Shown here: piece after piece, positions 1 through 64,000 of the stretch
Numbering within the stretch: position 1 is the first letter of the stretch
How the letters are laid out: every line of letters starts with the position of its first letter
DNA from: Actinomycetota bacterium
Lineage (GTDB): Bacteria > Actinomycetota > CADDZG01 > JAHWKV01
Direction: 5' to 3'
Length of the DNA: 64,000 nucleotides
Assembly (NCBI GenBank): GCA_051005875.1
Contig: JBPCIX010000022.1
Location: 3,537-67,536, forward strand
The notes under the pieces: generated by a model
Told to the model about the DNA's origin: nothing
The model's database searches: none
The model's input: only the letters and a program-made list of their open reading frames with translations
Position numbers and translations under genes: made by a program

Positions 1-726
1 CGCCTGACGCAACTTTTCTCGAGCTTTGCTTAGATCCCGGCTCTGCGTCGCCAGATTCTCGGATGCCGTTTGCAGATCGGCCTTCTCGGTCAGGAGCTTC
101 TCCTTGAACCGGATGGAGTCCTGAACGAGCTTTGTGCGGTGCCCCGCGAGGTTCTTCCAAAATTTCTCGACTTTGCCCAGGTCGCTCCAGGTTCGAGCCA
201 TGAACAAAGGAGCCCAAACCGCGCCCAGCGTTTCCGTGTAGGTCTGACGCGCGTCCTCATTCCACCGCCGCTTCAACTCCTGAAACCTTAGGTCCAGTCG
301 GGCCACTTCCTCGCCGCGCAACAGAATGCCGGTTTGTAGATCTGACGTTCTGCTCTCGCCCTGCTGGATGGTTTGATTGACCCCGAAGATCCGAGCATCC
401 AAGTCGGCCAGCTGGGCCAGCAGCCTGGCCGTTTCAGCGTTCGACTTCTCCACGCTGCTGCGAATCGCTGCAAGCTCTTCGAGTGACGGACCGGGCCGCG
501 GTGGAGGTACAGGAGCCGGCTCCTGCACCTGTGGCGGTACTTGGTCCTCAGCAGGTACGGATTGGGGGCCCGGTTCTTCTTGAGCCCCGAGATGAGAAAC
601 CGGAACGAGGGTCGGCGCCAACAGTAAGGCCGCCAAAAAGGCGACAAGAACAGGCCGTGGAAATCGGCTATAAAGGGACCGGGCTCGGACCCCGACCGCG
701 CGAATGAACCCTTTTAAAGAAACCAT
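1..726 (-). CDS. secreted coiled-coil protein, N-terminal part (gene runs off left edge)
   Basis: Hand translation of the minus strand from the ATG at 726 gives MVSLKGFIRAVGVRARSLYSRFPRPVLVAFLAALLLAPTLVP, a signal-like hydrophobic stretch. A Pro-rich linker and long heptad-like E/K/R/L/Q sequence (..LAQLADLDARIFGVNQTIQQ..KEKLLTEKADLQTASENLATQSRDLSKAREKLRQA) follow, open to position 1. It is absent from the ORF track because there is no stop in the window. It resembles the N-terminus of the M23 peptidase at 45102-46229. Confidence 0.5.
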   Translation of the reverse strand, partial: MVSLKGFIRAVGVRARSLYSRFPRPVLVAFLAALLLAPTLVPVSHLGAQEEPGPQSVPAEDQVPPQVQEPAPVPPPRPGPSLEELAAIRSSVEKSNAETARLLAQLADLDARIFGVNQTIQQGESRTSDLQTGILLRGEEVARLDLRFQELKRRWNEDARQTYTETLGAVWAPLFMARTWSDLGKVEKFWKNLAGHRTKLVQDSIRFKEKLLTEKADLQTASENLATQSRDLSKAREKLRQA

Positions 727-829
727 AGTAGAAACGGTACCAGCTCCACAACGTCCGACATATTTGCCTTGCCAAGGCTCCCGTAACTGTATATCTCACA
801 AAAGGGATAAAACAGGCACATTTCCAAAG

Positions 830-901
830 TGGGCGCGGAGGGTTTTGAACCCCCGACCTCTGCCGTGTGAAGGCAGCGCTCTCCCGCTGAGCTACGCGCC
901 C
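830..901 (-). tRNA. tRNA-Val (anticodon CAC)
   Basis: The reverse complement GGGCGCGTAGCTCAGCGGGAGAGCGCTGCCTTCACACGGCAGAGGTCGGGGGTTCAAAACCCTCCGCGCCCA folds by eye into a 72-nt cloverleaf. Acceptor is GGGCGCG/CGCGCCC, anticodon stem CTGCC/GGCAG with loop TTCACAC, and T arm GGGGG-TTCAAAA-CCCTC. Confidence 0.9.
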
Positions 902-955
902 TTGGCCCGCTTTGCCAGGTGCCTGCATTATAGAGACGATGCCGATCAGTTCTGC

Positions 956-1588
956 CTAGATCAGTTTCAGGGCGACCATCACGCCGTCTCTGACCGGGAT
1001 GATCATCGACATAAAATCGGGGTCCTCGTAGATTACTTTGTTGTGCTTGCGGATTGCCTCGGTCCAGGCATCGTCATCGTCGCGAGCTACCCTGCCCGAC
1101 CATAAAACGTTGTCGCACATGTACAGCCCGCCTTTTCGAAGCTTCGATTTGGCGACGTCAAATGCTCTCGGATAATCCCCCTTGTCTATGTCGCAATAGA
1201 CGGCATCGAATTGGCCGTCGGTTTCGGCAAGGGAATCTACGGCGTCGCCCACCATGAACTTGCAACGATCCCATACTCCGGCCCTGCCCAAGAAGTCTTT
1301 AGCTAGCTCTGCGTTATCTGCGTCCCCGTCGGTCAAAATAACTTCACCCTCGGCCCCCACCGCGCGGGCAAACCAGTAGCCGGAAAAGCCATACCCAGAG
1401 CCCAGCTCGAATACTCTCCGAGCGCCGATCGAGCGGGCCAGCAACTCTAAAGAGGCGCCCACGACCCGGCCCACAATCGGGAAACCCCTTTCTTCGGCCC
1501 GCTTTTCCATCTCAATCAGAACCGGCTCGTCGTAGCGGTCACACAACTTACGAAGATAGCCGGAGACTTCTTCGTCAAGAAAATTCAT
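956..1588 (-). CDS. class I SAM-dependent O-methyltransferase (caffeoyl-CoA OMT-like family 3)
   Basis: 210 aa. It has the SAM-binding motif VFELGSGYGFSGYWFA and an acidic D..D.DK metal-site region (AVYCDIDKGDYP) typical of family-3 O-methyltransferases. Confidence 0.8.
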   Translation of the reverse strand: MNFLDEEVSGYLRKLCDRYDEPVLIEMEKRAEERGFPIVGRVVGASLELLARSIGARRVFELGSGYGFSGYWFARAVGAEGEVILTDGDADNAELAKDFLGRAGVWDRCKFMVGDAVDSLAETDGQFDAVYCDIDKGDYPRAFDVAKSKLRKGGLYMCDNVLWSGRVARDDDDAWTEAIRKHNKVIYEDPDFMSMIIPVRDGVMVALKLI

Positions 1589-2571
1589 GCGCCGGTCCCC
1601 GGCGTTGGCGCCGCCGCTGGCGGCACAGGAGGGCTCCCGGACGCCGCCACTGACAGTTGACCGAACATGCCTTTCAATGCATGCAGTTCACCATCGGGGC
1701 CGGCGATGAAACATGCGTATTCGTATACGCCCGGCTCGAGGTCAACATTGAATTTCACAGTCCCGCCGGGCAGGGCTGTGGCACTTTGGCCGAACTGCTT
1801 ATCGATAAGCCCGGCTGTGTCTGTGCCCGCACGGTTCGCATCAATAACCTGCTCGGCGGTAACACCTTCTTTGAGCTTGACTAGCGCCAAAAAGTGCCTC
1901 TGCTTTCCGTTGTTGTTGAGAACAAGCGTCTGGGGTCCGGGCGCTAGCTGAGCAGGAATCACGAAAGCGTACTCGGTTGCCCCAACCTCGACTTCCGGCC
2001 CGCCGGCGGCCGGAGCCGGGAGTGTTGCGGCGTTAGTCTCGGTTGCTCCACACCTCTTGAATCCGTATTGCTGAGTTGCCAAAGCGGCCTGTTCCAAATC
2101 CCCATAAGCCCGGTCGAGAAACCTCTTCGCCCCGGTAGAGTCCCCTGCCTCCAGGGCCCGTTTCGCTGCAGCAAACTGCGCCCCCGATCGATCTAGAATT
2201 CTCAGTCCCTTGTTCAAGCTCGCCGAACTCTGGGAAGGCGGACCCAGTCCTCTCAGATCTCCGGCCAGCTCGGGCAGATGCACGGCGAAATAGTTCAAGA
2301 AGCGAGTTCCATCTTTGACTTCCTCGGGTGTTGCATCGGGGCGGAATGGGTTGCCGGCAGGCGCTAGGCGACTTGCCTTCGAATCAAAGTTGTTGCACTG
2401 CTTGTCGCCTCTGGCGATGAACTCGGCTTTCGTGAGTCGCTCCTGGCCGCAGTTCGCCAACGCAAACACCGCAACGGCGGCCGGGAGTAATTTGAAATGC
2501 AAACGCCGTCTGCAGGCACTTGGTGCACTAAGCTTTTGCATCTGCCCAGTTCGGCCCCCATGCCAGGTCAA
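1585..2571 (-). CDS. lipoprotein with C-terminal cupredoxin-like domain (hypothetical)
   Basis: The internal start M11 (position 2541) gives MQKLSAPSACRRRLHFKLLPAAVAVFALANCGQ with a lipobox-like LANC. The C-terminus GVYEYACFIAGPDGELHALKGMFGQLSV has a Cys..His..Met spacing reminiscent of blue-copper sites, but with longer loops. The start is uncertain (2571 or 2541). Confidence 0.5.
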   Translation of the reverse strand: MTWHGGRTGQMQKLSAPSACRRRLHFKLLPAAVAVFALANCGQERLTKAEFIARGDKQCNNFDSKASRLAPAGNPFRPDATPEEVKDGTRFLNYFAVHLPELAGDLRGLGPPSQSSASLNKGLRILDRSGAQFAAAKRALEAGDSTGAKRFLDRAYGDLEQAALATQQYGFKRCGATETNAATLPAPAAGGPEVEVGATEYAFVIPAQLAPGPQTLVLNNNGKQRHFLALVKLKEGVTAEQVIDANRAGTDTAGLIDKQFGQSATALPGGTVKFNVDLEPGVYEYACFIAGPDGELHALKGMFGQLSVAASGSPPVPPAAAPTPGTGA

Positions 2572-5269
2572 CTTTCAGGGGCGCCTTCAGTTCGATCACG
2601 CTTTCCATGGCAACCCTTACTTGTTCGGCAACAGTTTCAACTTCGCCCTCGGCCACTTCGAACACAAGCTCGTCGTGAACGGTAAGAACCATCCGCGCTC
2701 CCCCCTGATCGCTAAAGACCGACCCCTCGCACAAGGCCTCGTCGGCCCTGACCATTGCGAGCTTCATAACGTCGGCGGCCGACCCTTGAATGGGAGCATT
2801 CAGGGCTTGTCGCTCCCCCAGGCTCCTAACTCTCGGGTTTCTCGATTTTAGCTCAGGAAGGTACCGTCTGCGCCCGAGCATCGTTGTTGTAAAACCATCG
2901 GTTGTAGCCTGATCAACCACTTCGTCAAGATACTCCCTGACCTTCGGGTATAGGGCAAAGAACCCGTCGATGTAAGTTTTGGCCTGATCCATGGGAATCC
3001 GAAGCCGCTGCGAAAGGCCGAATGGCCCCATCCCGTATGTCACGCCGTACGACACCATCTTGCCCACGCTTCGAAGCTCACTGGTCACCTCGCCCGGATT
3101 GATGCCAAGCGCCTTTGCAATTGATGCCGTATGGATGTCCTCACCCTCTCGAAACGCTCTCAGCAACTCAGGGTCTTCGCAAAGATGAGCAAGAATTCTA
3201 AGTTCAATCTGGGAGTAGTCGGCGACCAGCAAGACGTTGCCCTCGTCGGGGACAAATGCCCGGCGAATCTGTTTGCCCTCCTGGGTTCTTATCGGAATGT
3301 TTTGAAGATTAGGGGTGTCCGAGCTTAGGCGTCCGGTCGAGGCAACCGTCTGATTGAAGCGGCAATGCAGCCTGCCGGTTGTCGGATCTACCAGCGGCGG
3401 AAGTGCATCGATGTAGGTGGACTTTAGCTTTGCGCGTTCCCGGTATCGCAAAATAAGGTCGATGATTGGGTGCTCGGTTCTCAGAGATTCAAGCACTCCC
3501 GCATCGGTTGAATAGCCGGTCTTGGTCTTTTTGGAAGGCTTCAGCCCCAGGCGATCGTAAAGAATTTGCCGCAGCTGCGGAGGGGACCCTATGTTGAAGG
3601 GACCGCCGGCGTTCGCATAGATTCCTGCTTCAATCGTCGTCAATTCTTTGGTAATGACCTGCGACATGTTCATCAGGTATGCGACGTCAATCTTGATTCC
3701 TGCTCTTTCCATCTTTGCAAGGACTGCGGTCAAGGGGATCTCGAGATCCGTGAACAGGTCCCAGGCGCCCCGATTTCGTAGCTCCTTCTCGAAAATTTCA
3801 CCGAGTTGGCCCACGGCAACCGCCTCTCGGCCAAGCCTTATTCCATGCTCGCTGTCGGCCTGGTCGGCGGCGGGTTGATCCAGCAAGGATTGTTGACCCG
3901 GTTCAGGTGAGGCGTCAGGGTCGGCTGCGTCCAACGCCAGGTCTTTGTCCAGGTACTGGCGTGCAAGCTCGTCAAGTTTGTAGGAGCCTCGTGCGGGGTC
4001 CAGCAGGTAGGCCGCTATTTCAGTATCCATTTCGACCCTTGCAGGCGCCAGGCCCGCTGCAAAAAGTCTTTGCAACGCCTGCTTGGATTGATGGGTCACG
4101 ATCGCCGCTTTGCCAACCGCAGGCCCCAAGGCCTCCCAAACCCTTTCGGCCGGCAGCGGCGAGCCGAGGCGGACAACCTGGGCATCGCCACCCAGGGCAA
4201 CCGCCAGGGCATCGGCCGGCGCCCGCGGGCTTTTGGGGTCGCCGCTTATCCTGAGAGTTAGCCGGGACGAGGTGGCCATTTCTTTTGCAAGAAGCTCTAG
4301 CCCCCCTTCGGTCGTCACTTCGCTCGTCCTTGCTTCAAATCCTGGGGTGGCTGCCCCGGCCTCGGGATGCTCCGCCACAAGCCGGTCATAGAGGACTTTG
4401 AATTCCAGATCGTCAAAAAGTTTGCGGATTTGGGTGAAATTCCAGTCCCCCACTTTCAAGCTGCTTGAATCAACCGTGAGTTGGGCTAGGTCAACGCCTT
4501 GGTTCGCAAGATCAGCGGATGTGCGGAACCGAAAAAACTCCCGGTTTGTCAAAAGGCGTTCCTCGGACTCGGCGAGGCTCGCAGCCAGCTTGGGTTTTAG
4601 ATCATTCAGGTGCCCAAAAATTTCCTCCAGAGTCCCGTAAGTCTGAATCAATTTCGCCGCCGTCTTCTCGCCGACTCCGACAACGCCTGCGATATTGTCG
4701 GATGGGTCCCCCCTAAGCGCTGCGTAGTCAAGGTAGCGCTCCGGCCCGAATCCGTACCTTTCGTTAACCGCCGCTTCGTCATACAACACCGTGTCGGAAA
4801 CTCCCCTGCGGTTCATCAATAAATGGACGGTCGGCCCAACCATTTGAAAGAAGTCCCGGTCGGCCGTGACCACGATTATTTGATGTCCCTGCTCTGCCAA
4901 CTGTCCGCCGAGCACATAAATCAAGTCGTCGGCCTCGATACCGGAAACCTCGAATCGCCTGATCCCCAAAACGTCGAGAACTTCATGGATGAGGCCCATT
5001 TGCTGCCGGAACTCATCGGGGGCCGAGGTCCTTTGCGCCTTGTATTCGGGGCGAATAGCGGTCCGCTCGGCAGGGGCCCCTTTGTCGAAAGCCACGGCAA
5101 CATAGTTGGTTTTGTGATCCTGCAGAGCCTTGATGAGCATGCCCGTGAACCCGTAAACGGCGTTGGTCACCTGGCCGCTTGTAGTGCGAAGATCCGGCGG
5201 GAGAGCGTAAAACGCCCTATAGGCCAGGGAATGTCCATCCAGCAACAGAATTTTCTGACCGGTGCTCAC
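2528..5269 (-). CDS. polA: DNA polymerase I
   Basis: 913 aa. The N-terminal 5'-nuclease region contains GHSLAYRAFYAL. Polymerase motif A is VADYSQIELRILAH, motif B RSVGKMVSYGVTYGMG, and motif C LTVHDELVFE. Confidence 0.95.
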   Translation of the reverse strand: MSTGQKILLLDGHSLAYRAFYALPPDLRTTSGQVTNAVYGFTGMLIKALQDHKTNYVAVAFDKGAPAERTAIRPEYKAQRTSAPDEFRQQMGLIHEVLDVLGIRRFEVSGIEADDLIYVLGGQLAEQGHQIIVVTADRDFFQMVGPTVHLLMNRRGVSDTVLYDEAAVNERYGFGPERYLDYAALRGDPSDNIAGVVGVGEKTAAKLIQTYGTLEEIFGHLNDLKPKLAASLAESEERLLTNREFFRFRTSADLANQGVDLAQLTVDSSSLKVGDWNFTQIRKLFDDLEFKVLYDRLVAEHPEAGAATPGFEARTSEVTTEGGLELLAKEMATSSRLTLRISGDPKSPRAPADALAVALGGDAQVVRLGSPLPAERVWEALGPAVGKAAIVTHQSKQALQRLFAAGLAPARVEMDTEIAAYLLDPARGSYKLDELARQYLDKDLALDAADPDASPEPGQQSLLDQPAADQADSEHGIRLGREAVAVGQLGEIFEKELRNRGAWDLFTDLEIPLTAVLAKMERAGIKIDVAYLMNMSQVITKELTTIEAGIYANAGGPFNIGSPPQLRQILYDRLGLKPSKKTKTGYSTDAGVLESLRTEHPIIDLILRYRERAKLKSTYIDALPPLVDPTTGRLHCRFNQTVASTGRLSSDTPNLQNIPIRTQEGKQIRRAFVPDEGNVLLVADYSQIELRILAHLCEDPELLRAFREGEDIHTASIAKALGINPGEVTSELRSVGKMVSYGVTYGMGPFGLSQRLRIPMDQAKTYIDGFFALYPKVREYLDEVVDQATTDGFTTTMLGRRRYLPELKSRNPRVRSLGERQALNAPIQGSAADVMKLAMVRADEALCEGSVFSDQGGARMVLTVHDELVFEVAEGEVETVAEQVRVAMESVIELKAPLKVDLAWGPNWADAKA

Positions 5270-5323
5270 GTTCCACCGACTATATTAGAGGGGCGTTAAA
5301 CAAGTGAGATGCTTTTGAACTAA

Positions 5324-5351
5324 TTTGGTAAGCACCTGATTTTGGTAAGCA
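5324..5351. promoter_or_regulatory. direct repeat TTTGGTAAGCA x2 (17-bp period) in the divergent polA/gltB intergenic region
   Basis: TTTGGTAAGCA occurs at 5324-5334 and again at 5341-5351, just upstream of the AAGGAG RBS (5352-5357) of gltB. It is a candidate operator or promoter element. Confidence 0.35.
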
Positions 5352-5365
5352 AAGGAGTTTGTTCG

Positions 5366-8300
5366 TTGAGTGAAGCTGTATCGAATCACCCGGTGGGCCT
5401 TTACCGCCCTCAATATGAACGCGACGCTTGCGGTATCGGCTTTGTCGCCGACGTCGAAGGACGCTCAAGCCGGGCGACGGTCGAAACGGCGCTTTACTCA
5501 CTGTGCCGGGTCCGCCACCGTGGGGCTTTAGCCGCCGATTTGAAATCCGGCGACGGCGCTGGAATCCTTGTTCCCATACCCAAGGATTTTTTCAAAACGG
5601 AAACGGGCGCAGGCTCGATCGAAGCCGACACCCTAGGCATAGCAATGTGCTTTGTTTGGCCTCCGAGTGAGCAACGTCATCGAAAGATTGTTGAGCAGGC
5701 CTGCCGCCAAGAAGGCATCGATGCCCCGATTTGGCGAACGGTGCCTACCCAAGATTCGGCCCTCGGTGCGAGAGCCCTGGAATCCAAGCCCCTCATCGAA
5801 CAGGCGGTTCTTGTAAAACCCATCGGCGCCGGCCCCGAGGAGTCGGAGCAACTAGCCGTCAGGGCCCGCAAACGCGCCGAAAAAGCCTGCCAGGCGGAAG
5901 CCGTCAACGCGTACTTCCCCTCTTTCTCTTTCCGCACCGTCACCTACAAGGCGCTCTCGGTCGCCGACCATTTGTCAATGTTTTATCCAGACCTTGACGA
6001 CGCCGGCTTCGCCGCTCCCTTTGCAATGTTCCACCAAAGGTTCTCGACGAACACCTCACCAACCTGGGAACGAGCGCAGCCCTTCAGAATGTCCTGCCAC
6101 AACGGAGAAATCAACACAATTCAAGGCAACGTGAACCGGATGCGCGCCCGCGAAGGGCGGCTCGGAAAGCGCAACCTCTCCGACGAAGACCTACTCCGGC
6201 CGGTAATAGATGAACAGGGATCAGACTCGGGAATGCTCGATAACGTCTTGGAATTGCTGAATGTAGAGGGACGCGACGTCAGGCACTCCATGGCGATGAT
6301 GCTTCCGGCCGCTTGGGAAAACCAGGATGGACTCGACGAGGAGCTAAGGGATTTTTATCGCTACCATGCGTGCCTTATGGAGGCCTGGGATGGTCCGGCG
6401 GGAGTCATCTTTACCGACGGCGTAAAGATTGGCGCGGCTCTCGACCGCAACGGGCTGCGGCCGCTGAGATATTCGGTCTGCGAAGACGGCATGATCGCCT
6501 GTGGCTCGGAAGCCGGCTCGATTTACACCAGGGGCCACGGCAAGGTCCGGCGGGGCAAGCTCGGCCCCGGGCAAATGATATGCGTAGACCCCCAAGACGG
6601 CGGCTTCGAAGAGGATCCGGTCGCCAAGCGTCTAGCCGGGCACAAACCCTACGGACAATGGCTGGCGGATCACCTCGAGCCCGGCCCCAACATCATTGAG
6701 CCCAGTTTAGAAATTCCTTCGGACATAGTTTCGAGGCAAATTGCGAATGGATTCACAAGAGAGGAATTCACGACAATAATTCGCCCAATGGCCAGCAATG
6801 GGCATGAGCCCACGTCGTCGATGGGAGACGACACCGCTCTGGCCCCGCTGGCCGAACGCACAAGGCCTCTGTATAACTATTTCAAGCAACGTTTTGCGCA
6901 GGTAACCAACCCCCCGATCGATTCGCTCCGGGAACGCTCGGTCATGAGTATCAGAACGTTGGTCGGTCCGCGCGATCCGATTCTTTGGGAGCGCCCTGAA
7001 GCTGCCGGCCTGGTCGAACTCGACAGCTTTGTTCTTTTTGGTCCCCTGGGCGATATCCGCATTGACGCTACTTTTCCTGTGGCCGAAGGCCTTGCCGGAC
7101 TCGAAAATTCGCTTAACCGCATTTGCGAAGAAGCCGCTCAAGCCGCCCGGACGGGCAGCCACATCATCGTTGTAACCGATGGGAATATTTCCGCTGAGCG
7201 GGCGCCCATTCCAATGCTGTTGGCGGTCAGCGCCATTCATCAGCACTTGATCCGTTGCGGCGACCGTACCCGCAGCGGCTTGGTAGTAGAAACCGACGAA
7301 GCTCGCGAGGCTCATCACTTCGCGTGCCTGCTGGGTTATGGCGCCGAGGCGATCTTTCCCAGATTGGCGTTGGCCTCAATCTCAGACCTGGTTGGGCGAA
7401 ATCGCCTGGGCGAGGACATCTCGGTGACCGAGGCGCTTATTCGGTTCAGGGCGGCAATCGAAGAAGGCGTTTTGAAGATCATGTCGAAGATGGGAATCTC
7501 GCCCACCGAGTCCTACCGCGGTGCCCAGATCTTCGATGCGATAGGAATCGGCGCCGCGGTCATCGACAAGTACTTCACCGGAACTCCTTCGCCCATGGAA
7601 GGTATCGGCCTCGAAGAAATCGCTGAGGATGTTCTTATTCGCCACGCTGCCGCTTACGGCGAAAAGCCCCGGCTCGATAACCCGGGCTTTTTGAAGTTTC
7701 ATTCGAAGGGCGAATACCACGCCACCAACCCCCAGGTCGTCGACGCCTTGCACGAGGCCGTCAAGACAACGGATTGGGAAAGTTACCACCGCTTCGCCGC
7801 GCTTGTTGAGGAAAGGCCGCCCACAGAGCCCCGAGATCTCCTTGAGTTCAAGATGGCTGCCTCGCCTGTTCCCCTCGATGAGGTTGAGCCGGTCGAAGCC
7901 ATTACGGCCAGATTTTCAACCGGGGCCATAAGCCACGGCGCCATCGGAGCGGAAGCGCACGAGACGCTGGCAATCGCCTTGAACAGCGTCGGCGGAAAAG
8001 CCAACAGCGGTGAAGGCGGCGAAGATCCCTCGCGCTACCTGGATGAAAGGCGATGCAAGATTAAGCAGGTGGCCTCCGGCCGCTTCGGGGTAACTCCGCA
8101 ATACGCTTCTTTCGCCGAAGAACTACAGATAAAAATGGCCCAGGGATCCAAGCCCGGCGAGGGGGGCCAGCTACCGGGCCATAAAGTGAGCGATGAGATT
8201 GCGCGCCTAAGGCATACACAGCCCGGCGTAGCGCTTATTTCTCCTCCGCCGCACCATGACATTTACTCGATCGAGGATTTGGCTCAACTGATCTTTGATC

Positions 8301-9760
8301 TAAAGCAAGTGAATCCCACAGCGGCAGTCTCGGTCAAACTCGTAGCCGAGGCGGGCGTGGGCACCATCGCTGCGGGTGTAGCCAAAGCTCTTGCCGACGT
8401 TGTTCAAATCTCCGGGTGGGACGGTGGAACCGGCGCCAGCCCGCTTTCGAGTATTAAAAACGCCGGCCTTCCCTGGGAGCTGGGAATCGCCGAAACGCAG
8501 CAGACACTCATGGCCAACGGCCTTCGTGAGCGTGTTCGGGTGCGCGTGGATGGCGGCCTGAAGAGCGGCCGGGACGTGATGATGGCGGCTTTGCTGGGCG
8601 CCGATGAATACTCATTCGGCACATCGCTGTTGCTAGCCGAAGGCTGCATCATGGTGCGGGCCTGCCACCGTGACACATGCCCGGTTGGTATTGCCACGCA
8701 ACGCAAGGATCTTCGCGCCAAGTTCGCCGGAACCCCGGAACAGGTGGCTCAATATTTACTCTTTGTGGCTGAAGAGTGCCGGCGCATTTTGGCCTCGCTT
8801 GGTGTCAGGTCGCTCGACGAAGCAATCGGCGCGACAAACCTACTGATCCCTCGAAAGCTGGAATCACCGAGAGCAAACATGCTCGCCCTTGGGCCAATGC
8901 TCGCAGCCGAAGAAGGCATAAGACATTTCGTTAAGGCAGATCCGATTCAAAAGCCGCGCTCGGACTTGGGGGACCGCATTTGCAGCGACGCTCTGGGGCC
9001 AATTCTTGCGGGCGAAACCATAGAGCTTTCCTATGATGTTCAAAACAGCGACCGTACCTTGGGCGCCCGGCTCGGCGGCGCCATCGCTCACGAGTTCGGC
9101 GCCAACCCGCCCCCTGGGCGGGCCACCGTTTCGTTTGACGGCGAGGCGGGCCAAAGCTTTGGAGCATTTTTAAGCAGCGGCGTTACGTTCCGGTTGACGG
9201 GCGAGGCGAACGACTACGTCGGCAAAGCAATGGGCGGCGGAAGAATAGTAATCATCCCGCCGGCCGACGACGCCGGCGAGCCCTACCTCATCGGCAACAC
9301 CGTGCTTTACGGCGCCACCGGAGGCGAGCTTTTTTGTGCGGGCAGGGCCGGCGAAAGATTCGCCATTCGCAATTCCGGCGCCGTGGCCGTTGTGGAGGGC
9401 GTCGGCGATCATGGTTGCGAGTACATGACCGGCGGCACGGTTGTGGTGCTCGGCCCCACCGGCTGGAATATGGGAGCCGGCATGACCGGCGGAGAGGCCT
9501 ATGTCTGGGACCCCGAGCGATACTTGCCGGCCAGGGTCAATCCCGAGCTTGTGGACCTTCACCGCCCCGACGAGGCGTTTCAAGAATTTTTGAGGGCCCT
9601 CATCACGACGCACGCTGCCGAGACCGGCTCCGTTCGAGCTAAGACCATCTTAGAAAACTGGGAAACACACGGCCCACAATTCTGGCGGGTAGCGCCCAAG
9701 GCGGAAGTCGCCCGGATCGAAAGCGCCCACGAGGGCTCGGTCAGGACGGAAAAGGCTTAG
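5366..9760 (+). CDS. gltB: glutamate synthase large subunit
   Basis: The N-terminal amidotransferase Cys is present (ERDACGIGFVADV), followed by FMN/4Fe-4S central domains and the C-terminal GXGXG domain. The ORF track starts at TTG 5342. The in-frame TTG at 5366 sits 8 nt after AAGGAG and is preferred. Confidence 0.93.
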   Translation: MSEAVSNHPVGLYRPQYERDACGIGFVADVEGRSSRATVETALYSLCRVRHRGALAADLKSGDGAGILVPIPKDFFKTETGAGSIEADTLGIAMCFVWPPSEQRHRKIVEQACRQEGIDAPIWRTVPTQDSALGARALESKPLIEQAVLVKPIGAGPEESEQLAVRARKRAEKACQAEAVNAYFPSFSFRTVTYKALSVADHLSMFYPDLDDAGFAAPFAMFHQRFSTNTSPTWERAQPFRMSCHNGEINTIQGNVNRMRAREGRLGKRNLSDEDLLRPVIDEQGSDSGMLDNVLELLNVEGRDVRHSMAMMLPAAWENQDGLDEELRDFYRYHACLMEAWDGPAGVIFTDGVKIGAALDRNGLRPLRYSVCEDGMIACGSEAGSIYTRGHGKVRRGKLGPGQMICVDPQDGGFEEDPVAKRLAGHKPYGQWLADHLEPGPNIIEPSLEIPSDIVSRQIANGFTREEFTTIIRPMASNGHEPTSSMGDDTALAPLAERTRPLYNYFKQRFAQVTNPPIDSLRERSVMSIRTLVGPRDPILWERPEAAGLVELDSFVLFGPLGDIRIDATFPVAEGLAGLENSLNRICEEAAQAARTGSHIIVVTDGNISAERAPIPMLLAVSAIHQHLIRCGDRTRSGLVVETDEAREAHHFACLLGYGAEAIFPRLALASISDLVGRNRLGEDISVTEALIRFRAAIEEGVLKIMSKMGISPTESYRGAQIFDAIGIGAAVIDKYFTGTPSPMEGIGLEEIAEDVLIRHAAAYGEKPRLDNPGFLKFHSKGEYHATNPQVVDALHEAVKTTDWESYHRFAALVEERPPTEPRDLLEFKMAASPVPLDEVEPVEAITARFSTGAISHGAIGAEAHETLAIALNSVGGKANSGEGGEDPSRYLDERRCKIKQVASGRFGVTPQYASFAEELQIKMAQGSKPGEGGQLPGHKVSDEIARLRHTQPGVALISPPPHHDIYSIEDLAQLIFDLKQVNPTAAVSVKLVAEAGVGTIAAGVAKALADVVQISGWDGGTGASPLSSIKNAGLPWELGIAETQQTLMANGLRERVRVRVDGGLKSGRDVMMAALLGADEYSFGTSLLLAEGCIMVRACHRDTCPVGIATQRKDLRAKFAGTPEQVAQYLLFVAEECRRILASLGVRSLDEAIGATNLLIPRKLESPRANMLALGPMLAAEEGIRHFVKADPIQKPRSDLGDRICSDALGPILAGETIELSYDVQNSDRTLGARLGGAIAHEFGANPPPGRATVSFDGEAGQSFGAFLSSGVTFRLTGEANDYVGKAMGGGRIVIIPPADDAGEPYLIGNTVLYGATGGELFCAGRAGERFAIRNSGAVAVVEGVGDHGCEYMTGGTVVVLGPTGWNMGAGMTGGEAYVWDPERYLPARVNPELVDLHRPDEAFQEFLRALITTHAAETGSVRAKTILENWETHGPQFWRVAPKAEVARIESAHEGSVRTEKA

Positions 9761-9791
9761 CTCCGCCAACTAGTGGCGCCAGGAGCTTTTT
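9759..9791 (+). terminator. putative intrinsic terminator after gltB
   Basis: AGCTCC-GCCA-actag-TGGC-gcca-GGAGCT is followed by TTTTT. It overlaps the stop codon of the convergent thioesterase gene. Confidence 0.5.
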
Positions 9792-10206
9792 AGGGGCGCT
9801 TTTCCCTGAGAGCGATGGTGCAGGTAGCGAATGCTGTGAGCACGCCAGAGTCGTCGGAGATTCGGATCTCCCACACCGAAAGAGTCTTTCCGGACTGAAG
9901 GGGCGTACCCACCCCGGTGACCCAGCCCTCGCCGGCAGGCCGCAGATGGTTCACTTTGATGTCCACGCCAAGAGTAATTTTGTCCGGGTTTTTCAGCCAG
10001 GCGCCCACCGAGGCTATGGTTTCGGCTAAGGCGGCTGAGGCCCCGCCGTGCAAGAGTCCTATTGACTGGGTATTGCCCTCAACGGGAATCCGGGCGACCA
10101 CGCGCTCAGGAGTCGCATCCTGAATCTCCATGCCCATCTTGTCCATGAGAGCCCCGGCCCCCCTCATGACAACATCCTCAGGGTTCATCTGGCTTTCTTC
10201 CGGCAT
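9790..10206 (-). CDS. PaaI/YbdB-type hotdog-fold acyl-CoA thioesterase
   Basis: 138 aa with the characteristic LHGGASAALAETIASVGA segment and the size of the PaaI family. Confidence 0.8.
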   Translation of the reverse strand: MPEESQMNPEDVVMRGAGALMDKMGMEIQDATPERVVARIPVEGNTQSIGLLHGGASAALAETIASVGAWLKNPDKITLGVDIKVNHLRPAGEGWVTGVGTPLQSGKTLSVWEIRISDDSGVLTAFATCTIALREKRP

Positions 10207-10232
10207 TCAGGCAGTCTATTGGATAGCCCCCA

Positions 10233-10277
10233 TGTATTCAGCCAGGCGGTATTCAGCCAGGTGGTATTTAGCCCGGG
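10233..10277. repeat. 15-nt tandem repeat x3 upstream of the thioesterase gene
   Basis: The three units are TGTATTCAGCCAGGC, GGTATTCAGCCAGGT and GGTATTTAGCCCGGG, head to tail, 27-71 nt upstream of the start at 10206. Confidence 0.8.
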
Positions 10278-10287
10278 CCTCCCATGC

Positions 10288-10313
10288 AAAAGGGGCCCTT
10301 GCGGGCCCCTTTT
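10288..10313 (-). terminator. rho-independent terminator (bidirectional shape) after the ferritin-like operon
   Basis: AAAAGGGGCCC-ttgc-GGGCCCCTTTT has a perfect 7-bp GC stem flanked by an A4 and a T4 run. It lies 19 nt downstream of the stop at 10332. Confidence 0.75.
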
Positions 10314-10331
10314 GACGGCGAAGTCTGAAAG

Positions 10332-10958
10332 CTAGGCCTTGATGAAGGGCCCGGCTGCCGCTAGGACTTCACTTTTCGTCTTAGCGGTTTCCTGGGCGCC
10401 CATGTACACGCCACCCTCGGCTTCGAGCTCCAACAGGTTGCCTATTACGGCTGCGTGCCTTGCCTCGACACCGAAAATTCCGGCTGCTGCCTGGAGCACT
10501 TCCTTGTTCTCGATGAATCCAGCCGCCCCTAGATAGGCTGAGACTCCGAGATTCTCGAACACGTGGGCCGTGGTCAAAAAGCTCTTACGGTCCTTGAAGG
10601 AGTCCTTGAAATCAACTCCGGGGGCGGTAACAGGAGTTCCCCCCAACTTGGTGACCGTCGCTTTAATTGCCGACACGTGCGCGTCCTCGTCGGCGCCGAC
10701 TTTCTTGAGGTATTCCTTCTCTTTACCGCTCAGCAAGTTCTTGTCGTTGCCTTGCTTGTAGAACGCCGACTCCAGGTACTCAAGGGTCAGCGCGTAATTC
10801 AGAACATCGATGTCGCTGGTGAAGTCAGCCGAACCTCCGGAGCCTGGGTCTGCGCTCTGTGCAAACAACCAGCGAGGACCGGCGAGCATCTCCATAGCCA
10901 TCGTGGCCGGAACGCTGGCCACGCTGCCCCTAATAAAATCTCTTCGGGTAAGTCCCAT
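10332..10958 (-). CDS. Tat-signal ferritin-like domain protein
   Basis: The N-terminus MGLTRRDFIRGSVASVPATMA carries a twin-arginine motif. Ferritin-like di-iron helices are suggested by LNYALTLEYLESAFY, EDAHV and VEARHAA. Confidence 0.75.
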   Translation of the reverse strand: MGLTRRDFIRGSVASVPATMAMEMLAGPRWLFAQSADPGSGGSADFTSDIDVLNYALTLEYLESAFYKQGNDKNLLSGKEKEYLKKVGADEDAHVSAIKATVTKLGGTPVTAPGVDFKDSFKDRKSFLTTAHVFENLGVSAYLGAAGFIENKEVLQAAAGIFGVEARHAAVIGNLLELEAEGGVYMGAQETAKTKSEVLAAAGPFIKA

Positions 10959-10970
10959 TGAATTTTCTCC

Positions 10971-11717
10971 TTAACTCTTAATGAATGGTGTGGCTGCTGC
11001 GAGAACTTCGTCCATGGTCTTGGTTGTCTCAACCGGGCTTGGGAACGGATCGCCGCCGGTCAAGTCTTGCAAGATTGCAGCGTGCCTTGATTCAACGCCT
11101 GCGATTGAGGCGGCGGCCGCGAGAAGCTCCTTGGTCTCAATTTTCGTGACCTGGCCGTGGTAGGCGCTGACCCCTAGTTCCTCGAAGGTTACTGCCGTCT
11201 CGAGGAATTTTGCCTTGTCCGTGAAGGTACCTTCGGGAAAGACAAAAGTAGGCTTTGCCACGGGCTTGCCGCCGACCTTCTTGACCGTTGCAATTAGGGC
11301 ATCGACGTGCGCCTTCTCGTGAGCGGCAATGGGCTCGATAAGTGCCTTTTCTCTGCCCGAAAGAACGCTGCCTGAGACTCCCTTGGTGTAGAACTCCGAT
11401 TCGAGGTATTCGAGCGTCAACGCGTAATTCAAAATCGGGGTGTCCACATTCTCGGCCATCTTTGAAGGCGATGCGTCTGTGGGGTCGTCTTCTCCTGGGG
11501 TTGTGGTGCTCTTGCATCCTGCCATTACCAACGTGCCGCCAACACCAACGATTCCCGCGTACTTCAAGAAATTGCGGCGATCTACTTCTTTGTCAAACTT
11601 TATGACCGGTTTTCCATCGAAGAGCTTGCTTTCAAGCTCACCTGCGTTTCTGTTTGCCACTAGCGCCTCCTTTGGCGTTGTACCTACGAATTCCGTGCAG
11701 AAAGCGCGGAACATCAA
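10971..11717 (-). CDS. Tat-signal ferritin-like domain protein (paralog of 10332-10958)
   Basis: It has DRRNFLKYAGIVGVGGTLVMAGC (twin-arginine plus a lipobox-like AGC), then LNYALTLEYLESEFY, EKAHV and VESRHAA. The true start may be internal. Confidence 0.7.
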   Translation of the reverse strand: MMFRAFCTEFVGTTPKEALVANRNAGELESKLFDGKPVIKFDKEVDRRNFLKYAGIVGVGGTLVMAGCKSTTTPGEDDPTDASPSKMAENVDTPILNYALTLEYLESEFYTKGVSGSVLSGREKALIEPIAAHEKAHVDALIATVKKVGGKPVAKPTFVFPEGTFTDKAKFLETAVTFEELGVSAYHGQVTKIETKELLAAAASIAGVESRHAAILQDLTGGDPFPSPVETTKTMDEVLAAATPFIKS

Positions 11718-11946
11718 GTGCTTTGCGAACCTGGTGCCCCTACGCCCACAACTGCCCTGCCTAAACAGCCGCTCAAATGAGCTTCCTTAGGTTCTACCCC
11801 TCTTGATGGTACTTAAACCACAATCTTGCAGTGCTCATCAGCTAGGGCCGGAAGTCTTTGTCAGCGACCTTCTGCAATCCATTCGGGGCACACGGTCATT
11901 TGGATGGGTATTGGACGGCATTTTCGCTACCGAGTAGCGTGACTCC

Positions 11947-12723
11947 ATGAAAGTCTTCTCCAAACGCAAGAACAGCGCCGGCAATCTCCCCGGCGCTGCG
12001 GTGCCAGAAATGACCCTGATAGACCATCTTGAAGAGCTGCGAAGCCGCCTCTTCAAGATTGTGGTGGCCTTCGTTTTGGGGTCTGTCGCCGCTTGGTTTT
12101 TGTACGATCCGATTTTGGCGCTTCTCATCAAACCTCTAAAAGGCCTCCCAGGGGCCGGCGAGGTAATCAGCCGGGGCAAATTGGTTGTGATGGCCCCGAC
12201 CGAAGCCTTCTTCATCCGGATCAAGATCACCGCCTTCTCAGGCTTCGTGGTGGCGCTGCCGGTTATTTTGTGGCAATTGTGGCGCTTTGTAACGCCGGGG
12301 CTTCACCGAAAAGAAAAACGCTACGTAATTCCGTTCGTCTTCGTTTCGATGGCACTTTTCGTGGCGGGAATTTGGCTCGCATTTTTCTCGCTTCCCAAGG
12401 CCCTGCAACTGCTGACCAGCTTCGGCGGAACCGATATTGTTCTGGTCCCCCGGGCCTCGGAATACCTGTCGTTCATGATGCTGATGATCGCCGCTTTCGG
12501 TATCTCTTTTGAATTCCCGATCGTACTGATTGGGCTTGTAATGGCCGGAGTTTTAACTAGCCAGTCGCTGCGCAAGGGCCGGCAAATAGCGTGGGTGATC
12601 ATCTTGATTGTTTCGGCGGTCATTACTCCGACCACCGACCCTATAACAATGCTGATGATGGGAGTGCCGATGCTGTTTCTTTACGAGGCGACAATCTTGA
12701 CCGCACGTTTGATGAAAAAGTGA
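11947..12723 (+). CDS. tatC: twin-arginine translocase subunit TatC
   Basis: 258 aa. The N-terminus MTLIDHLEELRSRLF is the conserved TatC opening, and six hydrophobic segments follow. Confidence 0.9.
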   Translation: MKVFSKRKNSAGNLPGAAVPEMTLIDHLEELRSRLFKIVVAFVLGSVAAWFLYDPILALLIKPLKGLPGAGEVISRGKLVVMAPTEAFFIRIKITAFSGFVVALPVILWQLWRFVTPGLHRKEKRYVIPFVFVSMALFVAGIWLAFFSLPKALQLLTSFGGTDIVLVPRASEYLSFMMLMIAAFGISFEFPIVLIGLVMAGVLTSQSLRKGRQIAWVIILIVSAVITPTTDPITMLMMGVPMLFLYEATILTARLMKK

Positions 12724-12762
12724 CCTCTCACGTAATTCCAGGGCCCAGGTTAAAATCAACGG

Positions 12763-13188
12763 ATGCCAAAAAAGTTTGCTTTGATTTTGCTCGTAGTTCT
12801 CGCGATGGCAGCCTGCTCAAGCTCTCCCGAGCCGGCGCCTACGACTGAACCCAAGCCGGCGGCGGTTAAACCTGACAAAAAACCTGCGGAATCATGCCCG
12901 CCGGGCACCGGACCCATCGCTATTTCCGCTACGGAAGCTACTTTTGACAAGAAATGTCTGGCTTCCAAGGCCGGTGAAAAATTCACCGTAGTTTTGAACA
13001 ACACCGATGCCTTTGGGCACAATTTTGCGATTCTCGAAAAGAGCGGCGGCAATCACTTGTTCACCGGCACGGCCTCAAACGGACCGACAACAACTACCTA
13101 TGAAATACCCTCCCTGTCAAAGGGCACCTACCTCTTCCAATGCGACTTCCATCCCTTCGTAATGCAAGGCCCCTTCATAGTCAGCTAA
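12763..13188 (+). CDS. cupredoxin (amicyanin/plastocyanin-like) lipoprotein
   Basis: The lipoprotein signal is MPKKFALILLVVLAMAACSSS. Candidate type-1 copper ligands are His in AFGHNF and C-x2-H-x3-M in FQCDFHPFVMQG. Confidence 0.75.
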   Translation: MPKKFALILLVVLAMAACSSSPEPAPTTEPKPAAVKPDKKPAESCPPGTGPIAISATEATFDKKCLASKAGEKFTVVLNNTDAFGHNFAILEKSGGNHLFTGTASNGPTTTTYEIPSLSKGTYLFQCDFHPFVMQGPFIVS

Positions 13189-13206
13189 ACCGAAGCTGCG
13201 CACCGC

Positions 13207-14331
13207 TTATCTCGACCGGGCGGCCGCGGGTGACCGGCCGGTGAATGTCCAGGCTCCCGCTTTGGACTGGTACAGCCAAACAACCAGAGACTTGAGGTCG
13301 CCCTTTTCGTCGTACTCGTAGTCTTTTGAGTCGCCGAGGAAACTCCGATTAAAGCGTAAAAATTCGATAAGCTCTTTGGGCTTGGGCTCAACTTCTTCGA
13401 TCGCTTCAAGCAGCATCGAGGCACCCTCGTACGCCTCAAGGGCTAAGGGGGGAGGCTTAGAGCCAAACCTGGCGCGATAACGAGCCCGGAAATCAGCTCC
13501 GCCCCTATCGGCGGGATCCGCAATGGGCGAACTGGTGATAACTCCATCGGCGACTCCCGAGGGCTTGGCCTGCAAAATTCCGGGCGAAACAACAATGGGT
13601 CCTTTGTAGCCGGCCTTTCTTGATTCCTCTATGAACCTTGCGCCCAGGCCCCCTTCTCCCGCGAAAACCAAAATCATCGGAGGGTCAAAAGCGATAGAAC
13701 CGGCAAGGCCCTCAAGGTCGGTCTTTGGGTTGATGCGCTCGAACCGCGGGATAGGCCGCTTGGCTGTGTCGAAGGCCGATTTTAAGCCCGCGCTGAAATC
13801 GTTTCCGACCGGGGTTTCGTCATGCATAACCAGGGCCGGTCCAGCCGGGAAGGTTCGATTGGCGTAAAGCCCCAGGGCCTTGCCTTGCTGAACGGCGGGG
13901 GCCACGAGGCGGCGGAAACTTTTGGCGCCGGGAGGGGCTTCACCACCGGTCGAAGTGGTTAAGAAAGGAATTCCTGCCTTATCCAGGACCAGCGCCGCCG
14001 CCTGGGAGCCTGCATCGCTCAATTCCCCGACGACCCCGATTAGGCGTTCAGTTTTCGAAACCTGGTCGGCGCCCCTGGCAGCATCGGGCGCAGACCCGTC
14101 GATCGTCTCCGCCTTGAGGCTTACCCGGTAAGTAGAGTCGGCGTGCCGGTTGTACTCTTCGACCGCCAGCTCGGCCCCCTTTTTTCCTCCGGAAGAAGTC
14201 TTGGGCGCCGAATCGCCGAGAAACCCTAGAGCCAGGCCTTGCCTGCCTGCCGCAGGGGCAACAGGGGCGGATCCGCAGGCAGCGGACGCCAGAACCACTG
14301 CGATGGCTGCAGCCATTGTTAACCTTTTCAC
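13207..14331 (-). CDS. ABC transporter substrate-binding lipoprotein (LivK/branched-chain amino acid type)
   Basis: It has the lipoprotein signal AVVLASAACGS and a 374-aa type-I periplasmic-binding fold pattern. No permease or ATPase genes are adjacent. Confidence 0.65.
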   Translation of the reverse strand: MKRLTMAAAIAVVLASAACGSAPVAPAAGRQGLALGFLGDSAPKTSSGGKKGAELAVEEYNRHADSTYRVSLKAETIDGSAPDAARGADQVSKTERLIGVVGELSDAGSQAAALVLDKAGIPFLTTSTGGEAPPGAKSFRRLVAPAVQQGKALGLYANRTFPAGPALVMHDETPVGNDFSAGLKSAFDTAKRPIPRFERINPKTDLEGLAGSIAFDPPMILVFAGEGGLGARFIEESRKAGYKGPIVVSPGILQAKPSGVADGVITSSPIADPADRGGADFRARYRARFGSKPPPLALEAYEGASMLLEAIEEVEPKPKELIEFLRFNRSFLGDSKDYEYDEKGDLKSLVVWLYQSKAGAWTFTGRSPAAARSR

Positions 14332-14549
14332 GGTCTCAAGATATCAGGATGCGCCTTGGGCCCCGGGCAGAACTCTGCGGCAAATCCCCCAAACGGGGGG
14401 CACCTAGGCGAGGGGCGAAAATCTTCCTAAAAATATATGCCTATTGGGTAGCTCAAGGTGTACAATTGGCTAGCTAAAACCGCGTGCAGCGCTCGCCTGC
14501 AAGGTGACCGCCTAATTTGATTTCTTATATCCACAGGAGGAAATGCCCA

Positions 14550-15245
14550 ATGCCACATTCAACCAAGCTGGTGTCTAACGCCAACGCCGGACGAATTCTA
14601 CTTCTGATCGCAATGTTGGCCTCGGTTGCCGCGTTTGCGGTTAGCGCGACCGCGGCGGACACATGCCCGGTGACGGCCACGATTTTGGGAACCGACGGTG
14701 ATGACAACCTTGTCGGGACTTCCGGTGACGACTTGATCAACGGCGGCGGCGGGAACGACAGAATCGAGGGCGGCGACGGGAACGACACCATCTGCGGTGG
14801 CGCCGGGAATGACAGAATCGAGGGCGACGACGGGAACGACACCATTTTCGGCGGTGCGGGCGACGATCGTCTTGAAGGCGGTGCGGGCGACGATACCGCC
14901 GACGGTGGCACCGGGAATGACAAAATCGACGGTGGCGACGGCAATGACACGATTTTGGGCGACGCAGGCGACGACAAGCTCAAAGGTAGAAACGGCATCG
15001 ACAACATCGCCGGTGGCGACGGGAATGACAAGATCCATGGTGGAGACGGTAACGACATCCTCGCTGGCGACGCCGGGGAAGACCGGATCAAAGGTGGCGA
15101 CGGGCAAGACGTCGTTGACGGAGGAGCCGGCAACGACAGGATAAGAACCCGAGACAACGAGGTTGACAACGTTAACGGAGGCGCCGGCGACGACAAGTGT
15201 CGTGTCGACGACATCGACACGCCCGTGGCCAGCTGCGAACTCTAA
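14550..15245 (+). CDS. secreted RTX-like calcium-binding beta-roll repeat protein
   Basis: About 18 consecutive GGxGxD nonapeptides (GGGGNDRIEGGDGNDTICGGAGNDRIEGDDGNDTIFGGAGDD...). The preferred start is the ATG at 14550, 9 nt after AGGAGG, giving MPHSTKLVSNANAGRILLLIAMLASVAAFAVSATAA as a Sec signal. Confidence 0.8.
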   Translation: MPHSTKLVSNANAGRILLLIAMLASVAAFAVSATAADTCPVTATILGTDGDDNLVGTSGDDLINGGGGNDRIEGGDGNDTICGGAGNDRIEGDDGNDTIFGGAGDDRLEGGAGDDTADGGTGNDKIDGGDGNDTILGDAGDDKLKGRNGIDNIAGGDGNDKIHGGDGNDILAGDAGEDRIKGGDGQDVVDGGAGNDRIRTRDNEVDNVNGGAGDDKCRVDDIDTPVASCEL

Positions 15246-16111
15246 CCAGCGCCTTATCGTCCAAACTATGTTTGGCCATTTTTGGCGCACTGGCTATCCT
15301 TTGGGCCACGGCAGTGGCTCAAGCGGTGGACGGCCAGGCATTTGAACGAACTCCAGAATCGGGGCCTCGCGGTACCCGTATAAGCACAAAAGGCACCTGC
15401 GAAAGCGTGGACGGCAGGTCCGGCCAGACGATCGCACTATTCGTCCAAAGAACCTCAGACGCTTCAGTCATTGCGGCCGGAGAATTTGATGTTCTGTCAA
15501 ATGGGTACTGGAGCGGCAAAGTAACAATCCCCAAGATCGATTCCCTGGGCAGGCAGGTCGAGCCCGGCGATTACGTCATGCGGGCGGACTGTGAGTTTGG
15601 CGATGACTATTTCGAGGCGGAATTCACCTACGCCGACCAAATTTTTACCGTAACCCCAGGTGACATACCGGGCTGTGAGAATTCATGCGATCTAGGCCCC
15701 AGCTTTGTCGACTGCGCCAACAACGGTGCTTGCGAAGCAGGTTCCTCGGCCCCCGGAAACAACCCGGGCGCCTCGCAATCGCCAAAGCAAGCTGCGGCAA
15801 GCGTAGCGGCGAAGGCCGACGCTACGAAGACCGCCAATGGCACACCCGTCGCGAATGCGCCGGGGACGGCCGGGAGCACCGTGGCCCCACCAGACGCGGT
15901 CTTATCAGCAGGGGAACTGCCGGTAATCCAACTAGCCGGCGGAGATTCTGAGGACCCTAAAACCGACACCGCGCAAAGCCCCGCAGAGCCATCCTCGTTG
16001 GCGATCAAACAAACCGGGTCTCGCGCAAAAGCGACAGCAGCAGGCCTGGCCCTAGCAGTAACGGCCCTGCTCGCTTTTTCCCTCGTTAGAAGAGCCCGAA
16101 AAGCCGTTTAG
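15197..16111 (+). CDS. secreted protein with C-terminal TM anchor and basic tail (hypothetical)
   Basis: It has a signal-like LCLAIFGALAILWATAVAQA, a ~110-aa globular region, then an Ala/Pro/Ser-rich linker. The C-terminus is AAGLALAVTALLAFSLVRRARKAV. The start is uncertain (GTG 15197 overlaps the upstream gene by 49 nt). Confidence 0.5.
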   Translation: MSCRRHRHARGQLRTLTSALSSKLCLAIFGALAILWATAVAQAVDGQAFERTPESGPRGTRISTKGTCESVDGRSGQTIALFVQRTSDASVIAAGEFDVLSNGYWSGKVTIPKIDSLGRQVEPGDYVMRADCEFGDDYFEAEFTYADQIFTVTPGDIPGCENSCDLGPSFVDCANNGACEAGSSAPGNNPGASQSPKQAAASVAAKADATKTANGTPVANAPGTAGSTVAPPDAVLSAGELPVIQLAGGDSEDPKTDTAQSPAEPSSLAIKQTGSRAKATAAGLALAVTALLAFSLVRRARKAV

Positions 16112-16120
16112 GGCCTGACT

Positions 16121-16260
16121 TCGATTCCCAAGTATTCCGGAGTGCCGGGGGGGGGAATCGAACCCCCCCAAGTATTCCGGAGTGCCGGGGGGGGAATCGA
16201 ACCTTCCCAAGTATTCCGGAGTGCCGGGGGGGGAATCGAACCCCCCTAAGTATTCCGGAG
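16121..16260 (-). repeat. three extra tandem copies of the tRNA-Leu 3' half plus trailer (39-40 bp period)
   Basis: AAGTATTCCGGAGTGCCGG starts at 16130, 16170, 16209 and 16248. Each is followed by G8-9 AATCGAACC. Only the fourth copy continues into a complete tRNA. Confidence 0.9.
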
Positions 16261-16343
16261 TGCCGGGGGGGGGAATCGAACCCCCATGGGCTTGCACCCA
16301 ATGGTGTTTGAGACCATCGCGTCTACCGTTCCGCCACCCCGGC
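16261..16343 (-). tRNA. tRNA-Leu (anticodon CAA), long variable arm
   Basis: The reverse complement is GCCGGGGTGGCGGAACGGTAGACGCGATGGTCTCAAACACCATTGGGTGCAAGCCCATGGGGGTTCGATTCCCCCCCCCGGCA. Acceptor is GCCGGGG/CCCCGGC, anticodon stem ATGGT/ACCAT with loop CTCAAAC, and T arm GGGGG-TTCGATT-CCCCC. Confidence 0.9.
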
Positions 16344-16413
16344 CTTAGGCGAGTTTACAGGCCCAGACCTCCGCTTCGGAAGACGCAGGCCTGGTCGGGG
16401 TACAAGCAGGCGG

Positions 16414-17064
16414 CTAGGACGGGATATGGCGCGGAAAGCTCGGGTTGGTTTCTGTACAGGTTAGTTTTAGGACTCCCGGGCTTGTTTGGACTTGCGGTAT
16501 GCACCCTACTAACGGCAGCCGGAGGAATTTCAGGGGGGGCACCTTAACGGTGACCGGCAGTGAGCCGGACGTCTTAAACCTCAGGGATCCCGGGCCCGTT
16601 GCACTTATCATGCCTTTCACCCGGAAGCCGGGCCCTGCCACGGTTACTCCGCCGGCATCGAAGATGAAATTGAAGCCGCGGGGAAGGACTTTCGAGACTT
16701 CCTCCTGCCTAATAGCGACCGAAACCTCAATGCTGTCAATTGAAGAGACCACGACTTTTTGCTGCGAGAGCGAAGCGCCGCGGTCCACACGGATCCCATT
16801 AAGGACGGCCTCGACCCTATCGGCCGTAACCGGGCCGAGAGGCACCCTATCGCTTGCGATTGTCGCACGGCGGATTGTGCTGTCCGTCAGCAGGTCCAGA
16901 ACCAGCGGTTTGCTCAAGCTCACTTGGGGGTCGGTAATTAATGGCTCCCGCTCTTCGATGTAGCCGGCCATCCTTTCTTCCGCGTAAGCCCCCGCAAGCA
17001 TTTCTGCGCCTATGTAGGCGACTAATACCAAGGCAACGGAAAACAAAAGCAAGCGCTTTAGCAT
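16414..17064 (-). CDS. N-terminally membrane-anchored protein, DUF2993/LmeA-like (tentative)
   Basis: It has the N-terminal TM MLKRLLLFSVALVLVAYIGAEML followed by a beta-rich ~190-aa domain. The family assignment is from memory of the general pattern only. Confidence 0.4.
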   Translation of the reverse strand: MLKRLLLFSVALVLVAYIGAEMLAGAYAEERMAGYIEEREPLITDPQVSLSKPLVLDLLTDSTIRRATIASDRVPLGPVTADRVEAVLNGIRVDRGASLSQQKVVVSSIDSIEVSVAIRQEEVSKVLPRGFNFIFDAGGVTVAGPGFRVKGMISATGPGSLRFKTSGSLPVTVKVPPLKFLRLPLVGCIPQVQTSPGVLKLTCTETNPSFPRHIPS

Positions 17065-17082
17065 CTAGAAGTCATGTGAATA

Positions 17083-17874
17083 TCAAGGCGTCACGGAATC
17101 CAGTGATACCCGTATCTGCTTGGACAAGGCCACGGCGCCGTCCAGGTCTCCCGCCAGAACAAGTTTGACGATTGCGCTGCCAACTATTACCCCGTCCGCG
17201 TAAATTGCAGCCTGGGCTGCTTGATCGCCGCTCGATATGCCTATCCCCAGCAGAACCGGCGCGCTCGCGTGATGCTTGATTTTGGCAACCACCTCCTCGG
17301 CGGCCGCGGCCAGCTCAATCTGTTCGCCCGTCACGCCGAGCCTGGAGACCGCGTAAATCCACCCTTGGGACTTCTTGGCCAGCATCGCCGCACGCTCCGG
17401 CGGAGTGCTTGGGGCGATCATTTGAATATGAGCGATGGATTTGCGCCGCAGCGCAGAATCCAGATCGCCGGATTCTTCGAATGGCAAGTCCGGAACAATC
17501 ACTCCCTGAATTCCGGCATCGCTCATTGTTGCTGCGAACTTCGGAATCGTCAGGTGGTGAACTGGATTAAAGTACGTCATCACAACCGCAGGGACCGACG
17601 ACTCCCGCAGGGCCTCGGCGACCAATTTGAGGCAACTCGGCAGCGTCACGCCTAAGGCCAGAGCCCTTTGGGACGATTCCTGAATTATCGGACCATCCAT
17701 GATTGGGTCCGAGAATGGAACTCCAACCTCAATCGCGTCTGCGCACCACGACAACTCTGAGAACAAATCTATGAATGCCTGCGGCGATGGGAGTCCGGCC
17801 GTCAGATACGGCACGAAAAGTTTCCTACCCTTTGCGACCTTAGCCTTCAATTGCTGCTCGAGTGGGCTCTTCAA
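17083..17874 (-). CDS. trpA: tryptophan synthase alpha chain
   Basis: 263 aa with [29 protein letters not shown] and GIGISSG motifs. It is coupled to trpB by a 4-nt overlap. Confidence 0.92.
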
Positions 17875-19100
17875 CGAACTCCCAGGGCCCGGGCGGCTAT
17901 TTCAACGTCCTTGTCTCCCCGCCCGGAAAGACAAACGAGAACATCTTTGCCTTCACCCAACTCTGCGGCCAGGTCCACCGCGCGAGCAAGAGCATGAGCA
18001 GGTTCGAGGGCAGGGAGAATGCCCTCGGTCCGGGCCAGGGCCTGAAATGCAGCAAGGGCCTCATCGTCGGTGGCGGTCAGGTAGTCAACCCGGCCCGAGT
18101 CCTTCAGTTGCGAGTGCTCCGGCCCAACACCCGGATAATCGAGGCCGGCCGATATCGAGTGAGCAGGGGAAATTTGGCCGTCGGAATCCTGCAGAAGATA
18201 TGAGCGCGCTCCGTGCAAAACTCCGGGAGAACCTTCCGTCAAGGTCGCGCTGTGGCGATCCTCAGAAAGATCTTCCCCTGCTGCTTCGACCCCGTAAATG
18301 GCTACCTTTCTATCTTTAAGGAAAGCCCGAAACATTCCTATCGCGTTCGAGCCGCCACCGACGCACGCGACCACAGCTTCGGGGAGCTTGCCATTCGTTT
18401 CCAAAAACTGAGCCCGCGCCTCGTTGCCTATGACGCTCTGAAAGTCTGCAACCAGGGCCGGAAAAGGGTGAGGGCCCACTACCGATCCGATCACGTAATG
18501 GGTTGTGGCGACGTTGGTTACCCAATCTCTCAGCGCTTCGTTTATAGCGTCCTTCAATGTTTGTGTCCCCGCCCGGACCGGCACCACTTCGGCCCCCAGC
18601 AGTTTCATTCGGGCCACGTTTAGAGCTTGGCGCCGAGTATCCTCGCTGCCCATGTAAACGACACATGGGATTCCAAACCACGCAGCGGCCGTAGCCGTCG
18701 CGACGCCGTGCTGGCCCGCGCCGGTTTCGGCGATTACGCGCTGTTTGCCCATTTGTTTTGTCAGTAGAAGCTGGCCGATTGTGTTGTTGATTTTGTGTGC
18801 ACCGGTAAACGCCGCGTCCTCGCGTTTCAGCCAGATTCGCGCGCCCCCGGTTTCCTCCGACAGGCGCGATGCGAGGTACAAAGGAGTCGGCCGTCCGGCA
18901 ATTTCACGATACAGACGAGCCAATTCGCTGAGGAACGCCTTGTCCTTGAACGCTGCCAGCCGGGCCTTGTCCAGGTCCAGCAATGCCGGCATCAGCGCCT
19001 CGGGAACGAACTGTCCCCCGTACTCGCCAAACCGACCCCTCTCGTCGGGCGCCGCCAGGGCTTTTCGCGCCCTCGCAGCTGCTTTTGTCGCTTTAGCCAT
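17871..19100 (-). CDS. trpB: tryptophan synthase beta chain
   Basis: It has the [13 protein letters not shown] opening, the PLP-lysine motif [13 protein letters not shown], and GGGSNAIG. The start is trimmed to MAKATK (19100), 2 nt after the trpC stop. The longer ORF (to 19172) would overlap trpC. Confidence 0.92.
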
Positions 19101-19926
19101 TGCCGGCCGCCTGGCCGTCGGTCTGGTGGCCGTCGGTCTCATAGTCGGTCCCGAGCAACTCTGCCATGGCACGTGCGGGATCTTCTGCGCGCATTAGCGC
19201 CTCGCCAACCAGAATGGCATCGACCTCCGCATTTTCTAGCTCTTCCACATCTTTTCTTGACTTTATGCCGCTCTCGGCGACCATCACCGTCTCGCGCGGA
19301 ATTTCCCGTCGCAGCCTAATTGCGAGCGAGGTATCTACTTCGAAGGTTTTTAGATCGCGCTGATTTACTCCAATCACCTCAGGGTCCACTTCAAAGGCTC
19401 GCTCTAGCTCATATTCATCGTGCACCTCAATCAAGGGACAAAGCTCGTATGCGCACGCTGCCTCGAACAGTTCTTCGAACAACCCTTGATCGGGCAGAGC
19501 GGCCAGGATCAGTAGAGCTGCATCGGCGCCCGCCAGCCGGGCTTCGGCCATCTGGTAAACGTCAACGATGAAGTCCTTGCGAAGAATCGGAAGGGAACTG
19601 CCCGATCGAGCGCCGGCGATGTCTTCCAGGCTTCCGTGGAAAAATTCAGGCTCGGTCAGAACGGAAATGGCTCTTGCGCCTCCGGCCTCGTACGAAGCCG
19701 CGATTTCGGCAGGCTCGACGCCGGCGCGAATTTCCCCAGCCGAGGGCGACCAGCGCTTTATTTCGGCAATTACCGACATCCCTTCTAGCCGAAGCGCAGC
19801 CACAAAGTCGCGGGGTTTGGGAGTGTGAAAGGCATCACGGTCCAAATCGTTGAGCGATCGCTGCTTAATTTGACGCTCAACGCGGGCACGGGTCGAGCCC
19901 AGAATATTTTCCAGGAAACTGGTCAC
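19093..19926 (-). CDS. trpC: indole-3-glycerol phosphate synthase
   Basis: 277 aa with [33 protein letters not shown] and IGVNQRDL motifs. Confidence 0.9.
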
Positions 19927-21425
19927 ACGAAATCCTTTTCCCGGCGCTCGGCCATTGCCGCCGCGGTCAGGACTGCTCTTGCCTTATTCAGCGTTTCTTC
20001 CCACTCGGTCGCCGGATCGGAATCGGCTACTATTCCGGCCCCCACCTGAATGTGGCACATGCCGTCCAAAATATAGGCGGTACGCAAGGCAATGCAGGTG
20101 TCGAGGTTGCCGGAAAGATCAAAATACCCAACCACGCCCGCGTAGGGGCCGCGCCGGGTGGGCTCCAGCTCATCGATTATTTCCATCGCCCTTATCTTCG
20201 GTGCCCCCGAAACAGTACCTGCCGGAAAGGATGCGTAAAGGGCGTCCAAAGCAGTTTTACCGTCGGCCAGATGGCCCGCAACTTGCGAAACCATGTGCAT
20301 CACGTGTGAATAACGCTCTACCTGCATCAGCTCTTCAACCTCCACACTGCCGAAGTCTGAGACCCTGCCAATATCGTTTCTGGCGAGGTCGACCAGCATC
20401 ACGTGCTCGGCGCGCTCTTTTTCGTCATCAACGAATTCCTTTTCGATCTCAAGATCTTCTTCGTCGGTCCGGCCCCTCGGCCGCGTGCCCGCGATCGGGC
20501 GCTGTATGACTCTACGGTCGTGAACCTTGATCAACGGCTCCGGCGACGAGCCGAGCACGGTTATTTCCGGGTGGCTCAGATAAAACATGTACGGACTTGG
20601 ATTCACAAGTCTAAGCATTCGGTACATTTCAAATGGATCATTATTGAGCGGAGTTGAGAAACGGTGGGCAACCACGACTTGAAAGATGTCACCGGCCAGC
20701 ATGTGCTCCTTGGCCGCCTCAACTGCGCTCATGTATTCCTGCCTGGTCATGGTTGAAGGGGGAATCTCAGGGTCGACCGGCGTTAGGTCGAGCGGGTGAT
20801 AGGGCAAGGGTTCCCCGAGTTTGGAAACGAGATCGTCGGTGCGTTCAACGGCAGCTTCATAGGTTTCCCCTCCAACTACATTTGCGACGACCGTGATCCT
20901 TTGGCGAAGATGATCGAAAGCCAGAACCGACCGGGGAAACATCAACATCATCTCGGGCGGATCCAGGTCCGCCGTGGTGGTTTGGGGCAGGTTCTCCAGG
21001 TAGTTCACCACGTCGTAGCCTAGATAACCGACGGTGCCGACGAATAGAGGCGGCAAGCCTTCAAGAACAGGGGCCGTCAGGCTGGCCAGCACCTCGCGCA
21101 CCGCCTCCAGGGGATTCTTGCTTTGAATGTCGGCTGAAACTTCTCCGCTTAACCTCGTTTCGCCGCCGCGCGACGTCATCACTAAGAATGGGTCCAGGCC
21201 GATAAAGGAATAGCGGCCCCAGCGCTCCCCCTGTTCCACCGACTCCAGAAGAAACGAGGCTTTAACGCCCTTTACTGTCGAGCGACCCAGTTTCATGTAA
21301 GCCGAGACGGGAGTTTCCAGATCCGCCGCCACCTCACGCCAGATGGGCACAACCGAAAAGTTGCGCGCTAAGGATTCGAACTCACTTTTCGTGACCTTGT
21401 ACTCAGAATGCTCGCTTGGAGCCAA
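19923..21425 (-). CDS. trpE: anthranilate synthase component I
   Basis: 500 aa with chorismate-binding motifs, including [22 protein letters not shown] and GPYAGVVGY. Confidence 0.92.
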
Positions 21426-21446
21426 GGAATTCGATTTAGGTTTCAG

Positions 21447-21782
21447 TTATAACTCGCGATAAAAGCAGGTGCGCTCACCGGTATGGCAGGCCGGCCCGGC
21501 GGGCCGAACCTTGACCAGCAAAACGTCGGCATCACAGTCAAAAAGGATTTGCTCCACCCGCTGTAGGTTGCCTGAAGTCGCGCCCTTGTTCCACAGCTCC
21601 TGGCGGCTCCGGCTCCAGAACCAGGTCGTCTTTTGGTCAAGGGTCAGCTGCAAGGACTCAGCGTTCATCCATGCGAGCATCAACACATCACCATTTTCGA
21701 AGTCTTGCACGATCGCGGGCACCAGCCCATTCGCATCCCATTTTAGATTCTGAACAGATTCGATCATCGAGGCTGCTGCCAC
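21447..21782 (-). CDS. hisI: phosphoribosyl-AMP cyclohydrolase
   Basis: 111 aa containing LVPAIVQD...[25 protein letters not shown] and CD.D.LL..V...GPACHTG. Confidence 0.9.
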
Positions 21783-22771
21783 TAAACTATGTCGATCATT
21801 CTTTGCAGTGCGAGGCGAGCGCGATCTGCAATCCGTCGTGGAACGGTTACCTCATAGACCATGTTTTCGAGGCTGTTCAGCAGATTGGCCGGAGTGTTTT
21901 TCTTCATGTACTGACAGATGGCAGCCTCGTTGGCTGCAATGAATTCTTTGTCCGGATTCGCCTTACGCAACCCGTGCAGCAGCCCGGTTTCAGTCGCGAC
22001 GATGAACTGCGTTGCGTCGCTTACTTTGGCTCGCCGTTGCATGCCGGCGGTCCCCAGCATGAAGGTGCGTTCAGCGGGCAGGTCGCCCGTCGAAGCAAGA
22101 TACAGGGCCTTGGAAGCACAGCCGCATTCAGGGTGGATATGAAGTTCGGCGCCTGGATGCTCGTTCAGCGTCTGAGTTATGTCGGAGGGCTCGATGCCTG
22201 CGTGAACATGGCACTCCCCCATCCAAATGTTTAGCTTGCGCCCAGTCATTCTCTCGAGGTGCGCCCCCAGAAACATATCGGGCAAGAAAAGGATCTCTTT
22301 GTCCCGAGGAATGGATTCGATGATTTTGGGCCCGTTTGCCGATGTACAGCAATAGTCCGACTCGGCTTTGACCTCCGCTGACGTATTTACGTAGGAAACT
22401 ACCACCGCATCAGGGTGCTCTGCCTTCCAGGCACGAAGTTGCTCCCCGGTAATTGTCTCGGCGAGCGAACAGCCCGCCGCCGGATCTGGAATAAGCACCG
22501 TCTTATCGTAGGAAAGGATCTTGGCAGTCTCGGCCATAAAGTTCACGCCGCAAAAAACAATGACGTCGGCGGATGTTTCCGCCGCCTTGCGCGAAAGCTC
22601 CAGTGAGTCACCCACGATGTCGGCGACCTCTTGAATCCAGGGCACTTGATAGTTGTGGGCCAAAATCACCGCATTGCGCTTTACCGCAAGCGCCCTCACC
22701 CGCGCCGACCACTCCTCGAACGAGGCTAGTGGGGCGGCCCACTGAACAACGTCTTTGTCAACGATCGCCAT
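21782..22771 (-). CDS. nadA: quinolinate synthase
   Basis: It has AVILAHNYQ, three Cys-containing repeats and ILFLPD. The start is trimmed to MAIVDKD (22771). The long ORF start at 22930 would overlap nadC. Confidence 0.88.
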
Positions 22772-22826
22772 ACCCCATTGTACGGTTGAAGACTTCCCCT
22801 GGGCAGACTTAGTACACAATGCCTTG

Positions 22827-23666
22827 ATGCACACTTTGGATCGAAGCGAGCTGGATGAACTCGTCCGCCGCGCATTGGCCGAGGATTTGGGCGATGCAGG
22901 CGACATCACCACCAAGCGAATAATTCGCATTGATCAGCCCGGAAAGGGCCGAATAGTCTGCAAGCAGGCTGGGATTCTTGCCGGCCGGCCGGTGGCCGAC
23001 GCTGTATTCAACGCCGTGGATCGCTCCCTTGTGATCGAGTGGCTAGCCGAGGAAGGATCGGAAATACTCCCCGGTACCGACCTGGCGCTCCTGCATGGCC
23101 GGGCCAGAGCCATCTTTGCCGCAGAGCGTGTGGCCCTCAACTTCCTGCAGCACCTTTCCGGGGTCGCTACGGTCACAAGCAAATACGCTGAGCCCTGCTT
23201 GAAATACGGTGTGAAGTTGCTTTGCACTCGAAAGACCCTGCCGGGACTAAGAACAGTTGAACGCTACGCAGTCGCCGTGGGGGGCGGCCAGATGCACAGA
23301 GCAGGCCTTTTTGATGCCATCTTGATCAAGTCGAACCACTCAAAGCTGGCCGGTAGCCTCGGCGAGGCGGTGCGGAGAACCAAAGCCAACCCGAACCTGT
23401 CGGCTGAGGTCGAAGTGTCTGACATGGAAGGGCTGGAAGAAGCTATCGAGGCGGGAGCAGACAGCATCCTGCTCGACAACGCTGGGCTCGACTTGATCAA
23501 GAAAGTAGTTGCCCGCACTCGCGGGAATATCTACCTGGAAGTTTCCGGAGGCGTGAGCTTAAAAAATATCGCCGCCATCGCCCGCTTGAAGCCCGACGCG
23601 ATCTCGGTAGGCGCACTCACGCACTCGGCCCCCTCGATTGACCTCGCACTGCACATGTTTACCTAA
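22827..23666 (+). CDS. nadC: nicotinate-nucleotide pyrophosphorylase (carboxylating)
   Basis: It has ALAEDLG.GDITT, the RKT.PG.R motif (TRKTLPGLR), and IKSNH/ILLDN. The preferred start is MHTLDRSELD at 22827, divergent from nadA. Confidence 0.88.
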   Translation: MHTLDRSELDELVRRALAEDLGDAGDITTKRIIRIDQPGKGRIVCKQAGILAGRPVADAVFNAVDRSLVIEWLAEEGSEILPGTDLALLHGRARAIFAAERVALNFLQHLSGVATVTSKYAEPCLKYGVKLLCTRKTLPGLRTVERYAVAVGGGQMHRAGLFDAILIKSNHSKLAGSLGEAVRRTKANPNLSAEVEVSDMEGLEEAIEAGADSILLDNAGLDLIKKVVARTRGNIYLEVSGGVSLKNIAAIARLKPDAISVGALTHSAPSIDLALHMFT

Positions 23667-23700
23667 CCACGGCACCACGGCGGCAGACCGCGCATTAACT

Positions 23701-24207
23701 CTACTTCGGCGGAATTGTGAGGACGCTGCCCACCTTTAGGGCGCTTGAGTCCACGTTGTTTGCTTCACCAATCTTGTTGGCTAGATTCGGCGTCCCATAG
23801 ACCTTCTGCGATATGCCCCTCAAGGTGTCGCCGGATTTAACCGTGTACGTGGTCACTTGAGGCGAGGCGCCGGGCGACAGCGAGGCACCTGGACTCACAC
23901 TCGCAGATGCAGATGCAGATGCAGAGGGTGAGGGCGAGGGCGAGGGCGAAGGCGAGGGCTTGGCTTTAAGGGTCTTGATTTCGGAGTTGGCCTGAGTCAG
24001 TTGCCGGTTTACGCGATCGAAGTCGCCCTTGGGGACCCCCGACGAAGTACAACGACCAAGAATGAAAGCAAGTTGAAGCGCGACCAGAAGCACCACCACC
24101 CGTCCCCACAGAATCCGGGACCCCTCTATCTGTAATCTATCCCTCAGCGACCCGGCGGGCTCGTAGTCCCGCCCCAGATCATCCTGATCGTCCATTGGCA
24201 TTCCCAT
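23701..24207 (-). CDS. membrane-anchored LysM domain protein
   Basis: It has one TM (VVVLLVALQLAFILG), a (SP)n/(SA)n linker, and a C-terminal LysM domain YTVKSGDTLRGISQKVYGTPNLANKIGEANNV...LKVGSVLTIP. Confidence 0.8.
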   Translation of the reverse strand: MGMPMDDQDDLGRDYEPAGSLRDRLQIEGSRILWGRVVVLLVALQLAFILGRCTSSGVPKGDFDRVNRQLTQANSEIKTLKAKPSPSPSPSPSPSASASASASVSPGASLSPGASPQVTTYTVKSGDTLRGISQKVYGTPNLANKIGEANNVDSSALKVGSVLTIPPK

Positions 24208-24275
24208 CCCGAAACAGACTCACCCGAAAAAGACTCATCTTGAGATATAAGACTATCGCGTTTTTCGCGAGTTCT

Positions 24276-25031
24276 TCAGCCTCGTACGTGGATTCCCTCG
24301 GCAATCATGTGCGCCTTCACCTGCCTGATGCTAAGACGACCAAAGTGAAATAGCGATGCTGCAAGCACAGCTTCGGCGCCGCCCGCCGTTATGGCCTGTG
24401 AAAAGTGCTCGACTACACCTGCCCCTCCAGAAGCGACAACCGGGACATTGACGGCGCCACTCACCGCTCTCAGCAACTCGATGTCGAACCCTTTTTGCGT
24501 CCCGTCACGATCCATCGAGGTCAGCAAGATCTCGCCTGCCCCGCGCTTTTCAGCCTCGGTGGCCCATTGAACGGCATCGAGGCCCGCAGCCCGGCGACCA
24601 CCATGGGTGAAAACCTCCCAATGCTCCCCATCCCGGCGCGCATCGATTGCTACGACCATGCACTGGGCGCCAAATTCGTCGGCCCCTTCAGAAATTAACA
24701 CCGGCCTTTCTACGGCGGAAGTATTGACGGCGACCTTGTCGGCCCCCGCTCTCAGCAAGCGCCTAATATCTGAAACGCTCCTGACTCCTCCACCGATTGT
24801 GAGGGGGATAAAAACTTGTTCGGCGGTTCGGTGCGCAATGTCCAGAATCGTGTCCCGGCCTTCATGGGATGCTGTGATGTCGAGGAAGACCAATTCATCC
24901 GCGCCCTCGGTCTCATACCAACCGGCCAGTTCCACCGGGTCGCCGGCATCGATGAGATCGACAAACTTGACACCTTTGACAACCCGGCCGGCATTCACAT
25001 CCAGACAAGGGATCACCCGTTTGGCAAGCAC
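24276..25031 (-). CDS. hisF: imidazole glycerol phosphate synthase cyclase subunit
   Basis: It has [11 protein letters not shown] and the typical HisF barrel motifs. The preferred start is the GTG at 25031 ([12 protein letters not shown]), overlapping the hisA stop by 1 nt. The track start at 25055 is the alternative. Confidence 0.9.
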
Positions 25032-25798
25032 TACCGGCCCACCCCTGTCGAGCAAGCCGCGAGCGCTGCCTCCAGCGAAACGTCGCCGGAGTACAAGGCA
25101 CGCCCAACGACAACGCCTTCCAGACCCCGGGGCGCCAACCCGGCAAGGCTGGCGATATCTTCTGCCGCGCTAACCCCACCCGAGGCTATAACCGACATGC
25201 GCCCCCCCACTTCTGCCAGTACATCTTCAATTGCCTCAAGATTGGGCCCCGCCAGCGTGCCGTCGCGTGCAATGTCGGTAAACATCACACGCTTCGCGCC
25301 CAGCTCCGCGACGCTGCGGATCGTCTCCTTCCAGGAGCGGCCTGAGCTCGTTTTCCATCCTTCAACCTGAACGACGCTGCCCCGCGCGTCTATTGAAACA
25401 ACCATTTGTTCAGAAAACTCCCTTACTGCCTCCGCTACGAATTCCGGCTCAAGTGATTTGGTCCCCACGCAAACCCTGGCGGCCCCTTTTTGGACCCAAT
25501 CCGATATTCGCTCGACAGAACGAACTCCGCCGCCAACCTCCACCGGAATTGGCGAGGCCTTGATTACCGCCTCGATCGTGCGAGTGTTGTCATGGCCCGA
25601 ACCGGTCGCCTGGTCCAAATCGACCACATGCAGCCAGCGCGCTCCGCCGGCGGCCCAGCCCAATGCTGTGGCCACCGGATCATCCTCATAGACCGTCATT
25701 TGCCCCATATCGCCCCTTGTGAGCCTGACCACTTTCCCCTCGACAATATCGATGGCGACGAAAACCTCGAAACTCAGTCGGGCGCTCCCAACGCACAC
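25031..25798 (-). CDS. hisA: HisA / PriA-type (beta/alpha)8 isomerase
   Basis: It has the [12 protein letters not shown] opening, GG.R, and SGGVS near the C-terminus. No trpF is seen next to trpC/B/A, so a dual HisA/TrpF (PriA) role is possible, as in other Actinobacteria. Confidence 0.85.
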
Positions 25799-26403
25799 CG
25801 CAACATCTCAATCCCGTCGGCACTCGATTTTTCTGGGTGAAATTGAACTCCGGCGACACTTTCAGCCTGGACCGCCGAAACAAAGTTGTTGCCGTAGTTG
25901 GTCAAGGCGCCGGCCATCGGCTTGTCGGTTGCGCACACGTAAGAGTGCACAAAGTAGAAACTGCGGCCGCTGAACTGCTCGAATAGCTCGGCCCCACCTA
26001 TTGCTTCTATGGAGTTCCAGCCCATGTGAGGGATCTTTTGGCCTCCGTTTAGCTTTACGACTTTGCCGGGGATTATCCCCAATCCCTTCGCCGAGCCTTC
26101 TTCTGATTCGTCGAAAAGCAATTGCATGCCAAGGCATATTCCAAGGAGCGGCTTACCCGCCGTTGCCCAATCCAAAAGAAGGTCATCGAGGCCCCTATCC
26201 GCCAGGTTGCGCATTCCGGCCGCGAAATGTCCGACGCCGGGAAGAACCAGAAAGTCTGCTTTCTTAAGTTCAGCGGGGCTTTGGGCCAAAAAGCACTCGG
26301 CCCCCGCTCTTTCCAGCGCCTTGGACACGCTGGCAAGGTTGCCCGTGCCGTAGTCAACTACACCAACTTTCTTCCCCCCAGCCTTCTTCCCCGCCGACTT
26401 CAA
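25774..26403 (-). CDS. hisH: imidazole glycerol phosphate synthase glutaminase subunit
   Basis: It has VVDYGTGNL, the catalytic GICLGMQLL, and a HSY triad region. Confidence 0.9.
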   Translation of the reverse strand: MKSAGKKAGGKKVGVVDYGTGNLASVSKALERAGAECFLAQSPAELKKADFLVLPGVGHFAAGMRNLADRGLDDLLLDWATAGKPLLGICLGMQLLFDESEEGSAKGLGIIPGKVVKLNGGQKIPHMGWNSIEAIGGAELFEQFSGRSFYFVHSYVCATDKPMAGALTNYGNNFVSAVQAESVAGVQFHPEKSSADGIEMLRCALGAPD

Positions 26404-27020
26404 AGAATGCCCTTGGTCGATGGAATTCTGCCCGCGGCGCGCGGGTTGATTTCGACCGCCGACAACAGTGCCTGGGCCACGGCCTTAAAAACCGCCTCGA
26501 CTATGTGGTGGGAATTCTTGCCCGCCAACAGCTTGATGTGAAGCGTCATTCCCGCGGCCCTAGTCAGCGCCATGAAGAACTCTTCAGTCAGATCGGGATC
26601 GTAATTTCCTATGGCCTCGGCGGGGACGGGGACCTCGTAAGCGAGCAAAGGCCGTCCCGACAGATCCAAAGCAGCGCGAACCAAGGCTTCCTCCATCGGA
26701 ACCGTCGCGGCGCCGTAACGACGGATTCCGCGCTTCTCACCCAGAGCCTCGGTCAACACCGCGCCCAGCACAAGCCCTGCGTCTTCAACCGTGTGGTGAG
26801 AGTCGATCTGCAGATCGCCTTCGGCGGTGACTTCAAGGTCAAACCCAGCGTGGCGGCCGAGCTGTTCGAGCATATGATCGAAAAATCCGACCCCGGTTGA
26901 GATCTCGGTAGTACCCGAGCCGTCCAGATTCAGCTTGACCGTAATGGAGGTCTCGTTTGTCTTCCGGGAAATTTGCGCCGACCTTTCTGAGGCGCCCGTT
27001 TTCAAGGGTTCGTCGCTCAT
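26400..27020 (-). CDS. hisB: imidazoleglycerol-phosphate dehydratase
   Basis: It has RKTNETSI, GVGFFDHML, DSHHTVED and NSHHIVEA motifs. Confidence 0.92.
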   Translation of the reverse strand: MSDEPLKTGASERSAQISRKTNETSITVKLNLDGSGTTEISTGVGFFDHMLEQLGRHAGFDLEVTAEGDLQIDSHHTVEDAGLVLGAVLTEALGEKRGIRRYGAATVPMEEALVRAALDLSGRPLLAYEVPVPAEAIGNYDPDLTEEFFMALTRAAGMTLHIKLLAGKNSHHIVEAVFKAVAQALLSAVEINPRAAGRIPSTKGIL

Positions 27021-28111
27021 CGATCTACCGCCTCAGCCGCAAGCGCATCAAGGAATTTCTCATTTTGCTCGGGTGTGCCTATCGACACTCGAAGACAATC
27101 CTCGCAACGGGGAACGTCAGAAAAGTCCCGGATCAAGATGCCTTGTTCCAACAAGCGCTGCCATACTTCGCCGGCCGGCTTGCTGGCGACTCTAAAGAGA
27201 ATGAAATTGGCGTCGCTTGGAAAGGGTACGATTCCGGCCATCGTTGACAGCTCGCGAAATACTCTGGCTCGCTCGTGCTGGATGGTCTCGACGGTAGCCA
27301 TAATCTCTTCTGCATGTGCCAGGGCGGCGAGCGCGGCAGCTTGGCTCAAGGCCGAAAGGTGATAAGGGAGCCGGACCTTTTGGATCTCTTCGATTATCCG
27401 CGCGCTTGCGATCAGGTAACCGAGTCGGGCACCCGCCAGCCGCCAAGATTTCGAAAAACTGCGCGTGACGACCAGGTTGTCGCATTCCTCAAGAAGTTGA
27501 ATCGAGCTGTTCGGGGTATCGGAAAACTCGACATAGGCCTCGTCGAGAATCACCATTCCGCTAGCCGCCTTGCAGATGGACTGGATATCATCCGGCGAAC
27601 AAGAATTGCCGGTCGGGTTATTTGGTGAACACAAGAACACGATATCGGGACGATGGGCAGCAATGGCATCGACGCAGGATTCAGCCGTTAGGGAGTAGTC
27701 GGGGTTCCGCCCGGCGCGCAGGTGCCTTGTGCCGCTGATCTTGGTTATGTGGGCGTGCATGCCGTAGGTAGGCTCGAAGGTCATGACCTTGCGCTCGGTC
27801 CCCCCGAAAGCCAGTAGCAGCTGCAACAAGATTTCATTCGATCCGTTGGCGAGCCAGACCCTTTCGGTCAGCGTGCCAACGTGAGCTGCCATCGCCTCGC
27901 GCACCGACGCGAAGTCTCGCTGCGGGTACCGGTTCAAATCCAGTTTTGCGACCCGTGCCTGTAGATCCCGCACGAAAGTCCCAGGTGGCGGGTAGGGGCT
28001 TTCGTTGGTGTTCAGTTTTACAGGGGCATCGAGTTGGGGCGCGCGGTAGGGGCTGAGATCGGCTAGGTCGGATCTCCCGCTCATGCGTTCGCGAAGTTCA
28101 GGGTCGGTCAT
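27017..28111 (-). CDS. hisC: histidinol-phosphate aminotransferase
   Basis: It is a class-II aminotransferase with LNTNESPYPP, CSPNNPTG and the PLP-Lys region TRSFSKSWRLAG. Confidence 0.9.
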   Translation of the reverse strand: MTDPELRERMSGRSDLADLSPYRAPQLDAPVKLNTNESPYPPPGTFVRDLQARVAKLDLNRYPQRDFASVREAMAAHVGTLTERVWLANGSNEILLQLLLAFGGTERKVMTFEPTYGMHAHITKISGTRHLRAGRNPDYSLTAESCVDAIAAHRPDIVFLCSPNNPTGNSCSPDDIQSICKAASGMVILDEAYVEFSDTPNSSIQLLEECDNLVVTRSFSKSWRLAGARLGYLIASARIIEEIQKVRLPYHLSALSQAAALAALAHAEEIMATVETIQHERARVFRELSTMAGIVPFPSDANFILFRVASKPAGEVWQRLLEQGILIRDFSDVPRCEDCLRVSIGTPEQNEKFLDALAAEAVDR

Positions 28112-28146
28112 CCGACTACTTTACTTCAGGGGGATTGGTTGCTCTG

Positions 28147-29409
28147 TTACCTGAGACGCGCTTGCACGGCCCCGGCGTGCAAAGGCAAGCCTTCAGTCTT
28201 AGCCAGAGTCTCGATGTGTGCGGCGGCCTGGGCAAGAGACTCCTTGGTGTGTTTGGTGACCGCGGTCGCCCTTTGGAAATGCGAGGTCCTGAGCCCCGAG
28301 GCCCACCGGCCCGCGCCGCCGGTCGGCAGAACATGATTCGTCCCGCCCAGGTAATCGCCGATGGAAACGGGCGTATAGGGCCCGACGAATATCGAACCCG
28401 CTGAGCGAAAGCGGTCGATATGTTTGCCTGCGCCATCGAAAATCAGTTCAAGATGCTCCGGCGCAAAGTCGTTTGCAAAGTCTACGGCTTGCTCAAGATC
28501 GCTGACCCAGACCGCCGAACAGCCGTCCTCTAAAGATGAGCGAAGCTGCGCTGACGCCCCCACTTCGCGGAGCAGGGCATCGACCGCCTGCCGTACTTGG
28601 GTTAGAGCCTGGTTGTTCCAACTCACTAAAACAAAGGCACCGCCGGGGCCATGCTCAGCTTGAGCCACCAGGTCGAAAGCAAGGATTCTCGGATCGACGA
28701 AACCGTCGGTCACAATCAAAATCTCGCTGGGGCCTGCGACCGAATCTATTCCGACGGTTCCCGCAACTTCTTTTTTCGCGAGGGCGACGTAGATGTTGCC
28801 GGGCCCGACTATCACGTCGGTCTTTCGAATTGACTCCGTTCCGTAGGCCATTGCTGCTATGGCTTGCGCGCCGCCGACCATGTAGATTTCCTCGATGCCC
28901 GCCACATGGGCGGCTGCCAGAGTCGGACCAGCGATTTTTCGGTTGCGGCCGGGCGGAACACAAAGCGCTACCTCTTTCACACCTGCGACCGCCGCTGGCG
29001 CCCCGGCCATCAGAACCGACGAGGGGTAGGCAGCCCTTCCTCCCGGAACATACATTCCTGCTCGCGGCACCGGGTGAACACGCTCACCCACCAGGCCGCC
29101 GCCGATCTCCGCTTCCCAGGGACCCAGCGATTGGCGCTCCGCGAAATCGTAAATTCTTTCGTAGGCCACCTCGAGCGCTTTGATCAAGTCCGGGTCGGCG
29201 GCATCGGCAGCCGCTTTCGTCGCTCCCTCCGGAACTCGAAGCTCCTTGAGCTTCACCCCGTCGAAGCGTTCGGTCAGCTCAAATAAGGCAGCGTCGCCCT
29301 CGTTTCGAACTTGCTCGATTATTTCTCTGACGGCCTCAAGGGGCTCGTCGTCAGTTGAAGGTCGAATGGGATCTGTTGGGCCACCGGACCGAAGGTCTAC
29401 AAAGCGCAT
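28147..29409 (-). CDS. hisD: histidinol dehydrogenase
   Basis: It has GMYVPGG.A.YPSSVLM, AQAEHGP and HVLPT motifs. The start is trimmed to MRFVDL (29409). The longer ORF to 29508 would run antisense through the zinc-ribbon gene. Confidence 0.9.
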   Translation of the reverse strand: MRFVDLRSGGPTDPIRPSTDDEPLEAVREIIEQVRNEGDAALFELTERFDGVKLKELRVPEGATKAAADAADPDLIKALEVAYERIYDFAERQSLGPWEAEIGGGLVGERVHPVPRAGMYVPGGRAAYPSSVLMAGAPAAVAGVKEVALCVPPGRNRKIAGPTLAAAHVAGIEEIYMVGGAQAIAAMAYGTESIRKTDVIVGPGNIYVALAKKEVAGTVGIDSVAGPSEILIVTDGFVDPRILAFDLVAQAEHGPGGAFVLVSWNNQALTQVRQAVDALLREVGASAQLRSSLEDGCSAVWVSDLEQAVDFANDFAPEHLELIFDGAGKHIDRFRSAGSIFVGPYTPVSIGDYLGGTNHVLPTGGAGRWASGLRTSHFQRATAVTKHTKESLAQAAAHIETLAKTEGLPLHAGAVQARLR

Positions 29410-29424
29410 AATGGTAATGAGTCT

Positions 29425-29664
29425 ATGCCCTGCTACCAGTGTGGAAAGGTCCAGACCGATCCGGCCAAAGGCGCCTCGCCCTGGGCCAGATTGGTCACGA
29501 ACAAACAACAGGTGCTGCTATGTCCGGACTGCCAGCGCAACGATCCAGGCTGGGTAGAGCGAAGCGATAAGTGTCAGTCCTGCGGCAGCTCCCGCATAGC
29601 GATTGTGCTGAATTCAGTTGTGTGCCGAGCGTGCGGCAAAGATATTCCACGAGAGGCTCTGTGA
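29425..29664 (+). CDS. small double zinc-ribbon protein (hypothetical)
   Basis: 79 aa with four CxxC pairs: CYQC..CPDC and CQSC..CRAC. Its ATG lies only 15 nt from the divergent hisD start. Confidence 0.45.
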   Translation: MPCYQCGKVQTDPAKGASPWARLVTNKQQVLLCPDCQRNDPGWVERSDKCQSCGSSRIAIVLNSVVCRACGKDIPREAL

Positions 29665-29753
29665 GTTCCGAGTGCAAGGCGCGAGGTCCCGCCGCGTGCT
29701 GTGCACGCAAGGGGCCGATAAACACAGCAATCGGGGCTCACAGAGCCTCTCGT
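29649..29753. repeat. 17-bp perfect inverted repeat bracketing the convergent zinc-ribbon and dnaE gene ends (possible bidirectional terminator)
   Basis: ACGAGAGGCTCTGTGAG at 29649-29665 is the exact reverse complement of CTCACAGAGCCTCTCGT at 29737-29753. Each arm covers the stop codon of one gene, and the 71-nt GC-rich spacer contains a smaller GTGCA..TGCAC hairpin. Confidence 0.8.
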
Positions 29754-32700
29754 TACTCCACGAGAGCTGCTGGGCCTAGAACGGATTTGATTTCGGCGTA
29801 GAGGCCGCTGCGCTGCTCTACCGTGTAGCCGCCCCCTAGTTTCAGGATTGTGCTGCTTGCAGTACCCGCCAGGTGCAGCAACACGGGCGAGGGGCCCGGA
29901 TGCGACGAAAGTACGGTTTTCAGCTCCTCGATGCGGCCGGGCGTGCAGTCCCCCGCAGGAATCTTGATCCTTAACGGTGAACCCTTTGCCGTGAAGTCGG
30001 GCCTTTTAAAGCGGTTTGCGGTCAGAATCGGGTGATCGTCGCGGATCTCGACCCTGCCCTTAATGAGCACGACCGTGTCCTCGACCAGCAGTGTTGGGTC
30101 GGTTTCCTCGACGGTCCTAGGCCAAATGTTCACTTCGACCGACGACTCCATGTCCTCAAGCATCGCATTCAGCCAAAGGTCGCCCTTCTTGGTGAACTTG
30201 CGAATGACTCGCGTGAGGATCCCTCCCACAGTTCTGATCGCGCCGTCGGAAGCTTCAGCCAGTTCCGAGATCTTGCATTCGGCCTGGTAAAGCAAAGCCG
30301 ATTCAATTGCGGCCAGCGGATGTTCCGATACGTAGAACCCGAGCATCTCTTTTTCGGCCCTCAACAGCTCGGCTTTCGAGATTTCAATTCCGGTCAGAAT
30401 CGACTGGAAGTTGCTGGCCGTGCGGGTGCTTGCAGGGTCGGACCCTCCGCCGAATAACGAAAACTGGCCGGCGTCTTCACTGCGACGCTCGGCGATAATT
30501 GCTTCAATCGATCTAGCCGCCTGTTCGGAGATACAAAGGCTCCCCGGATTCTTGGGGTCCGGCGTGAGCAGCGCGCAGCGCTCGACCTTTAGGCAGTCGA
30601 AGGCGCCTGCCCGTGCAAGGCTTTCCACAACCTTCTTGTTCAAGCAGCTCGGGTCGGCTTTCTTGCAGAAATCACCAAAACCGGTGAAGTCCCCTTTGGT
30701 TTCTCGAGCGGCGATGATCCGCTCTGCGACAGCTTCGCCCACATTTCTAATGGCGGAGAGGCCGAACAAGACCTGCTTCCCGCGAGGGGTAAAGTCCATG
30801 CCCGATTCGTTCACATTGGGCGGCAACACCTCGATGCCCAAAGTGCGGCACTCGGCCAGATAGATCGGCATCTTGTCGACTCGGTCTTTGGCCGAGGTCA
30901 GCAGGGCCGCCATGTACTCCACCGGGTAATGGGCCTTGAGCCAAGCCGTCTGATAAGCGATAAGCCCGTACCCGTTCGCGTGAGCCCGGTTAAATGAATA
31001 GCCCGCGAAGGGCAGGATGAGATCCCACAGCCCCTTCGATTCGATATCGGTCAAGCCGCTTGCTTTGCAACCTTGCGCAAACTGGCCCTTCCACTTCACC
31101 AGCTCGTGGCTTTTCTTTTTGCCGATGGCGTATCGCACCATGTCGGCGTCCTGGGGGGAGAATCCTGCGACATGCTGGAGCATCTCGGTCACCTGCTCCT
31201 GATAGACGATCACACCGTTGGTGTCGCCGAGCACTCCCTCGAGCATCGAATGAAAGTACGTGATCGAGCTTGGGTCGTGCTTGCCCTTCACGTAACGGCC
31301 GATCTCTTCCATCGGTCCGGGCCGGTAAAGGGCAATCAGGGCGGCGATTTCTTCAAAACGGTCGGGTCTAAGGCGGCGACATAGCCTGGTCATGCCCCCC
31401 GACTCCATCTGGAAGATGCCTGCCGAGTGGCCGTCGGTCAGCAACTTGAACGAGGCGGCGTCGTCAAGAGCAAGGCCCTCAATGTCAATGCTCTCACCCC
31501 GGTTGTTTTTGATGTGATCCAGGGCGTCTCCGATTACGGTCAGGTTTCGAAGACCCAAAAAGTCCATCTTTAGCAACCCGATTTGCTCGATGGCCCCCAT
31601 CTCGTATTGAGTGACCACTTCACCATCGGTCTTTTGCACCGGAGCGTGGTTCGTTATGGGCTGGTCGCTGATCACCACACCGGCCGCATGGACTGAGTGC
31701 TGTCGGCGCAGGCCTTCGAGCTTGCGGGCAGTGTCGATTACCTCGCGGCTGGTCTCCTCGGTCTCATACATCTTCCGCAGCTCGGTGGCGTTGGGGTAAG
31801 CATCGTTCTTGCCCGTGTTGGCAGGCCATTCGTATTTGCTCTCGAAGCAAGCTGCGAAGGGCGGCTCCTTGCCGAGCACGCTCGGCGGGTACATCTTTGC
31901 CAGCTTGTCGCCGACCGAATAAGGAAGGCCGAGGACCCGCGCCGCATCGCGGATCGCAGCCTTGGCCTTGATTGTTGAAAAGGTGATGATCTGAGCCACC
32001 CGGTCTTCGCCGTACTTTTGGGAAACATAGCGGATGACTTCGTTGCGGCGGCGCTCATCGAAGTCAATATCAATATCGGGCATGGACTTGCGGCCCGGGT
32101 TCAAGAATCGCTCGAAGCCGAGTTTCCACCTGAGGGGATCAAGTTCCGTTATTCCAAGCGCATACGCAACGATTGATCCACCGACAGACCCTCGGCCCGG
32201 CCCCACCCTAATGCCGTTGTTCTTGGCCCACTGAACAAAATCTGAGACCACCAGAAAGTAACCGGAATAGCCCATCTCTTCGATCACCTTCAGCTCCATG
32301 TCTACCCTGTCATCGACCACGGGAGTGACCGGCTGGTAGCGGCGGCGGATGCCCTCCTCGGTCAGCTTTCGCAAATAGCTCCCAAGAGTTTCGCCCGGCG
32401 GAGTCTCAAACACGGGCAGCAACAACTTGTACAGATCGATATCGACCTCGCACATCTCGGCCACCGCCAGGGTATTTTCCACAGCGCCCGGGTACTGGGC
32501 GAAAATCTCGGCCATCTCGGCGGGCGTCTTTAGATAGAACTCCTCAGTATCGAACTTCATCCGCTTTGTATCCGAGAGCATCTTGCCGGTCTGGATGCAA
32601 AGCAAAATGTCGTGAGCGCTGGCATCTTCTTTGTGGGTGTAGTGCGAATCGTTGGTCGCCACCAGCGGTATTCCCAATTCTTTACTGATCGCCGCTATTT

Positions 32701-33268
32701 CAACGTTCAGCGCGGCTTGTTCAGTAATGCCGTGATCTTGCATTTCAAGAAAGTACCGATCGCCAAAGATCTCGCGATACTCAGAAGCGATCACCCTTGC
32801 CCCGGCCCGGTCCCCCGCCAGAATCGTCTTTGGCAACTTGCCCGAAAGGCACCCCGACAAAGCGACTATTCCCTCGCAGTGTTTGCCCAGCAACTCACGA
32901 TCAACGCGGGGCCGGCGGGACCGAGAATCGTAGCCCTCGGTAAATCCGAGCGACGAGAGCTTGATCAGGTTGTGATAGCCGGTCTTGTTCGCCGCGATCA
33001 ACGTTAGGTGGTGATACCAGTCCTCGCGCTGAGCAGGCTTGTCGAACCTGCTCTTGGGGGCGACGTAGGCCTCCATCCCGATAAGGGGCTTGACTCCGGC
33101 AGCCTTGCCCTCAAGGAAGAAGGGGATGGCCCCGTACATCGCTCCGTGGTCGGTTAGGGCCAAGGCGGGCATGCCGAGAGCCTTGGCCCGTTCGAACATC
33201 TGCTTGATTCGGCTCGCGCCGTCAAGAAGGGAGTACTCAGAATGCGAATGCAGGTGCACGAAACTCAC
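29753..33268 (-). CDS. dnaE: DNA polymerase III alpha subunit
   Basis: 1171 aa with the PHP domain opening MSFVHLHSHSEYSLLDG, a polymerase core, and OB-fold C-terminal regions. Confidence 0.95.
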   Translation of the reverse strand: MSFVHLHSHSEYSLLDGASRIKQMFERAKALGMPALALTDHGAMYGAIPFFLEGKAAGVKPLIGMEAYVAPKSRFDKPAQREDWYHHLTLIAANKTGYHNLIKLSSLGFTEGYDSRSRRPRVDRELLGKHCEGIVALSGCLSGKLPKTILAGDRAGARVIASEYREIFGDRYFLEMQDHGITEQAALNVEIAAISKELGIPLVATNDSHYTHKEDASAHDILLCIQTGKMLSDTKRMKFDTEEFYLKTPAEMAEIFAQYPGAVENTLAVAEMCEVDIDLYKLLLPVFETPPGETLGSYLRKLTEEGIRRRYQPVTPVVDDRVDMELKVIEEMGYSGYFLVVSDFVQWAKNNGIRVGPGRGSVGGSIVAYALGITELDPLRWKLGFERFLNPGRKSMPDIDIDFDERRRNEVIRYVSQKYGEDRVAQIITFSTIKAKAAIRDAARVLGLPYSVGDKLAKMYPPSVLGKEPPFAACFESKYEWPANTGKNDAYPNATELRKMYETEETSREVIDTARKLEGLRRQHSVHAAGVVISDQPITNHAPVQKTDGEVVTQYEMGAIEQIGLLKMDFLGLRNLTVIGDALDHIKNNRGESIDIEGLALDDAASFKLLTDGHSAGIFQMESGGMTRLCRRLRPDRFEEIAALIALYRPGPMEEIGRYVKGKHDPSSITYFHSMLEGVLGDTNGVIVYQEQVTEMLQHVAGFSPQDADMVRYAIGKKKSHELVKWKGQFAQGCKASGLTDIESKGLWDLILPFAGYSFNRAHANGYGLIAYQTAWLKAHYPVEYMAALLTSAKDRVDKMPIYLAECRTLGIEVLPPNVNESGMDFTPRGKQVLFGLSAIRNVGEAVAERIIAARETKGDFTGFGDFCKKADPSCLNKKVVESLARAGAFDCLKVERCALLTPDPKNPGSLCISEQAARSIEAIIAERRSEDAGQFSLFGGGSDPASTRTASNFQSILTGIEISKAELLRAEKEMLGFYVSEHPLAAIESALLYQAECKISELAEASDGAIRTVGGILTRVIRKFTKKGDLWLNAMLEDMESSVEVNIWPRTVEETDPTLLVEDTVVLIKGRVEIRDDHPILTANRFKRPDFTAKGSPLRIKIPAGDCTPGRIEELKTVLSSHPGPSPVLLHLAGTASSTILKLGGGYTVEQRSGLYAEIKSVLGPAALVE

Positions 33269-33373
33269 GCGAGGCTCCCAGCGTCGGTCAGAAAAAGGGG
33301 AAGAAGTTGATTGTAAACTACAAGGGTGTAACTAAGTCCAATTTGGACCCCGGGGGTCGAGAAATAATAGCCG

Positions 33374-34297
33374 TTATAGGGACTGGAGGGTGCCTTCGAT
33401 TTGGGAATCGACTTCGCATAGGCCTATTCTTCCGGTTGTTTTTGCGGATTCCTTTATCCCAAGGCCTGAGTTTGGGGCGTACCAGGTTGTCATTTGGCGG
33501 GTTACGTCGAGCGTCCCCTGCGAGGATTGACCGGTTACCCGGGTGGTGCTTGAAATTCTAGTTGCCTGCACTGTTTGGCCTCGGGCCAAAGTTACCTGCT
33601 CATTTGTGGCTTCAATTTTGTTTTGGCTTTCGGCACGGACTTGGCCGTCTTTCGAGACCAGGCCGAACGACCAGGTTCGGCCTGGCTGGGCGCCCGCCGG
33701 GATGAGCAGCACCGGCGGGGCCGCCTGAAATTCGGTCGGCAAGGATGAAAGGAGCAGGGTTTGACTCTGGCTCAGGCTCACCAAGTAGATGCCATCCGCC
33801 CGGTACTCCACCTCGGCTTTTGTCAGGGCCCCATTGCCCGTCAGGTCCCTTTCGTCACGCTCCAGGAGCTGGCGAGAACCATTAAGCGCCCCCACTATCA
33901 GCTTGGTCGGGTTCGGTGGGGCCTGGTCGAGGGTGAGGCATCCCCTGATCTTGGTCAATCCGGTCGTGGCAAATAAGTACGTTCCTGCCGCAGCCGGTGA
34001 CAAGACGGGACCGGTTGCCGGCAGGTTGGTTGGGGCCGCGCCGGGGGCGCCGGGGGCCTTCGGGCCCTTGGGCGAGCCCGGTTTTGCCGGCCCCGCCGCA
34101 GGCGCGGGCGGCGAGGTGGGAATCGGAATTAAGGTCAGTCCACCGGACCCGCCCGGCGGGCTCGTTTGCGAGGCAGACGCCTCTGCGGGAGTGCCCTTTT
34201 TAGCAACCGGGTCTTTAACGACCGGGTCTTTGGCGCAGCCGGCGGCGGCCATTGAGAGCACAACCATCGCTGCAACGGACCCCGAGAATCTATTCAT
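33374..34297 (-). CDS. lipoprotein, hypothetical (last gene of the ABC operon)
   Basis: It has the lipoprotein signal VVLSMAAAGCAKDP, a Pro/Ala/Gly-rich linker of ~80 aa, then a ~200-aa beta-rich domain. It overlaps the permease gene end by 8 nt. Confidence 0.55.
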   Translation of the reverse strand: MNRFSGSVAAMVVLSMAAAGCAKDPVVKDPVAKKGTPAEASASQTSPPGGSGGLTLIPIPTSPPAPAAGPAKPGSPKGPKAPGAPGAAPTNLPATGPVLSPAAAGTYLFATTGLTKIRGCLTLDQAPPNPTKLIVGALNGSRQLLERDERDLTGNGALTKAEVEYRADGIYLVSLSQSQTLLLSSLPTEFQAAPPVLLIPAGAQPGRTWSFGLVSKDGQVRAESQNKIEATNEQVTLARGQTVQATRISSTTRVTGQSSQGTLDVTRQMTTWYAPNSGLGIKESAKTTGRIGLCEVDSQIEGTLQSL

Positions 34298-36800
34298 ATC
34301 CGATCGCCTCGATGATGTTTAGTTTGCCGGCGCGGTACGCCGGTTGCAGGCTCCCCAACACAGCCATTCCTAAACCGATAAGGAAAGCCCAAGCGGCCGG
34401 GGCCACTACAAACGTGTACTTGATCGGCATGCCGCCCTGCCTTGCCACGGCCGCAATTGCCGCTTTGTGGGCCACGAATCCGATCGCAACACCCAGAACC
34501 CCGCCCACAACCGCCAAAGCCAGCGCCTCTACCCCCACCATCCGCCTTAGCTGCCGGCGAGTTGTTCCAAGCGCCCGCAAAATCCCGAACTCCCGTTTTC
34601 TTTCCATAACCGAGATTAACAAGGCGTTGAAAATAGCCAGCGTTGCCGCGGCAACCACCACAGCCGCCATGGCATCGAAAAGGTGGTTGACCTGGCCCAC
34701 CGTTCCCTTGATCAGCCCCAGGTACTCCGATCCGCTGTTTAAATAAACCGGGGTTGGGGCGCCTGCGGTGATTTGGTTGATGTGCCTTCGGATCTGATTA
34801 GGGTCGGCCCCCTTTTCGAATGTCAACAGATAGTCGCTAACCCCGAGGCCGCCAAACCAATCCGTCATTTTGTTACGTCCAATTGAAATCAAACCTCGGT
34901 CCCACGTAAAGGAAGGCACCGACGAAATAACTCTTATGCGCTCCATGCCGGTTGGGGTAGGAACTGAAAGCAGGTCCCCCGTCTTCACATTGAACAACTC
35001 GCCAAAGCGAGCTGAGATTACTGCCCCCCGTCCCTGGTCGACAAGGTTTCTTTCGGCGACAGAAAGATGGGCCATCGCCGGCTCGGCCCCCAGCGAGTTA
35101 CCTATGCCCTGAACGAGCACCTTGTCGCCTTCGTAATTAACGAAGGCAAATGTATTGGTCGAGACGTTGGCCACACCCGGAATTTGTGCCAGCTCCCCCT
35201 CCCAGCCGGCGGGTAGCAGCACATCGGTGGCCAAATTCGTGCCCGCCGCCCCCGAGACAAACAGATCCACTGATCTGAGCGATGAAATTACTTCGGCAAC
35301 GGATGAATTCACATTGCGCGTCGCCCCCGCCTGCGCGACGACCATTCCCACTCCCGCCACCACCGCCACGCTCGTGGCCCAGGCCCGCCGCGGGGCTCGC
35401 TCCACCGCGGCTGAAGCCAGTCTTCCTACCGGGCCAAACCAAGACGCCAGCCTTGCCGTAATCTTGGCAAGCGGATAGGTCAAACCGTAGGTGCAGACTA
35501 TTGTTCCGGCCATAAAGGCCCCCATCCCTATGAATCCCATTGCCGCTGGGCCGCCTTCGGCGGATAGAAATCCCCCGACCATCAGAACCAATCCGACCAG
35601 AGTCGGGCCCCATGCCACGCCTTGAACCTGCTCCAGACTTTCAAGAATCCCCTCGGGTCTCATCGCATCCACGGGCGGAACTCGGATCGCGCTTCGGCCG
35701 GGGAGCCAGGCGGCGACCACCGAGGCAGCGATGCCGGCCAGCAACGCGCCTGGAATGGCCAGGGCGGGCACATGCAGGCGAACCACGACCTCGAGCTTCG
35801 AAGCGTAAAAGACTGGAATCGATTCCACCAATTTTTGGGCCGCAGCAAGTCCCACTGCCGCGCCCATGGCCGAGCCAACCAACCCCAGCAATGCGGCCTC
35901 GGAGAGAAAAATGGCAAGGAGGGCGCCCCTTCTTGCACCCAAAGCCCTGAAGGTTGCCAGCTCGCGTCTTCGTTCGAGGGCCGCCATGCTCATGGTGTTG
36001 AAGATCAAAAAGCTCCCGACTATCAAGGCGATGATGACTCCCATGACCATTCCGAACTTAAGGCTCTGGGTCGTTGACGAGGCTTGACGGGCTCGGCCTG
36101 CCGGTGAGTCGACGAATGCCTGACTGCCCGTAATCCTCGAAAGCCTGGCCTTGAGGGCGCCGATATTGCTCCCTTCAGACGCAATTACGAAAATGGAATC
36201 GAGGCGCCCTGGTTTGCCCAGAAGCTGTTGCGCAAGCGGGATCGGGGCCAGCGCGAAACGCCCTTCGTTGAACTCACCGCCCCGGCTGTCGATTATTCCC
36301 AGAACCGGCACCCTTACGGGGGCGCCGCCCGAGTACACCTGCACGCTGCCCCCCGGCGAAGCCCCTATTTGATCGGCCAGCGAGCGACCGATGAAAATTC
36401 CCGGCTTGCCGGCGCGCGCCGTTATTAGAGACTTTTCTTGCTCGGACAGGTTGGTACGGAGCGCCTCGGCTCTTTGGTCGAGCCCCAGGAACAAAACCGG
36501 CCGGCGATTTATGAGGGTCCGGGTACGTATGACCGGCACAGCGGCCGACACGCCGGCGACGTCCCGCACCCGAAAGAAAAGAGATTCATCGAAGCCCTTA
36601 TCGGCGACGGCCGTTACTTCGAGATCCGACAACCCCGACAGATCCTTTACGAAACCCTCGACTGAGCCGGTTAGCGATCCGAGCAATGCCAGGACCGCCA
36701 CAACCAGGGCGGCGCCAATTGCGACACCCGAAATTGAAAGCAACGTTCGGACACGGTGTTGCACCAAGCGGCGGAAGTTGAAGCGGATCAGGGTCATCAA
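34290..36800 (-). CDS. ABC transporter permease with two FtsX-type domains (MacB/YbbP-like)
   Basis: 836 aa. The pattern N-terminal TM, large extracytoplasmic loop, then 3-4 TM cluster occurs twice. It overlaps the ATPase gene by 4 nt. Confidence 0.8.
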   Translation of the reverse strand: MMTLIRFNFRRLVQHRVRTLLSISGVAIGAALVVAVLALLGSLTGSVEGFVKDLSGLSDLEVTAVADKGFDESLFFRVRDVAGVSAAVPVIRTRTLINRRPVLFLGLDQRAEALRTNLSEQEKSLITARAGKPGIFIGRSLADQIGASPGGSVQVYSGGAPVRVPVLGIIDSRGGEFNEGRFALAPIPLAQQLLGKPGRLDSIFVIASEGSNIGALKARLSRITGSQAFVDSPAGRARQASSTTQSLKFGMVMGVIIALIVGSFLIFNTMSMAALERRRELATFRALGARRGALLAIFLSEAALLGLVGSAMGAAVGLAAAQKLVESIPVFYASKLEVVVRLHVPALAIPGALLAGIAASVVAAWLPGRSAIRVPPVDAMRPEGILESLEQVQGVAWGPTLVGLVLMVGGFLSAEGGPAAMGFIGMGAFMAGTIVCTYGLTYPLAKITARLASWFGPVGRLASAAVERAPRRAWATSVAVVAGVGMVVAQAGATRNVNSSVAEVISSLRSVDLFVSGAAGTNLATDVLLPAGWEGELAQIPGVANVSTNTFAFVNYEGDKVLVQGIGNSLGAEPAMAHLSVAERNLVDQGRGAVISARFGELFNVKTGDLLSVPTPTGMERIRVISSVPSFTWDRGLISIGRNKMTDWFGGLGVSDYLLTFEKGADPNQIRRHINQITAGAPTPVYLNSGSEYLGLIKGTVGQVNHLFDAMAAVVVAAATLAIFNALLISVMERKREFGILRALGTTRRQLRRMVGVEALALAVVGGVLGVAIGFVAHKAAIAAVARQGGMPIKYTFVVAPAAWAFLIGLGMAVLGSLQPAYRAGKLNIIEAIGYE

Positions 36801-37480
36801 GCGGACTTCACGACTCCATCCTCCAGCACGATCAGCTGGTCCCCGATCGAGGCGGCTCTTCGGTCGTGAGTGACCATAATTACGGTCGTGCCGCCTTCAC
36901 CGGCTGTTTCCTTCAGCAATTCCAAAACGGCTTCGCCGGAGCGGGAGTCCAGGTTCCCTGTGGGCTCGTCGGCCAGAAGCAACACCGGGTCCGCTGCCAG
37001 GGCACGGGCTATTGCGACTCTTTGCATCTCGCCGCCGGAAAGCTGAGCGGGTCTATGATCCTGCCGTTTGGCAAGGCCGACCCTGTCGAGCAGTTCCACA
37101 GCACGCTCCCTGACATCGGCCAGCTTCCGGCCGTCCAGCAAAAGGGGAAGGGCCACGTTCTCCCAGGCGTTCATGGCAGGCAGAAGATTAAAAAACTGAA
37201 AGACGAAACCCAGCTTTCGCCTTCGAAACGCCGTGAGCTGTTCGTCGTTTAGCGAGACCAGGTCGGCGCCGTCGATGGTCACCTTTCCAGAGGTGGGCTT
37301 GTCGAGCGCCCCCAGCAAGTGGAGCAGAGTAGATTTGCCCGAGCCCGAAGGACCCATTATCGCGGTAAACGCGCCCGGCTCAACTTGCAGGGACACGCCG
37401 CTGAGCGCGGTTACGGTCTTGGGGCCAAGTTCGTATTGTTTCGTCAGATCAACAGCAGTGACGAGCGGCCGCTGGTTCAC
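36797..37480 (-). CDS. ABC transporter ATP-binding protein (MacB/LolD/FtsE-like)
   Basis: Walker A is [11 protein letters not shown], the signature is [15 protein letters not shown], Walker B is [12 protein letters not shown], and the H-loop is VTHD. Confidence 0.9.
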
Positions 37481-38172
37481 CTTGCTCGAATAGTGGCCAA
37501 CACCGCGGCAAGGTCGGCGGGCAAAGGCTCGGTGAGCTTGATGATCTGCCTGGTGATGGGGTGGTCAAACTCAATTGACTCGGCATGCAAAAACGGCCGG
37601 TCCAGTCTCAGCTTGCGGGCGAGTTGGAACGTGCCCCTGCCGTAAACCGAGTCGCCTATGACGGCATGATTAATGTGCGCCAGGTGCACCCTGATCTGGT
37701 GCATCCTCCCCGTCTCGAGTTTGACCTCTAGAAGGCTCGCGTCTACGAAGGCCTCGAGGACTTTGAAATTGGTGAACGCCTTTTTGCCTTCTGACTTCAC
37801 GCTGCGCTGCTTGGGATTTTTGGTTGATCGCCCAATAGCCGCCTCAATTCGCCCCGTGGGAAGAGCGAAGGTCCCCCACACCAGCGCCATATAAATTCGA
37901 TTCACCTCGTGAGATTTCATCGCATGGGTGAGGCCGGAAAGAGCCTCGTCGGTCTTTGCGACGAGCATCAGTCCGGAAGTGTCCTTGTCTAAGCGATGTA
38001 CCACGCCGGGCCTGCCCGGCCCACCGCTCGGCGCCAGGGGCATGACCTCTTGCAGGGCGTCGACCAGAGTCGGCTTGCGATACCCGGGCGCGGGGTGCAC
38101 CACGACACCGGCAGCTTTGGCTATCACCGCCAGATGGTCGTCTTCGTACCGGACCTGAAAAGCCGGCATCAC
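37477..38172 (-). CDS. RluA-family pseudouridine synthase (no N-terminal S4 domain)
   Basis: The catalytic motif is HRLDKDTSGLMLVAKT and GR.HQIRVHLA is also present. At 231 aa it starts directly at the catalytic domain. Confidence 0.85.
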   Translation of the reverse strand: MMPAFQVRYEDDHLAVIAKAAGVVVHPAPGYRKPTLVDALQEVMPLAPSGGPGRPGVVHRLDKDTSGLMLVAKTDEALSGLTHAMKSHEVNRIYMALVWGTFALPTGRIEAAIGRSTKNPKQRSVKSEGKKAFTNFKVLEAFVDASLLEVKLETGRMHQIRVHLAHINHAVIGDSVYGRGTFQLARKLRLDRPFLHAESIEFDHPITRQIIKLTEPLPADLAAVLATIRAR

Positions 38173-38187
38173 TTCAGTACCTATTCG

Positions 38188-38682
38188 CTAAGCCTTAACC
38201 CGCAGATTCGCGAAAAACAAAATAGTCACACCAATCACAATGGCAGCATCCGCTAAATTAAATGTCGGCCAGAATGAAAGATAGATGAAATCAACCACTT
38301 TGCCGAGGCCAAGGCCCGGGTCCCGAAAGACTCTGTCGGCCAAATTGCCCAGCCCCCCGCCCAGCACCAATCCCAACGGAAGGGCGGGGCCCTCTCCCCG
38401 AACAAGCCATGCGCCGACCACAGCCATGATTACCAGGTTGAGTATGAAAATGACCATGCCGGCACCAGAAAAGAGCCCGAACGCGCTTCCGGAGTTTCTG
38501 ACCAGTCTGAATTGAAATACTTCGCCCACAAGGGCAATGGATCGGTTGTTATCCAGGGCCGTCAATGCCCAGGCTTTGCTTACCTGGTCCAACGCCAGCA
38601 CGAGGATCATCGTGAGCCCGGCAAAACCCAATGATCGATGCTGTTGTTGCGGCTCTACCTTCGCTCTTCGGCCTTCTTGCAC
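38188..38682 (-). CDS. lspA: lipoprotein signal peptidase (signal peptidase II)
   Basis: It has the NSGSAFG motif, VVDFI and FNLADAAI catalytic Asp regions, and four TM segments. Confidence 0.9.
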   Translation of the reverse strand: MQEGRRAKVEPQQQHRSLGFAGLTMILVLALDQVSKAWALTALDNNRSIALVGEVFQFRLVRNSGSAFGLFSGAGMVIFILNLVIMAVVGAWLVRGEGPALPLGLVLGGGLGNLADRVFRDPGLGLGKVVDFIYLSFWPTFNLADAAIVIGVTILFFANLRVKA

Positions 38683-39278
38683 TTAATGCACAGTAGAACA
38701 TGAGGGAGGGCTTTTAGCCGGTCGGCTGAAATGGGCTGACCGCAATTTTCACAAAGACCATAGGAGCCCTCGCTGATCTTTTCGAGGGCCTTATCGATCT
38801 TATCGACAAGATCGGAGATGTTGTTCGCGATCGACAGGTCCTTCTCGCGCTCAAAGGTGGCGGTGCCTGCGTCGGCATAGTCCTCGTCGAAGCCGACCTC
38901 GCCGCCGGCCTCAGTCTGTGACGGGCTAAAGGCGGCTTCCTCGATTTCCTCGAGCTGTTCGGTCAATTCGGCTCGCTGGGTGATCAGGCTCTTTTTGATC
39001 GAACTGAGAGTTTTCTTATCAAAGTTGACGCGCTTGGCGGGCCTTGACGCCTTAGTCGAAGCAGGCCCAGCCTTGGGCGTGGGCGTGGGCGTGGGCGTGG
39101 GCTTGGGCTTGGGGTTGGCCTTGGCTTTAACCGCGGGCTTGGGCTTGGGCTTAACCGAGGCCTTGCGCTTGGGCTTCACCGCTGGCTGAGCTTTCGGGCG
39201 AGTCTTCGACGCGGGGCGTACAGCCGCCTTGGGCTTGGCCTTTTTTGCGCCCTTAGATTTAGTGGTTTTTTTGACCAT
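38655..39278 (-). CDS. DksA/TraR C4 zinc-finger protein with Lys/Ala/Pro-rich N-terminal extension
   Basis: The C-terminus has a coiled coil plus CENCGQPISADRLKALPHVLLCIKCK (C-x2-C-x17-C-x2-C). The first ~85 aa are KKAKPKAAVRPASKTRPKAQPAVKPKRKASVKPKPKPAVKAKANPKPKPTPTPTPTPKA. Confidence 0.8.
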   Translation of the reverse strand: MVKKTTKSKGAKKAKPKAAVRPASKTRPKAQPAVKPKRKASVKPKPKPAVKAKANPKPKPTPTPTPTPKAGPASTKASRPAKRVNFDKKTLSSIKKSLITQRAELTEQLEEIEEAAFSPSQTEAGGEVGFDEDYADAGTATFEREKDLSIANNISDLVDKIDKALEKISEGSYGLCENCGQPISADRLKALPHVLLCIKCKKAEERR

Positions 39279-39326
39279 CCCTTAGCCCCTTGAGTTGCGG
39301 AAGTATACCCGATGGCAGATTCTATT

Positions 39327-39342
39327 GGGGCACCGGTGCCCC
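39327..39342 (-). terminator. GC hairpin after uvrB (possible U-tract-less terminator)
   Basis: GGGGCACCGGTGCCCC is a perfect palindrome 11 nt downstream of the uvrB stop. It has no U tract. Confidence 0.3.
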
Positions 39343-39352
39343 TGACCACTAA

Positions 39353-41353
<2,001 letters not shown>

Positions 41354-41524
41354 CTATCTAAGGTACTTCAATGAGAACAATTAACCGCCGGGGTGTGAAA
41401 TGAACCCAAAAGCGGGTACTAAACAGGCATGCTTGTTTCCCTTTTTGCAATTCCGACGATGTGGGCCCTTTTGTTGTGGCTGCTGCCGCGGCTCGAGAAT
41501 ATGGCACAAGCCCCTGAGGAGCTT

Positions 41525-42133
41525 CTAATCGAGAGCCCTCAAAGCCTCCCAGACCCCGCCGGTCTCTAGCCGAAGGGCTTCGAGCGAACCCCGGTTTTCG
41601 ATAACAAAATCAGCACCTTCTAACTTTTTTTCGTCGGGCGCCTGAGCCCTTATCCGGTTCAACGCCTCGGCTTCGCTCATTTGACGACCGCTCTTAATCC
41701 TCTCCATTTGCAAGGCTGGGCTGGCCGACACAACCACGAGAGCACGAAAACTGAGGTGAGCCTTCCACTTGTTGAAGGTTTCAACCAACAGGGCGGCCTC
41801 GACGACCGCTATTTGTGTTGTTGGCGCCAGCCTTTCCAGCCACCCCGCAATCTCCTGAAAAATCGCCGGATGGGTAGCGTCTTCTAAGGCTCGCAGTGTT
41901 GCTTCATCGGTAAAAGCCAGATCAGCCAAACGGGCTCGATCGATTTGGCCGTCTTCGAGGAGAATGTCCCGGCCGAAATAGCTCACCAATTGAGAATGGG
42001 CGGGCATTCCGGGGGCTACGACCTGCCGGGCTACAAGGTCGGCATCGAGCACCGCCGCACCTTTGGATTCAAATATTTTTGCCACGGTCGACTTGCCAAC
42101 AGCGATTCCGCCGGTCAGCCCAACGACCTTCAC
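41525..42133 (-). CDS. coaE: dephospho-CoA kinase
   Basis: The opening MKVVGLTGGIAVGKSTV is a P-loop, and the protein is 202 aa. Confidence 0.88.
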   Translation of the reverse strand: MKVVGLTGGIAVGKSTVAKIFESKGAAVLDADLVARQVVAPGMPAHSQLVSYFGRDILLEDGQIDRARLADLAFTDEATLRALEDATHPAIFQEIAGWLERLAPTTQIAVVEAALLVETFNKWKAHLSFRALVVVSASPALQMERIKSGRQMSEAEALNRIRAQAPDEKKLEGADFVIENRGSLEALRLETGGVWEALRALD

Positions 42134-42155
42134 TGGTCAGGCCACAAACGCTCTG

Positions 42156-43649
42156 CTATTGGGCCTTAGGGGTTTCGCGCCGCATGTCTTCGAGAATGGC
42201 TTCCAAAGACTCGTCGGATCCCGCCTCGGCAGCCTCGAGCAACTCGCCGGCCAACTGTTCTTCAACTTGCGGAGGTGCGATCGGCTCGACGATCTCGGGC
42301 GGTTCCGGTGCAATGGGGGCGATTTCTTCCGGTGCCACCTCGGAGGGCTCGCTCGCCTCGGGGGCCTCGGCCACGAGGTCTTCGGCTGATTCGGCGACCT
42401 CGGCCGCCGGTTCCGCCTCATCCGGAACAGGGGCAGCAGCATCAGCCTGAAATTCGACCTCGTCGGATTCCTCCTTCTCCATGTCGGGGCCCGACGAATA
42501 ACCATCCGTGGCATTTTCAGACGCTTGCTTCAACGAAAGGCTGATTCGGCGTCTTTCGAGATCAATGTCAATTATCCGGGCCTGAACTTCCTGACCCAAA
42601 GCCACGACCTGCTCCGGCAATTCAACATGGCCTTCAGACAACTCGGAGATGTGCACCAGACCTTCGATTCCTTCGGCAACTTTAACGAAAGCTCCAAAGG
42701 GAACCAGCTTGGTCACCGATCCCTCGACAACATCGCCGAGACCGCGGGTCCGGGCAAACGCTTCCCACGGATCTTCCTGAGTGTTTTTCAAAGACAGGCT
42801 CACCCGGTCGCGCTCCAACTCGACGCTCAAGACCTCGACCGCGATTTCTTGCCCGATTTGAACGACTTCAGACGGATGGTCAACGTGGCGCCACGAGAGT
42901 TCAGAAACGTGAACGAGCCCGTCGACGCCGCCCAGATCAACGAATGCGCCAAAGTTCACAATCGACGAAACCACGCCGGTGCGCTTTTCGCCGACTGCCA
43001 GATTTTCGAGAAAGCCCTTGCGCTGCTCGGACTGGGTGTCCTCAAGGAATGCACGGCGGCTGAGCACCACGTTGTTGCGATTCTTATCAAGTTCGATGAT
43101 CTTGCACTCCAACTCTTGGCCCACAAACTGCTGAAGGTCGCGCACGCGGCGAAGCTCCACCAACGACGCGGGCAGAAAGCCGCGAAGTCCAATGTCCACG
43201 ATCAGGCCACCCTTGACGACCTCGATCACCAGCCCCTTGACGGTTTCGCCTGAGCGGCGAAGATCTTCAACCTTGCCCCAGGCCCGCTCATACGTTGCAC
43301 GCTTTTTGGAAAGGATGAGGCGACCTTCTTTGTCTTCTTTTTGAAGAACCAACGCTTCAATTTGCTCGCCAACTGAGACGATCTTGCTGGGGTCAACCTC
43401 GTGGCGGATTGAAAGTTCCCGGGCGGGAATGACTCCCTCAGATTTGTAACCAATGTCGACCAGAACCTCTTCCGGATCGATCTTGACAATAGTCCCGCTC
43501 ACAAGATCTCCATCGGAGAAAGGCTTGATGGTGGCGTCGATTGCAGCAACGAGATCGTCGATGTTGTCGCCGATATCGTTGGTAGTAATTTCGTTGCTTT
43601 GTGGCATCACACGGCTGGTCGTGTCGATACCTATAGTGGCATGCGCCAT
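42156..43649 (-). CDS. rpsA: 30S ribosomal protein S1 with long acidic C-terminal tail
   Basis: Four S1/OB repeats are present (G.V..I......VDIG...G.IP..E pattern). The last ~110 aa are Glu/Ala/Pro-rich. Confidence 0.92.
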   Translation of the reverse strand: MAHATIGIDTTSRVMPQSNEITTNDIGDNIDDLVAAIDATIKPFSDGDLVSGTIVKIDPEEVLVDIGYKSEGVIPARELSIRHEVDPSKIVSVGEQIEALVLQKEDKEGRLILSKKRATYERAWGKVEDLRRSGETVKGLVIEVVKGGLIVDIGLRGFLPASLVELRRVRDLQQFVGQELECKIIELDKNRNNVVLSRRAFLEDTQSEQRKGFLENLAVGEKRTGVVSSIVNFGAFVDLGGVDGLVHVSELSWRHVDHPSEVVQIGQEIAVEVLSVELERDRVSLSLKNTQEDPWEAFARTRGLGDVVEGSVTKLVPFGAFVKVAEGIEGLVHISELSEGHVELPEQVVALGQEVQARIIDIDLERRRISLSLKQASENATDGYSSGPDMEKEESDEVEFQADAAAPVPDEAEPAAEVAESAEDLVAEAPEASEPSEVAPEEIAPIAPEPPEIVEPIAPPQVEEQLAGELLEAAEAGSDESLEAILEDMRRETPKAQ

Positions 43650-43818
43650 TGAACTCCTTTTGGACCATCCGGTTGAATTTACGGAAGAATTACTTCACAT
43701 ATCCGGCGGGCCGTCCCCCGCATCAGCTTGCCTTCGCGGATAAGCGCGTCGGTTCCATCCTCAGGTTGAATAACAGTTTAGCGTAAAACGGCCACACCAA
43801 AACTATATCCTCGGGTAA

Positions 43819-45105
43819 ATGGGCCGAAGGTTGCTAACCCGAATTTTATTCACCCACTTACTTATCGCGCTGGCGGCGATCGGCTTATTTGCATTATCGA
43901 TTAATGGGTTGCTCGGAAACGACCCCCGGGTACAGATCCTTGGAGTGTCGGCTGCGATGGTTGCCGTGGCTGCCACGACTGCGGTTCTAGTAGCCAGATC
44001 TTTGTCACGTCCGCTGAAGATTATGAGCGAACAGGTCGAAAGCATAGCCGGGGGCGATGAGGCCGTTCTGGTCACTGCCAGCGGCCCCCTTGAGCAGCAG
44101 GCTTTGGCCAAAGCGGTTAGCGCGATGGCCGAAAATCTTGCGATGCGTCTGCAGCAACTTGCCAGCGAAACTCGGCTTCGAGAGCAGGTGCTGGCTTCAA
44201 TGTCCGTTGGTGTTCTTCTTACCAATGCCGATGGCGACGCTATCTACTCGAATCCCGCCGCCGAGAAAATCGTTGGTCTCTCTTCGAACTTTCTTCTAAA
44301 GGAGGTAGAAAACGGCGTTTCCGAATTTACTTTCCACCACCCCGTTCGGCGAGACCTGAGAGTGACATCGGTCGCCCTTGACGATGGCAGCCGGCTGGTC
44401 TTGCTCGAGGATCTGACGGAAGTAAGACGGGTAGAGCTGATGCGCCGCGATTTTGTCGCCGACGCCTCGCACGAGCTTAAAACCCCGGTAGGGGGCATAC
44501 TGGCGGCTGCTGAAACTCTCGACGTAGCATCCCGAGAAGATCCGGGCCGAGTTCCCCAGTTCGTGGCTGCACTTTTGCACGAAGCCAAGAAATTGGCACG
44601 GTTGGTTCAAGAGCTGCTGGATCTAGCCAGGCTTGAGCGAACACCGACCGAGTCCAAGCCGATTCATCTTTCCGGCTTGATTCGCAGACAGGCCGCCGAT
44701 ATAGCAATTTTAGCGGCCGGGAAGGGCTTGAAGGTCGAGACCGACATCGCCGGTGGAATAGTCGTTAATGGCAACGCCGAGGAATTGGGTCAGGCAATAC
44801 GAAACATTCTAGAAAACGCACTCAGGTACACGAGCGAGGGAATCATTCGAGTATCGGTTTCGAGACAAGAAGGGCTCGCAGTAGTCGAAGTTGCCGACAC
44901 GGGAGCGGGTATCCCCAACAAGGATCTTGAGCGGATCTTCGAACGCTTCTACAGAGTGGACCCGGCTCGCTCGCGGGAAACAGGAGGCACCGGCCTGGGC
45001 CTGTCGATTGCCCGGCACGCAATACAGCGGCACAATGGGAAGGTCAGCGCGAAAAGCGAACTAGGCAAAGGATCAGTGTTTAAAATCACCCTACCGATCG
45101 AATGA
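43819..45105 (+). CDS. sensor histidine kinase (HisKA/HATPase_c, PhoR/SenX3-like), no adjacent response regulator
   Basis: It has two N-terminal TM segments, a HAMP-like linker, the H-box DFVADASHELKTPV, the N-box IRNILENALRYT, and G-boxes DTGAGI and GGTGLGLSIARH. Confidence 0.88.
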   Translation: MGRRLLTRILFTHLLIALAAIGLFALSINGLLGNDPRVQILGVSAAMVAVAATTAVLVARSLSRPLKIMSEQVESIAGGDEAVLVTASGPLEQQALAKAVSAMAENLAMRLQQLASETRLREQVLASMSVGVLLTNADGDAIYSNPAAEKIVGLSSNFLLKEVENGVSEFTFHHPVRRDLRVTSVALDDGSRLVLLEDLTEVRRVELMRRDFVADASHELKTPVGGILAAAETLDVASREDPGRVPQFVAALLHEAKKLARLVQELLDLARLERTPTESKPIHLSGLIRRQAADIAILAAGKGLKVETDIAGGIVVNGNAEELGQAIRNILENALRYTSEGIIRVSVSRQEGLAVVEVADTGAGIPNKDLERIFERFYRVDPARSRETGGTGLGLSIARHAIQRHNGKVSAKSELGKGSVFKITLPIE

Positions 45106-46229
45106 TTACCAACTTGGTCCCCCGCAGGGGTTGGGTAGCTCCGTTTCTGGCTTGCCATTTAGTCCTGCGTTTAGTCGTCCTGCGTTTAGTCGTCCTGGGT
45201 TTAGTCGTACTGGGTTTAGTCCTGGGCTTAGTCATTGGCCCGGCAACAATAAGCCTGGCTGCTTCTGCGGAGTCCGTTTCTAAGGATCTAGATTCCGTGG
45301 CTGCCGCTTACGGCAAATTGGAGACTCAGCTGGCCCAAACTGAGGCGCGCCAAACCAAACTTCAACAAGAGGACCAAAAGGCCAAAGCGGTTCTCTCCAG
45401 CAAGGGATCAGCGCTCCAGCAACGAGCTCGCTATATGTATAAAAATGGTGGTACCAGCTCCCTACTGGCGCGGCTGGTTACCTCGCCTAACATCTCGGTG
45501 TTTCTCAGGAAAGCTCATTATTTTTCGATTTTGGGCAGAAGCGATGCTCGGCTGGTCGAGGGCCTCACGATTAGCCAGGCAAGAGCTGATGAGATCCGAA
45601 ACGACCTCGCTTCAACCAAGGCGCGCCAAAGAAAAGTAGCGTCGGATCTCCGGTCTGAACGGGCACGGTTACAAGCAAAATACGGAGAAATCAAGCGACA
45701 GGAAGAGACCGCACGGCGGGCGGCTGAAGCGCGCCTTAAGGCGGGAAGGGTTACCAAGCCGGTGGAGCGCCGCCAGCTAGAGGCCACCGTCAAAGGAGAA
45801 ATCCCAACCAAGGTGGGGTCAGTCGGAAAATTCCCATCCTTTTCATTGCCAATTGCAGGTCCTACCGGGTTCACCGACACCTGGGGGGCCGCACGGTCGG
45901 GAGGAAGGCGGCATCAAGGCACCGATGTAATGGCCCCTTGCGGCGCCCGAGTAGTTGCGGTAACCAGCGGCTCAATCTCCAGGCTGATGACGGGCGGCGC
46001 CGGTGGGACCATGGTTTATCTAAAGGCAGGCAACGGGGACGAGTTTTTCTACGCTCATTTGCAGAGCACGGCAACAAGTCAAGGCAAAGGCGTTGCGGCG
46101 GGCGAACTCATCGGCTACAACGGCAACTCAGGCAATGCCCGAGGGGGGCCGTGCCACGTTCACTTTGAATGGCACCCCGGCGGCGGGGCCGCCGTTAACC
46201 CATACTCCTTGCTGGCCTCTGCCCGATAA
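45102..46229 (+). CDS. membrane-anchored coiled-coil M23 family metallopeptidase
   Basis: The start ATGA overlaps the kinase stop. The TM is LVLRLVVLRLVVLGLVVLGLVLGLVIG and a coiled coil follows. The M23 motifs are RRHQGTDV and GGPCHVHFEWHP. Confidence 0.85.
   Translation: MITNLVPRRGWVAPFLACHLVLRLVVLRLVVLGLVVLGLVLGLVIGPATISLAASAESVSKDLDSVAAAYGKLETQLAQTEARQTKLQQEDQKAKAVLSSKGSALQQRARYMYKNGGTSSLLARLVTSPNISVFLRKAHYFSILGRSDARLVEGLTISQARADEIRNDLASTKARQRKVASDLRSERARLQAKYGEIKRQEETARRAAEARLKAGRVTKPVERRQLEATVKGEIPTKVGSVGKFPSFSLPIAGPTGFTDTWGAARSGGRRHQGTDVMAPCGARVVAVTSGSISRLMTGGAGGTMVYLKAGNGDEFFYAHLQSTATSQGKGVAAGELIGYNGNSGNARGGPCHVHFEWHPGGGAAVNPYSLLASAR
45157..45238 (+). repeat. 12/15-nt tandem repeat (about 6 units) encoding the TM helix of the M23 peptidase
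   Basis: The units are ATTTAGTCCTGC, GTTTAGTCGTCCTGC, GTTTAGTCGTCCTGG, GTTTAGTCGTACTGG, GTTTAGTCCTGG and GCTTAGTCATTGG. Confidence 0.85.
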
Positions 46230-46306
46230 GCTCAAATGTTTCCCGACGGGCGATAAATTTCGCAAGTCACTCAGTAGGATTGAGGGCTCACGAAAGGAGT
46301 CGATCA

Positions 46307-46660
46307 ATGGGACAGCTTTTTGCAGCGGCCTTGCCGATCTTGCCCGGTCAATCAGACAGGGTCCGGAACTTTACGAAGGAATGCCAGGAACTCAGGGACG
46401 AATACGATGAGCTAAACCGCAAAGCAACGCAGTCCCGCCACGTCATATTCCTTCAGCCCGGTCCTATGGGAGACACGGCAATCCACATAATGGAAGGCAA
46501 CGACCTCTCAAAAATCCAACGAGATTTCGTCGACTCTGCGCACGACAAATGGTGGCTTGGCTTTCTGAAAGACGTTCACGGCATCGACCTGCTGAACATG
46601 AGCGACCCGCCTCAGCCGCCCGAGATGGTCTTCGATTCCAGCGCCGGCCGGGCACCCTAG
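46307..46660 (+). CDS. hypothetical protein
   Basis: The preferred start MGQLFAAALPILPGQ at 46307 follows AAAGGAG. No family was recognised with confidence. Confidence 0.5.
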   Translation: MGQLFAAALPILPGQSDRVRNFTKECQELRDEYDELNRKATQSRHVIFLQPGPMGDTAIHIMEGNDLSKIQRDFVDSAHDKWWLGFLKDVHGIDLLNMSDPPQPPEMVFDSSAGRAP

Positions 46661-46740
46661 TGGGTCCCGGCTTCTCGTAGACGAAACCTCGCCAGCCCTC
46701 GAGGCCCGAGCGGATAGGCGCCGCCGGCCAGCGCCAAAGT

Positions 46741-47133
46741 TCACGGCGGGACAAAGTCGAGCGGCAGCACCTTTACCCCGTAGTCTTCGAATATGTCGTC
46801 AACTGTCACCATGGTTAGGTCATCTAAGAGGGCTTGGGCGGCGAGTATGCGATCGAAAGGATCCGCGTGGTGGCGTGGTAAAAATCCAGCCTTCCAGGCC
46901 TGGCCGGCCGTGATGTCCCTCAGCTCGAATCCCTCTGCTTCGATTTCTTCGGGAAGGTTATCCACGACTTCGAGTCTGCCCAAGGCGGACTTGATCGCCG
47001 ACTCCCAAATGGTGGCAGCGGAGACGAAAATGGAGTTTTCGGGATCGGAGACTGCGCTTCGGGCCTTCTTGGGAAGCCGCCGGTCCTCCGATAGCCACCA
47101 CAGGGTTATGTGGGTGTCAAGCAGCAGATTCAG
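46741..47133 (-). CDS. vapC: VapC-like PIN toxin lacking a canonical start codon (possible pseudogene)
   Basis: Hand translation gives (CTG)NLLLDTHITLWWLSEDRRLPKKARSAVSDPENSIFVSAATIWESAIK...LPRHHADPFDRILAAQALLDDLTMVTVD. The frame is open from 47244, but it holds no ATG, GTG or TTG before 46983, so the LLLDTH catalytic Asp lies upstream of any canonical start. The position where ATGA/GTGA coupling is expected reads CTGA (47130-47133). Confidence 0.55.
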   Translation of the reverse strand: MNLLLDTHITLWWLSEDRRLPKKARSAVSDPENSIFVSAATIWESAIKSALGRLEVVDNLPEEIEAEGFELRDITAGQAWKAGFLPRHHADPFDRILAAQALLDDLTMVTVDDIFEDYGVKVLPLDFVPP

Positions 47134-47372
47134 CGCGGCAGCGCTCCGAATACCTCGGCGATTTCCGGAGGCAGGGGATCGTCGAAGCTGGCGGCCATAT
47201 GAATCTTGCCGGCCAGGCGCCCGGATTTGCGCCGCGCTTTGCTTTCAGGTGGAACCAGTCTGGCCACAGTCCTACCGGAGCGAGCGATCTGGATTTCAGA
47301 AGCCTCTCCGGATTCGAGGGCGGCCACCAGCTTGGAAAGGTTTGTCTTGGCATCGTGCATGTTCACCTTCAT
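47130..47372 (-). CDS. Phd/YefM family antitoxin
   Basis: 80 aa. MKVNMHDAKTNLSKLVAALESGEASEIQIARSGRTVARLVP is the typical Phd/YefM N-terminal fold. Confidence 0.8.
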   Translation of the reverse strand: MKVNMHDAKTNLSKLVAALESGEASEIQIARSGRTVARLVPPESKARRKSGRLAGKIHMAASFDDPLPPEIAEVFGALPR

Positions 47373-47452
47373 TACCTTATATTAGCTAATCTAGCTAACT
47401 TAAGCAAGCGGTTGGACGCTCGGCCGCTTCTGCCTTTTGCACGGAGGGCTGA

Positions 47453-47608
47453 CGCGCAGCGGAGGAGGGCCGGATATTCCGCTGCGAACAGAGGGCTGTG
47501 TTCATCTATTTCATCAAAATGAGTGGCGATTCCCTGCAAGCTGAAGAACTCGCCCAGGAAACCTTCGTTCGCGCCTGCGCCGGTGACCCTTCGTTCGGTT
47601 TCATATGA
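47453..47608 (+). pseudogene. possible remnant of an ECF sigma-70 region 2 (truncated)
   Basis: Hand translation gives RAAEEGRIFRCEQRAVFIYFIKMSGDSLQAEELAQETFVRACAGDPSFGFI*. This resembles the ...F..L...H...V..Y...M.GD...AEDL.QETFLRA pattern of ECF sigma factors. It is bounded by stops after only ~51 codons and overlaps the 3' end of the convergent response regulator. Confidence 0.3.
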
Positions 47609-48257
47609 TCATGCCGCAATACCGGGCCAGCGAAAGCAGCTCCTGTTGGTTTCGGGTTGCAGTTTTTGTGAGCATATTGTGAACGTGGACTTTCAGCGTG
47701 CCGGGGGCTACGTGGAGCTCTTCGGCCAGTTCTTTCATCGGACGGCCGCTGCTGAGGAGCGACAGAATTTCAAGCTCCCGCTTGGTCAGGCCCTCAAGCC
47801 GTTTTCTGACCGCGACTTTTTCTTCGTAACGCTTGTCCACAGTTTGAACCAGCCGGGATAATTCCTCGGCAAAAACCGGCGATTCGCCCGCTTGGGCCCG
47901 CCGGATGGCCTCTACCAACCGTTCGACTTTCACGCTTTTGGGCAGAAATGCGACGGCGCCGGCGTCAAGGGCGTCCCGGACGTGGCCGGGCGAGTAAAAC
48001 CAAGAAAGCAGGATTATTTTTTGGCCGGGGGCATCCTGAAGGATGCGGCTGACGACCACAGGACCGTCCATTCCCTCGAGCCAAAAATCAAAAACGGCCA
48101 CATCGGGCCGAAGGATCGAGGCCATGTCCACGGCCTCCTGGGCGCCCTTGGGATGCTCGGCCAGGACCTCCAGGTCGTTGTACAAGCCCAGGGCAATTGA
48201 GAGCGCATCGGAGACAAGCACCTGAGAATCGGCCACAAGGACCCTGATCTTCGCCAT
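47601..48257 (-). CDS. orphan NarL/LuxR-family response regulator
   Basis: The receiver domain has VLVADS, VAVFDFWLEGMDG and LPKS. The C-terminal LuxR HTH is LTKRELEILSLLSSGRPMKELAEELHVAPGTLKVHVHNMLTK. The first acidic pair reads D-S rather than D-D. Confidence 0.85.
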   Translation of the reverse strand: MAKIRVLVADSQVLVSDALSIALGLYNDLEVLAEHPKGAQEAVDMASILRPDVAVFDFWLEGMDGPVVVSRILQDAPGQKIILLSWFYSPGHVRDALDAGAVAFLPKSVKVERLVEAIRRAQAGESPVFAEELSRLVQTVDKRYEEKVAVRKRLEGLTKRELEILSLLSSGRPMKELAEELHVAPGTLKVHVHNMLTKTATRNQQELLSLARYCGMII

Positions 48258-48288
48258 CGCCTGATGCTAGCCCGAGGCCGGACATTAG

Positions 48289-48316
48289 GGAATATATCTG
48301 AAGTTATATTTCGCTC
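48289..48316. repeat. 28-bp AT-rich element, copy 1 (second copy at 60451-60476)
   Basis: GGAATATATCTGAAGTTATATTTCGCTC here compares with GGAATATCTGAAGTTATATTTCGCTC at 60451. The two are identical apart from a 2-nt AT indel. The element contains the small inverted repeat AATAT..ATATT. Confidence 0.85.
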
Positions 48317-48382
48317 TGCTCGCCTAGTCTGCGGATTCATACTCTTCGGCAAATCTTCTTCCTGGCGGGACGGTATCTTGTC

Positions 48383-48616
48383 GTGGTCATGAAGTTCACC
48401 CGCCACGCTAAGAACCGGATCAGACTGATTGCCCGCGCCGACCCGGGGGTCACGCCTGAGGCCGTTTTGTTCGGGGTTGGCAGTGCTTCCGTGCTGAGGT
48501 ACGATGACAAGGGCAATAAAGTAGTTTTGGTCGTTTTGGAGGATCGGACCGTGACCGCAGTTGTGGACGTTAAGACGGAAACGATCATTACCATCTGGGC
48601 AAATGAGTCAAGTTAA
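48383..48616 (+). CDS. DUF4258-like small protein (putative toxin of a two-gene module)
   Basis: 77 aa. The (MV)MKFTRHAKNRIR opening is typical of DUF4258. It overlaps the downstream DUF2283 gene by 14 nt. Confidence 0.6.
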   Translation: MVMKFTRHAKNRIRLIARADPGVTPEAVLFGVGSASVLRYDDKGNKVVLVVLEDRTVTAVVDVKTETIITIWANESS

Positions 48617-48854
48617 AGCGTTTTATACCTACGACGCCGAGGCGGATGTCCTTTATGCCCTGCTGGTTCCAGAAGATGAGGCCCGCATTAGTAAGACGGT
48701 TGAACTGAGTCCCACGCTCCACGTTGATCTGGATGGCGGCGGCGGCGTGGTTGGGGTTGAGATCCTATATCCAGCCTCAAGACAAATCGATCTCGTTCCC
48801 CTAAAAGACCAATTCGGAGTCGAACTACGGCTGCCCTTCTCGTTTGCTGCATAA
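48603..48854 (+). CDS. DUF2283 domain protein (putative antitoxin partner)
   Basis: MSQVKAFYTYDAEADVLYALL...VHVDLDGGGGVVGVEILYPASRQ matches the YD.EAD.LYI......D.D..G.VVGIEIL pattern. The start is trimmed to the ATG at 48603. Confidence 0.7.
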   Translation: MSQVKAFYTYDAEADVLYALLVPEDEARISKTVELSPTLHVDLDGGGGVVGVEILYPASRQIDLVPLKDQFGVELRLPFSFAA

Positions 48855-48935
48855 GACCGCCGAAAACAAGACCCGGACCCGCTAGCAAGCCCCTAATTCC
48901 GTGCGGCAGGCCTAATTTCGGCTTTAGGGCCTGAT

Positions 48936-48955
48936 TTTCGGCCAATTGGCTGAAA
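48936..48955. promoter_or_regulatory. 20-bp near-perfect palindrome upstream of the surface-protein cluster
   Basis: TTTCGGCCAATTGGCTGAAA has one mismatched pair and the core GCCAATTGGC is a perfect palindrome. It is preceded by the direct repeats GGCCTAATTTCGGC and GGCCTGATTTTCGGC, and lies ~150 nt upstream of the ATG at 49104. Confidence 0.4.
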
Positions 48956-49103
48956 TTTATACCCTCAGGCATATTTACTTCCTCTTAATCCGGTGGTCCA
49001 ATGGCATCAGAGACTTTCACCGGCAAATTCGTGCCCCAGCGAGGCAGATTCTCCGGCAAAAGATCGAATAGACCATTTAGCCCACGAGTAAGGAGCGCAG
49101 GAC

Positions 49104-49688
49104 ATGAAAAAAGGCAAGAAAGCGGCGCCGGTAGTTGTTTTTATGATTATTGGAACCATCCTTGGAGCGGCCAGCCTGGCTTGGGCCTGCACTCCGGCCG
49201 CAGGGTTCGTGTCTCTCACTCAAGCCGGGCCGGTCGGCACTAAGTTCACCACCAGCACCACCGGTGTCGGCGTTTCGGAAATCCGCTGGAACAGCCTTGA
49301 CGGTCCGGTCGTAAGCACCCCCGCCGAAAGCTTTGACGGTCCGGTCGTAAGCACCCCCGCCGAAAGCCCGGGCTCGTTTGAAGTAACTGTGCCCCAGGTC
49401 GCTCCGGGTGTTTACTACCTGGTCTTCGCAACCGAAGACGCAGGCGTGGGCCGCATGGCCTTCGAGGTCACTCCCTCGGCCGGTGTTCGCTCGCCCGCTT
49501 CCGTGGTGCCCGCAGATCTTTGGAGCGGTTTCGCCTCGGGCTCACCGTCGGTAGCCCCGCAAGCCCAGGCGCCGGTATCGACCTCCAACGGCGCAGCCGC
49601 CGGCTTCGGCCTGTTGGGCGTAGGCGTGCTGATGATGTCGGGCCTTGCTCTGGTCGCCTTGCGCCGAAGCAAAGGCCGAGCGAGCTAG
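49104..49688 (+). CDS. small signal-peptide protein with AWA|CTP junction, beta-sandwich-like domain, C-terminal TM and basic tail (family copy 1)
   Basis: AAGGAG precedes the ATG. The N-terminus is MKKGKKAAPVVVFMIIGTILGAASLAWACTP and the C-terminus is NGAAAGFGLLGVGVLMMSGLALVALRRSKGRAS. It is a paralog of 62185-62838. Confidence 0.7.
   Translation: MKKGKKAAPVVVFMIIGTILGAASLAWACTPAAGFVSLTQAGPVGTKFTTSTTGVGVSEIRWNSLDGPVVSTPAESFDGPVVSTPAESPGSFEVTVPQVAPGVYYLVFATEDAGVGRMAFEVTPSAGVRSPASVVPADLWSGFASGSPSVAPQAQAPVSTSNGAAAGFGLLGVGVLMMSGLALVALRRSKGRAS
49296..49367 (+). repeat. 36-bp in-frame perfect tandem duplication inside the small surface protein gene
   Basis: [C/T]TTGACGGTCCGGTCGTAAGCACCCCCGCCGAAAGC occurs twice back to back. 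This encodes LDGPVVSTPAES then FDGPVVSTPAES. Confidence 0.9.
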
Positions 49689-49828
49689 ACGGCACTAGAG
49701 GGCTTGGGCCAAATCGGGCAACCAAGACTCGAAGAATCTCACAGGTTGGGCAAAAGGGCCCCCGTCCTGGCTCGACCCTTACCACCAACGCAAATCCACT
49801 AGTGAAGCGCGAGGGAGAACATAGGGCT

Positions 49829-52800
49829 TTGAAGACTCAAAACGCATTGCAAAGGGCGAAGGGCCCGGGGCAATCCGGATTCTCCAAAAGGGCCCGGCGC
49901 GTTGTGGCGCTCGGCGCCGCCTTCGCATTGGTGGTTCTTCCTTCGGCGGGTCCTGCGCTTGAGGGCGGCCAAGCCCCCACGCCTCGCGCCGCCAAGCCCG
50001 CAGCCCAAGCGAGCCAGCCCTCCTTGGCCCGACTAAAGGATGGCCCAAAGGCCCAAGCTAAGGCTCTTAAATCCTTCGGGAACCAGCCCCTTCGCTTTGA
50101 GCTAAACCGCGGCCAAGCCCCCAAGGAAGTCAAGTTCCTAGTCCGTACCCCAAAGCAGACCCTATTTCTTACATCGACCGAAATGATCCTGATGTCCACC
50201 GGCGGCGCGGATGAAACAGCTGCGCTCGGCAAAGGGCCGGCGCCCGTACGGATTAGCCTGGCGAAACGGGGCGCCAAGCCGAAAATCAGCGGCGTTTCGC
50301 GTCTGCCGGGCGTGAGCAACTATTTCCAGGGCCGGGACTCTAAAGCGTGGGTTACCGGGGCCCCGAGCTTCGCGAAGGTCCTTTATAAGGGCGTCTACCC
50401 CGGCATCGACCTGCTCTTTTACGAAAATCGCAAAGGCGGCGGCCTGGAGTACGACTTCCTGGTGAGCCCGGGTGCCAACCCCGCCTCGATCACTCAGTCG
50501 ATCTCGGGCGCCACCCGCCTCGGCCTTGACAAAGGCGAACTGGTGATCACCGCACCCGGCAATGAGATCCGGCAGTCGGCGCCTGTTATTTACCAGAAAA
50601 TCGACGGGAGGCGCCGGCTAATTAAGGGCGCGTACATGCTCGGCGATAGAAATAGTCTAGGGTTTCGGGTTGGGCGCTACGACGAATCAAGAACTCTCAT
50701 TATCGATCCTGTTCTGGCTTGGTCAACCCTCATGGGAGACAACGGATCCAGCGGCGATACGGGCAGCGCCTCCGACGGCTCTGGAACGGGGTCCAATCAC
50801 GGACCCCAAGTGGCTACGGATGCAAGCGGCAATGCCTACCTGGCTGGGTGGACTGCTAAATCTTTTCCGACGCAGGCCGCCTTCCAGCCCGTGCCGGCAG
50901 GCGGGTTCGTCGCCAAATTCGCCCCCAACGGGTCGCTCATCTACTCTACGTACCTTGGTGAGAGTAGTACTTTCCCTCACGACATTGCAGTTGACAGCGT
51001 CGGGAATGCATACATCGGCGGAACAACTAGTTGGTACGACTTTCCAACAACCGCCAACGCATTCCGCCCAGCCAGTCCTAGCACGATGCAACTTTCAAAA
51101 AAAGACGGTGGAGAACATGGTCCAGTGCTCGGCAGCGGCTCGCCTACAAGTTTCCTGAGTAAACTGGATATTGTTGGCCGGCTGGCCTATTCCACTTACC
51201 TCTGGCCAACCCAAGGAGACCGAGGAGGTGGCTCCGTAGACAACCTCTCGGCCGTGTCTGTAGCCGTTTCTGATGAAAAGAATGTCTTCGTAACTGGTCT
51301 GGATTTCACCGGGACCAGAAGCGGGGAAACCTGGGCGTTCCCCTACCGGGCTTGTCCTGGAGCGGACAATGAGAACGGCGGCCGCGCGGTTCCCTTCGTT
51401 GCGAAATTCGATACCGGCGTCGTCGCGGGTGTGCCTGCTGCGGCCCAGGGGTCGGTCGAAGGACCTCCCCCTTTGTTCCTCAAGTGTGGCTACGGTGGAC
51501 GTGACTTGGCCTTGCACGGTGGCTCTCTTTACGCTCTCGACGACGGCTTTGGGTCGAGAATTACGACTTCCGGCCCTCCGTACGAACCCAAAGGGGTCTG
51601 GAGACTCGGGACCGCCGACGGAAGCCCGGGCGCGCACTCAGACCTGACGGGCCTTGCAATTGCGACTTCGCCGACCGGCAGTCCTGACACCTCGGTCTAC
51701 GTGTCGAACAAAACCTCGATAACCAAGCTGGATGAGAATCTTGCGGCTGTAGAGCCCGCTTTGAGCCCTGGTTCGGGTGTGATACTAAATATTTCTGTCG
51801 ACTCCAAGGGGAAGCTTTACGCCGTTGGACAAGGACGTCTGGGCGATATTTCGACGACACCTGACGCCTACCAAAAGGAACTCCGGGGTGGCGTGCGGGA
51901 CGCCTTCGTTATGGTTTTCGATGCCGCGGGATCTAGGGTGTATTCAACATGGCTGGGGGGAAGCCCGTCTAAACCCCCGGCCCTGACGGACGCCGAGGTA
52001 CCGTGCGAACCCTTACTCACTTCTGGAGACGATCACGGAACCGGAGTCGGCGTGGACGGTCTGGGGAACTTTTTCGTGGTCGGCATCACAGTCTCTTACA
52101 ACTTTCCCGTGACCGCCAATGCGTTTCAAAAGGAAAGAAAGACTCGGTGCGTCGATGGCTCCCCGGGCGCCGATTCGTTTATGTCGGATGTGTTCGCGGC
52201 AAAATTCACCGACGCCCTGCCAAGTCTGACCGGGATAGCTCCCGAGCAAGGCTTTGTTTGTGAGCGCACCAAAGTGACCATTAAGGGTACGGGCTTTCCG
52301 GACACCCCCGCGGTCACATTTGGGGGCAGAGCAGCGGAGGTGATCGGCGTGACCCACGACCCGGACCCCGCCAAGGGCGACACCATTACCGTCATGAGCC
52401 CGACCATGGACGCCCCCGGCCCGGCGGAGGTAAAAGTGACCAGCGCTGGGGGGAACTCGTCTTCTACCGCCCTTCTGGGGAGTTTTCGATACCTTCCCGC
52501 CACGCCCCCGACAGTGCAGAGCGTTTCCCCGGTCAGTGGCAGCCCTCTCGGCGGGGAACCGGTGACGATCGCTGGAAGCTTTGCATGCGTCACGAAGATC
52601 GCCTTCGGGGATGTTCCACCGAAGGACTTTGTTTTGAGCGACGACCGAACCAAGATCACCGCCACCAGCCCGGAGCACGACCCAGGGCCGGTTCACGTTA
52701 CGGTCGCCACCGCCGCCGGAGTACCCGGTATTCCCCAATCGCTTAACGCCGACCTGTTCACCTTTGCGCCGCTGATCACGGCGGTCGATCCACCAACCGG

Positions 52801-53536
52801 GCCCACTTTGGGCGCGACCAAAGTAAGGATTGCCGGCAAAGGGTTCTTAAGGGCTACCAAGGCTGTGGCGTTCGGTGGACTGCCGGCGCCTTTCACCGTG
52901 GCGTCGGACACCGAGATCGAAGCCACCAGCCCTGCTCACCCGGCGGGCGATGTATCGGTGGCGGTCAGTACCACCGAGAATTTGCAGGCAGTCCCCAAAG
53001 TGGCCGGGGCAAACTTGTTCACTTACCTGCTTCCGAAGGTCGCAGTCCCCCTCGATGAGGACCCGGGCAAGGGAGGGACCGATGGCGGCAAGGCCATTGT
53101 TCAGCCGGTCATTCCCGGCGGTGGGACTACGTCAGCGGCGCCGGTCACCCAACCCGCCCAGGCGCCTAATCCCCAGCCTCTTGGCAATGCCCAGCCGGGC
53201 TCAATTGCTCAGCAAAATCCCTCGGCCGTCTTGAGCCCAGGCGCGGCGCCGAATCCCGGCTTTGCCTTAGCGCCGGGCGGCGCAGGCTCTCCGCTTGCTA
53301 ATCCACGAACTGCGTCCGCGGGGGTTGCGGTTGGCGGCTATCAAGACGAACCCAGTGCCGCTCCGCGCCTCGCCATGGTTGCTCTGAATGACCGGGAAGT
53401 GACGCGGGCATGCTTCATGGGCGGATCGACCCTGCTGCTCCTGCTGTTCGGGTTCTCTTTGTCATTTGCCAGACGACGACCTCTGGCGGGACATGCAGAC
53501 GCAACCGAAGCCTGCCCTGCGCCCCAGATCGCATAG
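49829..53536 (+). CDS. giant surface protein: SBBP-type beta-propeller repeats + 3-4 IPT/TIG domains + C-terminal TM anchor
   Basis: The N-terminal PLRFELNRGQAPKEVKFLVRTPKQTLFLTSTE box is typical of SBBP-repeat proteins. Repeats such as DASGNAYLAGWT, DSVGNAYIGGTTSWYDFPTTANAF and DGLGNFFVVGITVSYNFPVTANAFQ follow. IPT/TIG-like units start at ITGIAPEQG, VQSVSPVSGSPLGG and ITAVDPPTGPTLG. The tail is GGSTLLLLLFGFSLSFARRRP. The start is set to TTG 49829 (GAGGGAG 10 nt upstream). The track ORF from 49520 overlaps the previous gene. Confidence 0.75.
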   Translation: MKTQNALQRAKGPGQSGFSKRARRVVALGAAFALVVLPSAGPALEGGQAPTPRAAKPAAQASQPSLARLKDGPKAQAKALKSFGNQPLRFELNRGQAPKEVKFLVRTPKQTLFLTSTEMILMSTGGADETAALGKGPAPVRISLAKRGAKPKISGVSRLPGVSNYFQGRDSKAWVTGAPSFAKVLYKGVYPGIDLLFYENRKGGGLEYDFLVSPGANPASITQSISGATRLGLDKGELVITAPGNEIRQSAPVIYQKIDGRRRLIKGAYMLGDRNSLGFRVGRYDESRTLIIDPVLAWSTLMGDNGSSGDTGSASDGSGTGSNHGPQVATDASGNAYLAGWTAKSFPTQAAFQPVPAGGFVAKFAPNGSLIYSTYLGESSTFPHDIAVDSVGNAYIGGTTSWYDFPTTANAFRPASPSTMQLSKKDGGEHGPVLGSGSPTSFLSKLDIVGRLAYSTYLWPTQGDRGGGSVDNLSAVSVAVSDEKNVFVTGLDFTGTRSGETWAFPYRACPGADNENGGRAVPFVAKFDTGVVAGVPAAAQGSVEGPPPLFLKCGYGGRDLALHGGSLYALDDGFGSRITTSGPPYEPKGVWRLGTADGSPGAHSDLTGLAIATSPTGSPDTSVYVSNKTSITKLDENLAAVEPALSPGSGVILNISVDSKGKLYAVGQGRLGDISTTPDAYQKELRGGVRDAFVMVFDAAGSRVYSTWLGGSPSKPPALTDAEVPCEPLLTSGDDHGTGVGVDGLGNFFVVGITVSYNFPVTANAFQKERKTRCVDGSPGADSFMSDVFAAKFTDALPSLTGIAPEQGFVCERTKVTIKGTGFPDTPAVTFGGRAAEVIGVTHDPDPAKGDTITVMSPTMDAPGPAEVKVTSAGGNSSSTALLGSFRYLPATPPTVQSVSPVSGSPLGGEPVTIAGSFACVTKIAFGDVPPKDFVLSDDRTKITATSPEHDPGPVHVTVATAAGVPGIPQSLNADLFTFAPLITAVDPPTGPTLGATKVRIAGKGFLRATKAVAFGGLPAPFTVASDTEIEATSPAHPAGDVSVAVSTTENLQAVPKVAGANLFTYLLPKVAVPLDEDPGKGGTDGGKAIVQPVIPGGGTTSAAPVTQPAQAPNPQPLGNAQPGSIAQQNPSAVLSPGAAPNPGFALAPGGAGSPLANPRTASAGVAVGGYQDEPSAAPRLAMVALNDREVTRACFMGGSTLLLLLFGFSLSFARRRPLAGHADATEACPAPQIA

Positions 53537-53542
53537 GCGCCC

Positions 53543-56332
53543 TTGAGGAACAAACTTCGCTCTGGTCGGCGAGGCTGGGCCAAAAAGCTTCTAGCAACGT
53601 CGGCCCTCGGCGCCTTTGCCCTGACGAGTCTTGCGCCGCAGGCAAACGGCGCGCTGGGTAACCGCTCTCCGGAACCCGGCACGGTGGACACCGTTGCCGG
53701 TCCGGGCTACTGCTTGGGCCGCTCTGTCCTGGACCCTAAATCGCTAGGCATCAGGTCTCTCGCCGTGAGCCCCGAGGGGCAGCTTGTCGTCGACGCCGGC
53801 CCCCCGAACTCAGGTCTTTTCGGCGTGGTACCTGCTGAGGGCTACGGCGTTTATCGTGCCAGGCCCAAAACCGTGTATTCCCAGGCTCAGTTGCTCCAGA
53901 AAAATCGAGACAACCTGTATAAGCCCTGGGCTCTTCGAGGCGGAAGCGCGCCGGGCCTCGGCCTCATGCGCTTGCCGAGAATGGACGCCAAGCAGGTTGC
54001 AACTGCCGATGAACGTGCCATCCTGATGCCGCATATTTACGATTCAGGCCTCCGCCGAGATTACTCTCCAGACGCAAATTTCACCCCTTTTCTTGGAAAC
54101 ACCGATGGCGCGCCACGTTCGCTCGGAGACGGCGCCCTTGCGGCCAAGGCCGGCTTCACGGCGATTCAGGCTCTTGCGATGGACGAACAACTCAACATTT
54201 ATGTGGCCGACCAGGCCGGAACTAAAGCCAAGAATGCCCAAATACGGTTTGTTAATAACAACTTCATACCCAAAGCGGTCCCGTCGGCCATCATCCTATA
54301 TGCGGGCACTTCTCAAGAGCGAGCCGTTAAACCAGGCGCTATCGACACCGTCGCCGGTAAAGGGCGCAAGCCAAATGCCGGAGATGACGGCCCCGCCCTT
54401 CAAGCAGGCATTGGAACCACCTCATCTATGGTGGTCGCCGGGAAACGGCTCTACATCGCCTCATACATAAAAGGGGGTGCCGGACGTCGGGGGGACGCCC
54501 GTGTGAGGATGGTGAACCTGGGGTCCGAGCAGCTCGAGGCTCACGGCCTTGTCATCAAGCCGGGGACCATAGCCACCGTTGCCGGCGGGCATGGCACCGG
54601 TTTCGCCGGTGACGGGGGCCCGGCCCGGAGAGGCTCCTTCTCACAAATAACGGGAATGGCGGCCGACGCCGATGGGAACCTTTACCTGGCCGACCGCGAC
54701 CACCACCGGATCCGCAGGGTCGACTCGAAGGGCAGGATCACGACCGTTGCCGGTACCGGCGGCGCCGGTCCGCGCGACGGAGGATTCAACGGCAACAATT
54801 TGCCGGCTGTAAAGGCCAAGCTCAACCGGCCGTTTGACGTGAAAACCGGGCCGCAAGGACGCCTGTACATCACCGATGACATGAACGGTCAGATCCGATA
54901 CATCGACTCGGGAGGAATAATTCACGCCGCCTTTGGCAGCGGAATTGGCCTGACGTGGACCTGTCGGCCTCAAAAATCGTTGCCCGCCTCTGGGCCGGAA
55001 CGAGGCGCAGAGGCAAAGCGGGACCAAGTAAGGCAGGGACCACTCGGGAGCGTGGACCTTCCAACCCGGTCTGAACTGCCGACTAACTTCGGGGGCCCCT
55101 CAAGCCTGGCTACTGGAGGTCCGAGGGGCGTTTACGTCGCCACGCCGGAGTTGGGCCAGGTGAAGCTCATCGAGCCATCGGGCGTTGTCAGCACCGTGGC
55201 TGGGGACGGCCGGGATGTGTGCCCGCCCGCCAAAACGTGCCCGCCTTCGGGCGGCGACGGAGGCCCTGCTCTGTCGGCCCGCCTAGACGCACCGGCCCTG
55301 GTGGCGGCGAGCCCCCGCAAGGGTTTCTACGTATTCGACAGGAAAGAGAACCGGATTCGCTTCGTGAACACTAGCTTGAAGCCCCTGCGGATCAACGGCG
55401 TCAAAGTCGCTCCCGGCGCAATTGCGGGCATCGCCGGGGCCCAGGGGGACGCGCCCGGTGCCACCACTGCGCCCGGTGCGCCCGGTGCGCCCGGTGCGCC
55501 TGATCCCAAGAAGGCCGTCTCCGCGGCCGTGCCGGCCGTCAGTTCGCTTGCTGCTGATCGCGCAGGCAACCTCTTCATAGCCGAGCCGGACAGCAAACGA
55601 ATTAGGCGAATTGATAGCGCCGGCGCCATCAGCACATTTATCGGCGAAGGTGGTGACTTCAACGTGGGATCGTCTGGCTGCTGCACGTCTCCTTCGGTGG
55701 TCGCCCCTGGCCCAAGAGGGAGCCTCTACATTTACGACAAAGTCGCCCTGAAGGTCTTTCTCGCCAACAGGGGGACTTCTCAAGTGACGGTGCACGGCCA
55801 GAAGGTTGCCGCAGGCGCCATTGCCCCGGTCGCCGGCAACGGTAAGACGGGATTTGGCGGCGATAACGGACCGGCCCTGACAGGCTCCTTCACGGGGCCT
55901 GAAGCTATGACTACCGATGGGAAGGGCAATCTTTATATCGTCGATCGGCCGGAGGCAACTGTTCGTAAGGTCGACTCTAAGGGTGTCATCACTACCGTCG
56001 CGGGGGCCGGCGGCACCCTAAGCATCTCCGCCGCTTTGGGCGCCGGCGGGTTCAACGGCGACGGGTTAAAGGGCCAGCTGACCGCCTTCAGCAATCCCTC
56101 GGGGATCGCCCTCGACTCCTGCGGCAATCTGCTGATAGCCGACTCCAACAACGACCGTGTCCGGCGGCTTAACTTGAGGCTACCGTGCGGGGTCTCGGCC
56201 GGCCAGACTTCCGGCGCCACTTCGTCCTCGGGGTTGCCGCCTGCACTGCTCATCGGCGGCCCAGCCGTCCTCGTGCTTGCTGGAGTGATCTATCTGCTCG
56301 TTAGGCGGACCCGCTCTTCAGACTCTGAGTAA
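53543..56332 (+). CDS. NHL-repeat beta-propeller surface protein with C-terminal TM anchor
   Basis: The signal is KKLLATSALGAFALTSLAPQANG. There are many NHL-like units (LYLADRDHHRIRRVDSKGRITTVAGTG, LNRPFDVKTGPQGRLYITDDMNGQIRYID, LLIADSNNDRVRRLNL). The tail is LLIGGPAVLVLAGVIYLLVRRTRSSDSE. It starts 7 nt after the SBBP gene stop. Confidence 0.8.
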   Translation: MRNKLRSGRRGWAKKLLATSALGAFALTSLAPQANGALGNRSPEPGTVDTVAGPGYCLGRSVLDPKSLGIRSLAVSPEGQLVVDAGPPNSGLFGVVPAEGYGVYRARPKTVYSQAQLLQKNRDNLYKPWALRGGSAPGLGLMRLPRMDAKQVATADERAILMPHIYDSGLRRDYSPDANFTPFLGNTDGAPRSLGDGALAAKAGFTAIQALAMDEQLNIYVADQAGTKAKNAQIRFVNNNFIPKAVPSAIILYAGTSQERAVKPGAIDTVAGKGRKPNAGDDGPALQAGIGTTSSMVVAGKRLYIASYIKGGAGRRGDARVRMVNLGSEQLEAHGLVIKPGTIATVAGGHGTGFAGDGGPARRGSFSQITGMAADADGNLYLADRDHHRIRRVDSKGRITTVAGTGGAGPRDGGFNGNNLPAVKAKLNRPFDVKTGPQGRLYITDDMNGQIRYIDSGGIIHAAFGSGIGLTWTCRPQKSLPASGPERGAEAKRDQVRQGPLGSVDLPTRSELPTNFGGPSSLATGGPRGVYVATPELGQVKLIEPSGVVSTVAGDGRDVCPPAKTCPPSGGDGGPALSARLDAPALVAASPRKGFYVFDRKENRIRFVNTSLKPLRINGVKVAPGAIAGIAGAQGDAPGATTAPGAPGAPGAPDPKKAVSAAVPAVSSLAADRAGNLFIAEPDSKRIRRIDSAGAISTFIGEGGDFNVGSSGCCTSPSVVAPGPRGSLYIYDKVALKVFLANRGTSQVTVHGQKVAAGAIAPVAGNGKTGFGGDNGPALTGSFTGPEAMTTDGKGNLYIVDRPEATVRKVDSKGVITTVAGAGGTLSISAALGAGGFNGDGLKGQLTAFSNPSGIALDSCGNLLIADSNNDRVRRLNLRLPCGVSAGQTSGATSSSGLPPALLIGGPAVLVLAGVIYLLVRRTRSSDSE

Positions 56333-56361
56333 GGGCCCTCAACGTCCAGGGGCCGCAATGA
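56332..56361 (+). pseudogene. orphan 3' tail of a vapC gene fused to the NHL stop codon
   Basis: AGGGCCCTCAACGTCCAGGGGCCGCAATGA matches AGGGCCCTCAACGTCCAGGGCCCGCAATAG at 57979-58008 at 27 of 30 positions. Both encode RALNVQGPQ*. The copy here begins at the last base of the NHL TAA stop. Confidence 0.75.
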
Positions 56362-56547
56362 CCCCTCTCGCCTATTGCGCCAAAGGGCGGAAGCGATCGA
56401 AATAACCTTTCCCTCGTCCTCCGAGCCGCAGAACTGGAAGCCGTACTCCCGGCACATCTGGCCGAATTCCTGTGGCTTGCCGGTCACTCTGCATCATCAC
56501 CTTTTAGTGGGCAGGAATCAGGGGGGCTGCAGGCGTAGTATTGGGGT

Positions 56548-56760
56548 ATGCGAACTGACTTCAAGGCAGTAGTCAAAAGGGACGACAAGTGGTGGATCGG
56601 ATGGGTCGAGGAAATTTCGGGAGTGAATTCGCAAGGTGAAACTCGCGACGAGCTCATGGAGAATCTGAAATCTGCTTTGTTCGAAGCCCTTGAAATGAAT
56701 AGGGAGTCAGCCCGCAGCGCCGCGGGCGAGGAGTTTGAAGAAGTAACAATCTCGACTTGA
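56548..56760 (+). CDS. HicB-like (UPF0150) antitoxin, no recognisable HicA partner
   Basis: 70 aa. FKAVVKRDDKWWIGWVEEISGVNSQGETRDELMENLKSALFEALE fits the small HicB fold pattern. Confidence 0.65.
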   Translation: MRTDFKAVVKRDDKWWIGWVEEISGVNSQGETRDELMENLKSALFEALEMNRESARSAAGEEFEEVTIST

Positions 56761-56787
56761 AACGCCGGTCGTCCCAGGAGGTTAACA

Positions 56788-57222
56788 ATGACAAAGCTTC
56801 GGCCTTATCTGAATTTTGAAGGAGACGCTGAGGAAGCATTCAACTTCTACAGGTCCGTGTTCGGCGGCGAGTTCGTGTCGTTTTTCCGGTTCAAGGATTT
56901 TCCGATGGAAGGCGTGACCGTACCCGTCGAGGATGAAGGCAAGATGGTGCACATCAGCTTGGAAATCGCCGACGACCAAATCTTGATGGCCAGCGACGCA
57001 CTTCCGGCTCTCGGACAAAAGCTGGTTCAAGGCAACAACGCCCACATCTCGGTTCACCCAGAAAGCCGGGAAGAGGCCGACAGAATCTTCAGCGGTCTCT
57101 CAGACGGCGGCACCGTCGAGATGCCGATCGGCGACCAGCCGTGGGGCGATTATTACGGAAGCTTCAAGGACAGGTTCGGCGTCCAGTGGATGGTTAATTA
57201 CAGCCCGCCGCGGGAACCTTAG
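56788..57222 (+). CDS. VOC/glyoxalase-superfamily protein, PhnB-like
   Basis: AGGAGG RBS. LRPYLNFEGDAEEAFNFYRSVFGGEF...MVHISLEI.DQILMASD...MPIGDQPWGDYYGSFKDRFGVQWMVNY is the classic PhnB-like pattern. Confidence 0.8.
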   Translation: MTKLRPYLNFEGDAEEAFNFYRSVFGGEFVSFFRFKDFPMEGVTVPVEDEGKMVHISLEIADDQILMASDALPALGQKLVQGNNAHISVHPESREEADRIFSGLSDGGTVEMPIGDQPWGDYYGSFKDRFGVQWMVNYSPPREP

Positions 57223-57311
57223 TAGGAGTCTTAAGGCCCCGAGGCCGACGTCGCGGGCGCGGAGGAACGCCTGGGTGGCAGCCGCCCGGCTATGTGCTAC
57301 CATTGTGCGTC

Positions 57312-57602
57312 ATGGGCCAAACTAAGTCCGTCGGAATCAGGCAGCTCAGACAGAACCTCAGCGTCTACATCAGCAGGGTGCGTAAGGGAGAGCGGTATCA
57401 GGTCACCGAAAGAGGAGTTCCGGTAGCCGTTCTGGGCCCCATCTCTGGATCCCACGGCACCCTGGACCGCCTGGCGGCACAGGGCCTCGTTCAGCGGGCA
57501 TCCAGGGATCCTGCCTCTTTAGGCCCCCCGCCTTCTCCTCACAAGAAGCCTAAGATGTCGGCCAGCAAGGCCCTGGCCCAGCTTCGCGCTGATGACCGAT
57601 GA
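57312..57602 (+). CDS. Phd/YefM family antitoxin
   Basis: MGQTKSVGIRQLRQNLSVYISRVRKGERYQVTERGVPVAVLGP. It overlaps the vapC start by 11 nt. Confidence 0.8.
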   Translation: MGQTKSVGIRQLRQNLSVYISRVRKGERYQVTERGVPVAVLGPISGSHGTLDRLAAQGLVQRASRDPASLGPPPSPHKKPKMSASKALAQLRADDR

Positions 57603-58008
57603 AGATGGGGCCCAGGCTCTCACGTACCTGGATTCGTCTGCGATCGTCAAGCTCATTCTTCCGGAACCCGAAAGCGGGGCTCTGTCGGAGTTTCTAGCGG
57701 GCAGAAACCTGGTAAGCAGCCGGCTGGGTGAAATTGAAAGCCGCAGAGCCATAATGCTGACGGGGAGCGACGAGGAAGTGACGGCACGCGAGCAAGAGGT
57801 GCTCGACAGCATTGACCTTATCGAGATATCCCCCACGATTGCGAGTGATGCGGCTGGACTTGAGCCGCCCGCACTGCGAACTCTCGACGCCATCCATCTG
57901 GCAACGGCTCTGGCGCTCGGAGAGGACCTCGACTGTGTGGTTGTTTACGATCACCGGCTTGCTGCCGCTACGCGGGAAAGGGCCCTCAACGTCCAGGGCC
58001 CGCAATAG
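57592..58008 (+). CDS. vapC: VapC PIN-domain toxin
   Basis: It has YLDSSAIVKL (first acidic residue), a central E, and LRTLDAIHLATAL. It ends in RALNVQGPQ. Confidence 0.8.
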   Translation: MTDEDGAQALTYLDSSAIVKLILPEPESGALSEFLAGRNLVSSRLGEIESRRAIMLTGSDEEVTAREQEVLDSIDLIEISPTIASDAAGLEPPALRTLDAIHLATALALGEDLDCVVVYDHRLAAATRERALNVQGPQ

Positions 58009-58023
58009 AAGAATGAAACTTTG

Positions 58024-58446
58024 TCAGCTCGTATCTTCTAGTTCGCGCAGCAGTCGCAGGAAACCGGCGGGGTAGATAACCTCGACATCCTCATTCTCGA
58101 GACCCGCGGCATGAAAGTGGCGGTCCCGGCTGACAAGGTACATCGCTTCAGCCCTGACCGCCAGGTCAGCAAGATAGTCGTCATCCAGATCGCCGGGGAC
58201 CCGCCGCGGCGGGTCGGCGTTGTCCGGATAACCCAATCCTTCCGTTTCAAGCTCTTCGGCGGCCTGATTTATCTCCTCATGGGTAATTCCATATCGCCCA
58301 GCAATTCGGGGCCGCCCCATCACCTCGATGAACTCCCTGATCAGCTCCGGGCAGGTCGCGAGCTCAAAGACTCCTTCCCGCCATAGATTGAGAAGCTCAT
58401 GGGCGGCACCGGAGTGCGCGAGGGTTCCGGCGACCAACGCATCCAC
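58024..58446 (-). CDS. PIN-family toxin (TIGR00305-like), N-terminus compromised
   Basis: The track start is GTG 58446 (MDALVAGTLAHSGAAHELLNLWREGVFELATCPELIREF). The expected N-terminal strand IKVAID lies upstream, between the RHH stop (58468-58470, same reading frame) and the GTG. Only an ATA codon (58464) is available there. Confidence 0.6.
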   Translation of the reverse strand: MDALVAGTLAHSGAAHELLNLWREGVFELATCPELIREFIEVMGRPRIAGRYGITHEEINQAAEELETEGLGYPDNADPPRRVPGDLDDDYLADLAVRAEAMYLVSRDRHFHAAGLENEDVEVIYPAGFLRLLRELEDTS

Positions 58447-58467
58447 GTCGATTGCAACTTTTATCGG

Positions 58468-58707
58468 TCATTTCCGGCGAGGGGTGCGCCGGGCCTTTCG
58501 TACCTCTTCCAGTGCCTCTCCGGCAGCCTGAGCGGCAGGCTTTTCTTCGAGCGACGCCTTTGCTCTGATTCGCTCGAGAGGATCCAGGCCTTGCCGTAGA
58601 GCTTCTTCAAGTACGTCCGACTGAGAGCGGCCCATTCTTGCCGCCTTCACCCGAACTCGCCGGAGCAAATCCTCCTCCACGAGAAGAGTCGTCTTGAATC
58701 TTGCCAT
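58468..58707 (-). CDS. ribbon-helix-helix (CopG/VapB-like) antitoxin
   Basis: Trimmed to MARFKTTLLVEEDLLRRVRVKAARMGRSQSDVLEEALRQGL, the RHH pattern. The upstream part of the 164-aa track ORF looks non-coding. Confidence 0.7.
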   Translation of the reverse strand: MARFKTTLLVEEDLLRRVRVKAARMGRSQSDVLEEALRQGLDPLERIRAKASLEEKPAAQAAGEALEEVRKARRTPRRK

Positions 58708-58822
58708 AAAACCATAATACCGTAAAGACATACGACAGGCGAAGATACGGCGCACGAACCTAGCCGCAGTTAGAGCCGTGATGATTGGGGAAGGAGGGAT
58801 GATGACGGAAGTTGAATGGACC

Positions 58823-59233
58823 TTACGCCTTGGTTCCCCAAACGGTCCAACCCAGAAAGTTTGCAGCTTTTGATTGTCTGACGTCGTAGGTGATAAATGG
58901 CAAGAGTCCACCGCCGGCTTGATCGGCAGCCCCGAGGTGAAGAGCGTCGAGGGTACGCACACCGGTTCTTTCGGCTATTTCCGCCGCGCTTTCGCATACG
59001 GCCTTTGTGAGTGTGACTTTCTTAACTGCTGCCCAATCCCGGGAGAATTGATCTCGCGCTTTGGCGTAGTCCTTTCCTTTTAACCCTAGAGCCAGGTTGC
59101 GTCTAACTTCGACTTCGGTGTGTCGCCCGGAAATCCAATCGGTGTCCTTTTTCAGGAGCTTAAGGCAAGCTGTAAAGTCCGCCTCCCGGAAATAGATCTT
59201 GAGGAGCGCGCTGGAATCTACATAAACGCTCAC
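58823..59233 (-). CDS. vapC: VapC PIN-domain toxin
   Basis: It has MSVYVDSSALLKIY and RTLDALHLGAA. The GTGA start-stop overlap with the upstream antitoxin is intact. Confidence 0.8.
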   Translation of the reverse strand: MSVYVDSSALLKIYFREADFTACLKLLKKDTDWISGRHTEVEVRRNLALGLKGKDYAKARDQFSRDWAAVKKVTLTKAVCESAAEIAERTGVRTLDALHLGAADQAGGGLLPFITYDVRQSKAANFLGWTVWGTKA

Positions 59234-59511
59234 TCTGCCCGGTCTTCTCGCAGGAGGTCTTCCACTGTTATCGATGCCCGGAAGCCTTTGTGGTCGGAAA
59301 GGTCAAGTTTCCCGGCGCCCGGGGAAATCCACCCTTGACGAATGCCTCGCCGGACAAGGTCGTCGGCAGTTTCGGGCGGCACGGAAGGGTCGGCCGGACC
59401 GATTAAGGCCTTTGGCCGTCCCCGGCTCGTTACGGTAATGACTTCGCCATCCTCAGCTCGATCCAGATACTCGGAAAGCCGGGCCTTTAAGGTTCTGACG
59501 GGCACCTCCAT
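59230..59511 (-). CDS. Phd/YefM-type antitoxin
   Basis: MEVPVRTLKARLSEYLDRAEDGEVITVTSRGRPKALIGP. Confidence 0.75.
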   Translation of the reverse strand: MEVPVRTLKARLSEYLDRAEDGEVITVTSRGRPKALIGPADPSVPPETADDLVRRGIRQGWISPGAGKLDLSDHKGFRASITVEDLLREDRAE

Positions 59512-59623
59512 GTAGTCACACTAACACAATAGATGACCACATTGGGGAACAGGCAATTTGCTGAGGGGCGAAGACGGCGTCGAAGGCTGCTTTGGGTTAG
59601 TCAGACTCTGGTAGGGTTTCGGT

Positions 59624-59848
59624 ATGACCAGCAAACGTAAAATCTCCATTTCGCTCGACCCCGAATTGGTGGACGAACTCGAGGCCCAGGGTGTTCCTCT
59701 GTCCAGTCAGATCAACCGTGTCCTGAGCGACGAACTGGCGCGGCGCCGTCGAAGCAGGCTACTTAAGGACCTCCTCGGGGAGATGGATCACAGGGTTGGG
59801 AAGGTCGACGAAGCCCTGATCGAAAAGTACGAGGAGTTGCTCAGGTGA
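59624..59848 (+). CDS. RHH-type antitoxin
   Basis: MTSKRKISISLDPELVDELEAQGVPLSSQINRVLSDEL. It has a GTGA overlap with the downstream PIN gene. Confidence 0.7.
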   Translation: MTSKRKISISLDPELVDELEAQGVPLSSQINRVLSDELARRRRSRLLKDLLGEMDHRVGKVDEALIEKYEELLR

Positions 59849-60264
59849 CCGGTGGCCTGGTGCTCGATGCGGAGGCGATTTCCGCGCTGGCGCGGGAGAA
59901 CTCCCCCGGCAACCAGGAGGTCCGGGCGGCGATGACCGCTGCTGCGCGGCTGGGGAAGGACGTGATAGTTGCGACCGTCACACTGGCGGAACTTTACCGG
60001 GGCCACGGCCACAATCAGATCGTCGACTCGTGCCTGTCCCGGGAGACTGGAATTGCTACCCGTGACACGGACAAAGAGTTTGCACGCCTGGTCGGCGGAC
60101 TGCTCGCCGGGGCCGGCATGGAATCGGACAACCTTGCCGACGCTCATGTTGTAGCTGCTGCCCTGGAGGCCGGACGGTGTGTCGTACTGACCGGCGACCG
60201 GGACGACATCCAGGCTCTTGCAGCGCCGTACCCGAACATCATCATCCGGGCGCTTCCAACCTGA
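59845..60264 (+). CDS. PIN-domain toxin
   Basis: It has LVLDAEAISALA, TVTLAELYRG and a DAHVVAAALEAG..VLTGDRDD pattern. Confidence 0.75.
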   Translation: MTGGLVLDAEAISALARENSPGNQEVRAAMTAAARLGKDVIVATVTLAELYRGHGHNQIVDSCLSRETGIATRDTDKEFARLVGGLLAGAGMESDNLADAHVVAAALEAGRCVVLTGDRDDIQALAAPYPNIIIRALPT

Positions 60265-60310
60265 AGCCGGCGGGGCCTTGCCCGTCCTTCGCCCCTCGAA
60301 TGAATTCTTG

Positions 60311-60447
60311 CCGCTCCTCAACGACTCGATCGCCGATACCGGTAACGACCGTGTTCGCCGCCTTAACCTGGCCCCGCCATGCGGCGGTTCATCGGCAGCG
60401 GCGGCGTCGGCCGGTCCCAAGTCGTCGGGCCGGCTCGTCCCTCTAAA
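60311..60447 (+). pseudogene. C-terminal fragment of an NHL-repeat protein (truncated paralog of 53543-56332)
   Basis: PLLNDSIADTGNDRVRRLNLAPPCGGSSAAAASAGPKSSG aligns with LLIADSNNDRVRRLNLRLPCGVSAGQTSGATSSSG of the intact gene. I estimate nucleotide identity at roughly three quarters over the core by eye. The TM anchor is missing, and similarity stops a few nt before the 26-bp repeat. Confidence 0.7.
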
Positions 60448-60450
60448 TAA

Positions 60451-60476
60451 GGAATATCTGAAGTTATATTTCGCTC
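60451..60476. repeat. 26-bp AT-rich element, copy 2 (see 48289-48316)
   Basis: GGAATATCTGAAGTTATATTTCGCTC lies directly after the truncated NHL fragment. The hairpin ACCGGCC-ccc-GGCCGGT follows at about 60505-60521. Confidence 0.85.
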
Positions 60477-60673
60477 AGATTTGTGATGCATTAGTCTTGT
60501 TTTACCGGCCCCCGGCCGGTTTCAAGTCTTCGCACCTCCAAGCGTTTGAACGACATGGAACGCCCAATCGGCACATATCTGTACGGCCGAAACATAATGA
60601 CCCCGCAAGAATTCCTCACGGCCCCGAACTCGCTAGATCACAATCAGGTCAAGATTCCCTAAATAATTAGCGA

Positions 60674-60679
60674 TATAAT
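60674..60679 (+). promoter_or_regulatory. perfect TATAAT box 7 nt upstream of the Fic ATG (possible leaderless transcript)
   Basis: GCGATATAATCTACTAATG. There is no Shine-Dalgarno sequence between the box and the ATG at 60686. Confidence 0.35.
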
Positions 60680-60685
60680 CTACTA

Positions 60686-61840
60686 ATGCTTCTTCCCTTC
60701 AAGGTAACGTCCGTCACCACGGCGGGGCTGGGCGAATTGGACGAATGGCGTTCCAGGCTGGACTATAAGGAGCCGGTTCCCAGGTCTTGGGCCGGGCGAC
60801 TGAGGCGGGACCTGGAGGCGGAGGCTGTGGCCGCGTCCACGATTATGGAGGGTGTCCCGGTTACCTTGGAGGATGTTCGGCGCATTCTTGCCGGTGACCA
60901 AGCCGTACCGGTAGGAAATGATGAAAGGCAGTTGGTCCTGGGGTACGAGCAGGCCATGAACTTCGTTCTGAGAAGAGCCGACGACGCCACCTTCCAGTGG
61001 AACCGGGAGCTAGTAATTGGCCTGCACGACCGCGTTCTGGCGGGCCGGTTCGACTTGGGGGCCGGCGGATTTCGCTCTGGCCAAACAAGGGTCGTCGATG
61101 TTTCGTCGCAAAGGACCCTGTTTCTTCCTCCCGCCTCTGGAAGCCTTCCCGGCCTGGCAGATGAGATTTGCGAGAGGGTAAGCCGGCCTGAACTCCACCC
61201 TGCACTTGCTTCGGCGTGGGTTCACATCGCGCTGGCGGCTATCCATCCTTTCAAAGATGGAAACGGCAGGACTTGTCGAGTGCTGGCCTCATTGGCCATG
61301 TATAGGGGTGGATTTAGGCGCAAGGAGTTCACTTCGCTCGAGGAGTGGTGGGGTAGTCACAAAGCCGACTACTATACGGCGTTCAAGTGTCTGGGCGATC
61401 AATTCACCCGTGGAGCCGACGTCACGCCGTTCGTAGAGACCCATGTTCAAGCTCAACTAAGCCAGGTGAGAGGACTCGACCTCAGGGAGCGAGTCGAGCG
61501 CAAGATTTGGACTGTTCTTGAGGATCTGGCCGAGCAATCGGGCCTGGCCCGCCGCGCGGCAAATGCTTTGTGGGACTCCTTCTTTGGAAGGGACGTTTCC
61601 GCCGGCTACTATCGGGCGCTGGCTGATGTCAGCCCCGCAACCGCAACCAACGATCTTGCCTTGGCCTCGGCGGTTGGGTTTTTAAGAGCTAAGGGTCGGG
61701 CCCGGGCAAGAGTCTATTTGGCCGGAGACAAACTCTACGAAAGCGTTGCCGCTGCATTGGGCCTTAATACAGGTTTGGATGCCCAGGCCCTGAAGGCGTC
61801 CATAATCGAATCCCTGACTTCCCGGGAAATAGAGCGGTAA
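60686..61840 (+). CDS. Fic family protein with intramolecular inhibitory motif
   Basis: The canonical Fic motif is HPFKDGNGRTCR (HxFx[DE]GNGRxxR). The N-terminal segment STIMEG matches the [ST]xxxE[GN] inhibitory-helix motif. Confidence 0.85.
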   Translation: MLLPFKVTSVTTAGLGELDEWRSRLDYKEPVPRSWAGRLRRDLEAEAVAASTIMEGVPVTLEDVRRILAGDQAVPVGNDERQLVLGYEQAMNFVLRRADDATFQWNRELVIGLHDRVLAGRFDLGAGGFRSGQTRVVDVSSQRTLFLPPASGSLPGLADEICERVSRPELHPALASAWVHIALAAIHPFKDGNGRTCRVLASLAMYRGGFRRKEFTSLEEWWGSHKADYYTAFKCLGDQFTRGADVTPFVETHVQAQLSQVRGLDLRERVERKIWTVLEDLAEQSGLARRAANALWDSFFGRDVSAGYYRALADVSPATATNDLALASAVGFLRAKGRARARVYLAGDKLYESVAAALGLNTGLDAQALKASIIESLTSREIER

Positions 61841-62184
61841 ATGCTTGAGGAAACGCCTTCGTTTGGTTGCCAACAGACGTTCCCCCTTTCGCCATGAAGA
61901 CCCATGTTACCGACGCGCGCCGACAGCCTTACGAGTACCGCTTCATGCTGTTCGTTCGCTGGTTGTAGTACACCAGGCAGACGTGTCCGCAAGGACCAAG
62001 TCGGAAATGGGAGACCATGACGACCACCGACGCGCTCATAATTTCATCGATGTAAGGCGTGATTTGTGACATTTTGCACTATTGCGTTGGCGGAAAATGC
62101 CCTCAATAATGATTGCGAAGGTAATTTGTCGGGTCGGGGCTCAGGAATTCGGCGCCGAGAAATATATTAGGAAGAAGGTAACCA

Positions 62185-62838
62185 ATGAACAAAAGGTCGA
62201 AGGCAGTTGTAGCCACTTTGGCGCTAGCGATCCTTGCAGGATCGGCCGCAGCGTGGGCATGCACCCCCCAGTACACGATTTTTCCTCTTTCCCTACAGGC
62301 GGGCGCGCCCGGCAGTCAGGTCGTAGTCACCGGCCAAGCCGATGCAAAACGGGCTGTGGAGGTACGCTGGGACAGTGCTGAGGGCCCTGTTTTGGGCTCG
62401 GCAAGCGCAGCGGGAGAGGACCAGGAATTCCGGTACTCGGTTCCGGTGACCATTCCCGAGGCTTCACCAGGCGTCCATTACTTGATGGTCCTGGCAAAAA
62501 GAGATCCCGGTGTTCACCCCTGGGAAGTCGACGCCCAAGGCCGGTGGGTCGCACGGGCAGCTTTCAATGTTTTGACGTCAGCCCCCTCCGGCCAATCCAC
62601 CGCGGGCAGTCAGGGGCCCATAACGGCAGACTATCCTGATCTGTGGAGAGGCTTTCAAGGCGGCGCCCAACTTGGCAATTCAGGGATCACCGACGCCGGG
62701 CGAAGCGCTGGGGGCAACGGACAAGCAGCTCTGGGGATGGCCTTTCTCGTGCTCGGATTCGTTGGAGTCTCGTCGGTAGCCGGCTTGGGATTAGCGGGCC
62801 GGTCACGCAGACGCCGAGCCTCAAACGCAGGCGAATAG
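62185..62838 (+). CDS. small signal-peptide protein with AWA|CTP junction, C-terminal TM and Arg-rich tail (family copy 2)
   Basis: The N-terminus is MNKRSKAVVATLALAILAGSAAAWACTP. It has VEVRWDS.EGPVLG and PGVHYLMVLA (compare EIRWNSLDGPVV and PGVYYLVFAT in copy 1). The tail is NGQAALGMAFLVLGFVGVSSVAGLGLAGRSRRRRASNAGE. Confidence 0.7.
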   Translation: MNKRSKAVVATLALAILAGSAAAWACTPQYTIFPLSLQAGAPGSQVVVTGQADAKRAVEVRWDSAEGPVLGSASAAGEDQEFRYSVPVTIPEASPGVHYLMVLAKRDPGVHPWEVDAQGRWVARAAFNVLTSAPSGQSTAGSQGPITADYPDLWRGFQGGAQLGNSGITDAGRSAGGNGQAALGMAFLVLGFVGVSSVAGLGLAGRSRRRRASNAGE

Positions 62839-62854
62839 GCTCGCACGAAAGGTA

Positions 62855-64000
62855 GTGGGACCGCCGCGGGCTGATCACCGTAAAGCGCCAGGGCTTCGAC
62901 TGCTCCTACTTGCGGCCTTGGGGTTGGGGGCGGCATGGGTTCCCACCGCCGGTCAGGCGGCTGCGCCCCCAGCCTGGGAAGAGGTTGGCGACATGCGCCA
63001 GCCTCGCGAGGGACATACCGCCACCCTTCTTTCCGGCCCTGACTGCGGTGGTCAGCACCGGGCCGTCTATTGCGGACAAGTCCTCGTAGCCGGCGGTTTC
63101 CAGTGGGTTGGCTCGGTTCCTATCGATGGTCGGCCCTATGACCCTAGAGACTCGCTAGATAAGCGCGTTTTCCAGACTGCTGAGATCTTTGACCCCAAAT
63201 CTCGGCAGTGGGCGCCTACGGGGTCCCTGGAGAAAGCCCGGTGGGGCCATCAAGCCGTGGGGCTTCCCGACGGGAGAGTGCTCGTCATGGGGGGAGAAGG
63301 AGGTGCAAACGGCCCTACCCTGGCTTCTGCCGAGCTTTACGATCCCCGAAGTAAGAAATGGAAGCTGACAGGCTCCCTTCACGTGCCCAGGTGGCTATTT
63401 ACTGCCACGTTGCTCCAGGGGCAGGGATGTGGTTCCAGTTGTGGCAAGGTCTTGGTGGTCGGCGGCGGATCTTCTGCTCCGGCCTCAACGTCCGCCGAGC
63501 TCTTCGACCCCAAGAGTGAAAGCTGGAGTTCTGCCGGGTCACTTACTGAACCGCGAGCAAGTCACACTGCGACCCTCGTATCTGGGCCGCGCTGCGGCTC
63601 TATCTGCGGACAGGTGCTGGTAGCCGGCCCTTTAAAAACGACTGAGCTGTACGACCCCTCCAAGGGAACGTGGACGCCTGTGGGCGAAATGGTGGTTGCT
63701 TCCAGCCAGGGGTCTGCTGCCCTTCTTTCCTCCGGAGATGTCCTTGTAATTGGATCCGGAGCGGCCCTGAACCCTGGATCGCCGGGGCATACAACCGAAT
63801 TGAATGCTCAGTTGTTCGACCCGATGCTCGGTACCTGGACCTCGACGCGGCCACCGGGAGGTCGCCGCGTGGCCTCGTTTTTGACTAGGTTAGGAGATGG
63901 AGGAGTTCTAGCCGCGGGAGGTGAGAAAAATAACACTGCTGCTGCGATTTACTACCGAGGAGGTGCCAAAGGCGATCCCAACGGCGTGTGGGAACCTGCT
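62855..64000 (+). CDS. secreted Kelch-repeat beta-propeller protein (runs off right edge)
   Basis: Hand translation from GTG 62855 gives MGPPRADHRKAPGLRLLLLAALGLGAAWVPTAGQA as the signal. Repeated Kelch-like units follow (REGHTATLL, AEIFDPKSRQWAPTGSL..ARWGHQAVGLPDGRVLVMGG, AELYDPRSKKWKLTGSL, AELFDPKSESWSSAGSLTEPRASHTATLV, TELYDPSKGTWTPVGEM). The frame is open to position 64000, so it is absent from the ORF track. Confidence 0.75.
   Translation, partial: MGPPRADHRKAPGLRLLLLAALGLGAAWVPTAGQAAAPPAWEEVGDMRQPREGHTATLLSGPDCGGQHRAVYCGQVLVAGGFQWVGSVPIDGRPYDPRDSLDKRVFQTAEIFDPKSRQWAPTGSLEKARWGHQAVGLPDGRVLVMGGEGGANGPTLASAELYDPRSKKWKLTGSLHVPRWLFTATLLQGQGCGSSCGKVLVVGGGSSAPASTSAELFDPKSESWSSAGSLTEPRASHTATLVSGPRCGSICGQVLVAGPLKTTELYDPSKGTWTPVGEMVVASSQGSAALLSSGDVLVIGSGAALNPGSPGHTTELNAQLFDPMLGTWTSTRPPGGRRVASFLTRLGDGGVLAAGGEKNNTAAAIYYRGGAKGDPNGVWEPA

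Follow-up and report, generated by a model that had tools for sequence, protein, structure and literature searches.

A tandem array of tRNA-Leu(CAA) 3'-end segments in an uncultured Actinomycetota chromosome, probably formed by local slippage

The 64,000 nucleotides analyzed here (the window) are part of the core chromosome of an uncultured Actinomycetota, with a best TrpA identity of 60% among species representatives. Within it, a complete tRNA-Leu(CAA) gene is followed by three additional units, arranged head to tail, that are composed of the 3' part of the gene and a short piece of the DNA beyond it. Our analysis indicates that this array is probably a young, lineage-specific tandem duplication of a 39 to 40 bp segment. 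The coordinates of the array and of the surrounding genes are given in Table 1.

Table 1 The tRNA-Leu(CAA) locus and its neighborhood (positions are those of the window)
Feature	Position	Strand	Basis or remark
tRNA-Leu(CAA), complete	16261..16343	-	ARAGORN; Rfam RF00005, 58.6 bits; CCA not encoded
First trailer, CTCCGGAATACTT	16248..16260	-	Abuts tRNA; insertion-derived
Extra unit 1, AGGGGGG-TTCGATT-C8-GGCA + trailer	16209..16247	-	Sequence, repeat calls
Extra unit 2, GGGAAGG-TTCGATT-C8-GGCA + trailer	16170..16208	-	X1 contig exact over 16167-16233, 22.6x
Extra unit 3, GGGGGGG-TTCGATT-C9-GGCA + trailer	16130..16169	-	X1 contig exact over 16138-16194, 24.4x
Post-array flank, GGGAATCGAAG	16119..16129	-	Read from sequence; shares TGGG..TCGA with CATGGGGGTTCGA
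Lineage-specific insertion, ~1.85 kb	14410..16260	.	Absent from L202, L203, and L204
Gene 1, secreted RTX (GGxGxD nonapeptide) repeat protein	14550..15245	+	Pfam HemolysinCabind, E = 1.3e-47
Gene 2, orphan protein with signal peptide	15197..16111	+	Translation; no Pfam match
Periplasmic binding protein gene	13207..14331	-	Pfam Peripla_BP_6; aligns to L202, L203, and L204
Cupredoxin gene	12763-13188		Syntenic with L204

The 3' part of the tRNA consists of a T-arm, GGGGG-TTCGATT-CCCCC, followed by the acceptor 3' strand, CCCCGGC, and a final A, with a C-run of nine. Between 16247 and 16130, three units of 39 to 40 bp each repeat the T-arm and the acceptor 3' strand together with a 13-nt trailer and a G-rich junction, which amounts to the last 25 tRNA bases and 16 bases of the adjoining DNA per unit. 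The trailer is present four times (16260-16248, 16221-16209, 16182-16170, and 16142-16130), and the 19-mer CCGGCACTCCGGAATACTT also has four occurrences in the window, as compared to 0.02 expected by chance. Tandem Repeats Finder called the region 16127-16285 with a period of 39, 4.0 copies, 94% matches, and a score of 283, as well as a second solution with a period of 79 and 2.0 copies at 96%. A preliminary description of this DNA, made from its letters alone, had reported the tRNA and three copies of its 3' half at this period, with a full tRNA attached to the innermost copy only and with copies that differ in poly-C length. The analysis agrees on each point: the C-runs along the tRNA and the units are 9, 8, 8, and 9 bases long, the inter-unit junctions are also unlike one another, and both ARAGORN and Rfam found one full tRNA at the array. 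Neither program called the extra copies, which have no tRNA 5' half and thus cannot be tRNAs. The Rfam scan returned nothing beyond the tRNA, the low-scoring miRNA-like matches being read as hairpin noise. Two mechanical open reading frames, 16052-16297 (minus strand, 81 aa) and 16182-16547 (plus strand, 121 aa), cross the array and the tRNA. As had been suggested, they are almost certainly spurious, since they overlap the tRNA gene and consist of repeat-generated sequence. The array ends in GGGAATCGAAGTC, and the TAG stop of the convergent, plus-strand gene 2 is located at 16109-16111.

The age of the array was approached through relatives of the window, which were reached by a TrpA protein search and whose contigs were then compared. 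Three of these, L202, L203, and L204, have TrpA identities to the window of 85%, 82%, and 68%, respectively, and tRNA-Leu(CAA) is single copy in all of them. In L202 and L203 the gene order is nadA...trpE-trpC-trpB-trpA-LmeA followed by tRNA-Leu(CAA), and the tRNA is base-for-base identical to that of the window, including the nine C, whereas the L204 tRNA is slightly different. In the locus comparison that the preliminary description had proposed, the array was not conserved in any relative. The DNA downstream of the tRNA is different in every relative examined; the trailers in L202 and L203 read CCCAACCTGAG and CCCATCCTGAA, unlike the window, and the window trailer is not homologous to those of L202, L203, or L204. 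In all three, a Peripla_BP_6 gene lies within about 85 to 110 nt of the tRNA, and in L204 it is followed by a cupredoxin gene. No downstream copies were found at 17 tRNA-Leu genes of GTDB relatives. Likewise, a scan of the 151 tRNAs of all fetched loci found no short-period array besides that of the window, the other matches being the E. coli control and two single distant copies. The array is carried by one assembled genome only.

A contig from a glacier-forefield metagenome, X4, bears on the state of the locus before the array arose. The contig is 302 nt long (3.3x). Its identity to the window is ∼94% upstream of the tRNA and complete through the tRNA 3' half. Its minus strand then reads GGCA-CTCCGGATATATTTGGGAATCGA up to the contig end, that is, one trailer followed by the window's post-array flank. 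The trailer variant, CTCCGGATATATTT, is present once and is followed by GGGAATCGA, and this 31-mer contig ends 16 nt past the trailer. X4 appears to represent the state before duplication, with the caveat that a k-mer contig of such low depth cannot strictly exclude an array. Since X4 has the insertion edge described below but one trailer, the multiplication would be local and would have followed the insertion. In the runs X3 and X5, gene 2 and the binding-protein gene are represented by near-identical fragments at 2 to 3x, and neither run extends over the array.

In the window, the DNA next to the tRNA belongs to a lineage-specific insertion of about 1.85 kb, which starts within two bases of the tRNA 3' end. 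Its distal edge lies between about 14354 and 14410, with clear homology to the relatives back at about 14353, and there is no GC anomaly over it. The first of its two genes is preceded by an upstream region of its own and by an AGGAGG ribosome-binding site. The second encodes a protein with a C-terminus of ..KQTG, a hydrophobic stretch, and an RRARK tail, which resembles a sortase sorting signal and suggests a putative wall-anchored protein. Gene 2 is convergent with the tRNA, and its TAG is 18 bases before the last trailer (16130) and 15 before the GGGAA junction. Protein searches with the gene 2 product and with the LmeA-like protein returned no homologue besides the queries themselves. Judging from the alignments, the binding-protein gene on the far side of the insertion is the ancestral downstream neighbor of the tRNA. 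On the other side, upstream of the tRNA, are an LmeA-like gene, trpA, trpB, trpE, and nadA, and elsewhere the window carries polA, gltB, dnaE, uvrB, rpsA, and his genes. Because the trailer is unmatched in the relatives and the insertion begins at the tRNA end, the repeated trailer can be identified as the first 13 to 16 nt of inserted DNA. The comparison thus depicts the tRNA-Leu(CAA) 3' site as a variable hot spot at which the array would have arisen afterwards and locally. The breakpoint at the tRNA end, together with downstream DNA that differs in every relative, leads us to entertain that the insertion itself was brought by a tRNA-targeted element whose integrase and distal repeat have since been lost, although we regard this as a tentative suggestion that is rather less probable than not being so. 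Regardless, the origin of the insertion is a question separate from the origin of the array.

Three observations at related loci are recorded here in their own right. The trailer of tRNA-Leu(CAA) in L210 (TrpA 70%; 1523-1560) has the 11-mer GAATCGAAGTC and an initial CTC in common with the window flank at 16117-16127. The 11-mer is not in the closer relatives L202 and L203, and its sharing could be due to chance, to shared flank ancestry, or to a related insertion. In L211, two copies of an operator-like palindrome, GATGTCGCGAGACATC, follow tRNA-Leu(CAA) at 1287-1335 and may mark where a prophage or another mobile element abuts this tRNA. In a more distant lineage, L206 (6107-7156), L207, and L208 (TrpA 64%), a tyrosine recombinase gene (Phage_int_SAM_4 + Phage_integrase) is located directly after trpA, and no tRNA-Leu is present at this trpA-integrase site.

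The junctions between the units suggest how the array could have been made. An imperfect direct repeat delimits the repeated segment: CATGGGGGTTCGA marks the start, within the tRNA, and CTTGGGAATCGA the end. The two share G-run/TCGA microhomology, and the two junction types map to two breakpoints inside G-runs, as is expected of slippage at microhomology. In the model that we favor, the duplicated segment would extend from the T-stem 5' strand through the acceptor 3' strand to the first 16 nt of downstream DNA. In a first step, of 40 bp, the T-stem G-run, CATGGGGGTTCGA, would undergo slipped-strand mispairing or an unequal exchange with the similar flank, CTTGGGAATCGA, so that the stretch from GGGGTTCG to CTTGGG is duplicated and CTT-GGGGGGG-TTCG, the G7 junction, is created. 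In a second step, a 79-bp double unit from GGTTCG to CTTGGGAA would be duplicated to give CTTGGGAA-GGTTCG, the GGGAAGG junction, which would retain two bases (AA) of the original flank, with unit 2 marking the 79-bp breakpoint. A G-to-A change at 16247 and 8/9 shifts in the C-runs would have come later, and the whole process, by the comparison with X4 and the relatives, would postdate the ∼1.85-kb insertion. The two-step model accounts for the alternating G-type and AA-type junctions, for the better fit of the 79-bp period (96% versus 94%), and for the terminal GGGAA-TCGAAG. It does not by itself give the C-run pattern of 9, 8, 8, and 9, which needs extra homopolymer changes. Slipped-strand mispairing is classically associated with G/C homopolymers that surround a strong hairpin.

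The post-array flank, GGGAATCGAAG, is the reverse complement of the T-loop, TTCGATTCCC, and was considered as a functional inverted T-loop. This candidate was dropped as too weak, since the motif occurs within one mismatch downstream of 3 of 133 tRNAs and upstream of none. Equally well, the flank may be viewed as a direct quasi-repeat (TGGG..TCGA) that bounds the duplication.

The slippage model presupposes that the array is real, and the reads provide a means to weigh the contrary explanation, namely that an assembler expanded a single tRNA 3' end and trailer in a G/C-rich, self-similar region. The reads come from X1, a public sediment metagenome run that contains 94% of the locus words and was consulted as simplified 31-mer contigs. 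X1 contigs are exact across both the G7 junction and the GGGAAGG junction (Table 1), and the junction words at 24.4x and 22.6x are at the depth of the flanks (unique flanks, 21-28x; flank junction covered up to 16154 at 21.4x). Words that join a trailer to a T-arm cannot arise where the segment is present once, and the array therefore cannot be purely an expansion by the assembler. The C-run words are informative as to copy number. The depths of '8C then GGGGG' (16x) and '9C then GGGGG' (9x) add up to approximately that of the G7 junction (24x), and '8C then GGGAA' has a depth of 20x. The presence of both '8C then GGGAA' and '8C then GGGGG' requires two distinct 8C units, and thus four units in all. 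A de Bruijn graph was also rebuilt for the window and for alternative arrangements and compared with the X1 contigs. All three-unit arrangements or mixtures fail against the X1 depths, and four units fit them best. The artefact explanation does draw on real discrepancies: the window as written fails to reproduce the observed X1 contig set, the junction carrying A16247 was not found in the X1 k-mer contigs, and homopolymers of 8 to 9 G or C are prone to error. In addition, the word '9C then CTTGGGGG' is present in X1 at about 9x and absent from the window. We infer that the absence of A16247 is an expected effect of bubble removal in contig building; the A-type graph path and the shared-node path are equal in length. 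For the unit before the G7 junction (window 16147-16155 and 16187-16194), X1 contains both an 8-C form (about 16x) and a 9-C form (about 9x), which reflects either true population heterogeneity or systematic homopolymer error. More generally, copy number, order, or C-runs may differ between X1 and the window, or the population may be mixed. Taken together, the tRNA and at least two extra copies are independently supported by X1, which bears out the reported copy number in that part. For the third extra copy and the exact lengths of the C-runs the source is the assembly, and the 31-mers leave both the order of the copies and the C-runs unphased. That the array as a whole is an artefact is, in our judgment, very unlikely.

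A real array could alternatively be an att scar, left by repeated integration and excision or by tandem integration of tyrosine-integrase elements at the block from the T-loop to the 3' end of tRNA-Leu(CAA). The T-stem-to-discriminator block of a tRNA is typically common to the attP and attB of tRNA-targeting integrases, and it is this block that is repeated here. Also in keeping with a scar are the start of the lineage-specific insertion, no more than 2 nt from the tRNA end, and the different DNA that lies downstream of the tRNA in every relative examined. However, site-specific recombination leaves the element between att copies, not 39-bp head-to-tail units, and excision restores one copy. 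No combination of these events yields head-to-tail 39-bp units with 16 nt of element DNA in every one. Moreover, the distal edge of the insertion is without a tRNA-3' copy (alignment score 6 versus a shuffle mean of 6.4), no attL...attR direct repeat flanks the insertion, with no copy near the distal edge at 14354-14520, and all four matches to the 19-mer within three mismatches sit in the array. A decayed attR at the distal edge was considered and rejected, since the similarity to the tRNA 3' half there is at shuffle level. Pfam revealed no recombinase in 30 open reading frames of the window, including all of those from 9.8 to 25 kb. The earlier remark that no integrase or island is attached is accordingly right about the integrase, as far as the frames scanned, but overlooked the ∼1.85-kb two-gene insertion that adjoins the tRNA. 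An element carrying the core, which was to be sought elsewhere, did not turn up: viral contigs gave 0 matches to the core and trailer, and of at least 120 metagenome stretches that match the tRNA 3' half, the 80 examined contain neither a second match nor the trailer and are ordinary tRNA-Leu genes of many phyla with unrelated trailers. The empty site with an intact tRNA in L202, L203, and L204 holds for the insertion, not for the array, and the apparently single trailer of X4 suggests that multiplication followed insertion. Thus, where the preliminary description had left both att footprint and slippage open, the junction sequences favor slippage, and repeated integration and excision is unsupported by copies that are contiguous and have no element DNA between them. 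We consider a scar to be very unlikely.

Regardless of how the array was formed, it could have been retained as a functional RNA. The trailer is a quasi-palindrome around TCCGGA. In the plus-strand RNA, each G7-AAUCGAA-C7 stem is enclosed by base pairs between GUAUUCCGGAGUGC and the following copy, four of them G.U, and each resulting trailer-G7/C7-trailer element is a predicted 21-bp hairpin of -41.6 kcal/mol (z = -4.4). The plus-strand fold of the whole array has a predicted energy of -128 kcal/mol (z = -7.3), whereas the minus-strand fold is no better than shuffles (z = -1.8). The G.U asymmetry between the strands rests on two independent positions only. The hairpins are located directly after the gene 2 stop, and the 150-bp gap that separates the convergent units has no other strong structure. 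We infer that the main physical effect of the extra copies would be to place these very stable predicted hairpins between gene 2 and the tRNA.

The folding gives rise to the proposal that the array is a selected RNA module, either a terminator, insulator, or 3'-UTR stabilizer for gene 2 or a source of ∼40-nt T-arm hairpin RNAs of the kind discussed below for E. coli. The very strong plus-strand fold, in which two trailers contribute to each 21-bp hairpin, speaks for such a module, as do the lack of any other terminator-like structure from the gene 2 stop (16111) to the tRNA and the architectural parallel to the E. coli repeats (PMC8144298). The proposal is countered by the fact that the array is conserved in no relative, that any tandem unit with a hairpin and a palindrome folds well, and that the G.U asymmetry comes down to the two positions just mentioned. 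A selected module is thus unlikely. As to the role of the array in its present form, we lean slightly toward a neutral by-product. A factor-independent terminator or insulator without a U-tract, acting between the convergent units, is suggested by the predicted fold but is clearly the less probable reading. By analogy to the E. coli repeats, the array might instead be transcribed along with the tRNA and then processed to small RNAs, which we view as improbable. It is more speculative still that such ∼40-nt T-arm hairpin RNAs, released by cleavage behind every copied acceptor end, would titrate a tRNA-binding enzyme or toxin, or that a variable copy number would tune the termination and stability of the convergent surface-protein mRNA as a length-variable switch. 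If RNAs of this type were made, they would be mimics of tRNA 3' halves. In the metatranscriptome runs, matches were confined to the conserved 5' half of tRNA-Leu from other organisms.

As it stands, the array is of minor importance, being best explained as a recent slip of replication within a single uncultured lineage. It does illustrate that arrays made of partial tRNA 3' ends do not necessarily record an integration, which is relevant to programs that call islands from tRNA fragments. Two other tandem repeats were observed in the window, both in frame. At 39072-39187, CTTGGG is repeated 13.5 times and encodes minus-strand Pro-Lys repeats within the open reading frame 38655-39278, and at 45162-45221 a 15-nt unit is repeated four times near the start of an M23 peptidase gene (45102-46229).

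Three known systems invite comparison. One comprises attL/attR direct repeats from elements that integrate into tRNA genes, along with tandem island arrays such as the tandem integration of SGI1 (PMC2297512). Like attL/attR repeats, the array repeats the 3' part of a tRNA and adjoins DNA that is absent from relatives. Unlike arrays of that kind, it has no element DNA between the copies, no integrase, and no distal repeat, and its unit includes 16 nt of non-tRNA DNA. There is also a likeness to the intergenic slippage minisatellites (VNTRs) of bacteria, as the units are short, have microhomology at their boundaries, and vary in homopolymer length. The X1 read graph hints at population heterogeneity, and a close relative appears to be single copy. 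The difference is that the window unit includes part of a functional tRNA gene, such that selection acts on the first copy but not on the others.

The closest parallel is found in the tRNA-linked repeats (TLRs) of E. coli, which comprise 22 sequences at ten loci, with one to five per locus, most of them without known function (PMC8144298). The primary descriptions are those of Egan & Landy (1978) and Rudd (1999), taken here as summarized in that source, and an example is the 178-bp RtT units after tyrT/tyrV (PMC8144298). As in E. coli, the window units are head to tail, directly downstream of a tRNA and on the same strand, and each ends in the tRNA's own 3' end, over 18 to 19 bp in E. coli and 23 to 28 bp in the window. 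Over the roughly 19 to 20 nt from TTCGATT to the discriminator A, the 9C copy is identical to the tRNA, and the 8C copies have a one-C deletion. In contrast, the period is 39 to 40 bp in the window versus 178 bp in E. coli, the window copy takes in the whole T-arm and has no CCA, as the gene encodes none, and the window array is not conserved in related species, whereas rRNA-linked TLRs are. The repeat-finding script used here detects both the window array and the 178-bp-spaced copies at E. coli tyrT-tyrV. The Rfam RtT model (RF00391) has no match at E ≤ 10 in 15900-16500, while the positive control returned four E. coli matches of 133 to 137 bits.

A similar layout was observed on two unrelated metagenome contigs, L162 (1440-1690) and L182 (2150-2413). 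In each, the last 20 nt of a tRNA-Leu(TAA), CCA included, recur 137 or 151 nt downstream of the gene, and an inverted T-arm-like motif, GGGGATCGAACCC or GGGAATCGAAC, opens the GC-rich spacer. Neither contig has an Rfam RtT match. Both loci resemble a tRNA-linked repeat, a hint that this architecture also occurs outside enterobacteria. The window units themselves fit the structural definition of a TLR, but not one based on homology or conservation. The array can thus be regarded as a 40-bp natural analogue of the E. coli TLRs, and it is best read as a minimal example of this known architecture, made by ordinary slippage.

Follow-up and report, generated by a model that had tools for sequence, protein, structure and literature searches.

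Small AWAC membrane proteins are encoded beside beta-propeller ectoproteins in a putative envelope cluster of an uncultured Actinomycetota bacterium

Results

A three-gene cluster for exported, membrane-anchored proteins

In the 64,000-nucleotide stretch of DNA analysed here (the window), genes for a small protein (small1), a giant ectoprotein and an NHL-repeat ectoprotein follow each other on one strand, and a paralogous small gene (small2) lies further downstream in front of a Kelch gene (Table 1). A check of the ORFs showed that all of them lie at the positions listed and that no frameshift is present in any of them. Small1 is preceded by a ribosome-binding site (AAGGAG, 8 nt 5' of the ATG). 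In the case of the giant, the reading frame is open since position 49520, and TTG 49829 (GAGGGAG 11 nt upstream) or GTG 49802 is the likely start, giving a protein of 1235-1244 aa. The NHL gene begins with the TTG at 53543, and the 7 nt by which the first-pass annotation had separated it from the giant's gene are essentially right, 6 nt being found between stop and start. Small2 and the Kelch gene are 16 nt apart, and intergenic gaps of 16-140 nt are seen wherever a small gene leads. Outside the cluster, no propeller was detected in 30 scanned window ORFs, which included every ORF of more than 400 aa. In an independent assembly of the same sample the NHL protein is identical over 882/882 residues, and the one Logan contig of it recovered for this region, L014, which begins about 80 nt downstream of small1 and does not span a 36-nt duplication present in that gene, agrees with the window over the 3' part of the giant's gene, the NHL gene and small2. 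The NHL orthologue at another locus, L004, has 928 aa as compared with 929 aa in the window. The three-gene cluster described in the first-pass annotation is real, and its gene calls do not collapse through frameshifts, as each ORF is read through without interruption and has homologues that match it in size over the full length.

Table 1. Features of the cluster region, in window positions
Feature	Position	Strand	Description and basis
NarL/LuxR-type response regulator (Response_reg + GerE)	47601..48257	-	divergent from cluster; Pfam
23-nt block AAATTTATACCCTCAGGCATATT	48953..48975	+	about 130 nt upstream of small gene
small1	49104..49688	+	194 aa; ORF, profile alignment, AF2 model
36-nt tandem duplication inside small1	49293..49364	+	copies 97% identical
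giant ectoprotein (DUF7948/SBBP/3xTIG)	49829..53536	+	1235 aa; ORF and Pfam
NHL-repeat ectoprotein	53543..56332	+	929 aa; ORF and Pfam
remnant of NHL-protein C-terminus IADTGNDRVRRLNLAPPC	60329..60382	+	14/18 identical to NHL gene end
small2, paralogue of small1	62185..62838	+	217 aa; ORF and sequence comparison
Kelch-repeat protein with signal peptide	62855..64000	+	partial at window end; ORF and Pfam

The large proteins carry the domains that had been expected for them (SBBP, TIG and NHL), all with scores above Pfam thresholds. The giant consists of a signal peptide, DUF7948 (187.5 bits, 4e-55; residues 90-295), SBBP propeller repeats (54.2 bits) and three IPT/TIG stretches (86.9 bits) reaching to about residue 1066, followed by a Pro/Ala/Gly-rich stalk, a TM helix and an RRR tail; its N-terminus is 61% identical to the neighbour of the small gene at locus L003. 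In the NHL protein, a signal peptide, NHL/TEN_NHL repeats (TEN_NHL 101.5 bits, NHL 67.7 bits), a Ser/Gly stalk, a TM helix and an RRTR tail were recognised, and over its full length it is 54% identical to the product of the third gene of L004. The Kelch protein encoded after small2 likewise passes the Pfam thresholds, with Kelch_6 at 69 bits, Kelch_4 at 63.6 bits and Kelch_1 at 62 bits; the scores are for the portion covered by L014, whose DNA is that of the window. All three cluster proteins combine a signal-like N-terminal hydrophobic segment with a C-terminal hydrophobic helix followed by Arg/Lys, the pattern earlier read as that of exported proteins, and a C-terminal TM helix with an Arg tail was found in ten propeller neighbours (window, L001, L004, L016, L017, L018).

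The small proteins form a large family with an invariant cysteine

Small1 starts with an N-terminal hydrophobic segment ending in LAWA-C29, which is followed by a beta-sandwich (about residues 35-123), a disordered stalk containing the motif DLWSGF (residues 136-141), a Gly-rich TM helix (about 163-187) and the tail RRSKGR. In its AF2 model a helix (8-28) precedes an eight-strand beta-sandwich (35-123; pLDDT reaching 91), from which a linker of low confidence leads to a second helix (163-193), in keeping with the single sandwich-like domain and stalk noted before. Small2 shares this architecture (AAWA-C26, PDLWRGF, TM, RSRRRR) and, at 33% identity (E 5e-16), is a genuine paralogue, which upholds the recurrence of the small gene at 62185 in front of a Kelch gene. 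Through the duplication inside small1, one loop of the beta-sandwich contains two copies of (L/F)DGPVVSTPAES, and the insert is missing in all homologues of alignment A1.

The small protein had been suspected to be unassigned in curated families, and indeed neither small1 nor small2 gave a Pfam match, TIG (gathering threshold 20.9 bits) included, and no NCBIfam model matches the small protein; a Pfam TIG match was obtained for only 1/35 family members (E 0.083), under the threshold. Foldseek returned generic Ig-like matches for the model (E about 1e-3, TM 0.3-0.57), and among PDB sequences the profile matches best to residues 495-582 of cyclodextrin glucanotransferase (CGTase), its IPT-like domain D (E 0.015). 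When the profile was compared by hhalign with the giant's own TIG region an E of 0.07 was obtained, and similarity between the small-protein domain and the Ig domains of its partners was not detected. As modelled, the domain looks like one divergent IPT/TIG-like beta-sandwich.

The family is large and has no curated model: a search retrieved 3782 representative clusters with a cutoff of E<=1e-3, and 245 with one of E<=1e-30. Most of them are full-length proteins of about 170-210 aa, from MAGs of Acidimicrobiales and other Actinomycetota. The Cys after the hydrophobic segment is kept in 173/173 short members, within AWAC in 148 and AFAC in 14 of them, and 171/173 end in a TM helix and a basic tail. 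Exactly one Cys is present in the mature part of 162/167 members. At position -2 before the Cys, the 167 motif-bearing members have W (152) or F or Y (15); ASGC, ASAC and ALAC are rare variants that resemble ordinary lipoboxes. The invariant columns of alignment A1 are W27, A28, C29, W62, P97, G102, G167 and G174, and the stalk often contains a DLWxGF motif. Giant proteins can likewise contain the beta-sandwich of the family, in tandem arrays of up to 56 copies, and in the five such giants examined the domain was never fused to a propeller.

Propeller genes are enriched beside the small genes

The neighbourhood could be read for 21 family genes, and 11 of these directly adjoin a gene for a beta-propeller protein (SBBP/DUF7948, Kelch, NHL or BNR). 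In this genome all three small-gene paralogues do so, small1 with SBBP, small2 with Kelch and the third, P0024 (L005), with another Kelch gene. Propeller genes account for 11/36 immediate neighbours as compared with 6/98 other genes (p = 5e-4), all six of the latter belonging to the same clusters; in this census of 21 genes several loci are related, so that p-values overstate independence. The full DLWxGF motif follows the same distribution, as 8/8 members with it touch a propeller gene as compared with 3/13 members without it (p = 8e-4, uncorrected for phylogeny).

Small and propeller genes keep no fixed order or orientation, and the small gene can lie upstream or downstream of the propeller gene or be convergent with it. 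It precedes a DUF7948 gene in L003, follows SBBP in L007/L008 and BNR in L016, and is convergent with BNR, BNR and DUF7948 in L017. The trio of small gene, TIG-bearing giant and NHL gene recurs in the same order in L004, with the middle gene swapped for a Kelch/Big_1 giant, and in another order in L018 (NHL, Kelch/TIG, small). No partner specificity is visible, because the small proteins of L003 and L004 are 74% identical and yet are paired with different giants. About half of the family genes, among them those of L001, L009, L011, L012 and L015, have no adjacent propeller; their neighbours are FtsH-like AAA proteases, TrmB/DUF7436 regulators or other copies of the family. A second conserved context is evident in Acidimicrobiales, consisting of an FtsH-like AAA-AAA-M41 protease and a TrmB/DUF7436 regulator: FtsH-like or double-AAA M41 genes adjoin family members in L001/L002, L009 and L015, and TrmB/DUF7436 regulators do so in L001 and L011. 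The proposed reiteration of the pairing with different propeller families is correct as an enrichment, and the neighbourhood search with the small protein found propellers over-represented next door, but the pairing is not obligatory (11/21), gene order is variable and about half of the genes lack a propeller. An obligate system of small protein and propeller was rejected on these counts.

A regulator and a conserved upstream block accompany the cluster

A NarL/LuxR regulator gene lies next to a small gene in four loci, namely the window, L003 (85% identical), L005 (43%) and L017 (44%). Between the window and L003, identity is 85% for the regulator, 55% for the small protein and 61% for the giant, which shows that the surface genes diverge faster than the regulator. 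The 23-nt block AAATTTATACCCTCAGGCATATT is 100% conserved between the window, L003 and L004, whereas the intergenic DNA on either side of it has diverged. A single copy is present in the window, where 0 would be expected by chance, and the block is a candidate promoter or regulator site. Upstream of small2 lies the remnant IADTGNDRVRRLNLAPPC, which a 120-aa query retrieved at E 1e-4 and which corresponds to the end of the NHL gene; an earlier cluster may have decayed here. Toxin-antitoxin genes abound around the cluster, and the same islands include further small secreted proteins whose signal ends in A[WY]AC.

Comparison with known systems

The small protein resembles IPT/TIG (E-set) domains (PF01833, e.g. 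domain D of CGTase) in its modelled Ig-like beta-sandwich and in the strand pattern 'G..G..VTV.G..F', 'V.(I)RW/F', 'vtvP...pGvY.v.v' and 'F.V', but it scores below the Pfam threshold, is a single domain on its own TM anchor and has the AWAC Cys at its N-terminal edge. Mycobacterial MmpS proteins, accessories of MmpL, are likewise small and membrane-anchored with one extracytoplasmic Ig-like beta-sandwich, and are encoded in Actinomycetota directly upstream of a very large membrane-anchored partner. However, sequence similarity to MmpS was not detected, MmpS has an N-terminal anchor only and RND transporters as partners, and the comparison is an analogy, an interaction in the present case being hypothetical.

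As in bacterial lipoproteins processed by Lgt and Lsp, an invariant Cys stands right after the hydrophobic segment, and positions -1 and -3 are occupied by small residues. In contrast to lipoproteins, the Trp/Phe at -2 lies outside the usual lipobox [LVI][ASTVI][GAS]C, the uncharged run is longer (median 21 aa, 20-22, versus 13-17 aa in a set of five canonical lipoproteins, of which four are encoded in the window and one in L007), the fold follows the Cys immediately, without a Ser/Gly linker, and there is a second, C-terminal TM anchor. A canonical lipobox with a short h-region was rejected for the family on the grounds of the -2 residue and this run. The tripartite end of stalk, helix and Arg/Lys, common to the small and propeller proteins, recalls sortase, exosortase and rhombosortase signals, but no conserved signature motif precedes the helix. 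Sortase substrates of the LPXTG/LAXTG type were discarded, as the motif is absent from small1, small2, giant and NHL protein, which gave no Pfam/NCBIfam anchor match; a loose LPXTG-like pattern occurs in only 14/173 family members. The same applies to PEP-CTERM, GlyGly-CTERM, exosortase and rhombosortase signals, as no NCBIfam sorting model matches any of the five proteins. A match to the NCBIfam model ScyF arises only through the NHL part. Judged from their sequences, the C-terminal ends look like plain TM anchors.

Discussion

Soils and waters harbour Acidimicrobiia and related uncultured Actinomycetota in abundance, and to our knowledge almost nothing has been established about how they build or decorate their envelopes. 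The host is an uncultured Actinomycetota bacterium, Acidimicrobiia-like. The reading that we favour, with about even confidence, is that of a lineage-specific, fast-evolving, co-regulated cluster of envelope surface proteins, with the small protein as a partner that lies close to the membrane beside the propellers. The small protein would be bitopic, with a Gly-zipper TM helix and an Arg-rich cytoplasmic tail as its anchor and a flexible stalk that keeps the single Ig domain some 40 residues clear of the membrane, and processing at the near-invariant A-W-A|C would place the single Cys at or next to the new N-terminus. Its partners (SBBP+TIG, NHL, Kelch) are predicted to be very large type-I membrane-anchored ectoproteins whose long stalks would carry ligand-binding propellers through the wall. 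The genes are probably co-transcribed, perhaps under the NarL/LuxR regulator. Adjacency, shared anchoring and the conserved stalk motif lead us to infer an adaptor or scaffold role, in which the small protein might act in the organisation, retention or assembly of the propeller proteins. Docking may occur by TM-TM packing or, because propellers typically bind short linear peptides, via the juxtamembrane DLWxGF motif, and the lone Cys may make a covalent link to a lipid or an intermolecular disulfide. A more specific version, that AWAC proteins are dedicated membrane partners in an undescribed Acidimicrobiia-type envelope-display system, with the propeller or its TM helix docking on DLWxGF and the Gly-zipper helix and the Cys serving as covalent tether (through a Trp-containing lipobox or an intermolecular disulfide), appears rather unlikely to hold in full. 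A family of thousands of proteins that lacks a curated model, keeps the Cys at its processing site invariant and is significantly linked in the genome to giant propeller proteins gives a tangible place to start. Its study could tell how ligand-binding ectoproteins are anchored or organised in these bacteria, and a lipobox or processing signal of a non-canonical kind could come to light.

Alternatively, the small protein may be an independent Ig-like membrane protein or lipoprotein without partnership, adjacency reflecting island structure and a shared regulator, a reading to which we give a substantial though minor share of belief. Variable gene order and incomplete adjacency favour it, as do the swapped middle giant between otherwise orthologous loci and the other small secreted A[WY]AC proteins of the islands, and the toxin-antitoxin-rich surroundings together with the NHL remnant suggest frequent rearrangement. 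On the other hand, the association extends over four propeller families and over paralogues with no more than 30-36% identity, every copy in this genome is paired, gaps are short where the small gene leads, and the DLWxGF motif tracks with propeller adjacency. Even under mere co-location, a new DUF-level domain family and a marker of fast-evolving surface-protein islands would be at hand.

It is improbable that the small protein works mainly with FtsH-like AAA proteases, as substrate, adaptor or regulator in quality control or signalling, propeller adjacency being secondary. The protease and TrmB/DUF7436 genes directly beside family members point that way, but this context is missing in the window, L003-L005, L007-L008 and L016-L018 and, because it is confined to one Acidimicrobiales subgroup, may be inherited synteny; moreover, the cytoplasmic tail of about 5-12 residues is short for FtsH engagement. 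We give very little credence to a CopC/YcnI-like metallochaperone whose N-terminal Cys binds copper for adjoining Kelch-type (galactose-oxidase-like) radical copper oxidases. The signal peptide, beta-sandwich of about 100 aa and C-terminal TM recall the membrane-tethered, cupredoxin-like YcnI, the suspect residue is the first of the mature protein, CopC is among the Foldseek matches (rank 33) and the Kelch neighbour weakly matches the GlxA model. However, its 50.6 bits, from a gene partial in the window, compare with an NCBIfam equivalog cutoff of 800, the N-terminal residue is Cys and not the His of a histidine brace, the fold similarity is generic, most partners (SBBP, NHL, BNR) are not copper enzymes, and besides the Cys the invariant W62, P97, P101-G102 and R117 of alignment A1 are structural, with no conserved His, Met or Asp ligands; as there was no match to Pfam CopC or YcnI either, copper-binding identity was rejected. 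Least credible of all is an assembly or gene-calling artefact from frameshifts or chimeric contigs: the tandem duplication is found in the window's small1 sequence only, and that exact sequence is on record from NCBI only, but the ORFs and the size of their homologues, the concordance of the independent assembly, and the gene order repeated in L003 and L004 all speak for a genuine locus.

Gene integrity and domains of the small1 cluster

The three co-oriented genes of the first-pass annotation were recovered as intact reading frames, and the frame of the giant, the DUF7948/SBBP/TIG protein encoded after small1, is open from 49520. The reported recurrence of the small gene directly upstream of a Kelch-repeat gene was also borne out, as small2 is a genuine paralogue of small1 (33% identity, E 5e-16). 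In a second, independent assembly of the sample (Logan), small2 and the NHL gene, the third gene of the cluster (882/882 residues identical), were found again, which excludes frameshift artefacts for these two genes; the concern that the gene calls might collapse through frameshifts was not substantiated. The Logan contig with small2 also stops before the end of the Kelch gene, whose C-terminus lies outside the DNA read. Names of identical NCBI proteins assign the window to an Actinomycetota MAG (locus tags ACR2FO_). Within small1, a 36-nt tandem duplication with copies 97% identical adds a second (L/F)DGPVVSTPAES to a beta-sandwich loop and is absent from all homologues. The insertion may be either a recent microduplication or an assembly artefact, the only independent contig (L014) beginning just past small1.

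Comparison with Pfam gave the SBBP, TIG and NHL domains expected of the two large proteins: the giant matched DUF7948 (residues 90-295, 4e-55), SBBP and three IPT/TIG stretches, and the NHL protein matched TEN_NHL/NHL. NCBIfam agreed with Pfam on both and on the small protein. All three propeller proteins, giant, NHL and Kelch, are ordinary members of their respective families in Pfam. Small1, the giant and the NHL protein each begin with a signal-like hydrophobic segment; at the other end a low-complexity stalk leads into a hydrophobic helix followed by an Arg/Lys cluster, in agreement with the earlier description of exported proteins with a terminal transmembrane (TM) helix and basic tail. 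DUF7948 giants carry a Cys in, or at, their C-terminal TM helix: residue 1195 (RACFMGG) in the window and residue 1109 (GAGACFAM) at another locus (L017:5553-8969, minus strand).

Positions of features in the window (TA, toxin-antitoxin)
Feature	Position	Strand	Remarks
HAMP/PAS histidine kinase	43819-45105		4-nt overlap with start of next gene
Coiled-coil M23 peptidase	45102-46229		
PIN/Phd-like pair	46741-47372		resemblance by eye only
NarL/LuxR response regulator	47601-48257		adjoins small gene; also in L003, L005, L017
DUF2283 gene	48561-48854		
94-aa ORF	48688-48972	-	overlaps DUF2283 gene
Conserved block	48953-48975		also L003:9880-9898, L004:867-885
small1	49104-49688	+	194 aa; AAGGAG ribosome-binding site 8 nt before ATG
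Duplication in small1	49293-49364		36-nt tandem
Giant	49829-53536	+	TTG 49829 (GAGGGAG 11 nt upstream) or GTG 49802 are plausible starts; 1235-1244 aa
NHL gene	53543-56332	+	TTG start; six nt after giant stop
UPF0150/DUF7387 HicB-like ORF	56548-56760		
Phd/PIN pairs	57312-58008; 58823-59511		
PIN_3	58024-58446		
CcdA-like gene and 139-aa partner	59624-60264		
NHL remnant	60329-60382	+	18 codons; between TA genes, upstream of small2
Fic	60686-61840		
small2	62185-62838	+	217 aa
Kelch-repeat gene	16 nt after small2	+	partial, runs off window end

The small proteins form a large family with an Ig-like domain

Word-indexed protein searches returned 41 relatives of small1 and 3 of small2. When the profile of A1, an alignment of 35 family members, was scored against 1.84 billion cluster representatives, 3782 proteins were matched at E<=1e-3, 1843 at E<=1e-10 and 245 at E<=1e-30, the top matches being mostly full-length (170-210 aa). 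Sources that name an organism give Acidimicrobiales or Actinomycetota, and the label of the proteins is invariably 'hypothetical'. Searches of Pfam and NCBIfam with single sequences and with all 35 aligned members gave only scattered sub-threshold beta-sandwich matches (CBM_6 in 5/35 and Big_6 in 3/35). The small protein, for which the question of assignment had been raised, is a member of no curated family, and no model was matched that would make it a well-known cell-wall anchor or pilin.

In an AF2 model of small1 (mean pLDDT 74.8), an N-terminal helix (8-28) is followed by a beta-sandwich of eight strands (35-123, pLDDT reaching 91 in blocks), a linker of low confidence and a C-terminal helix (163-193). 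Foldseek against PDB yielded generic Ig-like folds and no specific family, and cyclodextrin glucanotransferase, through its IPT/TIG-type domain D, was the best PDB sequence match (E 0.015). Because of these two results the predicted domain is described as a divergent IPT/TIG-like (E-set) sandwich, alike to IPT/TIG domains in pattern and fold but below the Pfam TIG threshold. Comparison of the family profile with the partners' own Ig/TIG regions by hhalign and hmmsearch gave no significant match. The family beta-sandwich (profile positions about 30-120) was also encountered in tandem, with 6-56 copies per protein, in giants 1000-7300 aa long found in the representative search (P0045-P0052, P0054, P0063, P0064), one of them from a Thermomicrobiales MAG. 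Five of these (P0047, P0050, P0051, P0052, P0054; 1000-1500 aa) matched only sub-threshold, inconsistent Ig-like Pfam models and contained no fusion of the domain with a propeller; the tandem copies look like an undescribed Ig-like repeat type.

Hallmarks of the family

Among 173 short family members, the N-terminal hydrophobic segment closes with A-W-A-C in 148 and with A-F-A-C in another 14, and the rare variants ALAC, ASGC, ASAC, AWSC and VWAC retain the Cys, which is the sole Cys of the mature protein in 162/167 motif-bearing members. The small protein is not a canonical lipoprotein: the Cys is preceded by a run of uncharged residues whose length is tightly kept at 20-22, compared with 13-17 in the canonical lipoproteins of the window, where an ordinary L-(A/S)-(A/G)-C box leads into a Ser/Gly-rich linker. 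The AWAC site therefore agrees best with an AXA|C cleavage site of SPase I; less probably, it could be an unusual lipobox or an interfacial Trp-Cys that stays uncleaved. The signature motif of a sortase, exosortase or rhombosortase substrate was absent, no such model was matched, and this class was rejected. Small non-family secreted proteins that adjoin family members show the same kind of signal end, AYAC-T in two 190-194-aa homologues (L001:11782-12366; L018:688-1260, minus strand) and AWAC-T in a 149-aa protein (L006:5120-5569). They have neither a Pfam match nor a C-terminal TM helix, and their signal ends hint at a lineage-specific processing or lipidation signal.

A C-terminal hydrophobic helix with a basic tail is present in 171/173 short members, and two glycines of this helix are invariant across A1. 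The stalk motif [DE]-L-W-x-G-[FL] is complete in 39/173; 99 more retain the linker Trp, and some of the remainder have an F-for-W form (DLFTTGL in P0022, DAFNVGL in P0013). 'ADLWSGFASG' is common to small1 and P0034/P0036 at an overall identity of only about 33%. In long-stalk variants (278-312 aa) the spacing of the motif is constant to the TM helix and not to the Ig domain.

Genomic neighbourhoods

As the related-locus search with a subset of A1 yielded no more than 3 loci in genomes and 2 in metagenomes, the neighbourhood sample is small; 21 family genes were read in context.

Neighbourhoods of family genes (propeller gene: SBBP/DUF7948, Kelch, NHL or BNR)
Locus	Adjacent propeller	Genes
small1 (window)	yes	small, DUF7948/SBBP/TIG giant, NHL
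small2 (window)	yes	small, Kelch
L003	yes	small, DUF7948 (61% identical to window giant)
L004	yes	small, 2267-aa Big_1/Kelch/Calx giant, 928-aa NHL (54% identical to window NHL)
L005 (third paralogue, same MAG as window)	yes	small, Kelch
L007/L008	yes	SBBP/DUF7948, long-stalk family member
L016	yes	BNR, small
L017	yes	small convergent with BNR, BNR, DUF7948/SBBP/TIG
L018	yes	NHL, Kelch/TIG, small; second family member divergent from NHL gene
L001/L002	no	two FtsH-like genes, small, TrmB; BNR and DUF7948 gene 3-5 genes further on
L006	no	small, 149-aa secreted protein without Pfam match (AWAC signal end)
L009	no	small, double-AAA M41 protease
L010	no	GT2, small at contig end
L011 and L012	no	small, TrmB-like, small
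L013	no	small, ORF without Pfam match, near contig end
L015	no	FtsH-like gene divergent from small

Propeller genes made up 11/36 immediate neighbours versus 6/98 other annotated genes (Fisher p = 5e-4, an optimistic value because the sample is small and partly phylogenetically redundant), and all six non-neighbour propeller genes belong to the same clusters. Members with a complete DLWxGF motif touched a propeller gene in 8/8 cases, members without it in 3/13 (p = 8e-4, uncorrected for relatedness and likewise optimistic). Thirty window ORFs outside the cluster, including every ORF >400 aa, contained no propeller and were housekeeping genes (PolA, GltB, DnaE, UvrB, RpsA, His, Trp and NAD biosynthesis among them) or unassigned. 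The proposed reiteration of the pairing with different propeller families is thus real, but adjacency is non-obligatory, gene order is not fixed, and several loci lack an adjacent propeller. Ten propeller neighbours (window, L001, L004, L016, L017, L018) have a C-terminal TM helix and Arg tail and are type-I anchored ectoproteins like the small protein.

A second conserved context was seen in one Acidimicrobiales subgroup, where FtsH-like proteases, one of them an unusual protein of about 936 aa that combines a double AAA with M41, and a TrmB/DUF7436 regulator flank the small gene (L001:5081-9917; L009:702-3128; L015:1765-3708, minus strand; L011:1327-2475).

Regulator, upstream block and divergence

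The NarL/LuxR regulators of the window, L003, L005 and L017 are 43-85% identical to each other. Between the window and L003, identity is 85% for the regulator, 55% for the small protein and 61% for the giant, and faster divergence of the cluster proteins would fit surface exposure. In L004 the small and NHL genes are retained with a different giant between them, a sign of turnover by cassettes. The window, L003 and L004 share, without any mismatch, a block of 19-23 nt (AAATTTATACCCTCAGGCATATT) that precedes the small gene by about 130 nt, although its flanks have diverged and the proteins are only 55-61% identical; it is a candidate promoter or regulator site. Its minus strand could also be read as the ribosome-binding site and ATG of a 94-aa ORF. 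A promoter and terminator scan showed no excess over shuffled expectation, and an Rfam scan of the window detected two tRNAs only, none near the cluster. The histidine kinase and M23 peptidase genes precede the response regulator by a few kb, and L003 likewise has an M23 peptidase upstream, a possible link to envelope remodelling.

A putative surface-protein cluster and its alternatives

On the best-supported reading, the genes of the small1 cluster encode co-regulated surface proteins of the envelope. Ligand-binding or enzymatic heads would be provided by the propeller proteins, which TIG domains and long Pro/Ala/Gly stalks may carry through the wall, and the small protein would be a membrane-proximal single-Ig protein whose stalk measures about 40 residues. 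It may be a partner of the propeller proteins, as suggested by their adjacency, the anchoring they have in common and the stalk motif. Since the usual ligands of Kelch, NHL and WD40-type propellers are short linear peptides, DLWxGF is a concrete candidate for docking, and so is the Gly-zipper TM helix. The single invariant processing-site Cys might have a covalent role, through either a lipid or an intermolecular disulfide; the Cys parity of partner ectodomains, inspected for such a disulfide, followed no consistent pattern.

Foremost among the alternatives is simple co-location in variable surface-protein islands, which we regard as possible and not as probable, to be set beside an association that covers paralogues only 30-36% identical and four propeller families. 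A primary link of the small protein to FtsH-like proteases, which flank it in the Acidimicrobiales subgroup, is improbable. A copper-chaperone role is rated lower still because ligands are not conserved in A1, a respect in which the protein is unlike CopC/YcnI, and was rejected. Least credible is an assembly artefact, likewise rejected, since the independent assembly and full-length homologues concur.

The nearest functional analogy, and only an analogy, is MmpS/MmpL, where a small Ig-like membrane accessory protein is encoded ahead of a large membrane partner. No relevant report was found in the literature on DUF7948, SBBP surface proteins, Acidimicrobiia propeller surface proteins or such clusters. 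The small proteins are a large unannotated family of Ig-like membrane proteins, whose link to anchored propeller ectoproteins is significant but not obligate; their clusters with propeller genes are not a demonstrably new system. The family is a good target for a DUF-level definition and an interaction test.

Toxin-antitoxin surroundings

Toxin-antitoxin and related genes are dense around the small1 cluster (46741-47372, 48561-48854 and 56548-61840). Among these lies a remnant of an NHL-protein C-terminus (IADTGNDRVRRLNLAPPC), 14/18 identical to the end of the NHL gene, which suggests a decayed earlier copy of the cluster.

Follow-up and report, generated by a model that had tools for sequence, protein, structure and literature searches.

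The window analysed here, a stretch of 64 kb in all, carries on its plus strand an NHL-repeat surface protein gene with a C-terminal membrane anchor (53543-56332), which encodes 929 aa from a TTG start (882 aa in the database gene model). At its end lies a short orphan vapC tail (56331-56361, plus strand), a 29-nt block that is identical at 28 positions to the 3′ end of a downstream vapC gene and then closes with a TGA stop. A 186-nt spacer (56362-56547) with no protein-family match in any frame separates this tail from a solitary hicB-like gene (DUF7387/UPF0150; 56548-56760, plus strand, 70 aa) without hicA. A gene for a VOC/glyoxalase-fold (YjdN/PhnB-like) protein follows at 56788-57222 on the plus strand, and the phd1 and vapC1 genes stand next on the same strand. 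The phd1 gene (57312-57602) encodes a phd/YefM-type antitoxin (PF02604, TIGR01552) from the ATG at 57312, in an ORF that is open from a GTG at 57294, and it overlaps the start of vapC1 by 11 nt. The vapC1 gene (57592-58008) encodes a PIN-domain toxin of 138 aa (Pfam PF01850, E=7.6e-11, above the family cut-off). Aligning it with 16 homologs, we found the acidic residues D14, E49, D99 and D120 to be invariant, while its tail aligns to the family C-terminus xGLxVxxPx with an invariant P137. With a PIN domain that holds the conserved acidic residues and a cognate antitoxin gene directly upstream and overlapping, vapC1 is predicted to be an intact PIN-domain toxin gene. Its last 31 nt (57978-58008) represent the source-like copy of the repeat; vapC1 thus lies downstream of the orphan tail, 1.65 kb away and on the same strand.

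A sequence-only reading of this DNA had claimed a 30-nt match to the vapC 3′ end, including an in-frame RALNVQGPQ-stop. Recomputing the match, we obtained the same values: AGGGCCCTCAACGTCCAGGGGCCGCAATGA (56332-56361) and AGGGCCCTCAACGTCCAGGGCCCGCAATAG (vapC1, 57979-58008) are identical at 27 of 30 positions, and both copies translate to RALNVQGPQ followed by a stop, i.e. the last nine vapC codons and the stop codon. The longest ungapped block pairs 56331-56359 with 57978-58006 (28/29). In a self-BLAST of the 64-kb window, no other dispersed (non-tandem) repeat was as strong as this one (E = 2.3e-6), and none of 100 dinucleotide shuffles gave a match to it. A chance origin of the match is excluded. 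The homology of the orphan block to the vapC coding region is therefore beyond chance, and no PIN domain can be encoded there, the body of the gene being missing and the frame closed. The three differences between the two tails are all silent (GGC>GGG for Gly; TAG>TGA for the stop). Simulating three random substitutions, we found an all-silent outcome with P of about 0.011-0.014, a figure that concerns three positions and weakens if TAG versus TGA arose by a 1-nt deletion (CAAT[A]GA) instead of two substitutions. Silent-only differences fit a divergence that took place while the tail still belonged to a working gene. In the family alignment RALNVQGPQ falls on the conserved vapC C-terminus, so the block is native to vapC and foreign behind the NHL gene.

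The claimed abutment of the NHL stop codon and the vapC 3′ fragment is real. The homology begins at 56331, one base before the start given by the sequence-only reading, so the second and third bases of the NHL stop codon (TAA, 56330-56332) fall inside the vapC-derived block and the codon straddles its left edge. Both edges are sharp: in an anchored-extension test against random window segments, the block could not be lengthened significantly on either side. Its right edge lies at the stop codon of vapC, where a gene copy placed between other flanks should end. Read directly from the sequence, the orphan frame is closed by a TGA (56326-56328) two codons upstream of the block. A longer, gapped homology into the last NHL codons was rejected; the local alignment does run leftward and gains only 2 score points, and the anchored-extension scores on this side were equalled by 29-49% of the random window segments. 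We also set aside the 'DSE' C-terminal extension of the NHL protein as evidence of a fusion. It is uninformative because NHL orthologs carry anything from 3 to about 30 residues past the membrane anchor. Judged from these sequence features, the join of the NHL gene and the vapC tail is best read as a rearrangement junction.

The repeat has two copies in the 64-kb window. We found no occurrence of the 29-30-nt block in the GTDB representative genomes or in the JGI metagenome contigs, and among the 6.1 million Logan contigs of run X1, where the genome stands at about 30x, alignments are confined to the two known places. A widespread REP/MITE element unrelated to vapC, which would have undone the sequence-only reading, is thus ruled out. 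The orphan tail does share with palindromic REP/MITE repeats a short GC-rich sequence, a hairpin potential and a position beside gene ends, but those repeats occur in many copies per genome with unrelated flanks, and here there are two copies only, one of them coding. We find it scarcely credible that the junction is an artefact, whether through coincidental similarity or through wrong assembly across a short repeat. In favour of such an error, the 70-kb contig comes from a metagenome. Against it stand the shuffles and the self-BLAST (0/100; E = 2e-6), the distinct flanks of each copy, and the reproduction of the junction in an independent 13,901-nt contig, a Logan contig (k=31) of 13.9 kb that runs through both copies at an even depth of about 31x. 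Joints deleting the 1,647-bp unit between the copies were absent from the contigs of runs X1-X4, as far as contigs, which can miss rare variants, report them; the contigs of run X2 cover neither copy.

Relatives of the locus are distant, and none of the collections searched yielded a close one. UvrB of this uncultured lineage is at best 69-70% identical to that of Acidimicrobiia MAGs, and the closest known vapC and NHL relatives show 55% protein identity. No relatives were found in the GTDB genomes searched with the vapC query. The vapC1 product as delimited here is absent from the contig index, although an entry identical to it at 100% (P0001) came up in the protein search. Around the closest vapC homologs, no gene linkage in common with this locus was seen. 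In the closest NHL ortholog the sequence past the stop codon is unrelated, and what distant relatives have in common with the surface cluster is limited to the NHL gene and a weak match to a TIG domain. Upstream of the hicB homologs of other genomes, the 186-nt spacer has no conserved counterpart; these homologs are also solitary, and their conserved upstream stretch covers only roughly 18 nt before the start codon. Neither the spacer nor its antisense ORF gave a Pfam/NCBIfam match even at E=10, and we discarded a hicA pseudogene or a transposase (rve) remnant as their content.

Downstream of vapC1, further toxin-antitoxin (TA) genes are crowded together. A module of an RHH antitoxin (58468-58707) and a PIN_3 toxin (58024-58446) occupies 58024-58707 on the minus strand, convergent with vapC1 and with 15 nt between the two stop codons. 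A second phd (59230-59511) and vapC (58823-59233) pair follows on the minus strand (58823-59511), a distant paralog of phd1/vapC1 (32% aa identity for vapC and 40% for phd). At 59624-60264 on the plus strand, a CcdA-like antitoxin gene (59624-59848; PF07362, E=1.8e-6) precedes a gene for a weakly PIN-like product of 139 aa (59845-60264; PIN_3 E=0.027, under the family cut-off). Behind this PIN-like gene sits an NHL 3′ relic (60329-60442, plus strand), the second gene-tail relic in this block. It keeps the last blade motif IADxGNDRVRRLNLxxPCG and the linker, without the membrane anchor (tblastn, 58% over 38 aa, E=2.7e-5; 57 nt at 72%). An outer pair of direct repeats of roughly 28 nt, the 23/28-nt repeat ATATCTGAAGTTATATTTCGCTC, was noted at 48294-48316 and 60454-60476. 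In total, the region of 46.7-60.3 kb holds five PIN-type genes and about seven TA-type modules, and one PIN gene in this 14-kb stretch has no canonical start codon, the expected start being a CTG in a CTGA overlap. This stretch is a spot of TA accumulation and erosion of a kind already described in other bacteria. The ORFs scanned in 46-64 kb yielded neither an integrase nor a recombinase or transposase, and around the junction we found neither a known RNA family nor a tRNA target.

Performing tblastn with vapC1 over the 64-kb window, we found no other vapC1-derived sequence but two remote matches. One is the paralog at 58823-59233 (32% aa). The other, at 16804-17007, is 31% identical over 71 aa (E=0.025) and lies far from the surface cluster; further vapC-derived sequence upstream of 49104, which the sequence-only reading had suggested looking for, comes down to this weak match. 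A phd0 relic was likewise rejected, as the sole extra phd1 match is a low-complexity Ala/Pro region of the NHL gene in the gene's own frame.

On balance, we consider it probable that the block at 56331-56361 is the non-functional relic of another vapC gene (vapC0), closely related to vapC1, and that a deletion or rearrangement fused it to the NHL gene end. A phd0-vapC0 module would formerly have stood behind the NHL gene, with vapC0 a close relative or duplicate of vapC1, and the relic would be its last nine codons and stop. A single deletion or rearrangement may have taken the phd0 antitoxin and vapC0 codons 1 to about 129 together, and such a joint loss would be the only route to lose an antitoxin-toxin pair without toxin release. 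The leftover tail would then have been joined to the NHL end, and the NHL TAA would have been made across the junction from a T and the AA of the vapC block. The TA-rich spot with its NHL 3′ relic, CTG-start PIN gene and hicB without hicA supports the relic. From the 31 nt, with no intact or partial vapC0 or phd0 seen in tblastn, we infer a whole vapC0, a deletion as the type of event and the direction of that event. A copy of about 90-97% similarity with unrelated flanks presupposes that a stretch the size of a module was duplicated or that a nearly identical module was acquired separately. The sequence-only reading had instead the surface cluster, or the segment 56362-57978, inserted or recombined at a TA locus; nothing shows this, and deletion of most of a second phd-vapC module explains the same structure with no insertion. 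Its idea that TA genes act as recombination or anchoring points was generalised from one junction, in a region (46-64 kb) whose scanned ORFs include no recombinase.

Other histories could leave a similar block. A direct templated copy would need no vapC0 at any time: during break repair or a replication template switch at the NHL gene end, about 30 nt of the vapC1 3′ end would have been copied as filler DNA from a template 1.65 kb away. The very short and highly identical block with sharp edges on both sides, the nearby source in the same orientation and the lack of any other vapC0 or phd0 trace in the tblastn search of the window all suit such copying, and the segment to be copied folds into a strong GC hairpin (7-bp stem, -14.7 kcal/mol) of the kind that stalls polymerases. 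A random template switch, however, would not respect the vapC stop codon that forms the right edge, and all-silent differences (P about 0.01) are unexpected in neutral filler. To our knowledge, the insertion of about 30 templated nt at repair junctions is not a well-documented class of event in bacteria. We regard this route as unlikely. The block could instead have been kept behind the NHL gene for a function, the hairpin of an exapted vapC tail acting as a terminator or mRNA-stabilising stem, or the block serving as a regulatory target in common with vapC1. The tail does stand directly after the stop codon that closes a three-gene surface operon, and the 29-mer of the vapC1 copy, taken by itself, forms a stable GC stem (z = -3.5). 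In the orphan, though, the single internal difference in the stem weakens it (-10.8 versus -14.7 kcal/mol), and in a 50-nt context the orphan folds no better than shuffled sequence (z = +0.75). Despite the hairpin, neither copy has a U-tract or a terminator call, and there is no Rfam family match. A functional role is thus very improbable.

Site-specific recombination appears slightly less likely still than templated copying. It would have brought in a 1,647-bp circle (spacer, hicB, VOC, phd, vapC) through a core of roughly 29 bp over the vapC 3′ end, which would be doubled at the ends of the insert, as attL/attR or in an integrase-less cassette moved in trans. TA modules are common cargo of cassette-type elements. 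As in the attL/attR pairs of elements that target gene 3′ ends, two sharp-edged direct repeats of about 30 nt are present, one of them ending an intact gene, and they bracket a compact unit. The core has a 7-8-7 inverted-repeat layout (GGGCCCT-N8-AGGGCCC), like tyrosine recombinase core sites. Yet GGGCCC is palindromic, and any pair of such hexamers makes an inverted repeat automatically. Unlike in those elements, the orphan copy lies upstream of the intact gene and not downstream of an inserted element, the bracketed unit is just 1.65 kb, and none of the ORFs scanned in 46-64 kb showed a domain of an integrase, recombinase or transposase. The 29-mer, as read from its sequence, holds neither integron-type core motif (GTTRRRY/RYYYAAC), and its absence elsewhere in three collections gives no sign of a family of such sites. 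This reading also needs a prior vapC-tail-like target with an in-frame stop behind the NHL gene, which itself needs the relic explanation. A bolder version is a long shot: the 29-bp block (a 7-8-7 GC palindrome over the vapC stop) would be the core of an integrase-less 1.65-kb TA cassette (hicB-VOC-phd-vapC) moved in trans by an unlinked recombinase, and the outer repeats would mark a nested event of the same kind.

The probable relic of a lost vapC0 resembles the eroded type II TA loci of Photorhabdus. There, TA systems cluster in small chromosomal spots of high turnover and are lost by deletion or toxin inactivation (pseudogenisation), and short toxin-derived DNA remnants stay behind outside any ORF (Belot et al., Mol Biol Evol 2026, PMC13617665). 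That work compared many genomes of a gammaproteobacterium, whereas ours concerns one uncultured lineage, and the remnant here is just 31 nt, fused to the stop codon of an unrelated gene.

Annotation should place no gene on the fragment, nor on the ORF that runs across it in antisense (56290-56487). As the NHL stop codon spans the junction, the present C-terminus of the NHL protein may be secondary. The finding marks one rearrangement junction in an Acidimicrobiia-like chromosome, an ordinary kind of genomic scar that adds little beyond bookkeeping. Wider interest attaches only to the improbable cassette: if true, a cassette moved in trans together with a nested event would be a new mobility system of the cassette type, moving TA modules in an uncultured lineage of actinobacteria.

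The NHL-repeat surface-protein ORF (53543-56332) stops at a TAA (56330-56332), and the sequence-only reading had placed the 3′ end of a vapC gene directly behind this stop. That description is correct: over 30 nt from 56332, 27 positions agree with the final nine codons and stop of vapC1, the nearby intact toxin gene, and both copies translate as RALNVQGPQ-stop. No window shuffle reproduced the match, and the pair was the top-scoring dispersed repeat when the 64 kb were compared with themselves by BLAST (E = 2.3e-6). We refine its start to 56331, where the longest ungapped block begins (56331-56359 versus 57978-58006; 28/29 identical), which puts the final two bases of the NHL TAA inside the vapC-derived block. 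The left edge of this orphan tail (56331-56361) is thus the NHL stop codon, assembled across the junction (T + AA), and the right edge is the vapC stop codon. Performing an anchored-extension test, we found no significant similarity beyond 56331 on the left or 56359/56361 on the right; random window segments equalled the flank scores in 29-100% of trials. A gapped extension past the block edge was discarded as noise by the same test.

By its predicted features, vapC1 (57592-58008) is an ordinary vapC gene, encoding a PIN domain (PF01850, E = 7.6e-11). A phd/YefM antitoxin gene (phd1, 57312-57602) overlaps its start, and none of its four acidic residues varies when the protein is aligned with 16 homologs. 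In that alignment RALNVQGPQ falls on the C-terminal family motif xGLxVxxPx, with P137 invariant; therefore, this end is native to vapC and foreign behind NHL. The orphan tail has no useful coding capacity, as a TGA two codons upstream closes its frame and a window search found no other vapC1-like sequence nearby. The only other vapC1 matches in the window were a 32%-identical paralog (58823-59233) and a weak one at 16804-17007 (E = 0.025).

Four metagenome runs, X1 to X4, were searched as assembled (Logan) contigs. The sediment metagenome X1 contains 97% of this region's words at about 31x depth. Querying all 6.1 million X1 contigs with 91 nt around the vapC1 tail returned one 13,901-nt contig, matched in two places, which are the known copies only; nothing matched in X2-X4. 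This contig, from an independent assembly, covers 49769-63669 unbroken and thereby bears out the order NHL, tail, hicB, VOC, phd, vapC. The repeat core is also absent from GTDB (one genome per species) and from JGI metagenome contigs. A dispersed repeat is thereby ruled out, including the widespread REP/MITE element that, according to the sequence-only reading, would have refuted it. Among the best-supported window-versus-X1 differences listed, just two fall between 49.8 and 63.3 kb, C>T at 56378 and A>G at 57970, each within 20 nt of a vapC-tail repeat copy. More than 35 differences cluster at 63376-63800, in a Kelch-repeat surface gene running off the window.

The genes polA, gltB, dnaE, uvrB and rpsA, with trp and his genes, place the window in the core chromosome. 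The best UvrB matches, in Acidimicrobiia MAGs, reach only 69-70% identity; the window therefore belongs to an uncultured, poorly sampled actinobacterial lineage. Apart from a 100% identical database entry, the best vapC1 homolog is 55% identical, as is that of the NHL protein. The 250 nt past the stop of the best NHL ortholog are unrelated, and the gene contexts of the closest vapC homologs have nothing in common with this locus.

TA-type modules lie densely packed between 46.7 and 60.3 kb: phd-PIN (46741-47372, minus strand), a 77-aa ORF with no family match overlapping a DUF2283-domain gene (48383-48854), a lone hicB-like gene (56548-56760), phd1-vapC1, RHH-PIN_3 (58024-58707, minus), phd2-vapC2 (58823-59511, minus), and a CcdA-like gene with a weakly PIN-like gene (59624-60264). 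Signs of decay recur here. At 46741-47133, the PIN gene (PF01850, E = 1.3e-15) lacks an ATG/GTG/TTG codon at the position predicted for its start and reads CTGA in place of the usual ATGA start/stop overlap; either translation begins at CTG, or loss of the start codon has inactivated the toxin. A second NHL gene 3′ relic (60329-60442; IADTGNDRVRRLNLAPPCG..., no membrane anchor; 58% over 38 aa, E = 2.7e-5) lies directly behind the PIN-like gene 59845-60264, mirroring the PIN tail behind the NHL gene at 56331-56361. The hicB-like gene has no hicA partner, and the 186-nt spacer in front of it matches no family in any frame and shows no conservation upstream of hicB homologs in other genomes. The 70-aa hicB-like product is 74-82% identical to proteins from Acidobacteria, Actinomycetota, Trueperaceae and other phyla, and the homologs whose contexts we inspected also stand alone.

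Several further repeats were noted. A 23-nt AT-rich direct repeat, ATATCTGAAGTTATATTTCGCTC, occurs in two identical copies at 48294-48316 and 60454-60476, 12,160 nt apart, and grows to 28 nt (GGAAT(AT)ATCTG...) with a 2-nt indel. The pair brackets the surface-protein genes and the entire TA block, its second copy lying about 10 nt past the NHL relic; it may be an att-like site, an operator or chance. The X1 assembly graph branches at 48269-48298 (51-nt tip, depth 16 versus 28-33, unrelated left flank). Ahead of the Fic gene, a 46-nt sequence (60547-60592) recurs at another locus where neither flank is the same, at genome-like depth in X1 and X2, and so is a two-copy element of the same organism. 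Genes 49104-49688 and 62185-62838 encode paralogous small secreted/anchored proteins (33% identity over 218 aa, E = 3e-17), each heading a group of large beta-propeller surface-protein genes that flank the TA block; the former carries a 36-nt tandem duplication (49293-49368) where X1 contigs break or vary. Elsewhere, the 3′ end of tRNA-Leu(caa) (16260-16343, minus strand) with a 13-nt trailer forms four tandem copies at 16127-16343 (39-nt unit, 94% matches), which looks like repeated integration/excision or slippage at the end of a tRNA gene. Tandem 27/54/108-nt repeats at 14736-15103 encode a GGxGNDxI-type nonapeptide array that looks RTX/hemolysin-type and calcium-binding.

How did the tail arise? 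Three differences separate the copies, GGC>GGG (Gly) and TAG>TGA (stop to stop), and three random substitutions in 30 nt kept peptide and stop in only 1.1-1.4% of simulation trials. Such silent-only differences fit divergence while the tail still belonged to a working vapC, a point that weakens if TAG/TGA is a 1-nt deletion. Templated filler copied directly from vapC1 at a repair junction appears rather doubtful. For the vapC1 tail, folding gives a perfect 7-bp GC stem (-14.7 kcal/mol). The inverted repeat exists because GGGCCC is self-complementary and the coding sequence holds two such hexamers. The lone internal change of the orphan tail falls in this stem (-10.8 kcal/mol), its folding in context is no better than shuffles, and the vapC-tail repeat has neither a U-tract or terminator call nor an Rfam family; an exapted, functional hairpin is very improbable.

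Insertion of the 1,647-bp hicB-VOC-phd-vapC unit by site-specific recombination, leaving an att-like duplication, is also unlikely. No integrase or transposase domain was found among the ORFs scanned in 46.7-60.3 kb. With the junction reassembled in X1, an artefact is scarcely credible. We modestly favor the orphan tail as what remains of a second vapC (vapC0), closely related to vapC1 and fused to the NHL end by one event. A single deletion or rearrangement would have removed its antitoxin gene phd0 and most of vapC0 together, and would have joined the leftover tail to the NHL gene end. The earlier proposals that TA genes act as recombination anchors and that the surface-protein cluster was inserted at a TA locus go beyond this evidence.

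The relic model matches the known erosion of chromosomal TA systems, which gather in spots of high turnover and frequently disappear through deletion or toxin pseudogenisation, with DNA remnants staying behind (PMC13617665). The sole reading of wider interest, that the 29-bp core is the core of a trans-mobilised TA cassette, is a long shot. In summary, the NHL/vapC-tail junction is real, correctly described and unique, and we read it as a commonplace scar of TA erosion in a new lineage.

What the first reader, a model, noticed from the sequence alone, without database searches (positions are those of the whole stretch)
60311..60476. Truncated NHL C-terminal fragment ending at a 26-bp element that also occurs at 48289
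Positions 60311-60447 encode ...IADTGNDRVRRLNLAPPCGGSSAAAASAGPKSSG, homologous to the last propeller blade and stalk of the intact NHL protein. The upstream ~880 codons and the TM anchor are missing.

Homology ends a few nt before GGAATATCTGAAGTTATATTTCGCTC (60451-60476). The same element, with a 2-nt AT indel, sits at 48289-48316 between the LuxR regulator and the DUF4258 gene.

The two copies are in direct orientation and bracket ~12.2 kb containing the surface cluster and most TA modules. Two readings are possible. They may be boundaries of an inserted or rearranged segment. Alternatively the element may be a shared promoter/operator: it is AT-rich, contains AATAT..ATATT, and copy 1 lies 32-59 nt upstream of the regulator start.
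Basis: partly seen in the sequence, partly recalled or inferred. Interest (0 to 1): 0.6.

Follow-up and report, generated by a model that had tools for sequence, protein, structure and literature searches.

The report
Regulator's operator box beside gene remnants
The 26-base element is most likely the conserved binding box in the promoter of a neighbouring LuxR/NarL-type response regulator; its second copy lies alone in a spacer made of dead gene pieces, and the pair does not mark a mobile island.

Summary
The element GGAATAT(AT)CTGAAGTTATATTTCGCTC occurs at 48289-48316 and 60451-60476 and nowhere else in the 1.8 Mb genome. The stretch 60311-60430 is a true remnant of an NHL-propeller gene tail.

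Copy 1 is a 23-bp imperfect palindrome at -55 to -33 from the start codon of the LuxR/NarL-type response regulator gene (47601-48257, minus strand). An 85%-identical orthologue from another metagenome keeps the box 22/23 at the same position, while the DNA around it has diverged. Paralogous regulators carry their own AT-rich dyads at the same place, upstream of a TANNNT hexamer 6-7 nt before the start codon. This suggests a leaderless promoter. I read copy 1 as a promoter operator.

The island-boundary reading is not supported. Regulator, box and surface genes are neighbours in the orthologue and in a paralogous module. There is no integrase in the window, and no excision joint appears in the source-run contigs.

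Copy 2 is solitary. It has no -10 hexamer and no gene on the regulator side, and it lacks 2 bp. It sits between the NHL remnant, a hairpin, a RibD_C gene remnant and a self-contained Fic cassette. It may be a relic or a weak second operator upstream of the second surface module. This is an ordinary kind of feature, of modest interest.

The parts
47601..48257 (-). NarL/LuxR-type response regulator (receiver + GerE HTH), probably leaderless
   Evidence: Pfam Response_reg 2.6e-14 and GerE 4.6e-13. An 85% orthologue P0004 exists. Paralogues lie on C38, C8, C60, C9 and C2, and there are 24 in relative G004.
48264..48269 (-). -10-like hexamer TAGCAT, 6 nt before the regulator ATG
   Evidence: The same TANNNT + 6-7 nt + start arrangement occurs in 8 of 10 orthologues and paralogues. 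The hexamer is conserved as TACCAT in L048. Its function is inferred.
48289..48316 (-). Copy 1 (S1). The dyad box reads GAAATATAACTTCAGATATATTC (48290-48312) on the minus strand, at -55..-33 from the ATG. Likely operator of the regulator promoter.
   Evidence: 22/23 identical at the same offset in orthologous locus L048:1912-1934, with diverged flanks. blastn homology to L048 starts exactly at 48312. The C38 paralogue has a 23-bp dyad at the same offset.
48383..48854 (+). Small two-gene insert (unnamed ORF + DUF2283) between box and surface genes
   Evidence: DUF2283 2.3e-9. In L048 the same spacer holds a frameshifted Uma2 pseudogene instead.
48952..49000 (+). S2: conserved site GAAATTTATACCCTCAGGCATATTTAC, about 125 nt upstream of smallIg1. 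Resembles S1 with small indels.
   Evidence: 26/26 identical to L048:1450-1475 (reverse complement) and 87.5% over 48 nt. Among the roughly twelve best alignments to S1 in the genome.
49104..56332 (+). Surface module 1: small Ig-like protein, SBBP/IPT giant, intact NHL propeller protein
   Evidence: Pfam hits. The same gene order next to a regulator paralogue occurs on C8.
56333..60264 (.). Stretch of toxin-antitoxin and other small genes between NHL1 and the NHL remnant
   Evidence: Pfam: PhdYeFM, PIN, RHH, CcdA-like, glyoxalase. A vapC tail copy lies at 56331-56359 (D12).
60311..60430 (+). NHL' remnant: last propeller blade plus stalk, with no start, no TM anchor and no stop of its own
60451..60476 (+). 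Copy 2 (S3): solitary copy of the box, 2 bp shorter in the (AT)n run
   Evidence: There is no flank similarity to copy 1. There is no TANNNT at the matching distance and no regulator-like gene on that side.
60494..60528 (+). GC-rich hairpin (core ACCGGCC-CCC-GGCCGGT), terminator-like
   Evidence: MFE -21.9 kcal/mol, z = -3.4. It does not pass the consensus terminator scan.
60536..60595 (+). Remnant of a RibD_C (dihydrofolate-reductase-like) gene, internal piece only
   Evidence: 43/46 identical to C2:11187-11232, and 87% over about 60 nt. The C2 gene is RibD_C, 2.4e-16.
60657..61840 (+). Fic cassette with its own promoter (TATAAT 60674-60679, ATG 60686)
   Evidence: Pfam Fic 7.4e-15. The upstream 30 nt is conserved with Fic homologues L052 and L053 in other contexts.
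62063..62112 (+). Conserved block upstream of smallIg2 (module 2's own control region)
   Evidence: About 45/50 identical to L051, with unconserved flanks.
62185..64000 (+). Surface module 2: small Ig-like protein 2 and Kelch propeller. An NHL2 gene follows beyond the window.

Best explanation
The 26-bp element is the operator box of the promoter of the adjacent NarL/LuxR-type response regulator gene. It is a 23-bp AT-rich imperfect palindrome centred about 44 nt upstream of a start codon. That start codon is probably also the transcription start, because a TANNNT hexamer lies 6 nt before it. A dimer of the regulator most likely binds the box and controls its own gene. Through a related site (48952-48978) it probably also controls the divergent small-Ig/SBBP/NHL surface operon.

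The second copy at 60451 is a solitary copy of the same box. It lies in a 390-bp spacer that is a patchwork of leftovers. In order these are the tail of a lost NHL gene, the box, a hairpin, an internal piece of a RibD_C gene, and then an independently mobile Fic cassette.

The two copies are not the ends of a mobile or inserted segment. The spacer reflects repeated insertion and deletion of small selfish genes between two old surface-protein modules.

Shown: both copies exist. The NHL and RibD_C pieces are true remnants. Copy 1 is conserved across species at a fixed promoter position. The regulator-box-surface-gene order is ancestral.

Inferred: that the regulator itself binds the box, that its mRNA is leaderless, and whether copy 2 still works. 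I put copy 2 at about 60% relic and 40% working secondary site.
For: - Copy number: two in the genome, none for the reversed control.
- Dyad symmetry: the dyad is found by a scan (AATATA-N8-TATATT), and by my own count 18 of 24 positions are self-complementary.
- Position: copy 1 lies at -55..-33 from the ATG.
- Phylogenetic footprint: in L048 (regulator 85% identical) the box is 22/23 identical at -55..-33. The 20 nt to the -10 hexamer and the distal flank are unalignable. blastn homology begins at the box edge.
- Family architecture: TANNNT lies 6-7 nt before the start codon in 8 of 10 paralogues and orthologues. AT-rich dyads occupy the same offset; the C38 dyad GAAATAGCCATTTGGACTATTTC shares 13/23 positions with S1. 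Paralogue boxes occur in 2-4 near-identical copies only beside their own regulator.
- Synteny: the order <-regulator | boxes | smallIg -> propellers is seen on C8, in L048, and in at least 9 of 20 smallIg loci of G004.
- Patchwork spacer: NHL', RibD_C', and the Fic cassette with its own conserved promoter in other contexts.
- Against an island: no integrase in the window and no excision joint.
Against: - No binding or transcription data exist, and no RNA runs were found.
- Only one close orthologous contig supports the footprint, and it does not reach the copy 2 region.
- Copy 2 matches copy 1 perfectly over 23 nt, including 4 nt (GCTC) that are not conserved in the orthologue. This points to recent copying rather than long selection.
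- The shared stretch coincides almost exactly with the functional box. That is unexpected for a random relic and speaks for selection on copy 2.
- The consensus sigma-70 scan found no promoter at either copy.
- The 12.2 kb segment is compositionally unusual: GC at the 99th percentile, tetranucleotide distance at the 97th.
Confidence: 0.7

Rival explanations
1. Copy 2 is a working second operator. The same regulator binds at 60451-60476 and thereby couples the downstream genes to module 1. Those genes are the second surface module smallIg2-Kelch-NHL2 and perhaps Fic. The Fic cassette and the RibD_C piece were inserted later between operator and target, as the DUF2283 pair was inserted behind copy 1.
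For: - The stretch shared by the two copies coincides within about 4 nt with the box defined by cross-species conservation. That is unlikely for two random deletion endpoints.
- smallIg2 is the only smallIg gene of this genome without a regulator paralogue next to it.
- Near-identical multiple boxes are normal in this regulator family (C38).
- By my own reading of the sequences, the half-site spacing of copy 2 (7-8-7) lies within the range seen in paralogue boxes.
Against: - Copy 2 lies 210 nt from Fic and 1.7 kb from smallIg2.
- Fic has its own conserved promoter. smallIg2 has its own conserved upstream block.
- A stable hairpin follows copy 2.
- The 2-bp deletion hits a run that is conserved in the orthologue.
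- No orthologous sequence covers this site.
Confidence: 0.3
2. The junction NHL'|box is the novel joint of an old tandem duplication. The duplicated unit began at the left edge of the box and ended inside the 3' end of an NHL gene. Later insertions and deletions erased the rest.
For: - It explains in one event why a 3'-truncated NHL tail abuts the left edge of the box in direct orientation.
- Two surface modules with the same layout lie in tandem.
- The box is under strong constraint and could stay identical.
Against: - smallIg1 and smallIg2 are only 33% identical, and no closer to each other than to the C8 copy. Both modules already exist in the related JGI sample, so the duplication would be very old.
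- 20 nt of unrelated sequence separate the NHL homology from the box.
- An intact NHL1 with its anchor lies upstream.
- The C-terminus of NHL2, needed for the test, runs off the contig.
Confidence: 0.15
3. The two copies are att-like direct repeats, or element ends, that bound a 12.2 kb inserted or mobile segment.
For: - The repeats are direct, with sharp edges and unrelated flanks.
- The segment has unusual GC and tetranucleotide composition.
- The area is rich in toxin-antitoxin genes.
- A minor strain in the source run has a breakpoint 20 nt from copy 1.
Against: - Regulator, box and surface genes are contiguous in the orthologue and in paralogous modules. The left 'boundary' therefore lies inside an ancestral unit.
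- No recombinase or transposase lies in or beside the segment.
- No tRNA is at either end.
- No joint links the copies in the source-run contigs.
- The minor-strain breakpoint is at 48268/48269, outside the repeat, and removes the regulator side rather than the 12.2 kb.
- The composition bias sits in the surface-protein genes.
Confidence: 0.04
4. Copy 2, the 29-nt vapC tail at 56331 and the RibD_C piece are short templated patches (filler DNA) copied from elsewhere in the genome during error-prone repair of double-strand breaks at cassette junctions.
For: Three short (23-60 nt) high-identity (87-100%) copies of sequences from elsewhere lie at junctions in this 15 kb stretch.
Against: - About 60 isolated exact repeats of 21 nt or more exist genome-wide, many explained by tRNAs or dispersed repeats.
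- Plain deletion of larger duplicates explains the same pattern.
- From my own knowledge, this repair outcome is poorly documented in bacteria.
Confidence: 0.08

Closest known systems
DevR/DosR (NarL-subfamily response regulator) and its Dev boxes in Mycobacterium tuberculosis
   Same: Both are actinobacterial two-domain NarL-type regulators. DevR binds as a dimer to 18-20 bp palindromic boxes placed a few tens of nt upstream of start codons, usually in two or more copies per promoter (PMC3177182). The paralogues here (C38, C8) also show 3-4 boxes per intergenic region.
   Different: The box sequence is unrelated: an AT-rich GAAATA..TATTTC type rather than a GGGACT type. The regulator here has only one box at its own promoter. 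No adjacent kinase was found. The target genes are surface-protein modules. Binding is not tested.
LuxR-type lux box, class II activation
   Same: Both are dyad sites of about 20 bp bound by a GerE-type HTH dimer and centred near -42, overlapping the -35 region. This rests on my own knowledge of the lux system, not on a test here.
   Different: This regulator has a receiver domain, not an autoinducer-binding domain. The transcription start is only inferred.
Eroded gene remnants in toxin-antitoxin-rich, high-turnover chromosomal stretches
   Same: The NHL tail, the RibD_C piece and the vapC tail (earlier finding e1-2777283) are short dead fragments between small selfish genes.
   Different: One of the short repeated pieces here coincides with a conserved regulatory box rather than with coding sequence.
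attL/attR direct repeats of integrated genomic islands
   Same: Both are short identical direct repeats with unrelated flanks, bracketing accessory-looking genes.
   Different: There is no integrase and no tRNA target. The left repeat lies inside a conserved promoter. The bracketed genes next to it are ancestral neighbours. No excision product was seen.

Membership tests
NarL/FixJ (LuxR-type) response regulator | N-terminal receiver domain plus C-terminal GerE/LuxR helix-turn-helix | tested here: met
   PF00072 2.6e-14 and PF00196 4.6e-13, both above the curated cut-offs
Operator of a NarL-type regulator | Dyad-symmetric site of about 18-24 bp in a promoter region | tested here: met
   A 23-bp imperfect palindrome at -55..-33 of the regulator gene
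Operator of a NarL-type regulator | Conservation of the site in orthologous promoters against diverged flanks | tested here: met
   22/23 identity in L048 at the same offset, with unalignable flanks. Only one orthologue is available.
Operator of a NarL-type regulator | Specific binding by the regulator and an effect on transcription | not testable with these tools
   Needs EMSA or footprinting and reporter assays. No RNA runs were found.
att sites / boundaries of an integrated island | Recombinase gene within or beside the bracketed segment | tested here: not met
   Pfam scans of all ORFs from 45-64 kb found none. The single PF00589 hit in the genome is on contig C77.
att sites / boundaries of an integrated island | Relatives or subpopulations with an empty site or an excised form | tested here: not met
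   The orthologue has regulator-box-smallIg-SBBP contiguous. The source-run contigs show no joint between the copies. Contigs can miss rare forms.
Multi-copy regulatory or repetitive motif (REP/MITE) | Many copies in the genome | tested here: not met
   Two copies in 1.8 Mb at up to 2-5 mismatches. The two metagenome matches were chance hits in unrelated AT-rich DNA.
NHL-repeat beta-propeller gene (pseudogene remnant) | Significant similarity to an NHL blade and tail, without an intact reading frame of its own | tested here: met
   E = 3e-7 to NHL1 residues 865-897. The next best matches are the tails of NHL paralogues on C9, C38 and C8. Pfam finds nothing in the fragment alone.

The most novel reading that the evidence does not exclude
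This lineage keeps a set of paralogous, kinase-less NarL-type regulators. Each has a private AT-rich dyad operator at -44 of a leaderless promoter. Each is wired to its own small-Ig plus beta-propeller surface module, giving an array of separately switchable surface-protein sets. Copy 2 would then record a rewiring event, in which a module that lost its own regulator was captured by the neighbour's regulator through a copied operator.
Probability: 0.2. Interest if true: 0.55.

Novelty: new member of a known kind. Interest (0 to 1): 0.3.

Why it matters
The finding itself is ordinary: a pseudogene tail and a transcription-factor box. Its value is for annotation.

- It gives a concrete, testable operator for an uncharacterised regulator of an uncultured actinobacterium.
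- It links the regulator family to the small-Ig/propeller surface modules noted by an earlier agent.
- It shows that spacers next to these operators are favoured landing sites for small selfish genes: the DUF2283 pair, Uma2, Fic and VapBC modules.
- If copy 2 is functional, it would be a small natural example of regulon growth by operator copying.

Tried and rejected
- DNA searches of 40 relatives with either spacer found nothing. The genus has no other genome in the set.
- Exact-protein look-ups for Fic and the regulator returned only the source sample.
- A pattern scan of the metagenome collection gave two chance hits in unrelated AT-rich DNA.
- No RNA runs hold the stretch.
- Rfam found only two distant tRNAs.
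- Consensus promoter and terminator scans found nothing at either copy.
- Alignment of the flanks of the two copies gave scores no better than shuffles. The idea of a larger decayed duplication therefore has no direct support.
- Fic as the target of copy 2 is rejected. Fic homologues in other contexts carry the same 30-nt promoter.
- A lost regulator gene left of copy 2 is rejected. The minus-strand ORF 59788-60420 has no Pfam hit, and the region is occupied by the NHL remnant.
- Comparing NHL' with the C-terminus of NHL2 was not possible, because the gene runs off the contig.

Full report
OBSERVATION

Both parts of the finding are in the sequence.
- GGAATATATCTGAAGTTATATTTCGCTC lies at 48289-48316. 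GGAATATCTGAAGTTATATTTCGCTC lies at 60451-60476.
- They share an exact 23-mer (family D16). They differ by one AT unit in an (AT)n run.
- No shuffle of the window produced the 19-mer core.
- The whole 1.8 Mb, 78-contig assembly (89% complete) holds only these two copies, even at two mismatches or five.
- About 60 isolated exact repeats of 21 nt or more exist in this genome. Many are tRNA pieces or a dispersed repeat. This one is by far the most AT-rich, at 30% GC.
- The reading frame 60311-60430 gives PLLNDSIADTGNDRVRRLNLAPPCGGSSAAAASAGPKSSG.
  - It aligns to residues 865-897 of the intact NHL protein at 53543-56332, with 21/34 identity and E = 3e-7.
  - The DNA alignment scores 38, against a maximum of 30 in 500 shuffles.
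  - The next best matches in the genome are the tails of NHL paralogues on C9, C38 and C8.
- The remnant lacks the transmembrane anchor and everything upstream.
- Recognisable homology stops at 60430, which is 20 nt before the element.

WHAT THE SPACER AT COPY 2 IS MADE OF

The 421 bases between the PIN-like toxin gene (59845-60264) and the Fic gene (60686-61840) form a patchwork.
- After the NHL remnant and the box comes a stable GC-rich hairpin at 60494-60528 (-21.9 kcal/mol, z = -3.4).
- Next, 60536-60595 is 87-93% identical to an internal piece of a gene on contig C2. That gene is a RibD_C family protein (Pfam 2.4e-16). Only about 20 codons survive.
- From about 60657 the sequence belongs to the Fic gene.
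  - Fic homologues in two unrelated contexts (L052, L053) carry the same roughly 30 nt upstream (CCCTAAAT..TTAGYGATAnnATCTnCTAATG). These hold a TATAAT-like hexamer 6 nt before the ATG.
  - Fic has 60-70% identical relatives in several phyla and no close orthologue. It is a self-contained, mobile gene, and the box is not its promoter.
- An earlier agent had already described a 29-nt vapC tail behind the NHL1 stop codon as a scar (seen here as D12).
- This stretch therefore accumulates short dead fragments.

WHAT COPY 1 IS

Position and symmetry:
- Read on the minus strand, copy 1 is GAAATATAACTTCAGATATATTC. By my own count 18 of 24 positions are self-complementary, and a dyad scan picks it up as AATATA-N8-TATATT.
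- It lies at -55 to -33 from the ATG (48257) of a response regulator with a receiver domain and a GerE/LuxR helix-turn-helix.

The family of paralogues:
- The regulator has five paralogues in this genome and 24 in the closest available relative, G004.
- Their upstream regions carry their own AT-rich dyads of 19-23 bp, in two to four copies.
  - TAGTCCAAATGGCTATTT occurs three to four times at C38:16104-16303.
  - ATAGACCTTTAGGCTATTT occurs three times at C8:1097-1332.
  - Similar pairs occur in G004 loci L019 and L047.
  - Each box type occurs nowhere else in the genome.
- The proximal C38 box, GAAATAGCCATTTGGACTATTTC, has the same length and the same offset (-55..-33) as copy 1. It shares 13 of 23 bases with it, including the outer GAAATA...TTC.
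- In eight of ten orthologues and paralogues a TANNNT hexamer lies 6-7 nt before the start codon, for example TAGCAT-CAGGCG-ATG here.
  - From general knowledge of actinobacterial promoters, this is the arrangement of a leaderless transcript.
  - The box would then be centred near -44, over the -35 region, as for class II activators.

The cross-species comparison is the strongest single result.
- A protein 85% identical to the regulator exists in a JGI metagenome (P0004). Its contig (L048) carries GAAATATAACTTTAGATATATTC at L048:1912-1934.
- That is again -55..-33, and 22/23 identical.
- The 20 nt between box and -10 hexamer, and the distal flank, cannot be aligned. The -10 reads TACCAT.
- blastn homology between the two loci begins exactly at the box edge and runs through the regulator gene at 75% identity.
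- This is a phylogenetic footprint, so the box is under selection.
- The most economical reading is autoregulation by the adjacent regulator. The closest experimentally known analogue is DevR/DosR of M. tuberculosis with its palindromic Dev boxes (PMC3177182).
- Binding itself is inferred, not shown.

A RELATED SECOND SITE
- GAAATTTATACCCTCAGGCATATTTAC (48952-48978) lies about 125 nt upstream of the small Ig-like gene at 49104.
- It is 26/26 identical in L048, where it also lies upstream of the orthologous small Ig gene.
- It resembles copy 1 with 2-3 nt of extra spacing.
- It ranks about twelfth genome-wide in alignment score to the box. My rough estimate is p of about 0.002 for such a score in that 250-nt region, judged after the fact.
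- It may be the site through which the same regulator controls surface module 1.

WHY THE PAIR IS NOT AN ISLAND BOUNDARY
- The order <-regulator | box | small Ig -> propeller genes recurs in several places.
  - It is found on C8 (regulator, boxes, small Ig, Kelch, NHL).
  - It is found in L048.
  - It is found at nine or more of the 20 small-Ig loci in G004.
- Copy 1 therefore lies inside an ancestral unit, not at an insertion joint.
- What does vary is the filling of the spacer. Here it is an unnamed ORF plus DUF2283. In L048 it is a 5'-truncated, frameshifted Uma2 pseudogene.
- No recombinase or transposase lies between 45 and 64 kb. The only PF00589 match in the genome is on C77.
- The contigs of the source run cross copy 2 without a break and show no joint between the copies.
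- The 12.2 kb segment is compositionally unusual: GC 0.603 (99th percentile) and tetranucleotide distance at the 97th percentile.
  - The bias sits in the Gly/Ala/Pro-rich surface-protein genes (GC 0.612).
  - The toxin-antitoxin part is typical, at 0.587.

A STRUCTURAL VARIANT NEAR COPY 1
- In the source run a 51-nt contig (depth 16, against about 30 for the genome) joins the end of a repeat to window position 48269. The repeat runs at about four times genome depth and matches C59:73-93.
- A 58-nt contig (depth 8.5) leaves the window at 46638 into DNA that is absent from the assembly.
- A minor strain thus appears to lack 46639-48268, which holds a Phd-VapC pair and the regulator. It keeps the box and everything to its right.
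- The breakpoint is 20 nt outside the element, at the edge of the -10 hexamer. It does not involve copy 2.

WHAT COPY 2 IS

This remains open.

Against function:
- On the side where the regulator gene would lie there is no TANNNT at the matching distance and no regulator-like gene.
- Two bases are missing from a run that the orthologue conserves.
- Fic and smallIg2 each have their own conserved control regions.
- A hairpin follows the box.

For function:
- The stretch shared by the two copies coincides within about 4 nt with the conserved box. Two random deletion endpoints would rarely produce this.
- smallIg2 is the one small-Ig gene of this genome with no regulator paralogue beside it.
- Near-identical multiple boxes are normal in this family.
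- The two copies also share GCTC beyond the conserved core. The orthologue does not share it, which suggests copying rather than convergence.

I rate relic at about 0.6 and working secondary site at about 0.4.

An old tandem duplication could explain the NHL'|box joint in one step, if the unit ran from the box to the inside of an NHL gene. Three points count against it.
- The two modules are only 33% identical at the small-Ig protein.
- They are no closer to each other than to the C8 copy.
- Both already exist in the related sample.

VERDICT

The operator reading is supported for copy 1. The island-boundary reading is not supported. The feature is a new example of known kinds of things: a NarL-type regulator's operator, plus gene remnants in a high-turnover stretch. 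The link between a regulator family with private operators and the surface-protein modules is the most useful by-product.

Noticed in passing
window 60536-60595; G000 C2:11184-11245: An internal piece of a RibD_C (dihydrofolate-reductase-like) gene sits in the spacer before Fic. It is 43/46 identical to the intact gene on contig C2.
   Followed up: yes
window 60657-60688; L052:185-222; L053:930-976: Fic genes in three unrelated contexts share a roughly 30-nt upstream block. It holds an ATTAG..CTAAT inverted repeat and a TATAAT-like hexamer 6 nt before the ATG. This suggests that Fic moves with its own leaderless, possibly self-regulated promoter.
   Followed up: partly
window 48952-49000; L048:1428-1475: A 26-nt site upstream of smallIg1 is perfectly conserved in the orthologue. 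It resembles the regulator's box with extra spacing and is a candidate second operator.
   Followed up: partly
window 62063-62112; L051:about 80-130: A roughly 50-nt block upstream of smallIg2 (TTTGTGACATTTTGCACTATTGC...CCTCAATAATGA) is conserved against diverged flanks in the 72% orthologue.
   Followed up: partly
window 46638 and 48268/48269; G000 C59:1-98: Source-run contigs show a minor strain in which 46639-48268 (Phd-VapC plus the regulator) is replaced. On the right side the window is joined to the end of a repeat that runs at about four times genome depth in two samples. Only 98 nt of that repeat are in the assembly. It may be an insertion sequence.
   Followed up: partly
window 48861-48954: A low-depth contig of a second, unrelated sample (X2) skips these 94 nt. 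The deletion ends at the edge of the conserved site upstream of smallIg1.
   Followed up: no
L048:1500-1879: The orthologous regulator-smallIg spacer holds a 5'-truncated, frameshifted Uma2 endonuclease pseudogene where this window has the DUF2283 pair.
   Followed up: yes
G000 C38:16104-16303, C8:1097-1332; G004 loci L019, L033, L047: Each paralogous LuxR-type regulator has its own AT-rich dyad box in 2-4 copies, plus a TANNNT hexamer 6-7 nt before its start codon. Small-Ig genes lie within 2 kb of such a regulator in at least 9 of 20 cases in G004.
   Followed up: partly
G000 C16:87, C52:196, C68:8215 and 17288, C3:16137, C8:9775, C41:7141: A dispersed repeat of about 30 nt (GCCCTGACCACTAACGTTTGCGTGGTTTGGG) occurs on at least six contigs, often near contig ends.
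   Followed up: no
window 49238-49364: The smallIg1 gene holds a 36-nt tandem repeat (49293-49364). The source-run contigs break there and show single-base indel variants at 49238 and 49243.
   Followed up: no
L048:2630-12623 versus G000 C77:2660-8876: Beyond the regulator, the orthologous contig is syntenic with contig C77 of this genome, not with the window. The regulator/surface module therefore sits in a different chromosomal neighbourhood in the two organisms.
   Followed up: no
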